Source of the DNA: Patescibacteria group bacterium
GTDB taxonomy: Bacteria; Patescibacteriota; Minisyncoccia; HO2-45-28
Length of the DNA stretch: 33,230 nucleotides
Assembly: GCA_038063435.1 (NCBI GenBank)
Contig: JBBTVC010000016.1
Span: forward strand, 1-33,230
Reading direction: 5' to 3'
Shown piece after piece: positions 1 to 33,230 of this stretch; position 1 is the first letter of the stretch, and every line of letters begins with the position of its first letter. The notes beneath the pieces were generated by a model. It worked only from the letters and a program-made list of their open reading frames with translations, was not told the DNA's origin and did not search any database. The translations under genes and the position numbers were made by a program.

Positions 1-20
1 CTTCATTCAGCAATTGCGAC

Positions 21-64
21 CAATCAATATAAAACCGCCTACTTAGGCGGTTTTATATTGATTG
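21..64 (-). terminator. Long perfect hairpin 3' of tRNA-Pro, probably a bidirectional intrinsic terminator
   Basis: Arms caatcaatataaaaccgcct (21-40) and aggcggttttatattgattg (45-64) are exact reverse complements with loop actt. A CCGCC/GGCGG core is flanked by A and T runs. It sits directly downstream of the minus-strand tRNA. Confidence 0.6.
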
Positions 65-136
65 GTCGGGGTGCCGAGAATCGAACTCGGGCTACAAGAC
101 CCCCAGCCTTGCGTACTGCCTCTATACTACACCCCG
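63..136 (-). tRNA. tRNA-Pro (anticodon GGG), CCA encoded
   Basis: The reverse complement folds as a 74-nt cloverleaf. Acceptor stem CGGGGTG/CACCCCG, D stem GTAT/GTAC, anticodon stem CAAGG/TCTTG with loop CTGGGGG (anticodon GGG, G37), T arm CCGAG-TTCGATT-CTCGG, then ACCA. Confidence 0.9.
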
Positions 137-160
137 TTTGTCCCGAGCGAAGTTGAAGGG

Positions 161-343
161 TTATTTATACATTTTTTTCAAGCATTTAGTGCATATTAAG
201 ACTCTTTTTCCATCAGCAAGCCTAGCCCGTTGGAGATTGGGTTGTTTTCTTTTTAATTTGGTTGGATTATATTTTCCGCGAAGAAGGTTTCTTTTACCGC
301 CCATTTTAGAACCCTTTCCGCATATTTCGCACTTCCTAGCCAT
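161..343 (-). CDS. rpmB: 50S ribosomal protein L28
   Basis: The 60-aa basic protein MARKCEICGKG...NLLRGKYNP...KRVLICTKCLK matches the L28 signature and size. Confidence 0.9.
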   Translation of the reverse strand: MARKCEICGKGSKMGGKRNLLRGKYNPTKLKRKQPNLQRARLADGKRVLICTKCLKKMYK

Positions 344-380
344 ATTGAGAGAGTTTATAATGAAATAACACTTAAATCAA

Positions 381-1004
381 ATGTCCGACTTAGTTGATTT
401 CATATTTGCCATAGCGGTTCTTATTATGTCTGTTGTCGTGCATGAAGTTTCCCATGGCTACATGGCCTACGCGCTTGGCGACCCGACCGCTAAATATGCC
501 GACCGGCTGACACTAAATCCGCTGAAACACCTTGACCCCTTCGGGTCGGTTATTTTGCCGGTTATAACCTATCTTTTGGGCGGTTTTATTTTCGGTTGGG
601 CCAAACCCGTGCCATATAACCCTTATAATCTTAAAAATCAGCGCTGGGGCTCGGCTTTGGTTGGCGCTGCGGGACCCAGTGCCAACATTTTAATCGCTTT
701 GTTTTTCGGATTGTTTTTGAGATTCGGCGGGACGTTTTTCGCGTCCGCGGAGTTTGTACAGGCGCTCTCGGCGATAGTTTTTATAAATTTATTGCTCGCT
801 TTTTTTAATCTTGTGCCGATACCGCCGCTTGACGGCTCCAAAATACTTTTTGCTTTCATCAGCCGCCGCTTTCCCGAACTCGAATATTTTTTGGAACAGT
901 GGGGATTTGTTTTGCTTTTATTTGTTATTTTTTTCCTTTTCCGGTTTCTTGCGCCGTTAATTTTTGTCGTGTTCAAACTGATAACCGGCATCGGGTTATT
1001 TTAG
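381..1004 (+). CDS. Peptidase M50 / site-2 protease family membrane metalloprotease
   Basis: HEVSHG (HExxH) lies in the first TM helix. The NLVPIPPLDGSKIL (NxxPxxxLDG) motif is present and the protein is polytopic and hydrophobic. Confidence 0.85.
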   Translation: MSDLVDFIFAIAVLIMSVVVHEVSHGYMAYALGDPTAKYADRLTLNPLKHLDPFGSVILPVITYLLGGFIFGWAKPVPYNPYNLKNQRWGSALVGAAGPSANILIALFFGLFLRFGGTFFASAEFVQALSAIVFINLLLAFFNLVPIPPLDGSKILFAFISRRFPELEYFLEQWGFVLLLFVIFFLFRFLAPLIFVVFKLITGIGLF

Positions 1005-1025
1005 ATCATTTTATATTTTAAAAAT

Positions 1026-1059
1026 CTGTTAAATTTTACCATATGGTAAAATTTAACAG
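1026..1059. repeat. 34-bp perfect AT-rich palindrome between the M50 gene and the rpsL promoter
   Basis: ctgttaaattttaccat|atggtaaaatttaacag equals its own reverse complement (checked base by base). Confidence 0.9.
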
Positions 1060-1096
1060 ATGGTAATTTCATGTCTAAGTTGCGCCTTTTAAGTCC

Positions 1097-1125
1097 TTGA
1101 CTGGCCGCATTTTAGAGGATAAACT
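1097..1125 (+). promoter_or_regulatory. Putative sigma70-type promoter of rpsL-rpsG-fusA
   Basis: TTGACT (1097-1102), 17-nt spacer, TAAACT (1120-1125). The ATG of rpsL is 14 nt downstream, which implies a very short leader. Confidence 0.45.
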
Positions 1126-1139
1126 ATTTCACATACAAC

Positions 1140-1553
1140 ATGCCGACATTTAATCAGTTGGTAAAAAGAGGCCGCAGGCCTCTTATAAGAAAATCTAAAG
1201 CCGTTGCCTTACAGCGGGGTTTTAATGCTTTGCAAAATAGGCCAAAGTTTTTCCCCTCGCCTTTTAAGCGCGGGGTTTGCACTAAAGTCACCACTGTTAC
1301 GCCCAAAAAGCCGAATTCGGCCTTACGCAAGGTGGCAAGGGTCCGCCTGACCAATGGAATGGAGGTAACCGCCTATATTCCGGGCGAAGGGCATAATCTT
1401 CAGGAGCACTCGGTCGTGATATTGCGCGGCGGCAGGGTTAAAGACTTGCCGGGAGTGCGCTATCACATTGTTAGAGGCATGCTCGACACCTCGGGCGTTG
1501 AAGGACGCAAGCAACAGAGGAGCAAGTACGGTGCCAAAAGGCCTAAGGCATAA
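1140..1553 (+). CDS. rpsL: 30S ribosomal protein S12
   Basis: [13 protein letters not shown]...[24 protein letters not shown]...[10 protein letters not shown] is canonical S12. Confidence 0.97.
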
Positions 1554-1567
1554 ATTTTTATTTTACT

Positions 1568-2035
1568 ATGCGCAGAAAATTTAAATTAAAAACCACAGTT
1601 GAGCCCGATTATCGTTACGGCTCCGTTACTCTTTCTAAATTCATAAATTATATTATGAGCTCGGGCAAAAAAAGCGTTGCGCGAAGTGTCGTATATGAGG
1701 CTTTGGATATTGCCGGCAAAAAAGCCAAAAAAGAACCACTGGCCATTTTTGACGAGGCTATCAAAAACGCTTCACCGGCTTTAGAGGTGAGATCAAGGCG
1801 GGTTGGCGGGGCTAATTATCAGGTGCCAAGAGAAGTGCGGCCGGAAAGGCAGGTGACTTTAGCCATGCGCTGGCTGATTCAGGCGGCAAGGTCCAAAAAA
1901 GGAAAACCAATGGCTGAAAAATTAGCAGAAGAGCTGGTGCTTGCGTCTAAAAACGAGGGTGCGGCGATTAAGAAGAAAGAAGACACGCATAAAATGGCCG
2001 AAGCCAACCGCGCGTTCGCTCACTTCGCTTGGTAA
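1568..2035 (+). CDS. rpsG: 30S ribosomal protein S7
   Basis: 155 aa with SGKKSVARSVVYEAL...VEVRSRRVGGANYQVP...ANRAFAHFAW, which is canonical S7. It follows rpsL. Confidence 0.97.
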   Translation: MRRKFKLKTTVEPDYRYGSVTLSKFINYIMSSGKKSVARSVVYEALDIAGKKAKKEPLAIFDEAIKNASPALEVRSRRVGGANYQVPREVRPERQVTLAMRWLIQAARSKKGKPMAEKLAEELVLASKNEGAAIKKKEDTHKMAEANRAFAHFAW

Positions 2036-2040
2036 TTTTT

Positions 2041-2676
2041 ATGGCTAATCCTGAATCGGCGCCAGAAGTTAAGTCAAGCGGCAATTTTCCGGAGCCCAAA
2101 AATTTTTCGGAGGAATTAATTATTGGAAAAGAGGAGCGCGCCGAATTGGCGCGCGAGCTTGACGCCGAGAAACGCGAACTGCTCGGCTCAATAGAAGATT
2201 TAAATAAGAAAGAAGCACTGGATTTGATTCCGGAATTGGGCGGAACTTTAAAGATGGCTCGCAAGGTGGCGGGCGAAATCGCGGACAGCGCCCTTGCCGG
2301 CAAAAAAGACGAAGCCAAGCTGAAGCTGGAGGTGCTGAAGGATTTGCGCGATGCTCTGCAAATAGAAAGCCAAAGCGAAGAAATCGCCGCCTTTGACGGA
2401 ATCAAGCTGCTTAATACACAGAGTAAATTTCGTTTTATAACGGATAATTTAGTTCAGAGGTCCATGTTTTATTTGGACGCGGAAGAAGGCAGGCGCCTGC
2501 AATCAACGCTTGACTCTTTTAAAACCGATATCAAAACGCTCAGCGATTCCTATCAAAAAAACAGGCGCTTAAGCGGAGAAGAGCGGAGGGCTTTAGACCG
2601 CATATTCAGGAAGACGGTAGATCTTTTGGGTTTGGCCAGCCGCGGGGATTACGAAGATTTTATAGGCAGTATTTAA
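2041..2676 (+). CDS. Hypothetical acidic, predicted all-helical protein inserted between rpsG and fusA
   Basis: The ORF is 211 aa from ATG 2041 (the track's TTG at 2029 overlaps the rpsG stop). It is tightly packed between rpsG (6 nt) and fusA (13 nt). I recognise no family motif. It is rich in E, K, L and R with heptad-like stretches. Confidence 0.6.
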
Positions 2677-2689
2677 TTTTTTATTTTTT

Positions 2690-4795
<2,106 letters not shown>

Positions 4796-4884
4796 TCATG
4801 GACGAAGAAAAAAAAGAGCCCGATAATGATTTTGTCTCGGAGCTGACCGCCGAGGATTTTGAAATTTCGGGGGATTTGGACGAC

Positions 4885-4913
4885 TTGCCCCTGTAATTTG
4901 GAGGCCGTATAAT
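4885..4913 (+). promoter_or_regulatory. Putative promoter of the secreted S1 protease gene
   Basis: TTGCCC (4885-4890), 17 nt, TATAAT (4908-4913). It is followed by RBS AAGGAGA (about 4932-4938) and ATG 4945. Confidence 0.45.
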
Positions 4914-4944
4914 TAAATAAGTTTTTTGACAAAGGAGAAACCCG

Positions 4945-5793
4945 ATGAGAAGAATCGGACCGGTGTTTGCGATGATTTTTGCGATTTTTGTTTCTGCCGC
5001 TCAAGCGGCGCCGACCGAGTATTATATCCCAAAGCCCGACGGCAAATACGACAACCACGCATATCTCGTTAACCCCGAAAAATACAGCTTTAACTTAGTT
5101 AAAAATTCGGTGGTGCGTCTGGAAAATACTACCGAGTTTAAGGGTTCTGACGGCAGGCCTGTGTCCAACACCAGGATCGGAGGCGGCGTTATACTCGGGA
5201 AATATGTTTTAACTGTCGCGCATGTGAGCGTTCAAGACGCGCTAAAAATACCCATGCCGCCTTTCGGCTCTATTGCGATTCCGGCCAGGAAAATCAGCGA
5301 GAAAACTTTTGCCGTTCTTGATGGAGTGAAAGTTCTTTTAACCGCGGTCCACATTAAAAGAGAAGACGACATAGCTATTTTTAAACTCCCGGACGACATT
5401 AGTGTCGGCGCTTTTCCGTACGAAATTGGCGACAGCGACGATTTGGAGATTGGCAATATGGTGTATGTTGTGGGAAACCCTTTGAATATGGGCGTAAACG
5501 TCAGGCAAGGCATTGTCAGCGCGGTTGAAGCACCCAAAGAAACCGAAGGCGTTGACGGCAAAAGCAAAAACTTTTTCATGTTGTCATCCGGAGTATACGG
5601 CGGCGACAGCGGCACTCCGGTCATCGCGGTCCGCGACGGCAGATTTGAACTTGTCGGCATTTCGGAGGGTGTTTTTGGCAGCGCCGACCAGCTTGGCTTT
5701 GCCATACGCATCAACGTCGTTAAGCGTATTGTTGAAGATTGCCGAAAATGCTCCGAAGATTTAAAAGATATTTTCAGGAAAAAAGCCCGCTAG
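4945..5793 (+). CDS. Secreted trypsin-like (S1 family) serine protease
   Basis: Signal peptide MRRIGPVFAMIFAIFVSAAQA|AP. Catalytic-triad contexts are LTVAHV (His), DDIAIFKL (Asp) and GGDSGTPV (Ser). A strong SD precedes the start. Confidence 0.8.
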   Translation: MRRIGPVFAMIFAIFVSAAQAAPTEYYIPKPDGKYDNHAYLVNPEKYSFNLVKNSVVRLENTTEFKGSDGRPVSNTRIGGGVILGKYVLTVAHVSVQDALKIPMPPFGSIAIPARKISEKTFAVLDGVKVLLTAVHIKREDDIAIFKLPDDISVGAFPYEIGDSDDLEIGNMVYVVGNPLNMGVNVRQGIVSAVEAPKETEGVDGKSKNFFMLSSGVYGGDSGTPVIAVRDGRFELVGISEGVFGSADQLGFAIRINVVKRIVEDCRKCSEDLKDIFRKKAR

Positions 5794-5806
5794 ACGGGCT
5801 TTTTTG
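5784..5806 (+). terminator. Intrinsic terminator after the S1 protease gene
   Basis: Stem AGCCCG/CGGGCT has the stop codon in its loop. A T6 run follows and an A run precedes it. Confidence 0.7.
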
Positions 5807-5886
5807 TCGCTCTTCCTTATTTTTAAAAGATGCGCTAGGATTATCGCGAAGGGCACATTGATAGTTTGAAATCGGCGGAGGTCTGT

Positions 5887-7359
5887 ATGAAAAAGGCGGC
5901 CTTGGTCGCTCTGTCTTTAATTGTTTCAGCGACAATTTTACTTACCCACTACGAAGCGGCTATACGCGATCCGTCGGCAAAAGAGGAAGAACTGAGCTTT
6001 ATCAGAAAAAGAGTCGGCACCATAATAGTTCCGCAAGAGCATAGTTTTGAAATTTTGCCTAGGGACGCCAAAGAGGCGGGCGAAAAAAGAACCGAAACCA
6101 TGAAGCTCGCCAATTTCGGCCGAGCCTTTACGGCTCGTATGCGTGGAAACAAAATGCTCTTAACTTCGGGACACACGCTTTCTCCTCCTATCGGGCGCGA
6201 AATTTCCATGTTGGAAAGCGTCTTTGCCAAAAGGAATAAAATTGACGAGTCTAAATTTGAAGTCAGGTATAAATCCACGGAAGTTAAGAAAGAGAGTCTG
6301 GTTTTCCGGATAGGCGATAACATCTATAAGGATTTTGAAATAAAATTTTTGCTTTTTGACGAAATTGGCCAGGACTTCGCGATTCTCGCGTTCAAAGACG
6401 CTGGAAAAATTCCTAAAGAATATTTTAAACTTGGTTCTACCGCGGATTTGAATTACGGAGATACACTTTTTATGGCCGGCGGTAGCGGTTCTTCTCCAGC
6501 CAACATTTTTTTGGTTCCGGCAATCTTTGAAGAAAATCAGGAAGTTTTCATTCAGCCCGACGGCAGTATCGGGTATGGGCAGGCGGTTATGACGCTAAGC
6601 GGCGCCGCAGTCGCGGCCGGAGCTTCCGGCTCTCCCATATTGAAAAAAGACTTCGGCTGTTCAAAAATTTACTGCTATCGCGCGGTTGGAATCGTGCGCA
6701 GCATCATAGGCGACATTGACGACGCCAGGCTTCATTCGCACACGTTTCATGCCGCCAGGATAGAGTTGGTGAAAGAAGCCGCGGACAACATTGTTTTTCC
6801 GGTTAAGCCCAAAGAGGGCGAAAAAAAGGCAAACTGGCTTGAAGTTATTAGAACAAAGACACTCTCGTTTGATCGCATGAGCTGGGTTGTTTTTGGAACG
6901 ATCGCCGCTTTCGCGATTCTTCTCCTCCTGATTTTCAAACCGCGGAATACATACCTGTCGTATCTGGTTGCGTCGGTTTTAATCGTTTTGATTTCGCTTT
7001 CGGTTTATTTCGGCATTCGTTCGTCTCTCGGCTGGCCGAGCCGTTTTATCCCGGAAAACGATTTACTGTTGGTTGACGTCAAGTCCGAGCCGTCCAACAA
7101 AAGAGCGTATTTGTTGGTTAGAGAAAAACTGCCAAGCGGAGAATTCAGCAAATTGCGCCTGCTTGAGGTTATTTACGAGCCCGGATCCAGCAGCGCGAAG
7201 GAGCTGGACGGAAGAATTCAGCTGCTCAAAAAGGGCAAGGGAACCATTCTTCGTTTAAAGAGATTAACAAGGGGCGGGGCATTCAAAACCCCGGAACTTT
7301 CCGAATTTGAGTTTCACGACTTCCTTCACGAAAACCTTCCGCCTAAAAAAATAAAATAA
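5887..7359 (+). CDS. Membrane-tethered trypsin-like serine protease homolog with two extra TM helices and an unknown C-terminal domain
   Basis: I prefer ATG 5887 (GGAGG 6 nt upstream) over the track's TTG 5866. There is an N-terminal anchor, MKKAALVALSLIVSATILL. Triad-like contexts are TSGHT, QDFAILAF and GASGSPIL. TM helices WVVFGTIAAFAILLLLIF and YLVASVLIVLISLSVYFGI follow. The last ~110 aa match nothing I recognise. Confidence 0.7.
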   Translation: MKKAALVALSLIVSATILLTHYEAAIRDPSAKEEELSFIRKRVGTIIVPQEHSFEILPRDAKEAGEKRTETMKLANFGRAFTARMRGNKMLLTSGHTLSPPIGREISMLESVFAKRNKIDESKFEVRYKSTEVKKESLVFRIGDNIYKDFEIKFLLFDEIGQDFAILAFKDAGKIPKEYFKLGSTADLNYGDTLFMAGGSGSSPANIFLVPAIFEENQEVFIQPDGSIGYGQAVMTLSGAAVAAGASGSPILKKDFGCSKIYCYRAVGIVRSIIGDIDDARLHSHTFHAARIELVKEAADNIVFPVKPKEGEKKANWLEVIRTKTLSFDRMSWVVFGTIAAFAILLLLIFKPRNTYLSYLVASVLIVLISLSVYFGIRSSLGWPSRFIPENDLLLVDVKSEPSNKRAYLLVREKLPSGEFSKLRLLEVIYEPGSSSAKELDGRIQLLKKGKGTILRLKRLTRGGAFKTPELSEFEFHDFLHENLPPKKIK

Positions 7360-7367
7360 TTTATATT

Positions 7368-7396
7368 AAAACCCGAGCTCTTATGAGTCGGGTTTT
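7368..7396. terminator. Bidirectional hairpin terminator between convergent genes
   Basis: AAAACCCGA...TCGGGTTTT with inner CTC/GAG pairing. It overlaps the stop codon of the minus-strand gene. Confidence 0.6.
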
Positions 7397-8024
7397 ACAT
7401 TGCGCCTTTGGCCGCGGCGATTCTTTCAAAATCAAAACGAACGCTTTCTTTAATAAATTCCCCGTTTACGTCCATATCAAACTGCACAATCGTTTTTTCA
7501 GCGCCGCTTTTTTCCATGATTATTTTTTTGTCAAAAACTGTTTGCATGTCTATCGCGACGCCGTTTCTAAATCTTTGGATCATAATTTTTATCTCCACCG
7601 GAACTTCGCCCACGCCGCGAAAATAAAACAGATTAACTATATAGTGGCCGGCAATTTTATCTTTGTCCGCGACCGAAACAATAAACTCCTCGTTTCTGTC
7701 GGTTGTCGCGTCCCAACCGGTGTCGTCTCTCAAAAGAACGAACGTTGGGCTTTGCGGCCTAGAATAACCGACCGATCTGTCGTCCGGCCCCTGGGCCCAC
7801 ATATCAATATCCTGCGTCCACTTTTCAGGCCAAGTCGCGTGGATTGTGATTATGCTTTTTACCGCTCCTTTGGCCTCCTCCTCTTTTTTTATGCTGGCCA
7901 CGATAAGCAGCGCCACCAGAAGAACAACAATGGAAAGGTAGTTGTTGAGCACCACGTCAATGAAGGCGGTGGTGATGCTCGTGTTTCTTTTGTTATTTCC
8001 TCTGGAGCGGAATCTTAATTTCAT
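7395..8024 (-). CDS. ExbD/TolR-like single-pass membrane protein with a non-canonical beta-rich C-terminal domain
   Basis: The N-terminus MKLRFRSRGNNKRNTSITTAFIDVVLNNYLSIVVLLVALLIVA resembles the ExbD/TolR basic segment plus the IDV Asp-containing TM helix. Its start overlaps the upstream gene's stop as ATGA (8021-8024). A G-rich SD lies upstream. An alternative in-frame ATG at 8072 has no SD. Confidence 0.6.
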   Translation of the reverse strand: MKLRFRSRGNNKRNTSITTAFIDVVLNNYLSIVVLLVALLIVASIKKEEEAKGAVKSIITIHATWPEKWTQDIDMWAQGPDDRSVGYSRPQSPTFVLLRDDTGWDATTDRNEEFIVSVADKDKIAGHYIVNLFYFRGVGEVPVEIKIMIQRFRNGVAIDMQTVFDKKIIMEKSGAEKTIVQFDMDVNGEFIKESVRFDFERIAAAKGAM

Positions 8025-8770
8025 CCTCCGCCCCCTTCTTTTGGCGTTTCGCGCGCGTTGCCTCCGTTCCATTCAGGAAGAGAGTGCTTCCACATTACAA
8101 GCGACAGCCGTATTCTTAGCTGTACTGTTCCTCTGTCCACTATCAGGCAGAGCAGTTTCAGGAACAGCCATAGGGCTTGGCCGTATAGTGTCGTGATAAA
8201 GGCGGTGGCCATGCCCTCGCTCATGGGGCGCACCATTTTGGTGAAAATCTCGGCTCTGCCTATGTCCAGTCCCATAAATCCTGAAAGAGCAATGATGATT
8301 CCGGCCACCGTGCCCAAAAGACCGAGGGTCACGAGCGAATCGGCTATGAAGTGGGCGGTATCGGTCAAATCGTCCAGCATCATCACTATGTTTTCCATGT
8401 TTTTGTCATGCAGTTCGGTCGGGCTCAACTCTTTTCTTTTTTGCCAAAGATTTCTGATCGCTTTGATGTGATATGAGATAAGGCAGTTATTTTTTTCAAT
8501 TTGGTCGTGTCCATCGCCCTGCGACAGCGCTTCTTGGATTTTACACGTCTTATTTAATTCCCCGAAAACATATATCATTTTATGAGTAATCAGCGCAAGA
8601 CCGATAAAAAATACGGCGATAATCAGCCAGGTTATCTTTGTGTTGTCCAAAGACACGGTGTAGTATATGAGTCCTTCCCACCACATATACGCGCTAAAAA
8701 CAATTCCGATTGCCAGAAAAAAAAGCCAGGTCGCAAGAAAACAATAAGGACTTGCCAGTCTCTGATCCAT
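8021..8770 (-). CDS. MotA/TolQ/ExbB-family proton-channel protein
   Basis: The C-terminal TM pair carries SLVTLGLLGTVAGIIIAL and MATAFITTLYGQALW, the family hallmarks (LGLLGTVxG, TTxxG). Two N-terminal TM helices and a ~90-aa cytoplasmic loop complete the protein. I prefer ATG 8770 (GGAGG with a 5-nt spacer) over the track's TTG 8803. Confidence 0.75.
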   Translation of the reverse strand: MDQRLASPYCFLATWLFFLAIGIVFSAYMWWEGLIYYTVSLDNTKITWLIIAVFFIGLALITHKMIYVFGELNKTCKIQEALSQGDGHDQIEKNNCLISYHIKAIRNLWQKRKELSPTELHDKNMENIVMMLDDLTDTAHFIADSLVTLGLLGTVAGIIIALSGFMGLDIGRAEIFTKMVRPMSEGMATAFITTLYGQALWLFLKLLCLIVDRGTVQLRIRLSLVMWKHSLPEWNGGNARETPKEGGGG

Positions 8771-8856
8771 TTTTTCCTCCGATTTTTCAAAAATCTTGTT
8801 CAAACGGACTTTAACACCGCGTTTTATTCATGTAAATAGGCGCGTCATGGTCTGGT

Positions 8857-8884
8857 TTGACTTCGTCTTTTTAGATTCTATACT
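8857..8884 (+). promoter_or_regulatory. Putative promoter of the S41 protease gene
   Basis: TTGACT (8857-8862), 16 nt, TATACT (8879-8884). GGAGG precedes ATG 8929. Confidence 0.4.
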
Positions 8885-8928
8885 CAAAATTAGAGCAACT
8901 TTAAATCAAAACACCGCGGAGGCGTCAG

Positions 8929-10182
8929 ATGAAAATTCGTTCGGTTCCGCTCGGTCTGTTTTTGGCCGTTTCTTTGTTGTTGGCGCGTCCGGCTCCGGCC
9001 CAGGTGGCCGCGGTTGAAACGCTTTCACCGAGAATACTTGCTTTGGCCGAAATAATAAGAACGATTGAAGAAAACTCTTTTTACGAATTAAGCGAGAAAG
9101 AATTAAATGCCGTTCAGGAATGTATGGCCGGAAGGGCTTTCAGAAGTTTTGAAATGAAAAAAGGCGAAATGCTGAAGGAAGACCTGAAAATTACAAGCTG
9201 TTTTCCGCAGGATAAACGCGCGATGTATTTTCCGCCGGCAGTTGCCAAGAACTTAAATGAAGCGCGCGAGGGGCATTTTAGCGGAATAGGCATCTCCGTG
9301 GCTCCCGATGAAGAAATCGGCGGCATTGCGGTCAAAGAAATCCTGCCGGCTGGTCCTGTTGAAAAAGACGGACGGCTAAAGGTTGGCGACGTCATTACGG
9401 CCGTAGGCGAGTTTGTTGAAGGCCAAGAAATTAAAACCGCCCCGCTTAAGGGCCTTGATTTTGGCAAAATGATTGAGATGGTTAGAGGAGCGCCCGGAAC
9501 CAAAATCGCGCTTGAGGTGCGGAGGGGCGGCCAGAAACTGCCATTGATAATTATTGCCAGAGAAGACGTTAAGATTCAGTCTGTTAAGGCCTACGAAATA
9601 GAGCCCGGGGTGGGCTATTTGAAAATACATTCTTTTTTGAGCTTAAACGTGGCGGCCGATGTTTGGCTGGTCTTAGCCGGTTTTAAAGACAAAAACATTA
9701 ATAAGTTAATTGTTGATTTAAGGCGCAATTCCGGCGGGCTTATGAACGAGACAATGATGATCGCCTCATTTTTTACTCCGAGAATCGGCGATCTTATTTT
9801 GGAAGCGCGCTGGCGCGGCCAGAAGACCGGCCAAGGACAGAGATTTACTTCTCCTTTGACAGGACCTTTTTCTGAAATTAAAACCGTTGTTTTAATTGAC
9901 GGCTCATCTGCGTCCGCGTCCGAGATTTTAGCCGGCTCTTTGAAGATATGGGGCGCAAAAGTAGTCGGAGTTAAAAGCTACGGCAAGGGCAGTATTCAGA
10001 CCGTGATTCCGCTTTCTGATGGCGGTGAGTTTAGTTTAACCACCGGTCTTTATTATCTCGCTGACGGCAAGACTCCTGAAGACGGAGGAATTGAGCCGCA
10101 TTTCGTCATTGAAGACGACCCCAGAACTCCGGATGTTGATGAGGCCCTGGCGGTTGCGACCGGAATACTTATGGACCCTTAA
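8929..10182 (+). CDS. S41 family C-terminal processing (tail-specific) peptidase with PDZ domain
   Basis: Signal peptide ...LLLARPAPAQV. PDZ-like GIGISV...GGIAVKEILPAGPVEKDGRLKVGDVITAV. Catalytic contexts are IDGSSASASEILAG (Ser) and GKGSIQ (Lys). Confidence 0.85.
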   Translation: MKIRSVPLGLFLAVSLLLARPAPAQVAAVETLSPRILALAEIIRTIEENSFYELSEKELNAVQECMAGRAFRSFEMKKGEMLKEDLKITSCFPQDKRAMYFPPAVAKNLNEAREGHFSGIGISVAPDEEIGGIAVKEILPAGPVEKDGRLKVGDVITAVGEFVEGQEIKTAPLKGLDFGKMIEMVRGAPGTKIALEVRRGGQKLPLIIIAREDVKIQSVKAYEIEPGVGYLKIHSFLSLNVAADVWLVLAGFKDKNINKLIVDLRRNSGGLMNETMMIASFFTPRIGDLILEARWRGQKTGQGQRFTSPLTGPFSEIKTVVLIDGSSASASEILAGSLKIWGAKVVGVKSYGKGSIQTVIPLSDGGEFSLTTGLYYLADGKTPEDGGIEPHFVIEDDPRTPDVDEALAVATGILMDP

Positions 10183-10203
10183 TTTTCATACGCAAGCACG
10201 CAA

Positions 10204-10239
10204 ATGCGTCCCGCAACTGCCGGACGCATTTTTATTTTG
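10204..10239 (+). terminator. Intrinsic terminator after the S41 gene
   Basis: Stem ATGCGTCC (10204-10211) / GGACGCAT (10222-10229) followed by TTTTTATTTT. Confidence 0.65.
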
Positions 10240-10266
10240 TCCCAAAATCTGTATAATAACTTCATA

Positions 10267-12351
10267 ATGGCTAGAAAAAAGAAAGAACGCGCGTCCAAAA
10301 AAGAGGACGCGGGAGAAGTAGGCCGTTACGAAAGGGTAAGCCGGGAAACAAAACATTCCATTTGGGCTATTTTTTCCATGGCCTTGTCTCTTTTATTCGT
10401 GCTTGCGGCTTACGGCAAAGCCGGCTTTATTGGCGAGAGCATCTACGGATTTTTGGACCTTCTTTTCGGCGGAGCGTTTTTTTTGGTGCCGCTGACGCTT
10501 TTTTTAGCCGGACTCTCTTTTATTTTTTCGCTTAGGACCAGTCTTGTGGCCACAACAATCGGCGGAGGGTTTTTAATGCTTTTTTCAACGCTTGGGATAT
10601 TTGATGCTATTTTTGGCGAAAAATCCGCGGGCCTGATTGGGCTTGCCGTTTCTTACCCGCTTTTAAAACTTTTTGATTTCTGGGCAACTTTAGTCATATT
10701 GGTTTCCCTTTCTATAATATCCCTGCTTTTAATGCTTAATGTTTCAATAAAGCCGCGGCGCTGGTTTGCACGAAAAGAAAAAACCGATGATGAAGACTTA
10801 ATTACGGATAACGCCGAGAAAGTATCGGAGACGGCGGCAGAAACGGAACACCCGGCCTGGACCGGAATAAAAGAAGCGGCCGATGCCATCCGCCGGGAAT
10901 TAATGGCTAAATCCGATTCGGTCAGCCGAGCGCCCGTAACAGAGCGGGCCGAAGAGAACCAGGGTCTCGGGGTGGCCGAACCTTCGAATGACGAAGAGGG
11001 TTTTGAGGACGAGTCTTTTAAATTCGGCCAAAAAAATAAAAAGGCCGCTGTTTTCGAGTTCAAACCCCCGCCTTTAGACATTTTAGAAAACGACAAAGGC
11101 AAGCCGTCTTCCGGCGACATTAAGGCCAATTCCAACATCATTAAAAGAACTCTTCAGAATTTCAGCATTGCCGTTGAGATGGGCGAGATAAATGTCGGTC
11201 CGTCAATAACCCAATACACGCTGAGACCGGCCGAAGGCATAAAACTTTCGCGCATTATCGGTTTGCATAATGACTTATCTTTAGCGCTAGCTGCCCATCC
11301 GATAAGAATTGAAGCGCCCATTCCCGGTAAATCATTGGTTGGAGTTGAAATACCGAATAAGTCCATAGCCTTGGTCGGCATGGGCAGTATTTTATCGCAG
11401 GAAGAATATAAATCATCGGCTGCGCCCCTCTTTTTGGGTTTGGGGCGTGATGTCACGGGGCGGGCGATTTTTGCCGACCTTGGCAAAATGCCGCATCTTT
11501 TGGTCGCAGGCTCAACCGGATCGGGCAAATCAGTCGCGATTCACGCCATGATGATGTCTTTACTTTTTCGCAATCCTCCGGACCGGCTTCGCTTTCTGAT
11601 GATTGACCCGAAGCGGGTTGAGCTCACGGTTTATTCCGGAATACCACACATTTTAACACCGGTCATAACCGATGCTAAAAAAGCGATAATGGCTTTGAAG
11701 TGGGCGGTCAAAGAAATGGAGCGAAGATACGAACTTTTGGCCGCCGTCAAAGTGCGCGATATCAAGTCCTACCAGGAATCTAAAAATGCCGGGGAATTCC
11801 CCATGCCTTACATTCTTATAGTGATAGACGAGCTGGCCGACATGATGGCGGCTTACCCCCGGGAAATGGAAGCTTCAATCGTGCGTCTGGCCCAGATGTC
11901 GCGGGCTGTCGGCATCCATCTGGTTGTCTCTACACAGAGGCCGTCGGTTGAGGTTATTACCGGTTTAATTAAAGCCAACATAACCTCGCGCATCGCTTTC
12001 CAGGTGGCTTCTCAAGTTGATTCGCGGACTATTCTCGATATGGCCGGGGCCGAGAAGCTTTTGGGCAATGGCGACATGCTTTATTTATCAGGTGATGCTT
12101 CAAAGCCGCGAAGACTACAGGGCGCTTTTGTTTCTGAATCAGAGGTGAGAAGGGTTGCCCAGCATCTTGAATCCCAATATGCCCAGTCGGAATTCGACGG
12201 CTTGAATCTTGAGCCCGAAAACAGCGCTACGTCTATTTTTCAAACAGGCAAAGCGGAAGAAGTTGACGACGAGCTTTATAAACAAGCGGAGGAGGTGATA
12301 ATGCAGGCCGGCAAAGCATCAGCCTCGTATCTGAACGGAGGCTCCGGGTAG
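10267..12351 (+). CDS. ftsK: DNA translocase FtsK/SpoIIIE (N-terminal TM domain, linker, motor); the reading frame ends prematurely inside the gamma domain
   Basis: Walker A GSTGSGKS, Walker [10 protein letters not shown], and [16 protein letters not shown] 10267 lies 9 nt after TATAAT (10252-10257). The track's start at 10204 falls inside the upstream terminator hairpin. The frame stops at ...[11 protein letters not shown]. Confidence 0.85.
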
Positions 12352-12533
12352 GATATGCCCGCGCGGCGAGACTCCTGGATATTTTGGAGTCCCGCGGAGT
12401 TATCGGGCCGGCCGATGGCGCGAAGCCTCGCGAAGTGCTTATAAAAAAGAATCCAAACAACGCGGTTGGAGCCGTCGAAGGAGAAGAATCCGAAAACACC
12501 GGAGAAGGAAAAAACTTTTTTGATTCGTTTTAA
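12336..12533 (+). pseudogene. ftsK: FtsK gamma (winged-helix) domain encoded in the -1 frame relative to the ftsK body
   Basis: The frame starting at 12336 reads [38 protein letters not shown]...*, the canonical continuation of SASxLQRRLRIGYxRAARL. One missing base between CTG (12331-12333) and CGG (12336-12338) explains the break. Confidence 0.8.
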
Positions 12534-12544
12534 AAGAATTTAAT

Positions 12545-12889
12545 ATGAGACGCTTTGTCGTAATATGGATTTTCGGACTATTTTTGGCGTCTTTTTTTGT
12601 TTATTTTATTTTTATTTTCCAAAGTTTTTGGCGCGGGCCTCAAATTACGATTGATTTTCCCGAAGAAGGCGCAGGCCTCAGTAATTCCCACATTCTGGTG
12701 AGGGGCCGCGGACACGATATAACTAAATTGGAGCTTAATGGCCGGCTGGTTTATACTGATGAAAACGGCGATTTTGAAGAGGAATTGATTTTGGCTTCGG
12801 GTCTTAATATTATTGAGCTTAAGGCCGATGGCCGTTTTGGCCGCAAGATTTCCGAAAAAAGAATGGTCATGGTAAAATTAACGGAATAA
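12545..12889 (+). CDS. Hypothetical membrane-anchored protein with a small beta-sandwich/Ig-like ectodomain
   Basis: N-terminal TM helix VVIWIFGLFLASFFVYFIFIF, followed by a PQITIDFPEEG...ILVRGRG...LELNGRLVYTDENGDFEEELILASGLNIIELKA pattern typical of Ig-like domains. The family assignment is tentative. Confidence 0.55.
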   Translation: MRRFVVIWIFGLFLASFFVYFIFIFQSFWRGPQITIDFPEEGAGLSNSHILVRGRGHDITKLELNGRLVYTDENGDFEEELILASGLNIIELKADGRFGRKISEKRMVMVKLTE

Positions 12890-12899
12890 TTTTAAATAA

Positions 12900-13916
12900 A
12901 TGATAAAAAAACAAAAAGAGGAAAAAAATGACAAGATGGCTGCCGTTGAGGCGGCGATCAAGAGCATTCAGGCCAAATATGGCGAGGGCGCGATTATGAA
13001 ACTTGGCGAGGCCCGCCGGGTTGACGTTGATGTGGTGCCGACCGGGTCGCTATCTTTGGATATGGCTTTGGGTGTTGGCGGAGTGCCTCGGGGAAGAGTG
13101 ATTGAAATTTTCGGCCCTGAATCTTCGGGTAAAACAACACTTGCTTTAAATATCGTGGCGCAGGCCCAGAAAAAAGGAGGTCTTTGCGCTTTTGTGGATG
13201 CCGAGCATGCGCTGGATCCGGAGTACGCCAAAAAGTTGGGAGTTAAAATTGACGACCTTCTGATATCCCAGCCTGACACCGGCGAGCAGGCCCTTGAAAT
13301 AGTTGAATCTCTGGTGCGTTCGGCAAGCATTGATGTTGTGGTGATTGATTCGGTCGCTGCCCTTACTCCTAGGGCGGAAATTGAAGGAGATATGGGCCAA
13401 GCCCATATTGGTTTGCAAGCCAGGCTCATGTCCCAAGCCCTTCGCAAGCTCACGGCCCTTGTCGCAAAGACTAAAACCATCGTTATTTTTATAAATCAAA
13501 TAAGGATGCAAATCGGCATGATGTTCGGCAATCCCGAAACTACACCCGGCGGAAAAGCGCTTAAATTTTACGCGTCAGTCCGCATTGATATTCGCCGCAC
13601 GGCCCAGATAAAAAAGGGGGAAGAGTCAATCGGCAATCGTGTTAAAGCCAAAGTGGTTAAAAATAAAGTGGCCGCGCCTTTTAGGTTCGCCGAATTTGAC
13701 ATAATGTTTGGCGAAGGCATTTCTTACGAGGGCGATGTTTTGAATCTGGGAATTAAATATGAACTGGTTAAAAAACTGGGAAACACTTTTTCTTACGACG
13801 CCCACAAGCTCGGCGTAGGCTACGAAAACGCCAGAAACTTTTTGAAAGAAAATCCAAAAATCACTCAGGAGCTGGTTAAAAAAATAAAAGAAGCGGCCAA
13901 ATCCGCCGCTTCGTAA
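12900..13916 (+). CDS. recA: Recombinase RecA
   Basis: [16 protein letters not shown] (Walker A), VVIDSVAAL and [22 protein letters not shown]. Alternative start at 12936 ([12 protein letters not shown]). Confidence 0.95.
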
Positions 13917-13927
13917 TTTTGTTGACC

Positions 13928-14629
13928 TTAGCCCAGTCCAAGTATTAAAAAGCTCGTCCAGTGCGCGTTCATTATGAATCCGAATGCGACCGGAACCATT
14001 AAGACAAACAAAAGGCTATAAATTAAAACCGTTTTAGTCAGCTGCCAGAAAGAAAGGTGCGCGATGATTGTGCGGTCGCGGATTTCAACTGATTCCAGCG
14101 CGATTTTCATAACCTTGCCCTTAAAATCATCTGGAAGCCTGTAGACCGGAAAAATGTTTAGATATAAACCGACAGCCATTTCAACGGCTGCGCTAATAAG
14201 TTCCTCTTTCATTTTTGATTTCTCAAATCCGGCAACGCCCAACTCCAAAAATTCAAGATTTTGATGTCGGAAATGAAAACTGCCTCCGTGGCTGTTATAG
14301 ACGAGATTGCCGTTTGCTTTCGCGGTTATTTTTACTTCTTTCGTAAAACCGTAGAGTTTAACGTCAAAACTTAAGTTTATTAAGTTGTTATCAAGGTTGA
14401 AATCCAGCCGGTCAATTAAAACAACAGTTCTTAGTTTTTGCGCCCTGAACGGAATTTTTTCAGCGATTTTTTCTTTTATTCTTTGCTCGCTTATGGAAAT
14501 ATCTTTTATTTTACCGATGGTTAGAGCGATGCCCGAGAATAAAGCAATAAGCGCGGAAATTGAAATGGTCACCCACGTTTTTCGTGTAAACAATTTCCGT
14601 CCCCCCGTTTTCAAACAGCGCCAACCCAA
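13928..14629 (-). CDS. Hypothetical membrane protein
   Basis: 233-aa ORF with an N-terminal TM helix (ISISALIALFSGIALTI) and C-terminal hydrophobic helices. I cannot make a confident family call; it has a faint DUF1439-like feel only. Confidence 0.5.
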   Translation of the reverse strand: MGWRCLKTGGRKLFTRKTWVTISISALIALFSGIALTIGKIKDISISEQRIKEKIAEKIPFRAQKLRTVVLIDRLDFNLDNNLINLSFDVKLYGFTKEVKITAKANGNLVYNSHGGSFHFRHQNLEFLELGVAGFEKSKMKEELISAAVEMAVGLYLNIFPVYRLPDDFKGKVMKIALESVEIRDRTIIAHLSFWQLTKTVLIYSLLFVLMVPVAFGFIMNAHWTSFLILGLG

Positions 14630-14680
14630 TATAAAAATAGCACAGGTTCAGCGGATTTGTAAATGAGCGAGCGCCCGGTT

Positions 14681-14887
14681 TTAATGTGTCACAAACGGTA
14701 CTAAGGCCATTTGGCGGGCGCGTTTGATGGCTTTTGCGAGTTTACGCTGATGGGTGGAACAAACCGAAGTTTTGCGCTTGGCTAAAATTTTTGACTGCGG
14801 GCTTAAAAATTTTTTTAAGACCTCGGTGTCTTTATAGTCCACCGATTTCATGTTGGAAGTGCAAAAATAACACTGCTCTTTTCTCAT
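14681..14887 (-). CDS. rpsR: 30S ribosomal protein S18
   Basis: CYFCTSNMKSVDYKDTEVLKKFLSPQSKILAKRKTSVCSTHQRKLAKAIKRARQMALVPF is canonical S18. It sits in the rpsF-ssb-rpsR arrangement. Confidence 0.93.
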   Translation of the reverse strand: MRKEQCYFCTSNMKSVDYKDTEVLKKFLSPQSKILAKRKTSVCSTHQRKLAKAIKRARQMALVPFVTH

Positions 14888-14890
14888 ATT

Positions 14891-15331
14891 TTAAAAAGGA
14901 ATTTCGTCGGGGTTTATATTTTCCTCGCCGTAATCAATAGTGGGCACTTCCGGCTGGGCTTCTTCTTTCGGCGCTGTCTCCTGTTTATTGACCGAGGCTC
15001 CCGAGCTTCGCGGTCCTAACTGTATGCTTTCGGCTACAACCTCGGTTTTGTATTTTTTCTGCCCGTCTTGCCCTTGCCACGAACGATTCTGGATTCTTCC
15101 CTCAACCATTAAAAGAGAGCCCTTATTTAAATATTGTTTGGAAATTTCGGCCAGCCGTCCGAAAGCTACGATGTTATGAAATTGGGTGTCTTGCTGTTTT
15201 TGTCCGCTTTTGTCGTTGAAAAAACGGTTGGTCGCAACACCGAAAGAGGCCACGCTTTGCCCGGAAGGCAGCGCCCTTATTTCCGGATCGCGGGTCAGAT
15301 TGCCTATTAAAAAAATTTTATTTAAATTCAT
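14891..15331 (-). CDS. ssb: Single-stranded DNA-binding protein
   Basis: OB-fold N-terminus MNLNKIFLIGNLTRDPEIRALPSG...FHNIVAFGRLAE and an acidic tail ending DEIPF. Confidence 0.9.
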   Translation of the reverse strand: MNLNKIFLIGNLTRDPEIRALPSGQSVASFGVATNRFFNDKSGQKQQDTQFHNIVAFGRLAEISKQYLNKGSLLMVEGRIQNRSWQGQDGQKKYKTEVVAESIQLGPRSSGASVNKQETAPKEEAQPEVPTIDYGEENINPDEIPF

Positions 15332-15354
15332 TTTTGTTATTTTTAGTTAATAAT

Positions 15355-15771
15355 TTATTTTCCCAGCATTTCCTCAAGTTTTTTGTCTATTTCGGCGATA
15401 TCGGTTTTTTCCGCGGCCGGAGTCTGAATAATTCTCCTTTTGCGCGCGGGTCTCTCGGACATCTCGGCTCTATTAACCTTAAAAATCGCGAACCGCACTA
15501 TTTTCTTTGAATCATCTTTTAAAGATTGTTCAATCGCGGCCAGGGCCTCGGGCCTAGCCATAAATTTTATCCAGCCCCACCAGCCCTCTTTTTCCCCGCC
15601 CACCGGATAACTTAAGACTTTACGCGTCGGCTGGTTTTGCGTGGCAATTATTCCGTGCTCTTTTTCAATTGCCCCGCCGACCAAAGCCGCGCATTCAAGA
15701 GCCGCTTGGTCGTCTGCGGCTCTGGCTAAGTACGATATTTCATATAGCTTAGGGTCGCTTTCTTTATCCAT
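15355..15771 (-). CDS. rpsF: 30S ribosomal protein S6
   Basis: It lies upstream of ssb-rpsR. The sequence KLYEISYLA...WGWIKF...IVRFAIFKV is S6-like. I chose the start at MDKES (15771); the track ORF extends to 15819. Confidence 0.75.
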   Translation of the reverse strand: MDKESDPKLYEISYLARAADDQAALECAALVGGAIEKEHGIIATQNQPTRKVLSYPVGGEKEGWWGWIKFMARPEALAAIEQSLKDDSKKIVRFAIFKVNRAEMSERPARKRRIIQTPAAEKTDIAEIDKKLEEMLGK

Positions 15772-15820
15772 TGAATCAAAAGTAGCATGTATGTTTATAA
15801 ATTTCAACCCCAGCAACACT

Positions 15821-16834
15821 TTATTTGCCGATTAAAAATTCTATTACATCGCCGTCTAAAACTTCGTAATCTTTGCCTTCGGTCCGGATGAGCCCTTTAT
15901 TTGAGGCGTCGGCAAAGGATTTAGTTGAAACAAGCTTTTGCCAGTCGATTACTTTGGCCCTGATAAAATTTTTCTCGAAGTCCGAATGTATGGCGCCGGC
16001 GGCCTCTTTGGCGCGCGAACCGCGTTTTATTGTCCAGGCCCGCGCTTCTTTTTCGCCGACGGTTAAAAATGATATTAAATTCAGGGCTTCGTAGCAGACT
16101 TTTATTAAGTCATCGAGACCTTCTCCGGTTTTGGCTGAAAAATAAATGATTGGTTTTTCGCGGTGTGTTTTTTTGAAGTTTTTTACATCCGCGAGCTTTG
16201 AAGCATCGGTGTTGAATGCGTAAATTTTTGGTTTAAGCGAAAGTAAATTGAGTTCTTTTAGAACCACGGATATTTTTTCATTCCCGGCGTCTTTTTCCGA
16301 AACACGGAACTCTTTACCCCCAGCCGTTTTTTCTTTAAGAGAAAAAAGAAACACAGCCTCCTCTTTTTTAGACGGGTCTTTTTTAATTGAATCCAGTTTT
16401 TTTTCAAGCGACTCAAGGTCTTTTAACCGTAGTTCGGTTTCTATTATTTCAGCGTCTTCCCCCGGATTTTTTGAGTGTTCACGAAGTATTTCGGGGTCTT
16501 CAAAATCACGCACAACCTCAAGAATTATTGAGGCGTTTTTGATGTGATTTAAAAATTGATTGCCGAGCCCCTCGCCTTCGGATGCGCCCTTAACCAAACC
16601 CGCGATATCAACGAAAGTTATGGCTGTCGGGACTATTGGAGGGGGGGTCTCGGGATTAAACCAGCGGGCGAGTTTGTCCAGCCGTTCATCCGGAACGCTG
16701 ACCACGCCGATATTCGGCTCAATTGTGGCAAATGGGTAATTGGCCACGAGCGCCTGCTCGCGTTTTAAAAGGGCGTTGAATAATGATGATTTGCCGACAT
16801 TAGGCAAGCCGACTATGCCGATTTTTAGAGACAT
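15821..16834 (-). CDS. ychF: Ribosome-binding ATPase YchF (Obg-like GTPase family)
   Basis: MSLKIGIVGLPNVGKSSLFNALL, ATIEPNIGVV, DIAGLVKGASEGEGLGNQFL and a C-terminal TGS-like GKDYEVLDGDVIEF. The ATG is at 16834; the track uses TTG 16840. Confidence 0.9.
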   Translation of the reverse strand: MSLKIGIVGLPNVGKSSLFNALLKREQALVANYPFATIEPNIGVVSVPDERLDKLARWFNPETPPPIVPTAITFVDIAGLVKGASEGEGLGNQFLNHIKNASIILEVVRDFEDPEILREHSKNPGEDAEIIETELRLKDLESLEKKLDSIKKDPSKKEEAVFLFSLKEKTAGGKEFRVSEKDAGNEKISVVLKELNLLSLKPKIYAFNTDASKLADVKNFKKTHREKPIIYFSAKTGEGLDDLIKVCYEALNLISFLTVGEKEARAWTIKRGSRAKEAAGAIHSDFEKNFIRAKVIDWQKLVSTKSFADASNKGLIRTEGKDYEVLDGDVIEFLIGK

Positions 16835-16856
16835 AAACAAATGTTAAGATTAAAGC

Positions 16857-18194
16857 GTGAACAAAATCAATCCGTCTATATTTAAAGAATACGATATTCG
16901 GGGAAAATATCCCGACGAAATTGACGAGGATGCTGTTTATAAAATTGGTTCCGCTTTTTGCGAATATCTAAATCAAAAAAAACATTTCGGTAAAATCGTC
17001 GTAGGGCGGGACGCGCGGCTTTCTTCGCCGGAGTTGTCCGAGGTTTTCACGCAAGGAGTTTTAGACCAGGGCCGGGACGTTATTGATGTCGGACTTTGTT
17101 CAACGCCTCTTTTTTATTTCGCGCTGAATTCGTCCGGCTCGGCCGGCGGCGGAATGATCACCGCTTCGCATAACCCTAAAGAGTATAACGGATTGAAATT
17201 GATCCGCGAGGGCGGGCGGCCGGTTTATAAAAAAGACGGCTTGCCGGAAGTCGAGACGCTGGCCAACTTAGAAATTGCGCGAAAATTCGGAGTAGGAAAG
17301 GCAACAAAAGAGGATTTTAGCCGAGGTTATTTAGATTTTTTAAAAAAGCACACTGACACAAAACGGCCGTTAAAAATTGTTGCCGACGCCTCAAACGGAT
17401 CGGCCGGGCCAATTTTAGAAAAATTTTTAGACGAAACGAGTGTTTCTTCCGAAAAATTATTTTTTGAGCCCGACGGAAGTTTTCCGAATCATTCACCGAA
17501 CCCATTTTTGCCGGAGTCAAGAAAACTTCTTGAAGAAAAAGTTAAGACATCCGGCGCCGACTTTGGATTTATAGTTGACGCAGACGGCGACAGAATATTT
17601 TTTATAGACGAGAAAGGAAACTATGTTCCAGGCGATATAATGTTTGCGTTTTTGCTGGACAATCTCGCGCGAGAAGGGGACTTGATTCTTATTACAACGC
17701 GCGAGTCAAAAATTTTATTTGAAGTTGCGCAAAGAAGGGGAGCCGATGTAGTAAGAACTCGTGTTGGGCACGCAAATATAAAAACAGCCATGCGCGCCAA
17801 AAATGCCCGTTTCGGAGGAGAATTGTCCGGACATTTTTATTTCCGAGATTTTTATTATTCTGATTCGGCTCTTTTGATGCTGGCGCATGTTTTAACTCTG
17901 GTTTCGGTTTCAAACAAGCCGTTTTCTGAATTATTAAAGCCGTATCAAAAATATTTCCATTCCGGAGAATTAAATTTTGAGACCAGAAATCCGCAGGAGG
18001 CAATAGAAAAGTTAAAAAAAGAATATTCAAGCGGCCGCCAGTCATTTCTTGACGGTCTGTCTGTTGATTTTGACTCGTGGTGGTTCAATATCCGCGCTTC
18101 TAAAACAGAACCTCTCGTGCGCCTCGTCGTTGAGGCCGATTCCCAAAAACCAATGGAAGAAAAAATAAAAGAGTTGACAGAAAGGATTAAATAA
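16857..18194 (+). CDS. Phosphomannomutase/phosphoglucomutase (alpha-D-phosphohexomutase family)
   Basis: FKEYDIRG, active-site TASHNPKEYNGLK, Mg site DADGDR and GELSGH. GTG start. Confidence 0.85.
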   Translation: MNKINPSIFKEYDIRGKYPDEIDEDAVYKIGSAFCEYLNQKKHFGKIVVGRDARLSSPELSEVFTQGVLDQGRDVIDVGLCSTPLFYFALNSSGSAGGGMITASHNPKEYNGLKLIREGGRPVYKKDGLPEVETLANLEIARKFGVGKATKEDFSRGYLDFLKKHTDTKRPLKIVADASNGSAGPILEKFLDETSVSSEKLFFEPDGSFPNHSPNPFLPESRKLLEEKVKTSGADFGFIVDADGDRIFFIDEKGNYVPGDIMFAFLLDNLAREGDLILITTRESKILFEVAQRRGADVVRTRVGHANIKTAMRAKNARFGGELSGHFYFRDFYYSDSALLMLAHVLTLVSVSNKPFSELLKPYQKYFHSGELNFETRNPQEAIEKLKKEYSSGRQSFLDGLSVDFDSWWFNIRASKTEPLVRLVVEADSQKPMEEKIKELTERIK

Positions 18195-18239
18195 GCTAGA
18201 ATTTTTCTAGAATCCTTGGACTAGGGTAGGGGTGAAATT

Positions 18240-18455
18240 GTGTGGCATGTAGGTGGTTTTCCAAACAAGAACGCGCCTGTTTATATCCTTGTCGAGGAGA
18301 GTGCTTGTAGAGATAATGTGCCATTCTTGGCTAAGGCGATATTAGTAAAAACGGATCCGACATGGTGCTGGAAGTTGCTTGAATTTGATCCAGAAGAGGA
18401 AGAGGAAATTCTACAGCAACATTATTCGGTGGTTGCGTGGAGATATGTAAACTAA
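18240..18455 (+). CDS. Hypothetical Trp/Cys-rich 71-aa protein, first orphan gene of the pmm-trpS islet
   Basis: GTG start with GGGGTG 5 nt upstream. The ORF is followed 12 nt later by a strong hairpin terminator. I recognise no homology. Confidence 0.35.
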   Translation: MWHVGGFPNKNAPVYILVEESACRDNVPFLAKAILVKTDPTWCWKLLEFDPEEEEEILQQHYSVVAWRYVN

Positions 18456-18467
18456 AAATAAATTATT

Positions 18468-18499
18468 CCGCCAACGCATAATGCCGAGGCGGTTTTTTT
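18468..18499. terminator. Hairpin terminator T1 (bidirectional, A/T runs on both sides)
   Basis: CCGCC (18468-18472) ... GGCGG (18488-18492) with inner GC pairs, then T7. It is homologous to the hairpin at 19462-19491. Confidence 0.7.
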
Positions 18500-18556
18500 A
18501 TTTTTTAATTTCTAAACCAAATTTTTAATCACGGCAACCCAGCATCATATATGATC

Positions 18557-18596
18557 CAGTAATCTAATAGTAACGATCGTTACTATTAGATTACTG
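18557..18596. repeat. 40-bp perfect palindrome centred on CGATCG
   Basis: cagtaatctaatagtaacga|tcgttactattagattactg equals its own reverse complement (checked base by base). It is intergenic. Confidence 0.9.
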
Positions 18597-18640
18597 CGGC
18601 GCTAGATAGACGTTGCGTACAATTTATAGAATATAAAAAA

Positions 18641-18678
18641 ATTAAAAATCCAAGAGGCCGATTTTGGTTTATTTGACA
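18641..18678. repeat. trpS 3'-end relic, copy 1 (the most degraded)
   Basis: attaaaaatccaagaggccgattttggtttatttgaca. The reverse complement reads (stop)-T-K-I-G-L-L-D-F-stop, compared with the trpS C-terminus K-S-K-I-G-L-L-Q-F-stop. Confidence 0.8.
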
Positions 18679-18701
18679 AAACATGTCTCCGGGTGTATAA
18701 T
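18673..18701 (+). promoter_or_regulatory. Consensus sigma70 promoter P1
   Basis: TTGACA (18673-18678), exactly 17 nt, TATAAT (18696-18701). Both hexamers are perfect consensus. Confidence 0.65.
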
Positions 18702-18779
18702 ATAAAAATAGTTCCCGCTTGCCCGTGGTTTCAGCATGGTGCTGGAATGAGGGGCGAGCAAAAACAAAGGAGGCCAGTC

Positions 18780-19397
18780 GTGGCCAAAAGCAACGCGGCG
18801 GTACAGTTCGCGGGTCACTTCCAGGCGGTCGTCGGAGAACTAGCCGGCCGTCTGGAAAAGAAGGGTGGGAGTATCGTTGAGGTTGTCTCCAGACTCGCGC
18901 AGCCAAAAAACGAGCAAGTTCTTGACCAGATTGTGGAGACGCTTGTCGGGCTCATCAACATCTTTCGAGTGAAAATCGGCGGAAGAAAAAACATCGCCAA
19001 AGTTGTCAAAGCGAGCGCCTGCGCCTGCGATAACTCGATCGTTGAGCGATGCGTATTGCAGACAGGGTGCGAGCGCTTGGTCACGATTGAGACTTTTACT
19101 GTTGAGCACTTTGATAACCCCGAACCAAGCGATACCGAGATTGAGGCCGAGCATATCAAAAGAGGCCTCAAGCGCCCGGATGTGGATCATGTAATCCACT
19201 TCGTAGAGCAATACAAGCATTTGCCGGTGGAAGGGCGTCCGATTATCTTCTATCTGCAGAATCCAGTTCCTGATGCCGGCAACCGCGGCGTTCTGTTTTT
19301 ATGGCGCAGCGGTGCCATACGTAATCTCGGCTGGCTCTGGATCGATCCGGGCCCTCGGTTGACTCGCCCATGCAGTTTTGCCGGTGTCCGCGAGTAG
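18780..19397 (+). CDS. Hypothetical 205-aa protein in cassette 1, visibly more G+C-rich than its neighbours
   Basis: GTG 18780 is preceded by AAGGAGG (18767-18773) with a 6-nt spacer. Promoter P1 lies upstream and hairpin T2 downstream. The track ORF start (18693) lies inside the -10 box. An alternative in-frame ATG is at 18747. I recognise no family motif. Confidence 0.6.
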   Translation: MAKSNAAVQFAGHFQAVVGELAGRLEKKGGSIVEVVSRLAQPKNEQVLDQIVETLVGLINIFRVKIGGRKNIAKVVKASACACDNSIVERCVLQTGCERLVTIETFTVEHFDNPEPSDTEIEAEHIKRGLKRPDVDHVIHFVEQYKHLPVEGRPIIFYLQNPVPDAGNRGVLFLWRSGAIRNLGWLWIDPGPRLTRPCSFAGVRE

Positions 19398-19461
19398 CGC
19401 TTGGATTCTATTTAACATTTTGCGATTAAAGAGTAATCAAAAAATAGACGTCAAAATTATT

Positions 19462-19491
19462 CCACCAGGGCTAAATGCCTAGGTGGTTTTT
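19462..19491. terminator. Hairpin terminator T2, homolog of T1
   Basis: CCACC (19462-19466) ... GGTGG (19482-19486), then TTTTTGTTT. Relative to T1, the G->A and C->T changes are compensatory within the stem. Confidence 0.65.
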
Positions 19492-19524
19492 GTTTGATTT
19501 TATAATTTTAAATTTACCAGACCC

Positions 19525-19536
19525 CTACGATCGTAG
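19525..19536. repeat. 12-bp palindrome CTACGATCGTAG, the short counterpart of the 40-bp palindrome
   Basis: It has the same ACGATCGT core and the same relative position (between the hairpin and the trpS relic) as 18557-18596. Confidence 0.5.
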
Positions 19537-19576
19537 AAATGTGGTTAATTTGGTTTTCAAGGCTTTTGTGGTTTTT

Positions 19577-19612
19577 GTTAAAAATCCAAAAGGCCGATTT
19601 TGGATTTTGACA
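19577..19612. repeat. trpS 3'-end relic, copy 2
   Basis: gttaaaaatccaaaaggccgattttggattttgaca. Positions 19587-19608 are identical over 22 nt to 19940-19961. The reverse complement reads S-K-S-K-I-G-L-L-D-F-stop. It contains the inverted repeat AAAATCCAAAA-ggccga-TTTTGGATTTT. Confidence 0.85.
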
Positions 19613-19635
19613 GGCCCCGTGCTTAAGAGTATTCT
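19607..19635 (+). promoter_or_regulatory. Putative promoter P2; its spacing implies a leaderless transcript
   Basis: TTGACA (19607-19612), 17 nt, TATTCT (19630-19635). The A of ATG 19642 is 7 nt after the -10 hexamer. Confidence 0.5.
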
Positions 19636-19641
19636 GTGTGC

Positions 19642-19911
19642 ATGGCCGACTATGTTACTAAAAAAGAGTTAAGAGACCTTCTTTCAGAACAGACGGAAGT
19701 AATTTTAAATGCTGTAGACGGAAAATTCGGCTTGCTTAAGGCGGAAATAGAGGAAAATAGACGACTAATCAAAGACTTAACTTTGACGCTGGATGAATTT
19801 ATGAAGCGGGTGATAAATCAAGACGAAGAAATCGTTTTGCTTCGCGCGAAAGTGGACAAAATAGCAGGTTTCATCAAAGAAAAATTCGGCGTAGAAATTT
19901 CCGCGCAGTAA
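19642..19911 (+). CDS. Hypothetical 89-aa coiled-coil protein in cassette 2
   Basis: MADYVTKKELRDLLSEQTEVILNAVDGKFGLLKAEIEENRRLIKDLTLTLDEFMKRV... is heptad-rich. There is no SD, which fits leaderless initiation from P2. Confidence 0.55.
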   Translation: MADYVTKKELRDLLSEQTEVILNAVDGKFGLLKAEIEENRRLIKDLTLTLDEFMKRVINQDEEIVLLRAKVDKIAGFIKEKFGVEISAQ

Positions 19912-19929
19912 AAAAGGAAAAACAAAAGA

Positions 19930-19961
19930 GTTAAAATTGCAAAAGGCCGATTTTGGATTTT
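19930..19961. repeat. trpS 3'-end repeat, copy 3 (the functional end of trpS)
   Basis: gttaaaattgcaaaaggccgattttggatttt covers the trpS stop codon and its last 9 codons. It matches copy 2 at 30 of 32 positions. Confidence 0.85.
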
Positions 19962-20923
19962 ACTTCGGCCATAGTTTTCTGGGCTTTGAGCCGGGCCTTG
20001 TTAGACCCCTCTTTTAAAATTTTTTCTATTTTTTTTGGATTTTTCGCGAGTTCTCTATATTTTTTTTGGATGGGCGCGAGATGCGCGATTATCGCTTCGG
20101 CTAAATCGTTTTTAAATTCGGCATAGCCCGAATTTTTATATTTTATTTCGAGTTTTTTTATCGGCGTCTCGCTTACCAGGTAAAAAATATCCAAAAGGTG
20201 GGATACGGCCGGCTTATTTATTGAGTCGTATTTTATAGCCGAGCCGGAATCCGTAACAGCTCTTTTAATTTTACTCCGGATTTTGTCCGGCGAGTCGAGC
20301 AGGGCGACATATGAATCGGAACCATGCGACTTGGACATCTTTTTTTGCGGATGCGTCAGCGAATAAATTTTAGGCACTTCATCAAAAAGAGACTGCGGCT
20401 CCGGAAATATTTTTCCGAAACGATGATTAAAGCGTCTCGCAATTTCGCGGGATATTTCCAGATGCGGATCCTGGTCTTTTCCTATCGGAACCCGGCTTGC
20501 TTTATAAATAAGAATGTCCGCGGCTTGAAGTACCGGATAATTTAAAATGCCAAAAGAGCCAGCTTTTGGGTTTTCGGCAACCATTTCTTTGTAGGTCGGA
20601 TTTAGTTCTAGCATTGAGACTGGGAGAAGCGTTGCAAGAATTGAAGATAGCTCGCCATGCTCCGGAACGGCCGATTGCAAAAATATAGTTGATTTTTTCG
20701 GATTAAGTCCGGCCGCAATCCAAGTGGTCACCATCTCGCGTGTTTTTTCTTTTATATTTTTAGTGGTTTTCAGGGTGGTTAAAGAGTGAAGGTCGGCGAC
20801 CATAAAGTAGCATTTATACTGATTTTGTATTGATATCCATTGGCGCACCGCGCCGAAATAATTTCCGATATGCTGTTCGCCGGTCGGTCTCATTCCCGAA
20901 AGGACTATTTCTTTTTGAGGCAT
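19931..20923 (-). CDS. trpS: Tryptophan--tRNA ligase
   Basis: 330 aa, class I motifs HIGNYFG (HIGH) and KMSKS, with TrpRS-like sequence throughout. Confidence 0.93.
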   Translation of the reverse strand: MPQKEIVLSGMRPTGEQHIGNYFGAVRQWISIQNQYKCYFMVADLHSLTTLKTTKNIKEKTREMVTTWIAAGLNPKKSTIFLQSAVPEHGELSSILATLLPVSMLELNPTYKEMVAENPKAGSFGILNYPVLQAADILIYKASRVPIGKDQDPHLEISREIARRFNHRFGKIFPEPQSLFDEVPKIYSLTHPQKKMSKSHGSDSYVALLDSPDKIRSKIKRAVTDSGSAIKYDSINKPAVSHLLDIFYLVSETPIKKLEIKYKNSGYAEFKNDLAEAIIAHLAPIQKKYRELAKNPKKIEKILKEGSNKARLKAQKTMAEVKSKIGLLQF

Positions 20924-20964
20924 AATAGTTAAAGTATAGCTAAAAAAGGATTTTCGGGCTACAC

Positions 20965-20993
20965 TTGACTAAATACGAGGCTCGCCCTATACT
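20965..20993 (+). promoter_or_regulatory. Putative promoter of the tuf-S10 operon
   Basis: TTGACT (20965-20970), 17 nt, TATACT (20988-20993), about 78 nt upstream of the tuf ATG. Confidence 0.5.
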
Positions 20994-21071
20994 ATTATCT
21001 ATAGGTTTTGAGCCTTTAATAAAGGTTATTTTTTAGTCAAAATATTAAAAGTTAATAATTAAATAAAAATT

Positions 21072-22265
21072 ATGGCAGAGAAATTTGAACGAACAAAGCC
21101 GCACGTAAACGTAGGCACAATAGGACATGTTGACCACGGCAAAACCACACTGACCGCGGCCATTTTGCACTCGCTGAATCTGGCCGGCAACAAAGTTAAA
21201 ATAGAAAAAGTCGAAGACATAGACAATGCTCCCGAGGAACGCCAGCGCGGAATCACCATCGCTTTACACCACTCGGAATACGAGACCGCAAAGCGCCACT
21301 ACGCGCACATTGATGCTCCGGGACATGCCGATTACATTAAAAACATGATTACGGGTGCCGCGCAAATGGACGGCGCGATTTTGGTTGTCTCCGCCGTTGA
21401 CGGCCCGATGCCGCAGACTCGCGAGCACATTCTTTTAGCACGTCAAGTCGGAGTGCCGGCGGTCATCGTTTTCCTCAATAAAGTTGACGCCGCTGAAGAC
21501 AAAGACCTGGTTGATTTGGTTGAAGCCGAGGTCCGGGAGCTTTTGAATAAATATGAATATCCTGGCGACAAGACTCCGATTATTCGCGGTTCAGCCCTTA
21601 AGGCCCTTGAAGCTAAGTCGGTTGACGATGAGTGGGTTAAAAAGATTTTAGAATTAACCACTGCTCTTGATGAATATATTCCCGAACCGGTCCGAGATAT
21701 TGAAAAGCCGTTTTTAATGCCGATTGAAGACATTTTCTCCATTGAGGGCCGAGGCACGGTGGTTACCGGACGAATTGAGCGCGGAAAGGCTAAGGTGTCG
21801 GAAGAAGTTGAAGTTGTTGGTTTGAAGCCGACCCAAAAAACGGTTGTTACTGGCATTGAAATGTTTAATAAATCTTTAGACGAGGGCATGGCCGGAGATA
21901 ACGCCGGAATACTTTTACGCGGACTTAAAAAGGAGGACGTTGAACGCGGACAAGTTCTCGCCAAGCCTGGCTCTATTACGCCGCATACCGAATTTGAAGC
22001 CCAAATTTATGTTTTGACCAAGGAAGAAGGCGGCCGGCATACTCCATTTTTTGCCGGCTATAAGCCCCAGTTTTACATGCGCACTACCGATGTGACGGGT
22101 GAGGCTGTTTTACCGCAAGGAACCGAGATGGTTATGCCAGGAGACACCATCAATCTGAACATTAAATTAATTGCGCCGGTGGCGCTTGAAGAAAAACAGC
22201 GTTTTGCCATCCGTGAAGGCGGCAAAACCGTAGGCGCTGGAGCCGTGACGAAAATAATCAAGTAA
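21072..22265 (+). CDS. tuf: Translation elongation factor Tu
   Basis: 397 aa with [22 protein letters not shown] and a canonical EF-Tu C-terminus. Confidence 0.98.
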
Positions 22266-22277
22266 TCTTGGTTTAAC

Positions 22278-22628
22278 GTGGCAAAAACCGCTGTCAAGCC
22301 CCTGGCTTCAAAAAAAGACGAACGGCAAAAATTGCGGATTCGCGTGCGCGGATATGACAGCAAGATTTTAGACGCGAGCGTCAAACAGATTGTGGACACC
22401 TCTTTGCGCTACGGCGCCGAGCTTACGGGTCCGGTGCCATTGCCGACCGAAATCCGCAAGTACACGGTCAACCGCTCATCTTTTGTGCATAAAAATTCGC
22501 GGGAACAATTTGAGATGAGAATACATAAAAGACTGATTGATATTTTAAACCCCAACCCAAAAATCATTGACGCTCTGACTAACTTAAACCTGCCGGCAGG
22601 CGTGGACATTGAGATTAAAATGATGTAG
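22278..22628 (+). CDS. rpsJ: 30S ribosomal protein S10 (with ~15-aa N-terminal extension)
   Basis: [24 protein letters not shown]...[42 protein letters not shown] start. Confidence 0.93.
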
Positions 22629-22652
22629 GGTTGAGTTTAAAGGATTGCCGAC

Positions 22653-22686
22653 AAAAACCCCGGGAATCCGGGGGGTTTTGTTTTTC
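22653..22686 (+). terminator. GC-rich hairpin plus T-run between rpsJ and rplC (intrinsic terminator or attenuator)
   Basis: AAAAA-CCCCGG-gaat-CCGGGG-GGTTTTGTTTTT: a 6-bp all-GC stem, a tetraloop, and a U-run. Confidence 0.6.
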
Positions 22687-22699
22687 TATCCGTAAAAAT

Positions 22700-23344
22700 A
22701 TGAGTTTTATTTTAGGACAAAAAAAAGAAATGCTGCAGATTTTTACCGCCGACGGCGAGGTCCGGCCGGCAACTTTGGTTGAGGCCGGGCCCGCGGTGGT
22801 GGTCCAGGTCAAAACCGAGGAAAAAGACGGCTACAGCGCCGTCCAGGTTGGCTACGGCTCTAAAAATCCCAAGCGCATTAAAAAACCGCAGAAAAGCCAC
22901 TTTGCAAAAATTTCGGATTCCAAATTTAAAAATCTGAACGCAATCAGATGGTTGCGGGAGTTTAGGGTTGATGATGTCAGCGGTTTTAAAGTCGGCGACG
23001 TAATCGATGCCGGAATTTTTAAGGAGGGAGAAAAGATAAAAGTAAGCGCGATTTCTAAAGGCAAAGGATTTCAAGGCGTGGTTAAGCGCCACGGATTTCA
23101 CGGCGGGCCGAGAACTCACGGCCAAAAACATTCGGAGCGCGAAGCGGGATCGATTGGCGGCGGCGGAAGGGCCGGCGGTCGGGTGGCTAAAGGCATGCGC
23201 ATGCCCGGACGCATGGGGGGGGACAGGGTCACCGTGCGCAATCTGGAAATTCTTAAAGTGGACGCCCAAAGCAACGCGATTTTGGTGTCCGGGGCAGTGC
23301 CAGGCAGGCGCGGAACACTGGTTGAAATAGTAAGTCAAAAATAA
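22700..23344 (+). CDS. rplC: 50S ribosomal protein L3
   Basis: MSFILGQKKEMLQIFT...GKGFQGVVKRHGF is canonical L3. ATG 22700 is chosen because the track ORF start (22631) would run through the hairpin. Confidence 0.93.
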   Translation: MSFILGQKKEMLQIFTADGEVRPATLVEAGPAVVVQVKTEEKDGYSAVQVGYGSKNPKRIKKPQKSHFAKISDSKFKNLNAIRWLREFRVDDVSGFKVGDVIDAGIFKEGEKIKVSAISKGKGFQGVVKRHGFHGGPRTHGQKHSEREAGSIGGGGRAGGRVAKGMRMPGRMGGDRVTVRNLEILKVDAQSNAILVSGAVPGRRGTLVEIVSQK

Positions 23345-23345
23345 A

Positions 23346-23987
23346 ATGAAAGCCGATGTTTACAATTTAGAGGGCAAGAAAGTTGAGACTCTGGAATTGC
23401 CGGAATCGGTTTTCGGTTTAAAGTGGAATGCCGATTTGATTCATCAGGTTGTTGAATCAATGCAGTCCAATCGCCGCAAGGGCACCGCTCAAGCCAAGGG
23501 CCGAGGCGAGGTTTCGGGCGGCGGCAAAAAACCGTGGCGCCAGAAAGGCACGGGACGCGCCCGTCACGGCTCCATTCGCTCGCCGATTTGGGCTGGCGGT
23601 GGTGTTACTCACGGACCGCTTTCCGAAAAAAATTACAGCCGCAAGATCAATAAAAAAGCCAAGAAAAAAGCATTTTTTATGGTTTTAGCCAAGAAAAACG
23701 CCGACGGCGAAATGCTGATTGTAAGCGATGTTGTTTTGGCTGAGGGCAAAACAAAAGCGGCCAAAAACGCGCTTGCGGCCCTAAGCCGCGTCAAAGGATT
23801 TAATAGTTTGAGCCGGGGCGGGGTTAAAATTATTGTAGTACCCAAAGATAAAAAAACGCTTTTGGCCTTTAGGAACATTCCGGGTATAAAAATGATGGAG
23901 GCGAGAAACATGAATCCGCTTGACGCGCTTTCAGTTAAGTATTTAGTACTTGGTCGTGACGATATTTTGAATTTAGTTAAAACTTAA
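23346..23987 (+). CDS. rplD: 50S ribosomal protein L4
   Basis: GEVSGGGKKPWRQKGTGRARHGSIRSPIWAGGGVTHGP is canonical L4. Confidence 0.95.
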   Translation: MKADVYNLEGKKVETLELPESVFGLKWNADLIHQVVESMQSNRRKGTAQAKGRGEVSGGGKKPWRQKGTGRARHGSIRSPIWAGGGVTHGPLSEKNYSRKINKKAKKKAFFMVLAKKNADGEMLIVSDVVLAEGKTKAAKNALAALSRVKGFNSLSRGGVKIIVVPKDKKTLLAFRNIPGIKMMEARNMNPLDALSVKYLVLGRDDILNLVKT

Positions 23988-23991
23988 AAAC

Positions 23992-24399
23992 ATGAACCTT
24001 CTGGATTTTTTCAAAAAAAGGGAAAAAATAAAAAGACTTGAAAAGTCGGCAGCGCAAGCCGAACCGGTTTTGACGCAAGATGATGCCGGAAAATCAGAAA
24101 GCCGGAAAGTTTTAGGCGAGTCTAAATCCGCGGCGTCTGTTTTACAAAAACCCCGGATTACCGAAAAGTCGTCAATTATGAACGAAAGAGGCGTCTATGT
24201 TTTTCGCGTCGCCTCTGGCGCCACTAAGCCCGAGGTGAAAAAAGCGGTTGAGGAATTGTATAAAGTAAGGGTAGAAAAGGTTAATATGATAAACATGCCT
24301 TCGCGTTTAAGGCGGCTTGGCCGTAAAATCGGCCGCCGTCCGGGTTATCGCAAGGCCTCGGTAAGAATAGCTCACGGCCAAAAAATTGAATTTTCATGA
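23992..24399 (+). CDS. rplW: 50S ribosomal protein L23 with ~45-aa N-terminal extension
   Basis: The core KPRITEKSSIMNERGVYVFRVASGATKPEVKKAVEELYKVRVEKVNMINMP is L23, and its position between rplD and rplB fits. Confidence 0.85.
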   Translation: MNLLDFFKKREKIKRLEKSAAQAEPVLTQDDAGKSESRKVLGESKSAASVLQKPRITEKSSIMNERGVYVFRVASGATKPEVKKAVEELYKVRVEKVNMINMPSRLRRLGRKIGRRPGYRKASVRIAHGQKIEFS

Positions 24400-25220
24400 A
24401 ATCTTATAAACCAACAACTCCATCTCGTCGTCATATGCAGGTTGTGGAATACCGCTCGTTTTTGAGCGCAGTTGAGCCGAAAAAGAGTTTGACTAAGGGG
24501 GCGCGAATACAAGCCGGAAGGAATAACCGCGGACGCATTACGGTGCGCCATCGCGGCGGAGGTGTTAAAAGGCTCTTTCGTCTGGTTGATTTTAAATATA
24601 ACAAGTTAAACATTCCGGCTCGCGTGGTTACGCTCGAATATGACCCGGGACGGTCGGGTTTCATTGGTCTGGTGCTTTATCGCGACGGGGAATATCGCTA
24701 TCATTTGATGCCGTCCGGAATTAAAGTCGGCGAAGAAATTATTGCGGCTGAAAACGCTCCGCTTAAACCCGGAAATCGCCGGCCGCTTCACTTGATTCCG
24801 CCGGGAACTTTGGTCTATAATGTCGAAATTGAGCCGAAATCGGAAGCTAAACTCATAAGAGCTGCGGCAGCTCGAGCCGAAATTTTAGCTCACGAAGAAA
24901 AATACAGCCAGCTTAAAATGCCTTCGGGCGAGATAAGAAGGATTAACAAGAATTCCTGGGCTTCAATAGGCCAAGTTTCAAACGAAGAGCGCTCTTTTAT
25001 TACCCTTGGCAAGGCTGGACGCGTAAGGAGAATGGGCGTCAGGCCGACGGTCAGAGGTTCGGCTATGAATCCGGTTGACCATCCTTACGGCGGAGGGGAG
25101 GGCCGGGCTTTAAGGGGTACCAGAAGGCCCAAAAACTTGTGGGGCCGCGGAACGCGCGGAGTAAAAACCCGCAAGCGCAAGAAGTATTCGCACTCTCTTA
25201 TTTTATCCCGCAGAAAATAA
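24396..25220 (+). CDS. rplB: 50S ribosomal protein L2
   Basis: [16 protein letters not shown]...[17 protein letters not shown] is canonical L2. Confidence 0.97.
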
Positions 25221-25224
25221 AATT

Positions 25225-25545
25225 ATGACCAGATCCAGTAAAAAAGGTCCGTATGTGGATCCTAAATTGATGAAAAAAATCAGCAGACTTTCCGCCGGCT
25301 CGCGCGAGGTTATTAAGACATGGTCGCGCGGTTCTCAAATATCTCCGGAGATGGTGGGCTTTGTTTTTGGAGTTCACAACGGCCGTGATTTTATATCGGT
25401 TACGGCAACCGAAGAAATGGTCGGGCACCGCTTCGGCGAATTTTCTCCGACAAGAAAATTCGTAAGGCATGGCGGAAAAATGCAGCGCGAAATTGAGCAG
25501 AAGGCCGTTGAGTCGGCTAAGGTCGTGCCTGCCGCCACTAAATAA
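25225..25545 (+). CDS. rpsS: 30S ribosomal protein S19 (short C-terminal extension)
   Basis: [18 protein letters not shown]...[30 protein letters not shown]. Confidence 0.95.
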
Positions 25546-25550
25546 AATCC

Positions 25551-25877
25551 ATGAAAGCAGAACTTAATTATATTCGCATAGCTCCGAGGAAGATGAGGCT
25601 GATTGCCGACATGATCCGGCGCAAAAAAATTGATGAGGCCGGAACTATTTTAAAGTTTTCTAAAAGAAAAGGAGCCAAGCCCTTATTCAAACTTTTAAAT
25701 TCGGCTTTAGCTAACGCCAAAACCAATTCGGGTTTTGATTCCGCGAAACTTCGCATTTCAAAATTAACGGTTGACGAAGGCCCGGTTTTTAAGCGTTTCA
25801 TGGCTAGGGCCAGAGGAACGCCGGCGCTTATTCGCAAAAAGACAAGCCACATAAAAATGATTCTCGGCGAAAAATAA
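25551..25877 (+). CDS. rplV: 50S ribosomal protein L22
   Basis: IRIAPRKMRLIADMIRRKKIDEAGTILKFS...VDEGPVFKRFMARARG. Confidence 0.93.
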   Translation: MKAELNYIRIAPRKMRLIADMIRRKKIDEAGTILKFSKRKGAKPLFKLLNSALANAKTNSGFDSAKLRISKLTVDEGPVFKRFMARARGTPALIRKKTSHIKMILGEK

Positions 25878-25881
25878 TTTT

Positions 25882-26538
25882 ATGACGCATCGAGTTCATC
25901 CATATTCATTCAGGCTAGGTCAGGTTCGCGATTGGAAATCGCGCTGGTTTGACCTGCGCAACTTCCGTCATCTTCTTAAGGCAGATGTCAAGCTACGTTC
26001 GTGGTTGGGTGAGAAGCTGGCTAAAATGTACGTTTCAAAAATAGAAATTGAGCGCTCGCCAACGATGCTTAAAATCATAATTTTCACCTCGCGACCGGGC
26101 CTGATTATCGGGCGTTCGGGCGCCGGGGTTAATTTATTAAAAAATCAGATAGAAAAATTATTCGTAAAATTTTCAATGCCCAAGCCGCGCGAACTGCAGT
26201 TGGCGATTGAGGAGATTAAAAATCCGGAGGCTGATGCCGCGATTGTCGCTAAGATTGTTGCCGAAAATTTGGAAAAAAGGCTGTCCTTCAGGAGGGTTTT
26301 AAAACAAATTTTAAATAAAGTCGCCGCGCATAAAGAGGTTAAAGGCGTCAAAATCGCTTTAGCCGGAAGGCTGGACGGCTCGGAAATGAGCCGCCGCGAA
26401 TGGCTTTTACACGGCAGGATTCCTTTGCAGACCATAAGAGCGGATATTGATTTTGCCAGGGTCAGAGCCAAATTGCCGTACGGCGACATAGGCATAAAAG
26501 TTTGGATTTATAAGGGCGACGTGTTTGACCAAAAATAA
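25882..26538 (+). CDS. rpsC: 30S ribosomal protein S3
   Basis: HRVHPYSFRLGQVRDWKSRWF...IIGRSGAGVNLLK (KH domain)...GRLDGSEMSRREW. Confidence 0.95.
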   Translation: MTHRVHPYSFRLGQVRDWKSRWFDLRNFRHLLKADVKLRSWLGEKLAKMYVSKIEIERSPTMLKIIIFTSRPGLIIGRSGAGVNLLKNQIEKLFVKFSMPKPRELQLAIEEIKNPEADAAIVAKIVAENLEKRLSFRRVLKQILNKVAAHKEVKGVKIALAGRLDGSEMSRREWLLHGRIPLQTIRADIDFARVRAKLPYGDIGIKVWIYKGDVFDQK

Positions 26539-26544
26539 ATCATC

Positions 26545-26955
26545 ATGCTTTTTCCAAAGAAAGTTAAACATCGAAAATGGCATCGTCTGCGTTATAGCGA
26601 AGAAGGCGTTGAAAGCCGGGGATCGGAAGTCTCCTTTGGTTCTTTTGGTTTAAAATCCCAGGAAGGGGGCTGGATAATGGCAAGGCAAATTGAAGCCGGG
26701 CGCAAAGCTATATCGCGCCATGTGCAAAAAGGAGGCAAAATGTGGATCAGAATATTTCCCGATCGTCCAAGAACCGCCAAGCCCCCGGAGACCGGAATGG
26801 GCGCGGGCAAGGGCGACCCCATAGGTTATTTCGCGATGGTCAAGGCCGGGCGCGTGATCTTTGAAGTCGACGGCCTAAGCGAAGAAGACTCGCGCGAGGC
26901 CCTGCGTAAAGCCGGAGCTAAACTGGGCATTAAGACCAAAATAATAAAACGATGA
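26545..26955 (+). CDS. rplP: 50S ribosomal protein L16
   Basis: MLFPKKVKHRKWHR...ARQIEAGRKAISRHVQKGGKMWIRIFPDRP...MGAGKGDP. Confidence 0.95.
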   Translation: MLFPKKVKHRKWHRLRYSEEGVESRGSEVSFGSFGLKSQEGGWIMARQIEAGRKAISRHVQKGGKMWIRIFPDRPRTAKPPETGMGAGKGDPIGYFAMVKAGRVIFEVDGLSEEDSREALRKAGAKLGIKTKIIKR

Positions 26956-27149
26956 AAGCTAAAGATATTTTCAGCAAGAATAGCGTTTCAGATCTTGAAA
27001 GCGTCCTTGGCGATGAGCGTGAGCGCTTAAGGCAGTTTCGTTTTGCCGTAGTGCAGTCTAAAATCAAAAATGTTAAAAGCGGCCGAGAAACCAGACGAAC
27101 TATAGCCAGAATTTTGACTCGTCTAAATCAAGTAAAAAAACATGACTGA
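26952..27149 (+). CDS. rpmC: 50S ribosomal protein L29
   Basis: 65 aa with L..ERERLRQFRFAVVQSKIKNVKSGRETRRTIARILTRL. Its position between rplP and rpsQ fits. Confidence 0.85.
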   Translation: MKAKDIFSKNSVSDLESVLGDERERLRQFRFAVVQSKIKNVKSGRETRRTIARILTRLNQVKKHD

Positions 27150-27381
27150 ACCAACTAAACACAAACAAACATTTAAAGGCAAAATCGTTTCTTCCGCCGG
27201 CAAGTCGGCGGTTGTTGAGGTTATGCGCTATATTAAACATCCTAAATACCGCAAATATTTTAAAAGGTCCAAGAAATACGGCGTTCATGATGAAACCGGA
27301 CAGCATAAAATAGGCGAAACGGTAGTCATAGAATCAAGCCGGCCGCTTTCAGGGTCTAAAAATTGGATTATAAAAAATTGA
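27142..27381 (+). CDS. rpsQ: 30S ribosomal protein S17
   Basis: [41 protein letters not shown]...[18 protein letters not shown]. Confidence 0.9.
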
Positions 27382-27382
27382 T

Positions 27383-27748
27383 ATGATTCAGCCCAGATCA
27401 ATGATTGGAATAGCCGATAATTCCGGAGCCAAAATTATACAATGCATCCGTGTTTTGGGTGGCACCAGGAAGAGATACGCCCGCATCGGCGATATTATTG
27501 TCGCTTCGGTAAAAAAGGCCGAGCCGCGCAAGGAGGTTAAGAAAAAAGACGTGGTTCGCGCGGTTATAGTCCGACAACGTCAGCCTTATCGCCGGAGAGA
27601 CGGCACTTATGTCAGATTTGACGATAATGCCGCTGTGATTGTTGACGGCAAAGAGCCAAAGGGCGGACGTATTTTCGGGCCGGTGCCAAGAGAATTGCGC
27701 GAGCGGGGCTTTGTTAAAATTATTTCTTTAGCTCCGGAGGTGGTTTAA
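27383..27748 (+). CDS. rplN: 50S ribosomal protein L14
   Basis: [27 protein letters not shown]...[10 protein letters not shown]...[12 protein letters not shown]. Confidence 0.97.
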
Positions 27749-27749
27749 T

Positions 27750-28067
27750 ATGGCAAGCGCAATCAAAAAAAACGACTTGGTTAAAATTTTAAGCGGAAAA
27801 GACCGGGGAAAAACCGGCCGCGCGCTTAAAATATTACCGCGGGAAAACCGTATTGTGGTTGAGGGCGTAAATATCAGAAAACGCCATCGCCGCCCTCGTA
27901 AGCAAGGTGAGAAGGGTCAGGTCGTACAGATTCCGGTTCCGATCCATGTTTCAAGCGCGATGCTGATTTGCCCGTCTTGCTCCAAAGCCCAGAGGACAAA
28001 AAACTCGGTTGATGCCGAAGGAAATAAATTTAGGGCCTGCCGAAAATGCAGCGCTAAAATACCATGA
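27750..28067 (+). CDS. rplX: 50S ribosomal protein L24 (Cys4 zinc-ribbon-type C-terminus)
   Basis: IKKNDLVKILSGKDRGKTGRALKILPRENRIVVEGVNIRKRH is a KOW motif. The C-terminus is CPSC...CRKC. Confidence 0.9.
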   Translation: MASAIKKNDLVKILSGKDRGKTGRALKILPRENRIVVEGVNIRKRHRRPRKQGEKGQVVQIPVPIHVSSAMLICPSCSKAQRTKNSVDAEGNKFRACRKCSAKIP

Positions 28068-28597
28068 GCGACGCCAAAATAAAATATAAAGAAAACGTAA
28101 TTAGCCAGCTTAAAAAAGAGCTTGGTCTGAAGAACGCTCTGGCCTGCCCGCGCTTGATTAAAATTGTAGTAAACACCGGCGTAGGCCGCAAAGAGGAAAA
28201 GGACATCGAGATTGTCGCTAAACATCTGGAAATGATCGTCGGGCAAAAATGCGCGCCCAAGAAAGCCAAAAAATCCATTGCCACTTTCAAAACCAGAAAA
28301 GGCGTGGTTGTGGGACTGGCTTGCGCTCTGCGGGGCGCCCGAATGTATGATTTTTTTGAGCGACTGATAAGTGTCGCGCTTCCGCGCCTTCGCGACTTCA
28401 GGGGCATTGATCCAAAAACGATTGATTCTTCGGGTAACTTGACGATTGGCTTGAAAGAGCATATCGTATTTCCAGAAATAGCCGGCGAAGATATTAAGGT
28501 CCCGTTCGGTCTTGAGGTTACGCTGGTTACAAGCGCCCGATCAAAGGCTGAAGCCGCCGCGCTTTTTAAGGCGTTGGGCGTGCCGTTCAAAAAATAA
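28064..28597 (+). CDS. rplE: 50S ribosomal protein L5
   Basis: CPRLIKIVVNTGVG...FKTRKGVVVGLACALRGARMYDFFERLI...RDFRG. Confidence 0.95.
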   Translation: MSDAKIKYKENVISQLKKELGLKNALACPRLIKIVVNTGVGRKEEKDIEIVAKHLEMIVGQKCAPKKAKKSIATFKTRKGVVVGLACALRGARMYDFFERLISVALPRLRDFRGIDPKTIDSSGNLTIGLKEHIVFPEIAGEDIKVPFGLEVTLVTSARSKAEAAALFKALGVPFKK

Positions 28598-28600
28598 TTT

Positions 28601-28786
28601 ATGGCCAAAACATCAGTTGTAGCCAGAGCACAGAAAAAACCAAAATATAAATCGCGCGTGGTGCGGCGTTGTTTTCGTTGCGGCCGAAAACGCGGCTATA
28701 TGCGTGATTTTGATTTATGCCGCATTTGTTTCAGAGAGCTGGCCAACGAAGGCGAGATACCAGGAATTCGTAAATCATCATGGTAA
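28601..28786 (+). CDS. rpsN: 30S ribosomal protein S14, short zinc-binding (type Z) form
   Basis: 61 aa with [25 protein letters not shown] and two CxxC pairs. Confidence 0.93.
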
Positions 28787-29175
28787 ACGATCCGATTGGC
28801 GACATGTTCACGCGCATAAAGAACGCCGGGCGCGCCCGAAAGCACGCAGCTACATTTTCGTATTCAAAAATCAAAATGGATATCGCTAAGCTTTTAGAAA
28901 AGAGGGGGCTTGTCGGTGAGATTGCCAAGCGCGGTAAAAAAAATCGCCGCAACATCGAAACAGTTTTGCTTTATGACATGTCGGGCGCAAGCAAGATTTC
29001 GGAAATAAGGCGGGTTTCAAAGCCGTCGCGCCGAATTTATAATGGCTGGCGCGAGTTGAAGCCGCTAAAAGGCGGAATGGGTTTATATATTATTTCTTCG
29101 CCCGTAGGTTTAATAGACGATACGCAAGCGCGAAAATTAAAAGTCGGAGGAGAGGTTTTGGGCGAAGTGTGGTAG
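28780..29175 (+). CDS. rpsH: 30S ribosomal protein S8
   Basis: [21 protein letters not shown]...[34 protein letters not shown]. Confidence 0.95.
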
Positions 29176-29181
29176 AGAAAT

Positions 29182-29724
29182 ATGAGCCGTTTAGCAAAAA
29201 AACCAATAATGTTGCTCCAAGGCGTTACTGTCGAGTGTAAGGACGGAGAATTGAGGGTCGGAGGCCCTAAGGGCGAACTAATCCGTAAGATTCCGCCTGA
29301 AGTTGCTTTTGAGATGTCACCGGGCGAAGTCCGTGTTAAATTAGTTGAGGGCCTGCAAGGTTCGTCCGCGATTTTAGGCACCCACGTAAGACATCTTAAA
29401 AATATGATTGAGGGCGTAACAAAAGGATTTGAAAAGAAACTGGAATTGGAGGGCATAGGCTTTAAGGCTGAAGTCCGCGGAAGCGAGCTGGTCTTAAATA
29501 TTGGTTTTTCCCATCAGGTCAAGATTGTTCCGCCAAAAGGCGTGGCTTTTGCGGTCGAGAAAAATGTCATAACTGTTTCCGGGCTGGACAAAGAAATGGT
29601 CGGCAACGCGGAGGCGGTCATAAGAAGCAAGAAAAAACCGGAGCCATATAAAGGAAAGGGCATTCATTATGCCGGCGAAGTCATAAGGCGTAAGTCCGGT
29701 AAAAAGGTGGTTGCGGCCGGCTAA
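29182..29724 (+). CDS. rplF: 50S ribosomal protein L6
   Basis: MSRLAKKPIMLLQGVTVE...LELEGIGFKAEV...KKPEPYKGKGIHYAGE. Confidence 0.95.
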   Translation: MSRLAKKPIMLLQGVTVECKDGELRVGGPKGELIRKIPPEVAFEMSPGEVRVKLVEGLQGSSAILGTHVRHLKNMIEGVTKGFEKKLELEGIGFKAEVRGSELVLNIGFSHQVKIVPPKGVAFAVEKNVITVSGLDKEMVGNAEAVIRSKKKPEPYKGKGIHYAGEVIRRKSGKKVVAAG

Positions 29725-29735
29725 AATTTTAATTT

Positions 29736-30086
29736 ATGGAAAATCAAAAACAAAAAAGAATACGCCGACACAAAAGAGCGCGCAGCCGTTTTTACGGAAC
29801 CGGCGAGCGTCCGCGTCTTTCGGTTTTCCGTTCCAATCGAAGTATTTATGCCCAGATTATAAATGACGAAAAAGGATCAACTATCGTTGGTCTTTCCGAC
29901 GCTTCGGTCAAAAATTCCAAAAAACAAAATAAGAGCGAGCGGGCCCGCGAAGCCGGACGCATGATTGCCGAAAAAGCCAAAGAAGCCAAAATTAAAAAAG
30001 TGGTATATGATCGCGGTGGCTATAAGTACCACGGGCGGGTTAAGGCTCTGGCCGAAGGCGCGAGAGAAGGAGGCCTGGAATTTTAA
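29736..30086 (+). CDS. rplR: 50S ribosomal protein L18
   Basis: RIRRHKRARSRFYGTGERPRLSVFRSNRSIYAQIINDE...YDRGGYKYHGRVKALAEGAREGGLEF. Confidence 0.93.
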   Translation: MENQKQKRIRRHKRARSRFYGTGERPRLSVFRSNRSIYAQIINDEKGSTIVGLSDASVKNSKKQNKSERAREAGRMIAEKAKEAKIKKVVYDRGGYKYHGRVKALAEGAREGGLEF

Positions 30087-30094
30087 TTATTTAT

Positions 30095-30565
30095 ATGAGA
30101 AAAGATTTTTTAGGAACTAGGGAAAAAAGAGAATCTGACTTAGATCAGAAGCTTGTTGATTTACGCCGGGTCGCCCGCGTGGTCGCCGGCGGCAGGCGCT
30201 TTAGTTTCAGGGCCACGGTTGTGGTGGGTAATAGACTGGGCGATGTCGGCGTGGGAACGGCTAAAGCCGCGGACACCGCGACTGCTATCCAGAAAGCGGT
30301 GAGGCAAGCCAGCAAAAGGACCATCAAAATTCCCATAACCAAAGCCCGTTCCATCCCTTACGATGTTCGCGGAAAATTCGCAAGCGCTGAAGTCGTAATA
30401 AGGCCGGCAGTCGAAGGCCACGGCCTTGTTGCCGGAAGCTCGGTGCGCACGGTTTTGGATTTCGCCGGAATTAAAAACGCATCAGCTAAGATTTTATCCC
30501 ACACCAAAAATAAAATATCGAATGCCCGCGCGGCTATAGAAGCTTTAAAAAAGATTAAGACATAA
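30095..30565 (+). CDS. rpsE: 30S ribosomal protein S5
   Basis: LRRVARVVAGGRRFSFRATVVVGNRLGDVGVGTAKAADTATAIQKA...GSSVRTVLDFAGIKN. Confidence 0.95.
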   Translation: MRKDFLGTREKRESDLDQKLVDLRRVARVVAGGRRFSFRATVVVGNRLGDVGVGTAKAADTATAIQKAVRQASKRTIKIPITKARSIPYDVRGKFASAEVVIRPAVEGHGLVAGSSVRTVLDFAGIKNASAKILSHTKNKISNARAAIEALKKIKT

Positions 30566-30574
30566 ACTTTAATC

Positions 30575-31021
30575 ATGCAGATCCACGATTTGAAACCCAA
30601 AACCAAAACAAAAAGCAAGAAGAGAATCGGCCGCGGCGGAAAGCGCGGCACTTATTCCGGACGAGGCATTAAAGGCCAGAAGGCCAGGGCCGGACACAGA
30701 ATGCGGCCGGAAATGCGCGATATCCTGAAAAAAATTCCCAAACTCCGGGGCTATCGCGCTAAAATCCGTCCAAAAATAGTCGCGGTCGTAAATGTCGGTG
30801 ATTTGGAAAAACATTTCGCGCCGGGCGACAAGGTCACGCCGCAAGAGCTTATCAAAAAAGGCCTTTTAAGAAAAATAGGAGGCCAAATTCCGGCAACAAA
30901 GCTTTTGGGCTCGGGGGAGATAACCAAGAAGCTTCTGGTCGCGGACTGCCAGATATCTAAAAGCGCTAGAGATAAAATAGAAAAAGCTGGTGGCAACGTC
31001 GTGCTGAAGTCTAAAAATTAA
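30575..31021 (+). CDS. rplO: 50S ribosomal protein L15
   Basis: LKPKTKTKSKKRIGRGGKRGTYSGRGIKGQKARAG. It follows rpsE after 9 nt. Confidence 0.93.
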   Translation: MQIHDLKPKTKTKSKKRIGRGGKRGTYSGRGIKGQKARAGHRMRPEMRDILKKIPKLRGYRAKIRPKIVAVVNVGDLEKHFAPGDKVTPQELIKKGLLRKIGGQIPATKLLGSGEITKKLLVADCQISKSARDKIEKAGGNVVLKSKN

Positions 31022-31030
31022 AATTGCAAT

Positions 31031-32296
31031 ATGTTTCAGAAATTCAAACTTATTTTCACCGACCCCGATCTAAGAAAAAAAATACTTTTTGTTTTATTGA
31101 TTTTGGCCATTTTTCGCGCCGGCGCCACTATTCCTATTCCGGGGGTGGATCAGGAGAGGCTAGCCGCTTTTTTCGGCGGCAATCAATTTTTCGGCCTTTT
31201 AAATATCTTTTCGGGCGGAGCCCTGGACAATCTTTCAATTATGATGCTCGGCGTCGGGCCTTATATCACCGCTTCAATTATTATGCAGCTTTTGACCATG
31301 ATTTTTCCGCGCTTTAAAGAGATGTATCAGGAAGAAGGAGAGGCCGGCCGTCAAAAGTTTAATCAGTATTCGCGCCTAGCCACCGTTCCTCTGGCCTTGC
31401 TTCAGGGTTTCGGCCTTTTGACTCTTTTGTCGCGCCAGGGAGTTTTGGGAGAGCTTTCTTTGTTTGGCCACATAACCAATATCATCATAGTTACCGCGGG
31501 GTCAATACTTCTAATGTGGCTGGGAGAACTGATATCCGAATACGGGATAGGCAACGGCGTTTCAATTCTTATTTTCGCAGGCATCATCTCCGGCGTGCCG
31601 CAGGCTTTGGGCCAGACTATCTTTGCTTCCGACATTTATCAATTGCCGGTCATTTTGGGGTTTGCGCTCGCGGCGGCCTTAACCGTTGCCGCGGTTGTCA
31701 TAATTACCGAAGGTCAAAGGCCAGTTCCGGTATCTTATGCCAGACGCGTACGCGGCTCTAAGATGTATGGCGGAAGTTCAACGTATTTGCCATTAAGAGT
31801 GAATCAGGCCGGAGTCATTCCGATAATTTTCGCTCTTTCCATACTTCTTTTTCCGCAAATGATCATAAATTTTATTGCCGGTATTGATAATGGCGCTATC
31901 AAGGCTGTTTCCGCAGCGCTTTTAAACTTTTTTAACAACCCTTGGATTTATGCCGGCCTTTATTTTATCTTGGTGTTTTTGTTCACTTATTTTTATACCG
32001 CGGTTACTTTTGATCCCGACGCCATATCTTCAAATCTGCAGAAATCGGGGGCTTTTGTTCCAGGAATAAGGCCGGGCCGCCCAACGTCTGAATTTCTGTA
32101 TAAAATTCTTAACCGCATAACTTTAATCGGCGCTTTATTTTTGGGCGCAATCGCGGTTTTGCCTCTGGCTATGCGCGCGGTAACCGGCTTGGTTACTTTG
32201 ACCATAGGCGGAACAGCCCTTTTGATTGTTGTTTCGGTGGTTTTGGAAACTATCAAGCAAATTGAAGCCCAGATGGTGATGAGAAGCTACGATTAG
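31031..32296 (+). CDS. secY: Preprotein translocase subunit SecY
   Basis: 421 aa, polytopic (about 10 TM helices). Contains GATIPIPGVD, LGVGPYITASIIMQLL and a SecY-like C-terminus. Confidence 0.96.
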   Translation: MFQKFKLIFTDPDLRKKILFVLLILAIFRAGATIPIPGVDQERLAAFFGGNQFFGLLNIFSGGALDNLSIMMLGVGPYITASIIMQLLTMIFPRFKEMYQEEGEAGRQKFNQYSRLATVPLALLQGFGLLTLLSRQGVLGELSLFGHITNIIIVTAGSILLMWLGELISEYGIGNGVSILIFAGIISGVPQALGQTIFASDIYQLPVILGFALAAALTVAAVVIITEGQRPVPVSYARRVRGSKMYGGSSTYLPLRVNQAGVIPIIFALSILLFPQMIINFIAGIDNGAIKAVSAALLNFFNNPWIYAGLYFILVFLFTYFYTAVTFDPDAISSNLQKSGAFVPGIRPGRPTSEFLYKILNRITLIGALFLGAIAVLPLAMRAVTGLVTLTIGGTALLIVVSVVLETIKQIEAQMVMRSYD

Positions 32297-32348
32297 CCGT
32301 TTTGATTTTTTGACCGAATAGTTTTATGCTTATAAAAGATTTCTAAAT

Positions 32349-32951
32349 ATGGGAGATCCGACAGTGCTTCTATTTATGGGCTTCTCCGGCTCCGGTAAGG
32401 ATACGCAGGCCGGCTTGGTTCGTGAGGTCTTAGAAAAGAAAAGCGGAAAAAACTCCGTTCTTTGGCTTTCAACCGGCGATATTTTAAGGGGAATAGTAAA
32501 AAATGGAAGCTATGCCGGAAAGGTGGTTGATGAAAAGGTAATGAGGGCGGGTAATATTGCTCCGCCGTTTCTGGCAACTTTTTTATGGGCCGATCGCATC
32601 ATTAAAGAGCTTCGGGAGAATCAGCATATTATTTTTCCAAGCTCGCCCCGCACCATTAACGAAGCCCGTGATCTCGACGAGCTGGCTGTTTTTTTTGAGA
32701 TAAAAAAAGTTTTCCCTATTTATCTTAATGTTGAACGCGATGAGGCGTTTAAACGGCTTAAAGCAAGAGGCAGGGCGGATGATACTGACGAAGTCATTAA
32801 TAACAGACTTAACTATTTCGCAAAGCACGTTTTGCCCGCGGTTGAGTATTTCCGAAACGAAAGCAAAAATAAATTGATTGAAATTGACGGCAATCCCAAT
32901 GAAATTCAGTTCATTCACCGGCAGATTATTGCCGCAATCGGATTAAAATGA
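32349..32951 (+). CDS. adk: Adenylate kinase (short-LID nucleoside monophosphate kinase)
   Basis: P-loop GFSGSGKDTQ and a conserved position between secY and map. The sequence is diverged, so the call rests partly on synteny. Confidence 0.75.
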   Translation: MGDPTVLLFMGFSGSGKDTQAGLVREVLEKKSGKNSVLWLSTGDILRGIVKNGSYAGKVVDEKVMRAGNIAPPFLATFLWADRIIKELRENQHIIFPSSPRTINEARDLDELAVFFEIKKVFPIYLNVERDEAFKRLKARGRADDTDEVINNRLNYFAKHVLPAVEYFRNESKNKLIEIDGNPNEIQFIHRQIIAAIGLK

Positions 32952-33230
32952 TCGTAAAATCAAAAAAAGAAATAGATATACTTAAAAAAAGCGGGCAAAT
33001 ACTTGCCCGCGTTTTGGCGCGTCTTGAGCGTGAAATAAGGCCGGGGGTTTATGCGGCCGACTTGGATAAACTCGCCGAGAGCGAAATAAAAAAGGCCGGA
33101 GCCGAACCATCTTTTAAAAATTATCATGAGGGTAAAGAGCTCCCGTTTCCGGCGTCAATTTGTTTGTCCGTAAACGACGAAATCGTTCATGGAATTCCAA
33201 ATGAGAAACCAACTATTTTACAAGAAGGTG
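32948..33230 (+). CDS. map: Methionine aminopeptidase type I (5' partial, runs off the window)
   Basis: MIVKSKKEIDILKKSGQILARVL...SFKNYHEGKELPFPASICLSVNDEIVHGIP. Its ATG overlaps the adk stop as ATGA. Confidence 0.85.
   Translation, partial: MIVKSKKEIDILKKSGQILARVLARLEREIRPGVYAADLDKLAESEIKKAGAEPSFKNYHEGKELPFPASICLSVNDEIVHGIPNEKPTILQEG

Follow-up and report, generated by a model that had tools for sequence, protein, structure and literature searches.

We report that two adjacent genes on the minus strand of a 33,230-nucleotide stretch of DNA (the window, as we call the whole stretch that was analysed), designated here A and B, belong to a widespread and unnamed triad, A-B-C. The original prediction described A and B as a stator-like pair of a MotA/ExbB-like and an ExbD-like protein; both genes were found at the positions proposed, but the conserved unit is a triad rather than a pair: in a set of 105 loci, A is located directly upstream of B in 93 out of 94 testable cases and C directly after B in 87 out of 89. 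The module is defined by three adjacent components, namely A (PF01618), B (a TM Asp and a sandwich with the DxDLW/LLRDDxG/NxE motifs) and C (a TM hairpin and a PPK-ending tail), and all three are found in the window, where the C module resides in a convergent gene. With some reserve, we favour the interpretation that A-B-C adds a new branch to the superfamily of 5:2 ion-driven motors and is wired, in this window, to an extracytoplasmic protease.

Gene A (8021-8770, minus strand) encodes a protein of 249 aa (MDQRLASPY...), which is a bona fide member of the MotA/ExbB/TolQ family of channel subunits. The Pfam model MotA_ExbB (PF01618), one of the HMM checks proposed at the outset, matched it with 31.3 bits, above the GA threshold of 22.9, over a span of 73 residues only, and homologues of A reached up to 45.7 bits. 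In a comparison with PDB chains, the A family profile matched MotA best (4e-8), and TolQ (2.4e-5), ExbB (3e-4) and ZorA were also matched; the window A protein itself matched the A family profile of the module with 7e-53. In the protein the TM helices are arranged as 2+2, and the cytoplasmic insert is short (~55-80 aa). The hallmarks LGLLGTVAG and TTLYGQ, which had been read in its sequence before, are present (as LGLLGT154VAG and ITT194LYG) and coincide with the columns that vary least in the family: among 24 diverse A proteins G150, G153, T154, G157 and G197 were invariant, and A190 and T194 were conserved in at least 90%. In an alignment with MotA, the corresponding motifs are GMIGTLIG and ALITTLYG. 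The module shares with MotA-MotB and PomA-PomB the four-TM A subunit, the GxxGT and TTLxG motifs and the TM Asp in B. Unlike in MotA-MotB, the insert of A is short and the torque-generating interface is not recognisable in it, B has neither the MotB plug (PF13677 matched one of 100 B homologues, with E 0.009) nor an OmpA-like peptidoglycan-binding domain (PF00691 gave no match), and flagellar genes are absent from the window.

The position of a GGAGG Shine-Dalgarno sequence (8776-8780, minus strand, read directly in the sequence), 5 nt 5' of the ATG of A, supports the ATG at 8770 as the start of the gene, and not the TTG at 8803. Further 5', within the divergent intergenic region common to A and an S41 protease gene, there is a promoter-like TTTACA-17-TAAAGT with a TG (8808-8836, minus strand), found by a consensus scan alone, in which the count of such sites did not exceed the shuffle expectation.

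Gene B (7395-8024, minus strand) encodes a protein of 209 aa (MKLRFRS...), for which translation, conservation and an AlphaFold2 model indicate a basic N-terminus, a TM helix with an Asp residue and an all-beta sandwich. The N-terminus, MKLRFRSRGNNKRN, is followed by a single TM helix (residues 17-45) bearing D23 within AFIDVVL, and this Asp, already noticed in the original prediction together with the basic N-terminus, is conserved in at least 90% of 100 homologues. The extracytoplasmic sandwich covers residues ~55-200 and includes an acidic cluster of residues which are invariant or nearly so (W65, D72, D74, R99, D100, D101, G103, N111, E113); the cluster is probably a Ca2+- or ligand-binding site. 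The AlphaFold2 model based on the alignment of 100 homologues had a pLDDT of 89, with a helix at residues 16-51 followed by nine beta strands; an earlier model from three sequences had a pLDDT of 61 and its Foldseek matches were meaningless. The window B protein matched the B family profile with 5e-54.

The extracytoplasmic part of B had been claimed to be neither obviously ExbD-like nor OmpA/MotB-like, and both the HMM and the Foldseek checks agreed with this claim. The window B had no match to ExbD or MotB/OmpA, nor to anything else in Pfam, NCBIfam or PADLOC, nor to any PDB sequence; the ExbD model PF02472 did not match it even at E <= 10 and matched none of the 100 homologues. The B profile gave nothing significant among PDB sequences, and ExbD/TolR chains were absent from its matches. 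With the good model, Foldseek found nothing below E 0.01 in the PDB and no ExbD, TolR or OmpA structure, and returned generic sandwiches only (radial spoke protein, DUF4425, MmpS5, Ig domains). These searches, together with the model, show that the outer domain of B is non-canonical, neither ExbD/TolR-like nor OmpA-like. In its position, topology and conserved TM Asp, B is built as a stator B subunit, and the term ExbD-like holds for it in this architectural sense only.

The resemblance of B to DUF2135-type domains, which had been put forward in the original prediction, proved to be a fair lead that stays below thresholds. PF09906 (DUF2135) matched 11 of the 100 B homologues, all sub-threshold (best E 1.3e-4), and PF04151 (PPC) matched one, also below threshold, while the window B was matched by neither; the family consensus tested against DUF2135/PPC scored 14.4 bits versus a GA of 22, over 29 residues only. 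The best PDB match of the B profile, again sub-threshold, was the beta-jelly-roll of Tk-SP subtilisin (3afg, E 0.014-0.017), and it runs through the motifs DxDLW...P.G..V.YS and G.Y.v.V..Y. B has in common with the PPC, DUF2135 and Tk-SP domains the motif W..(s)D.DLW/Y...P.G..V.YS ... G.Y.v.V..Y, and its predicted beta sandwich with an acidic cluster may be compared with the Ca2+-binding jelly roll of Tk-SP; however, those domains are located on secreted proteases or vWA proteins and not on stator B subunits. A precedent for a B subunit that extends beta sandwiches into the periplasm is provided by GldL-GldM/PorL-PorM, a 5:2 motor whose B-type subunit has periplasmic Ig-like beta-sandwich domains and which drives a non-flagellar envelope machine (PMC9389320). 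Neither by sequence nor by Foldseek was a match found between GldM/PorM and B. The two systems also differ in that A belongs to PF01618 and GldL does not, that B has one compact sandwich in contrast to a long multi-domain shaft, and that T9SS genes are absent from the window.

The genes A and B overlap by an ATGA (8021-8024, minus strand, read directly), which comprises the stop codon of A and the start codon of B, as originally described; the overlap is kept in a relative, L001, whose A and B are 48-58% identical to those of the window, and it is predicted to couple their translation. Downstream of B, a hairpin with an A-run on one side and a T-run on the other (7367-7397) is located between the stop codon of a convergent gene for a 497-aa protein (7357-7359) and that of B (7395-7397). 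With a fold energy of -17.2 kcal/mol (z = -4.4; none of 200 shuffles was as stable), it is likely a bidirectional terminator, common to the pair and the convergent protease gene, as had been proposed. On the other side A is divergent, also as proposed, from a gene for an S41 (Ctp-type) protease with a PDZ domain (8929-10182, plus strand; Peptidase_S41 1.8e-34), for which L001 shows synteny. The gene at 4945-5793 (plus strand; Trypsin_2 5e-14, NCBIfam HtrA-type ~1e-15) encodes a secreted HtrA/DegP-like trypsin protease that has no PDZ domain and is a part of the local protease cluster.

Searches of the window for TonB, Tol, Pal, TBDT, flagellar, gliding and T9SS genes found none, in agreement with the absence of such partners noted earlier. 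The neighbours of the locus are ribosomal, EF-G, FtsK and RecA genes, syntenic in L001; this synteny takes in housekeeping genes too and alone says little. The L30 gene is missing between S5 and L15 in the window. The DNA of the window is present in groundwater metagenome runs, whereas the locus was found in no RNA-seq run, and the closest genome match of B comes from a Ca. Nealsonbacteria MAG. The missing L30 gene, the groundwater runs and the MAG make a CPR origin plausible.

The genomic context, together with the size of A, bears on the idea that the motor serves anti-phage defence, as Zorya does or in some other way, with the A/B channel sensing a perturbation of the envelope and triggering an effector, here the protease. 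The ZorA models of PADLOC/NCBIfam were indeed the best named matches of A after Pfam (E 5e-7 to 1e-5), ZorA-ZorB likewise exemplifies the use of a stator unit for a task other than motility, and a protease effector is compatible with the general logic of defence systems. However, the ZorA matches are weak and confined to the shared MotA_ExbB TM core (17-27 bits versus cut-offs of 100-750), A with its 249 aa is devoid of the long ZorA tail (400-730 aa), and B lacks the peptidoglycan-binding domain of ZorB. Neither B nor the neighbouring genes gave any ZorB, ZorC, ZorD or ZorE match, and the window has no effector genes. The housekeeping surroundings, syntenic with those of a relative with diverged A and B, and the location of proteobacterial modules in ordinary metabolic neighbourhoods, outside defence islands, argue in the same direction, and we regard a defence function as highly improbable.

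An exhaustive HMMER search revealed that B is a large family, with 1041 representatives at 50% identity and at least 4001 clusters at 90% identity; a word-indexed protein search, with either B or A as the sole query, returned only two to three close relatives. At least 577 stretches of the species-representative genome collection encode a relative of B, and the taxa include Proteobacteria, Verrucomicrobia, Planctomycetes, Nitrospirae, Bacteroidota and CPR. None of the family representatives has a Pfam/NCBIfam model or name, in the Azospirillum chromid records the locus is unannotated, and a description of the module was not found in the literature on DUF2135, ExbB in Patescibacteria, stator-protease links and novel Exb/Tol families. 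Apart from A-B-C, the 105 loci showed no other conserved neighbour family; a Sel1 gene that lies upstream in L007 and L009, and an ApbA gene close to L007 and L011, represent lineage synteny only.

The adjacency of the three genes also bears on whether the likeness to a motor could be superficial, with A being a lone MotA_ExbB-fold protein, B and the protease tail unrelated to it, and the gene order due to chance. The lack of annotated families for B and C and the short Pfam match of A would agree with this, but the A-B and B-C adjacency statistics, which hold over several phyla, exclude a chance order. The loci are 21-36% identical and have differing flanks, and are not near-identical copies of one mobile element; moreover, both the TM Asp and the ATGA coupling are conserved. 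We assign a negligible probability to this explanation. An absence of conserved partners was one of the outcomes named in advance as speaking against the original prediction; the conserved A and C beside B, and the C module carried by the 497-aa protease, speak for it.

The stand-alone C proteins have ~160-180 aa in total and comprise two TM helices and a ~100-aa tail ending in LPPK. No separate C gene exists in the window. Instead, BLASTP, profiles and hhalign identified a C module in the 497-aa protein, where it makes up the last 164 residues (6865-7359, plus strand), with a TM hairpin, a predicted extracytoplasmic tail of ~110 aa and the end ...ENLPPKKIK. This module is 37% identical to the stand-alone C of L093 (BLASTP, E 2e-27), so the adjacency of a protease to A and B, pointed out in the original prediction, is not incidental. 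A profile of window-type C linked it further to L013 (1e-15), L035 (3e-13), L017 and L107, and these four are also matched by the proteobacterial C profile and are bridging sequences. In hhalign, the window C aligned with the C family with P 2e-5 to 3e-6, and its soluble part alone with 2e-5. The direct BLASTP comparison of the window C tail with alphaproteobacterial C was not significant, and the window-type C tails compared directly with the proteobacterial C profile gave E 0.02 in 8082 ORFs; homology of the window C to the proteobacterial C was therefore established through intermediates and profiles. The columns R98 and K161 are kept in the window C tail. In the loci where C is not co-directional with A and B (L013, L035, L093, L094, L096), a C-like gene lies directly next to B in convergent orientation, and the gene of the 497-aa protein occupies exactly this position in the window. 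The stand-alone C has an N-terminus without positively charged residues, and PRR/KPR is found in the loop between its two helices; fusion of a protease at the N-terminus of C would fit an N-out topology. C showed no detectable similarity to TonB/TolA and lacks their TM His motif, and its profile gave nothing significant among PDB sequences. The possibility that the C tail is a displaced ExbD-like alpha/beta domain was considered, but it has no support in the sequence.

With C in hand, the module can be compared with the ExbB-ExbD-TonB and TolQ-TolR-TolA systems, and a degenerate or divergent system of this type could be proposed, which would serve an outer-membrane process via a TonB/TolA-like partner encoded elsewhere. 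The common features are a MotA_ExbB A subunit, whose profile matches both TolQ and ExbB, overlapping and translationally coupled genes, a small B whose basic N-terminus is cytoplasmic and whose only TM helix bears an Asp (essential in ExbD/TolR), and a conserved third membrane protein as a candidate taker of the motor output; most carriers of the B family are also diderm Proteobacteria. On the other hand, A has 2+2 TM helices, as MotA, and not the three of ExbB/TolQ, and its match to MotA/ZorA at least equals that to TolQ/ExbB. The predicted all-beta sandwich of the window B differs from the alpha/beta fold of ExbD/TolR, whose models match neither B nor its 100 homologues. The partner that is conserved, C, is a TM hairpin whose tail (~100 aa) ends in LPPK, and it is unrelated to TonB and TolA; genes for TonB, TolA, Pal or TBDT are non-recurrent near B in the 105 loci, as they are absent from the window. 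Outer-membrane partners are unlinked, and the family is also carried by CPR-type genomes (L013 and the window), likely devoid of an outer membrane. We consider such a Ton/Tol-type system improbable.

The remaining part of the 497-aa protein (5887-6864, plus strand), with the likely start at the ATG at 5887, consists of a signal/anchor and a divergent domain of predicted trypsin fold, as indicated by Trypsin_2, an alignment with a paralogue and motifs. Trypsin_2 matched the protein with E 4.9e-4 and 21.3 bits, below the GA of 27.6 (3.3e-4 for the L001 orthologue), and in BLASTP its Asp and Ser motifs aligned with those of the HtrA-like paralogue (E 0.002). The motifs of the putative catalytic triad, TSGH, DFAIL and GASGSP, are invariant in both orthologues. 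Against the PDB, the protease domain gave nothing by phmmer or with a two-sequence profile. The 497-aa protein is a candidate trypsin-like protease, and it carries a C module at its C-terminus.

The fusion of protease and C was found in the window and L001 only, and all the remaining C proteins are stand-alone. It may be a lineage-specific anchor of no energetic meaning: A-B-C would be real, but the protease would have borrowed a membrane anchor from C, and the job of the motor would lie elsewhere, for example in remodelling of the cell wall or the division envelope, with the B sandwich binding peptidoglycan or glycan as a stator anchor. The module is kept across organisms with very different envelopes, the window locus adjoins ftsK, and PPC/CBM-type beta-sandwich domains commonly bind polymers, all of which agrees with this explanation. 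However, the fused C tail is well conserved, both in its identity to the stand-alone C and in R98 and K161, which argues that C has retained its job and is more than a mere anchor. Three further or paralogous envelope proteases are present at the locus in both the window and L001, and none of the results points to glycan binding by the B sandwich. We regard the anchor as a possible, though doubtful, explanation of the fusion.

In the mechanism that we favour, A and B would together be the core of a stator-type unit in the MotA/ExbB/TolQ/ZorA superfamily, driven by ions and probably by protons. From the pentameric PDB homologues, a ring of five A subunits would be expected to enclose two B TM helices as a dimer; D23 of B would lie opposite the conserved Thr residues in A and undergo protonation and deprotonation with the passage of ions. 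Outside the membrane, B would carry its PPC/jelly-roll-like beta sandwich in place of a peptidoglycan-binding or ExbD-type domain. C would be a TM hairpin with its two ends outside the membrane, and its small tail, with the conserved LPPK end, would be extracytoplasmic; by analogy with TonB/TolA on ExbB/TolQ, C would dock on the A ring and receive, together with the B sandwich, the mechanical output of the motor. In the lineage of the window, C has been fused behind a secreted, putatively active trypsin-like protease domain, and the activity of the motor, or the state of the membrane potential, may thereby govern where this extracytoplasmic protease is placed, whether it is activated, or how it is pulled on. 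For a task of this kind an outer membrane would not be needed.

A bolder extension, which we find rather doubtful, is that A-B-C constitutes a broad, so far unrecognised fourth/fifth functional class of 5:2 motors, working wholly at the cytoplasmic membrane and the cell wall and delivering its output via the dedicated hairpin protein C. In the CPR-like lineage of the window it would be a PMF-powered extracellular protease/unfoldase, with a serine protease that is PMF-dependent or mechanically driven outside the cell, where ATP is unavailable. The vWA transducer family (PMC12204202), recently noticed in Proteobacteria and the PVC group, is likewise an orphan motor that resembles Tol/Exb and has a partner other than TonB, but it is a different system: its partner is an inner-membrane-tethered vWA protein and its B subunits are TolR-like, whereas in A-B-C the partner is the hairpin protein C and B is a novel sandwich-bearing protein. 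It is a precedent showing that orphan motor modules are still being discovered.

The module is present in hundreds of species, including the culturable and tractable Azospirillum brasilense, Mesorhizobium and Thiobacillus denitrificans, and two of its components, B and C, have no Pfam/NCBIfam model and no description that we could find in the literature. To our knowledge, stator-type 5:2 motors are the sole known route by which bacteria bring energy beyond the cytoplasmic membrane, and each of their partners known so far (the flagellum, TonB, TolA, GldM, Zorya) opened a field. The module is present as well in a CPR bacterium that is likely without an outer membrane. The fusion of protease and C is a natural 'Rosetta stone', which suggests that one output of the motor is proteolysis or protein handling outside the cytoplasm, and offers a first testable idea of what the target of this orphan motor may be.

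The A protein, a MotA/ExbB-type product of 249 aa, is encoded on the minus strand from 8770 to 8021. We favoured its ATG start over a TTG at 8803, because GGAGG is located five bases upstream of the ATG. An ATGA overlap with gene B, proposed earlier as a sign of translational coupling, was read at 8021-8024, where it comprises the stop codon of A and the start codon of B; it was also present in L001, a relative that is only moderately close (A 48% and B 58% identical). The LGLLGTVAG and TTLYGQ hallmarks, likewise predicted, were both found in A, and the protein exceeded the gathering threshold of the Pfam MotA_ExbB model (31.3 vs 22.9 bits); judged by its sequence, A is a member of PF01618. 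The models of ZorA (PADLOC, NCBIfam), MotA/MotP, TolQ and ExbB gave weak matches to its TM core, far under the model cut-offs. Compared with the PDB, a profile built from 24 diverse A proteins matched pentameric MotA (4e-8), ZorA (4e-6 and 1.6e-5), TolQ (2.4e-5) and ExbB (3e-4). Since MotA, ZorA, TolQ and ExbB chains were all matched, the A family is a separate branch of the superfamily, outside every named subfamily. In the same 24 proteins G150, G153, T154, G157 and G197 were invariant, and T194 and the periplasmic-loop D42 were at least 90% conserved; A has 2+2 TM helices, and its cytoplasmic insert is short.

Gene B (8024 to 7395, minus strand, 209 aa) starts with MKLRFRSRGNNKRN, followed by a single hydrophobic helix carrying D23, which corresponds to the Asp-bearing TM helix of the original prediction. 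B had no match in Pfam, NCBIfam, PADLOC or the PDB sequences, and a word-indexed protein search returned two relatives only. When 1.84 billion representatives were scanned exhaustively with HMMER, 1041 relatives emerged at E <= 1e-3 (271 at E <= 1e-10), nearly all of ~200 aa and matched over most of their length. A profile search of a larger collection extended the family to at least 4001 clusters, all labelled 'hypothetical' and without a Pfam domain. In an alignment of 100 sequences W65, D72, D74, D100, G103 and E113 were invariant, and D23, W76, P80, L97, R99, D101, N111, G126, N131, E176, T178 and F182 were at least 90% conserved. With this alignment, AlphaFold2 modelled B (pLDDT 89) as a TM helix (16-51) and a nine-strand all-beta domain. 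Foldseek of the model against the PDB gave no match with E under 0.01, and ExbD, TolR, MotB and OmpA were all absent, in agreement with the earlier view that the outer part was neither obviously ExbD-like nor of the OmpA/MotB type. Membership of B in the ExbD/TolR or MotB/OmpA families was tested and rejected; topology and the Asp alone fit. The DUF2135-type pattern pointed out in the original prediction was recovered only weakly, and not in B of the window, which had no Pfam match: PF09906 (DUF2135), a model of 48 positions covering the GEYIVNVHLY strand, matched 11 of the 100 homologues (best E 1.3e-4). The best PDB match of the B profile was the Ca2+-binding beta-jelly-roll domain of Tk-SP subtilisin (E 0.014-0.017), via ItW-d-s-D-DLyl-P-G-V-YS and aG-w-i-V-Y. 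Because of these weak PF09906 and Tk-SP motif matches, we describe the outer domain as probably a PPC/jelly-roll-like sandwich, the acidic cluster of which probably binds a metal or ligand.

In three alphaproteobacterial loci, A and B were followed by a third gene of ~170 aa without a Pfam match, here called C. One scan of a species-representative genome collection yielded 577 stretches encoding a B relative, of which the best 80 were kept. Among these 80, the carriers were Alpha-, Beta- and Gammaproteobacteria (including Mesorhizobium, Asaia, Meinhardsimonia and Thiobacillus denitrificans DSM 12475), Verrucomicrobia, Phycisphaerae, Nitrospiraceae, Bacteroidota and CPR-labelled MAGs, with Ca. 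Nealsonbacteria as the best match overall; Azospirillum chromids also encode a B relative. Profiles of A, B and C were built from the ORFs called at the loci, and counts were made over 105 distinct loci. Of the 94 loci with enough sequence, 93 had A immediately upstream of B, and a C-type gene was downstream of B in 87 of 89 (82 co-directional, 5 convergent); chance association was weighed as an alternative against these counts. The partners of B homologues are thus conserved. All-against-all clustering of flanking ORFs detected no further family in more than 15 of the 105 loci, and therefore the conserved unit is A-B-C. A tandem pair of C-type genes follows B in some proteobacterial loci (L017 7587-8555, L086 2030-3045, L032 and L037), so the third component is duplicated in some lineages. 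A small divergent Sel1-repeat gene just upstream of A was seen in two alphaproteobacterial loci (L007 6582-6962, L009 6590-6976), with no conservation across the 105. In three contigs labelled Saccharibacteria or Patescibacteria (L048, L054 and L064), A-B-C matched the proteobacterial profiles at E ~1e-70, as high as true Proteobacteria; these contigs may be mis-binned.

There is no separate C gene in the window. Where C is not co-directional it is always convergent and abuts B, as in L035 from Gammaproteobacteria, L013 from Nealsonbacteria, L093 and L094 (the metagenomic relatives closest to B of the window) and L096, and the 3' end of the window's gene for a 497-aa protein (5866-7359, convergent with B) occupies exactly this position. 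A candidate for the shared terminator proposed for the two convergent genes is a stable hairpin at 7367-7397 (-17.2 kcal/mol, z = -4.4), which lies between their stops. The last 164 residues of the 497-aa protein form a TM hairpin and a tail ending in ENLPPKKIK, and share 37% identity with the stand-alone C protein of L093 (178 aa; BLASTP E 2e-27). A window-type C profile, built from the tails of the window, L001, L093 and L096 and searched against 8082 ORFs, matched L013 (1e-15), L035 (3e-13), L017 (6.5e-6), L107 (2.6e-4) and L116 (2e-3). An independent proteobacterial C profile matched L035 (1.9e-8) and L116 (2e-10) and, after iteration, L107 (6e-25) and L013 (5.7e-19); its first six sub-threshold matches include the B neighbours of the window, L093, L001 (present also as the duplicate contig L002) and L096. 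With hhalign, the two C types aligned at P = 3e-6 over the whole module and at 1.9e-5 when only the soluble part was used. In a 30-sequence alignment, window included, the Pro that follows TM2, the PRAY Arg and the terminal Lys were conserved. Because both profiles reach common intermediate genes, we regard homology of the 164 residues to C as established by transitivity, the direct link being weak. No described family fits the C protein.

Residues ~8-333 of the 497-aa protein come after a signal-like segment. In the window and in its L001 orthologue the Trypsin_2 matches were sub-threshold (E 4.9e-4 and 3.3e-4, respectively), and BLASTP against the adjacent HtrA-like paralogue aligned DFAIL with DIAIF and GASGSP with GDSGTP; the two orthologues share TSGH, DFAIL and GASGSP without any change. 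This part had no match in the PDB. It is probably a trypsin-like serine protease, joined to C at the N-terminus of the latter. In stand-alone C proteins the N-terminus is uncharged and the inter-helix loop positively charged, which suggests an N-out/C-out topology, and a secreted domain at the N-terminus of C is consistent with it. The motor genes lie within a cluster of envelope proteases (window 4945-10182, L001 8675-15013), which in the window holds, besides the trypsin-like protein with the C module, an HtrA-like trypsin without PDZ (4945-5793) and an S41 protease with PDZ (8929-10182), the latter divergent from A as had been noted; L001 has two Trypsin_2 paralogues vs one in the window.

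The rest of the window is housekeeping: tRNA-Pro, M50 peptidase, S12, S7, EF-G, FtsK, RecA, SSB, S6, YchF, a phosphoglucomutase/phosphomannomutase-family enzyme, TrpRS/TyrRS, EF-Tu and then the S10/spc ribosomal cluster to SecY and adenylate kinase. A Ton/Tol remnant and a defence system were also weighed as explanations of the module; as the original prediction had stated for TonB, Tol-Pal, flagellar and gliding partners, none is encoded within the window, and neither is a Zorya effector. At 30095-31021, only 9 nt separate S5 from L15, and SecY comes next; the L30 gene is missing, a trait reported for CPR bacteria. Because of the missing L30, the occurrence of the window DNA in groundwater metagenomes and the Nealsonbacteria best match of B, the CPR origin guessed earlier fits, without being proven. 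In most bacteria tufA directly follows fusA; here ~16 kb (4795-21072) separate EF-G from EF-Tu and hold the protease/motor cluster, FtsK, RecA, SSB, S6, YchF, the phosphoglucomutase/phosphomannomutase-family gene and the class-I (Trp/Tyr) tRNA synthetase. An extra ORF of 215 aa without a Pfam match (2029-2676; counterpart of 280 aa in L001, 19452-20294) sits between S7 and EF-G, inside an otherwise canonical str operon. The FtsK ORF (window 10204-12533) ends at 12351 without the gamma domain, and a short ORF in another frame (12384-12533) resembles the end of the FtsK gamma winged-helix domain. Because this gamma-like end lies in a separate out-of-frame ORF, the reading suggests a frameshift in ftsK near 12330-12384, real or an assembly error; FtsK_gamma is intact in the L001 orthologue. 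Between ftsK and recA, both loci encode a small protein that is anchored in the membrane and carries a beta-sandwich domain of the Glucodextran_B type (12545-12889; L001 6009-6353).

Our literature search found no paper describing the A-B-C module. Recent surveys mention numerous 'generic ion transporters' whose function is unknown (PMC12505986), as well as an orphan motor with vWA transducers (PMC12204202), a system different from A-B-C. We regard A-B-C as a new branch within the 5:2-motor superfamily, in which both the B domain and the partner are novel. By homology with the solved MotAB, ExbBD, TolQR and ZorAB complexes, we infer that a pair of B helices would be surrounded by five copies of A, and that ions passing via D23 would drive a conformational cycle or relative rotation. 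The extracytoplasmic working parts would be the B sandwich and the C protein, which, via its TM hairpin, is a natural candidate to ride the A ring, like TonB or TolA. The linkage of A, B and C and the fusion of the protease to C are shown by the sequences, and the steps of the mechanism built on them are inferred. Of the alternatives weighed, the serious one is that the fusion serves as a mere anchor for the protease. In the lineage of the window, C carries as its payload what is probably a serine protease, and the motor could therefore gate proteolysis outside the membrane, position it or assist it mechanically. The protease fusion is an informative clue to the function of A-B-C.

Follow-up and report, generated by a model that had tools for sequence, protein, structure and literature searches.

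The tiny groundwater bacterium studied in this work has an essential trpS gene whose 3' end is present three times, once in the gene itself and twice in the interval between pmm and trpS. The question raised by this locus is how the two additional copies arose, and whether they delimit mobile single-gene cassettes. The window, which is the whole stretch of DNA that was analysed, comprises 33,230 bases. The searches for the trpS-end repeat (R), for recombinases, and for a template repeat (TR) or reverse transcriptase covered all 33 kb. The pmm-trpS interval was compared with that of four related Candidatus Niyogibacteria genomes (L011, L012, L013, and L093). Three further loci (L019, L021, and L022) hold homologues of the cargo genes away from pmm-trpS.

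The interval consists of three units that each begin with a TTGACA promoter. The first unit consists of a 71-aa gene followed by a terminator-like hairpin, a palindrome, and a repeat (T1-P1-R1). The second unit consists of a 205-aa gene followed by T2-P2-R2. The third unit consists of an 89-aa gene followed by R3. The features are as follows.

16857-18194, plus strand: pmm (phosphoglucomutase/phosphomannomutase), left conserved flank, all four PGM_PMM domains matched
18174-18202, plus strand: promoter-like TTGACA-17-TAGAAT within the pmm 3' end, directed toward the slot gene, 11/12 consensus positions
18240-18455, plus strand: 71-aa gene in the slot beside pmm, unit 1
18460-18509, plus strand: T1, intrinsic-terminator-like hairpin and U-run ending unit 1 (-13.1 kcal/mol, z = -2.35)
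18557-18596, no strand assigned: P1, perfect 40-bp palindrome centred on CGATCG (-24.6 kcal/mol, z = -7.7)
18645-18672, no strand assigned: R1, outer and more decayed trpS relic, 3 mismatches to the 28-mer, minus strand reading VK-stop-TKIGLLDF-stop
18673-18701, plus strand: promoter of the 205-aa gene, TTGACA-17-TATAAT, 12/12 consensus positions
18717-18759, plus strand: conserved structured 5' leader of the 205-aa family, structure kept in L019 and L021
18780-19397, plus strand: 205-aa cargo gene, GTG start, VR-like part at 19264-19391
19454-19503, plus strand: T2, terminator-like hairpin after the 205-aa gene, paralogue of T1 (-19.2 kcal/mol, z = -4.1)
19510-19551, no strand assigned: P2, imperfect palindrome with a perfect 12-bp core CTACGATCGTAG and imperfect outer arms
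19581-19608, no strand assigned: R2, perfect 11-6-11 palindrome AAAATCCAAAA GGCCGA TTTTGGATTTT, reading KSKIGLLDF-stop
19607-19635, plus strand: promoter-like TTGACA-17-TATTCT of the 89-aa gene, 10/12 consensus positions
19642-19911, plus strand: 89-aa cargo gene, converging on trpS
19931-19961, minus strand: R3, live 3' end of trpS (stop, the 9 codons before it, and a portion of the tenth), reading KSKIGLLQF-stop
19931-20923, minus strand: trpS (tryptophan--tRNA ligase), right conserved flank, tRNA-synt_1b, E = 4e-65

The last ~12 codons of trpS occur in three copies in the window and nowhere else in it (0 of 100 shuffles gave three). The 22-mer CAAAAGGCCGATTTTGGATTTT has exact matches at 19587-19608 and at the live trpS end (19940-19961), a further match with 3 mismatches at 18651-18672, and none in the rest of the 33,230 bases, where 0.01 matches are expected by chance. 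In the repeat search the three copies formed one family, spaced 936 and 353 bp apart. They are direct repeats, all with GGCCGA on the same strand, and their arms mirror each other. The sequence-only reading had claimed three direct copies of the trpS 3' end with an exact 22-mer in the second copy, together with the reverse-strand readings listed above, and both claims agree with what was read directly. The search for R outside the window gave 0 matches in viral contigs (IMG/VR) and 2 true matches among 36 hits in metagenomes, both at the trpS end of a relative, so R does not behave as a generic repeat. R is also missing at the other loci bearing cargo homologues.

R2 is identical to the 28-mer of the live trpS end of L012, and both form, in geometry only, a 28-bp site with 11-bp arms on either side of a 6-bp spacer. 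In the four other related lineages trpS ends in LDF-stop, from which the live end of the window differs. These two observations indicate that R2 is the ancestral trpS end, now displaced, and that the live end of the window is an altered copy. The repeat unit at 19576-19612 (R2) folds as a single hairpin (-13.2 kcal/mol, z = -3.85). The palindrome of R3 is broken, with its stop-proximal arm altered (AAATTGCAAAA), and the R hairpin was not found in the minimum-energy fold of R3. It had been proposed that decay increases with distance from trpS as successive insertions each supplied a new end. R1 is indeed the most decayed copy, but R2 is ancestral, the live end is the altered one, and the 89-aa insertion may be the older of the two.

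The three-copy arrangement is not an assembly artefact, since contigs from six other samples/runs are 99.95-100% identical to the window and contig L003, which reaches from pmm to the S10 operon, covers all three copies. The trpS protein is intact at 330 aa and 76-85% identical to the proteins of the relatives, and pmm is syntenic beside the gap in L011, L012, L013, and L093. A TTGAC/TTGAT motif comparable to the promoter-like site at the pmm end was read directly at the equivalent position in the relatives. The ORFs upstream of pmm belong to housekeeping families or gave no match in Pfam scans, and FtsK is found at 10204-12351 and RecA at 12900-13916. The precomputed annotation of identical contigs places tuf and the S10 ribosomal-protein operon downstream of trpS. 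The str and S10 operons lie on either side of the interval, in what is the most conserved part of the reduced genome. No recombinase is encoded in the 33 kb, as had been claimed for the units in cis. The presence of FtsK does not discriminate for or against Xer action on R.

The five lineages exhibit five distinct pmm-trpS gene contents, and mobility genes are absent. L011 and L012 are empty sites where T-P-R is present once, R being the live trpS end. The slot beside pmm holds an 82-aa gene in L011, a 145-aa gene in L012, and a membrane protein gene in L013 and L093. The slot genes are unrelated among lineages, the L013/L093 pair excepted. The comparison of siblings has thus identified empty sites and different genes, with presence/absence variation among the relatives rather than an identical three-copy arrangement everywhere. 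It indicates an ancestral order of pmm, one variable gene, T, P, and then the trpS end R with its 28-bp palindrome. The T-P-R module had been regarded as a cassette feature; its single occurrence in L011 and L012 shows it to be ancestral intergenic DNA downstream of trpS instead.

Both hairpin terminators and both palindromes (40 bp and 12 bp) that had been described are present. T1 and T2 are 76% identical, a U-run follows the hairpin in both folds, and the T2 stem exhibits a compensatory change relative to T1 (CCGCC/GGCGG to CCACC/GGTGG). The T1 stem-loop differs from the T of L011 at only 2 positions, and P2 is the nearest match to the single P of L011. The palindrome P is a member of a dispersed palindrome family and not a locus-specific part of the module. 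Three independent Logan contigs end at 18567, within P1.

The junctions of the insertions were also compared. The similarity to trpS stops at the same point (TTGAC/A) in R1, R2, and the relic of L013, and TTGAC(A) is common to the trpS Val-Lys codons and the cargo -35 box at all three. R1 is followed directly by TTGACA, and TTGAC at R1 is the last stretch matching trpS (Val-Lys codons GTCAA), as judged from L011 and L013. L093 has the cargo without a second R, and its cargo junction lies at a shared TTTGA. L013 has no intact R. Its relic acquired a 22-nt insertion precisely at the boundary of the central 6 bp with one arm, and the arms of the relic are better kept than the live trpS end of L013.

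The relic of L013 with its inserted GC hairpin and U6 tail folds at -24.8 kcal/mol (z = -2.8) and is a good predicted trpS terminator. This fold, the better conservation of the relic arms, and the perfect palindrome of R2 with its good fold on both strands would fit a reading where the extra copies of R are selected functional elements that overlap the trpS end, such as a bidirectional terminator or a promoter-side operator, and not scars. We consider this reading very improbable. The relics still read the trpS C-terminus and stop, and they extend just as far as the homology to trpS. In L011 and L012, the hairpin that R forms on its own is weak (z = -1.1 to -1.5), and the live R3 has lost it. 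R is found nowhere else in the window or at other loci. A later re-use of the relics is also compatible with an origin as scars.

The 205-aa gene carries several marks of a foreign origin. Its GC content is 51-57% compared with about 40% in the flanks (GC profile). Its promoter is homologous, from the -10 region onward, to the promoter of its L019 homologue at an unrelated locus, and TTGACA serves as the -35 box in both the window and the L019 copy. For the 83 nt at 18700-18782, the fold energy is -31.2 kcal/mol (z = -3.6), and the leader structure exhibits one compensatory pair and several G-U changes in L019 and L021. The leader gave no match to an Rfam family.

The 205-aa protein is 62% identical to the 206-aa protein of L019, where all 12 of the 12 mismatches between the variable region (VR) and the TR fall on TR adenines and bAvd and a reverse transcriptase (RVT_1) are adjacent. 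The VR-like region of the window differs from the L019 TR at 17 of 22 A positions compared with 30 of 106 other positions (p = 4e-5). These comparisons indicate that the 205-aa gene is a homologue in a family of diversity-generating retroelement (DGR) target (variable) proteins. No TR (best local score 27), bAvd, or reverse transcriptase was found in the 33 kb, which leaves diversification from a distance or an orphan gene.

The 89-aa gene gave only weak, below-threshold matches in Pfam and has 12 homologues. A 106-aa homologue occupies the same position in L093 and a 33-nt remnant is found in L013, so the family may predate the 205-aa insertion. The gene is patchy on the trpS tree, where it is present, absent, or reduced to the 33-nt remnant. 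Further homologues are located between ftsA and ftsZ or beside mfd. The 71-aa gene gave no match in Pfam, PHROG, or PADLOC and has 24 homologues at E<=1e-3 in an exhaustive search. None of the three interval genes matched a family in Pfam, PHROG, or PADLOC, and the genes of the three units are mutually unrelated. The two single-gene units (205 aa and 89 aa) bracketed by relics are made of real genes with homologues for both, and the TTGACA boxes that had been noted at 18673 and 19607 begin promoter-like sites.

The repeats that flank the cargo differ in length. The 89-aa unit is flanked by a repeat of about 36 bp. The 205-aa unit is flanked by a repeat of about 180-230 bp that comprises the whole T-P-R and the last 71-aa ORF codons. 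A 206-aa homologue in L021 lies between 197-bp repeats with 6 mismatches that take in 145 nt from the 3' end of NifU, and a 109-aa cargo homologue in L022 lies between repeats of about 121 bp. The occurrence of homologues at unrelated loci, flanked there by repeats of local sequence, indicates that both cargo genes move. The unequal lengths of about 36 and about 180-230 bp, together with the lack of R around the homologues elsewhere, weaken the likeness to attL/attR scars that had been drawn.

The similarity of module 2 to module 1 continues upstream, where 19433-19446 corresponds to the final codons of the 71-aa ORF at 18447-18460. T1 and T2 share the private flank AAATTATTCC and an ORF end remnant, which argues for duplication within the window lineage and not for import from a relative. 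It would suit a history where unequal exchange or slippage, acting between the TTGAC of trpS and a TTGACA promoter box, copied T-P-R with the last 36 bp of trpS on the spot, the genes being acquired or replaced later by separate events. The TTGACA at the start of each of the three units and the local tandem duplications around the same gene families in L022 and L021 fit this history as well. It nevertheless requires an additional, unexplained gene replacement for every unit, because the genes of the units are unrelated, and it involves more steps than an insertion with duplication. The 205-aa gene also came with its own L019-homologous -10 region and leader and with foreign GC. We regard duplication in place as quite unlikely.

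The reading that we prefer, with a probability of roughly one half, is that the two relics are scars of insertions by host recombination into a small transfer hotspot, joined at TTGAC microhomology. The three copies would then be the working trpS 3' end and two left-over copies, the latter created as small promoter-bearing genes were inserted in the short, fast-changing pmm-trpS gap. We infer that the host recombined DNA from related genomes, assumed to enter by natural transformation, and that no dedicated cassette enzyme took part. A circularised fragment that carries the cargo and a copy of the local sequence could integrate by a single crossover and duplicate the shared segment around the cargo. 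Alternatively, one end of a linear fragment could recombine homologously in trpS while the other is joined at the 5-6-base TTGAC(A). Only cells with a complete trpS would survive, so each surviving insertion would bear a duplicate of the gene end. Later recombination or slippage between the direct repeats would delete the cargo cleanly, which would give scar-free empty sites and a patchy distribution. The relics would be partly re-used, since they supply the -35 box of the cargo promoters, and the GC-rich hairpin inserted in the L013 relic probably makes the trpS terminator.

Several observations favour host recombination. The empty sites in L011 and L012 carry T-P-R once, the cargo homologues elsewhere show repeats of local sequence without R, and the relics share the TTGAC/A endpoint while the L093 junction lies at TTTGA. 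The identifiable genes in the 33 kb are all core housekeeping genes, including RecA, and no recombinase is among them. Homology-dependent integration also predicts repeats of variable length, which a fixed att site does not.

Other observations stand against host recombination. The single breakpoint in three relics, the reused 28-bp 11-6-11 palindrome, and the L013 insertion at the centre/arm boundary are what a site-specific tyrosine recombinase would leave, and 36 bp of homology is short for a RecA-dependent crossover. The trpS sliding-window comparison exhibited no clear switch of nearest relative, and no chimerism was detected, among four comparators with 72-79% nucleotide identity. Neither a donor genome nor a circular form or population variant came to light. 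Because modules 1 and 2 have an identity of only ~58% and unrelated P arms, a simple duplication on insertion would need much later change or a diverged donor. The perfect palindrome of R2, a possibly old relic, would call for recent origin, gene conversion, or selection.

The same geometry raises the possibility that R is the attB core of a tyrosine recombinase encoded elsewhere, Xer-like or other, which would integrate and excise circles of one gene, a promoter, and R. We consider this unlikely. R has two perfect 11-bp inverted arms and an asymmetric 6-bp centre, as in Xer/dif sites (PMC13141974), and its copies are all direct. The live end of the window differs in the cargo-side arm, as an arm derived from attP would, and a circle formed by R1 and R2 would hold exactly the 205-aa gene, T2, P2, and R. 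The clean empty sites and the patchy 89-aa gene are also in accord with it. Against it, the 33 kb encodes no such enzyme, R was found in no viral contig and in metagenomes only at the trpS end of a relative, and the cargo homologues elsewhere have local-sequence repeats in place of R. The repeat of the 205-aa unit spans the whole T-P-R and not R alone, and L093 has the cargo with no second R. R is not the chromosomal dif, as the cumulative GC skew rises through R and the flanking ribosomal operons are co-oriented. The conserved I-G-L codons account for the constancy of the central 6 bp. The more specific proposal, that such circles shuttle among Niyogibacteria and dock in trpS via a recombinase encoded elsewhere, is more doubtful still.

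The findings on gene content are consistent with reported transfer hotspots that are bounded by core genes and lack mobile-element genes, whose turnover is ascribed to homologous recombination by the host in their flanks (Oliveira et al. 2017, PMC5635113). The slot gene differs in most lineages as it does in those hotspots. The pmm-trpS locus is a real gene-insertion hotspot, and nothing that was found shows new mobile-cassette machinery. Like those hotspots, it is short, has conserved core genes at its borders (pmm and trpS), contains accessory genes that differ by lineage, and lacks an integrase or transposase. However, it is very small, with one to three small genes in 0.1-1.7 kb, and its insertions reached into the coding sequence at the end of an essential gene and duplicated that end, an outcome that simple flank-to-flank replacement does not give.

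The junctions can be compared with those of homology-facilitated illegitimate recombination (HFIR), which usually have 3-10 bp of microhomology, and with the single-crossover integration of circularised DNA, which duplicated 109-950 bp of the target (PMC3240628). The microhomology at TTGAC(A)/TTTGA, the duplicated target segment, and the lack of need for an element enzyme are similar. Classic HFIR usually deletes recipient DNA, whereas here it is duplicated, and the 36-bp repeat of the 89-aa unit is shorter than those obtained by single crossover. Elements with attL/attR that target the 3' end of a gene are similar in that direct repeats of the target end bracket foreign DNA, the gene remains intact, and the farthest relic is the most decayed. 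They differ from the present locus, which has no integrase, one gene per unit (0.35 or 0.94 kb), and repeats of inconstant extent, that of the 205-aa unit including 200 bp of intergenic DNA. No free form bearing an att site was found in the viral contigs and metagenomes searched for R.

The dif modules of Acinetobacter are recombinase-less and carry 28-bp sites (11-bp arms and a 6-bp spacer) that are moved in trans by housekeeping recombinases; these sites are inversely oriented, have distinct XerC/XerD arms, lie on plasmids, and resemble chromosomal dif (PMC13141974). The present units share the 28-bp 11-6-11 sites, the small size, and the lack of a recombinase gene. Unlike the dif sites, the R sites are direct, have identical arms, and lie in chromosomal coding sequence away from the replication terminus.

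The attC sites of integron cassettes are about 57-141 bp long and are imperfect palindromes with R/L boxes and extrahelical bases. Cassette arrays that lack an integrase (CALIN) resemble this locus as arrays of one-gene units between palindromic sites with no integrase nearby, and their cassettes rarely hold promoters (PMC4889954). R is instead 28-38 bp long (37 bp when its extended stem is counted) and copies the 3' end of a coding sequence, and every unit here has its own promoter-like site (10-12/12) where cassettes share a common Pc. The 205-aa cargo is related to DGR variable proteins through the L019 protein with its textbook VR/TR, and the window differs from DGR loci in having no template repeat, bAvd, or reverse transcriptase in the 33 kb.

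If a recombinase does act in trans on R, the locus would represent a new cassette system, akin to integrons or dif modules, from ultra-small bacteria of an uncultured phylum, with the gene of a DGR hypervariable protein among its cargos. R is defined well enough for this to be tested with read data or a purified recombinase. CPR (Patescibacteria) genomes are tiny, and their gene gain is poorly understood. The locus shows in detail that new genes enter a reduced genome even in its most conserved block, at one small hotspot and apparently with no element-encoded machinery, the border gene trpS being protected by duplication of its own end. It also shows that the gene of a DGR-type hypervariable protein travels singly with its promoter and leader, apart from the reverse transcriptase, which bears on how DGR targets spread.

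The 28-bp 3' end of trpS, designated R, is present three times in the window as two relics (R1 and R2) and the live gene end (R3). Exact copies of the 22-mer CAAAAGGCCGATTTTGGATTTT lie at 19587-19608 and, as the live trpS end, at 19940-19961, and a third copy with three mismatches is found at 18651-18672. No further copy is found in the window. Only 0.01 matches are expected by chance, and three matches were obtained in 0 of 100 shuffles. The repeat search recovered the same family of three copies, spaced 936 and 353 bp apart. These matches bear out the three direct copies described in the sequence-only reading. Its reverse-strand readings of the copies are correct, and the elements it assigned to each module, namely the hairpin (T), the CGATCG-centred palindrome (P), and the TTGACA box beside R, were found by folding, repeat search, and promoter scan. 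That finding is accurate as a description and stands as a real, clearly defined observation. The relics still read as the trpS C-terminus, which makes it very improbable that the copies are purely functional and of non-scar origin.

Palindrome and promoter-like sites of the interval
18174-18202, within the pmm 3' end: promoter-like site, 11/12 (promoter scan), facing the 71-aa ORF
18557-18596: P1, perfect 40-bp palindrome (repeat search)
18673-18701: promoter-like site, TTGACA-17-TATAAT, 12/12 (promoter scan)
19607-19635: promoter-like site, TTGACA-17-TATTCT, 10/12 (promoter scan)

The T1 and T2 segments (18460-18509 and 19454-19503) are 76% identical in the repeat search, and both are predicted to fold into a hairpin followed by a U-run. 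They have private flanking sequence in common, and their stems differ by a compensatory change. The two cargo units are flanked by repeats of unequal extent. The 89-aa unit is flanked by a repeat of about 36 bp that consists of R only. The 205-aa unit is flanked by about 180-230 bp that cover the last codons of the 71-aa ORF, T, P, and R (18447-18678 and 19433-19612). The full repeat unit at 19576-19612 is predicted to fold as one hairpin of 37 nt, which places the base of its stem at the boundaries of the duplication.

The promoter-like site at the end of pmm lies in the last codons (..E L T.., GAGTTGACA) and is also present in the pmm 3' ends of four related Candidatus Niyogibacteria loci (L011, L012, L013, and L093), where the gene that it faces differs among most lineages compared. 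The 71-aa ORF (18361-18373) and the leader hairpin of the 205-aa gene (18735-18747) have the exact 13-mer CATGGTGCTGGAA in common, for which we estimate about 0.03 chance matches in the region. The A-rich 19-mer AAGAAAAAATAAAAGAGTT at the pmm 3' end (18157-18175) matches 17 of 19 bases of AAGGAAAAACAAAAGAGTT (19914-19932), the spacer between the 89-aa and trpS stop codons; this likeness is probably due to chance because the sequence is of low complexity. A very old R relic directly after the pmm stop codon was inspected by eye and was unconvincing.

Palindromes similar to P (..TTACCAC..TACGATCGTA..GTGGTAA..) flank a PaaX_M-like 185-aa gene in L026 (8593-8632 and 9222-9258), a locus with an 89-aa homologue, and one of them lies right at the start codon of that gene. 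Related copies are found in the window (19510-19551) and in L011 (about 2010-2052). The arrangement in L026 makes P look like a member of a dispersed family of protein-binding palindromes, and the ACGATCGT-centred palindromes are possibly the predicted operator of the PaaX-like regulator of L026. A second long perfect palindrome of 38 bp, ATCTGTTAAATTTTACCAT|ATGGTAAAATTTAACAGAT, lies at 1024-1061 between the M50 peptidase gene and rpsL, with TTTACCA/TGGTAAA arms similar to the outer ones of P2. Template-switch correction of quasi-palindromes, rather than selection, may have made P1 perfectly symmetric, and the P arms that differ among lineages yet remain self-complementary may have the same cause (PMC7202029).

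The window belongs to a Candidatus Niyogibacteria-like patescibacterium. The gene order, part of which was taken from precomputed annotation of identical contigs, is Pro-tRNA, M50 peptidase, rpsL, rpsG, fusA, proteases, FtsK, RecA, SSB, S6, YchF, and pmm, followed by the interval, trpS, tuf, and the S10 operon. The 71-aa ORF of the interval is a real gene with 24 homologues. The 71-, 205-, and 89-aa proteins gave nothing above threshold against Pfam, PHROGs, and PADLOC. The GC content of the 205-aa gene is 51-57%, compared with about 40% in the flanks. Only tRNA-Pro reached the Rfam gathering threshold, and nothing credible was found in the interval at E<=1. The contig opens with a perfect 25-nt inverted repeat, gapped by 2 nt (17-68), that extends a little into the 3' end of tRNA-Pro (63-136, minus strand); either a terminator or an artefact of assembly at the contig end could explain it.

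An assembly artefact at the locus was ruled out by contigs of six further samples or runs from Hainich groundwater, which are 99.95-100% identical to the window. One of these six contigs spans pmm to the S10 operon. No population variant without a cassette was seen among the same-strain contigs, which is a weak test as the search for those contigs used exact protein identity. Position 18567, inside P1, is the start of three independent Logan contigs, most likely owing to a break in the k-mer graph. One ENA contig begins at 19357, inside the variable-region-like part of the 205-aa gene, which could hint at population variation there.

A generic intergenic repeat was rejected, as R occurs only three times in the window and the other fetched loci are without R except at the trpS ends of the relatives. 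The metagenome search for the repeat, which the sequence-only reading had proposed, gave 36 matches. Two of them are real and both represent the trpS end of L012 type; the remaining matches are chance hits in unrelated, mostly GC-rich sequence. R gave 0 matches in viral contigs.

Relatives were located through TrpRS homologues and their contigs, covering five lineages and 33 kb of the source genome, and a scan of the genome collection with TrpRS reached only relatives at <=54% identity. The trpS identity to the window is 84-85% in L011, 80-81% in L012, 82% in L093, 76% in L013, and 67% in the further relative L016, where R is absent and the neighbours differ. The comparison of the pmm-trpS interval revealed empty sites and different gene contents. 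Both L011 and L012 exhibit pmm, one small gene, T, a CGATCG-centred P, and then directly the live trpS end. This arrangement shows that the module around each relic is ancestral DNA downstream of trpS and that L011 and L012 are empty sites. The layout of the module as first described stands, but its reading as a cassette-linked feature does not, as L011 and L012 carry one as ancestral sequence. Module 2 is 67-71% identical to the single module of the relatives, and module 1 is 56-59% identical. L011, L012, and L093 all have KSKIGLLDF* as their trpS end. The live end in L012 is a perfect 28-bp palindrome, AAAATCCAAAA-GGCCGA-TTTTGGATTTT, and it is the same as R2, so R2 is the ancestral trpS end that was pushed aside. 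The live end in the window has two changes in the stop-proximal arm (LQF*) that break the palindrome.

L093 has a 106-aa homologue of the 89-aa gene at the same place, converging on the trpS stop, and its interval has no P and no second R. The order in L013 (complete genome CP066691.1) is T, P, a 33-nt remnant of the 89-aa family, an R relic, and the live trpS end. The remnant matches L093 in 27 of 33 bases, a score reached in 0 of 2000 shuffles. Both arms of the L013 relic (8008-8065) are perfect, and a 22-nt GC-rich hairpin is inserted exactly between GGCCGA and the right arm. This relic lies about 12-70 nt downstream of the trpS stop (7996). The live end four bases past it has diverged (KQKIGLLDFY*) and is less well conserved than the relic arms. 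The composite relic hairpin and its U6 tail have a predicted energy of -24.8 kcal/mol (z = -2.8) and look like a trpS terminator. Later re-use of relics is likely, because relics supply -35 boxes in the window and the L013 relic has this terminator-like form.

The TrpRS tree pairs the window weakly with L011 and pairs L012 with L093 (89% bootstrap), with L013 outside. On this topology the distribution of the 89/106-aa gene is patchy, where the gene would have been cleanly lost at least two times or repeatedly gained at this one position. In the slot beside pmm, the window, L011, and L012 have mutually unrelated genes, and L013 and L093 have a homologous membrane protein. This protein has 206 aa in L093 (1940-2560) and 145 aa in L013 (8194-8631); the difference is an expansion of G-L-V/I-A-G-type repeats, a tandem-repeat length polymorphism.

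The three relics (R1, R2, and the L013 relic) all begin T|GTCAAA in the trpS sense. Their trpS homology ends directly after the Val codon, which reads on the other strand as TTGAC|A, the -35 box. Such identical breakpoints, together with the 11-6-11 geometry of R, the reuse of a single site, and the position of the L013 insertion exactly on the boundary of centre and arm, are in favour of the main rival explanation, a tyrosine recombinase that acts in trans on R. However, R is not the chromosomal dif site, which was ruled out by operon orientation and by GC skew with no turn at R. The absence of a recombinase in cis also held, as no integrase, transposase, or recombinase other than RecA was found across the 33 kb. 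In addition, the repeats here are of unequal length and the cargo genes are found elsewhere without R, flanked by repeats of local sequence. We consider this explanation unlikely.

Homologues of the 205-aa protein (56-63% identical) are encoded after pheS in L019 and beside NifU in L021, which are unrelated loci. Homologues of the 89-aa protein are encoded between ftsA and ftsZ (L022-L025) or adjoining mfd (L026). Both cargo genes thus move. R was not found at any of these loci, and neither protein was found on viral contigs. The 206-aa homologue in L021 is bracketed by 197-bp direct repeats with six mismatches (5740-5936 and 6731-6927). The left copy holds the last 145 nt of NifU and a promoter, so the 3' end of the neighbour gene has been duplicated. 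The genes downstream of the repeat copies are paralogues, each with a structured leader, and the repeat is recent because these genes share only 27% identity. The 109-aa homologue in L022 is flanked by repeats of about 121 bp (5839-5959 and 6545-6666), and 21 nt of its own 3' end persist there as an exact remnant (21-nt pair 5598-5618 and 6314-6334). The cargo families therefore show the same signature elsewhere, built from local sequence instead of R. In L022-L025, the 109-aa gene is part of a tandem duplicate of about 710 bp between ftsA and ftsZ that includes a small ORF on the opposite strand as well as the 21-nt remnant.

The -10 region (GGGTGTATAAT), the structured leader, and the coding sequence travel together with the 205-aa gene. 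Homology with L019 is clear from the -10 region onward, and TTGACA is the -35 box in both. Retrotransposition of the unit was set aside, as the conserved part includes the -10 region upstream of any transcript start. A copy from the pmm-adjacent slot of a donor was also rejected, as the sequence after TTGACA matches the L019 promoter and is not pmm-like. The third explanation is in-place tandem duplication with later gene capture. It needs further steps that are unexplained, since the genes of the three units are not related to one another and the 205-aa gene came with a promoter and leader of its own, and we regard it as improbable.

The leader of the 205-aa family (18717-18759; L019, about 1312-1354; L021, about 5938-5980) has a predicted fold of -31 kcal/mol (z = -3.6) that is kept across the three loci, with one compensatory pair and several G-U changes. 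It has no Rfam family match and could be an unrecognised regulatory RNA.

The 205-aa orphan (18780-19397) is 62% identical to the variable protein of a diversity-generating retroelement (DGR) in L019, and its part similar to a variable region (VR) is at 19264-19391. The VR and template repeat (TR) of L019 differ by 12 mismatches, all on TR adenines, and bAvd and a reverse transcriptase adjoin.

Coordinates listed for the L019 DGR
1375-1995
1862-1989
2371-2498
2521-3916

The VR-like part in the window differs from the L019 TR at 17 of 22 A positions and at 30 of 106 others (p = 4e-5). Neither TR nor reverse transcriptase was found within the 33 kb of the window; therefore, the 205-aa gene is either the target of a remote DGR or an orphan. 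Its structure model is of low confidence (pLDDT 58, pTM 0.47), and the PDB fold search with this model, where a C-type-lectin fold was considered, gave nothing meaningful (best E = 0.25).

The mechanism that we favour, at a probability of about 0.5, is host recombination acting on DNA from related genomes. A fragment that carries the cargo and local sequence could circularise and integrate by a single crossover, which would duplicate the shared segment. Alternatively, a linear fragment could enter by a homologous crossover in trpS together with a join at the TTGAC(A) microhomology. Target duplications of 109-950 bp have been reported for circularised DNA that integrates by a single crossover, and junctions of homology-facilitated illegitimate recombination have 3-10-bp microhomologies (PMC3240628). 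Host recombination would explain the unequal repeat lengths, the repeats of local sequence elsewhere, and the presence of the cargo elsewhere without R. It would also account for the lack of a recombinase and for the hotspot behaviour of a gap between core genes (PMC5635113). The trpS end would always be duplicated because of selection, as insertions that truncate the essential gene are not seen, and deletion between direct repeats would produce the clean empty sites. A sliding-window comparison of trpS with four relatives at 72-79% nucleotide identity gave no clear change of nearest relative along the gene.

The gap behaves like the transfer hotspots reported between core genes (PMC5635113). 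The locus is not a member of integrons or CALINs (PMC4889954), as its sites, which are coding copies, are too short and every unit carries a promoter of its own. It also differs from dif modules (PMC13141974), as its sites are direct instead of inverted, the arms are identical, and R is not related to dif. It is not an integrase-borne island either, as integrase is absent and the repeat extents are unequal. The initial reading of cassettes formed by integration finds only partial support. The DGR-target cargo is an interesting by-product of the locus. In the way it works, the locus itself most resembles a small transfer hotspot that host recombination fills, and it is most likely an insertion hotspot of an ordinary kind, although an unusually legible one.
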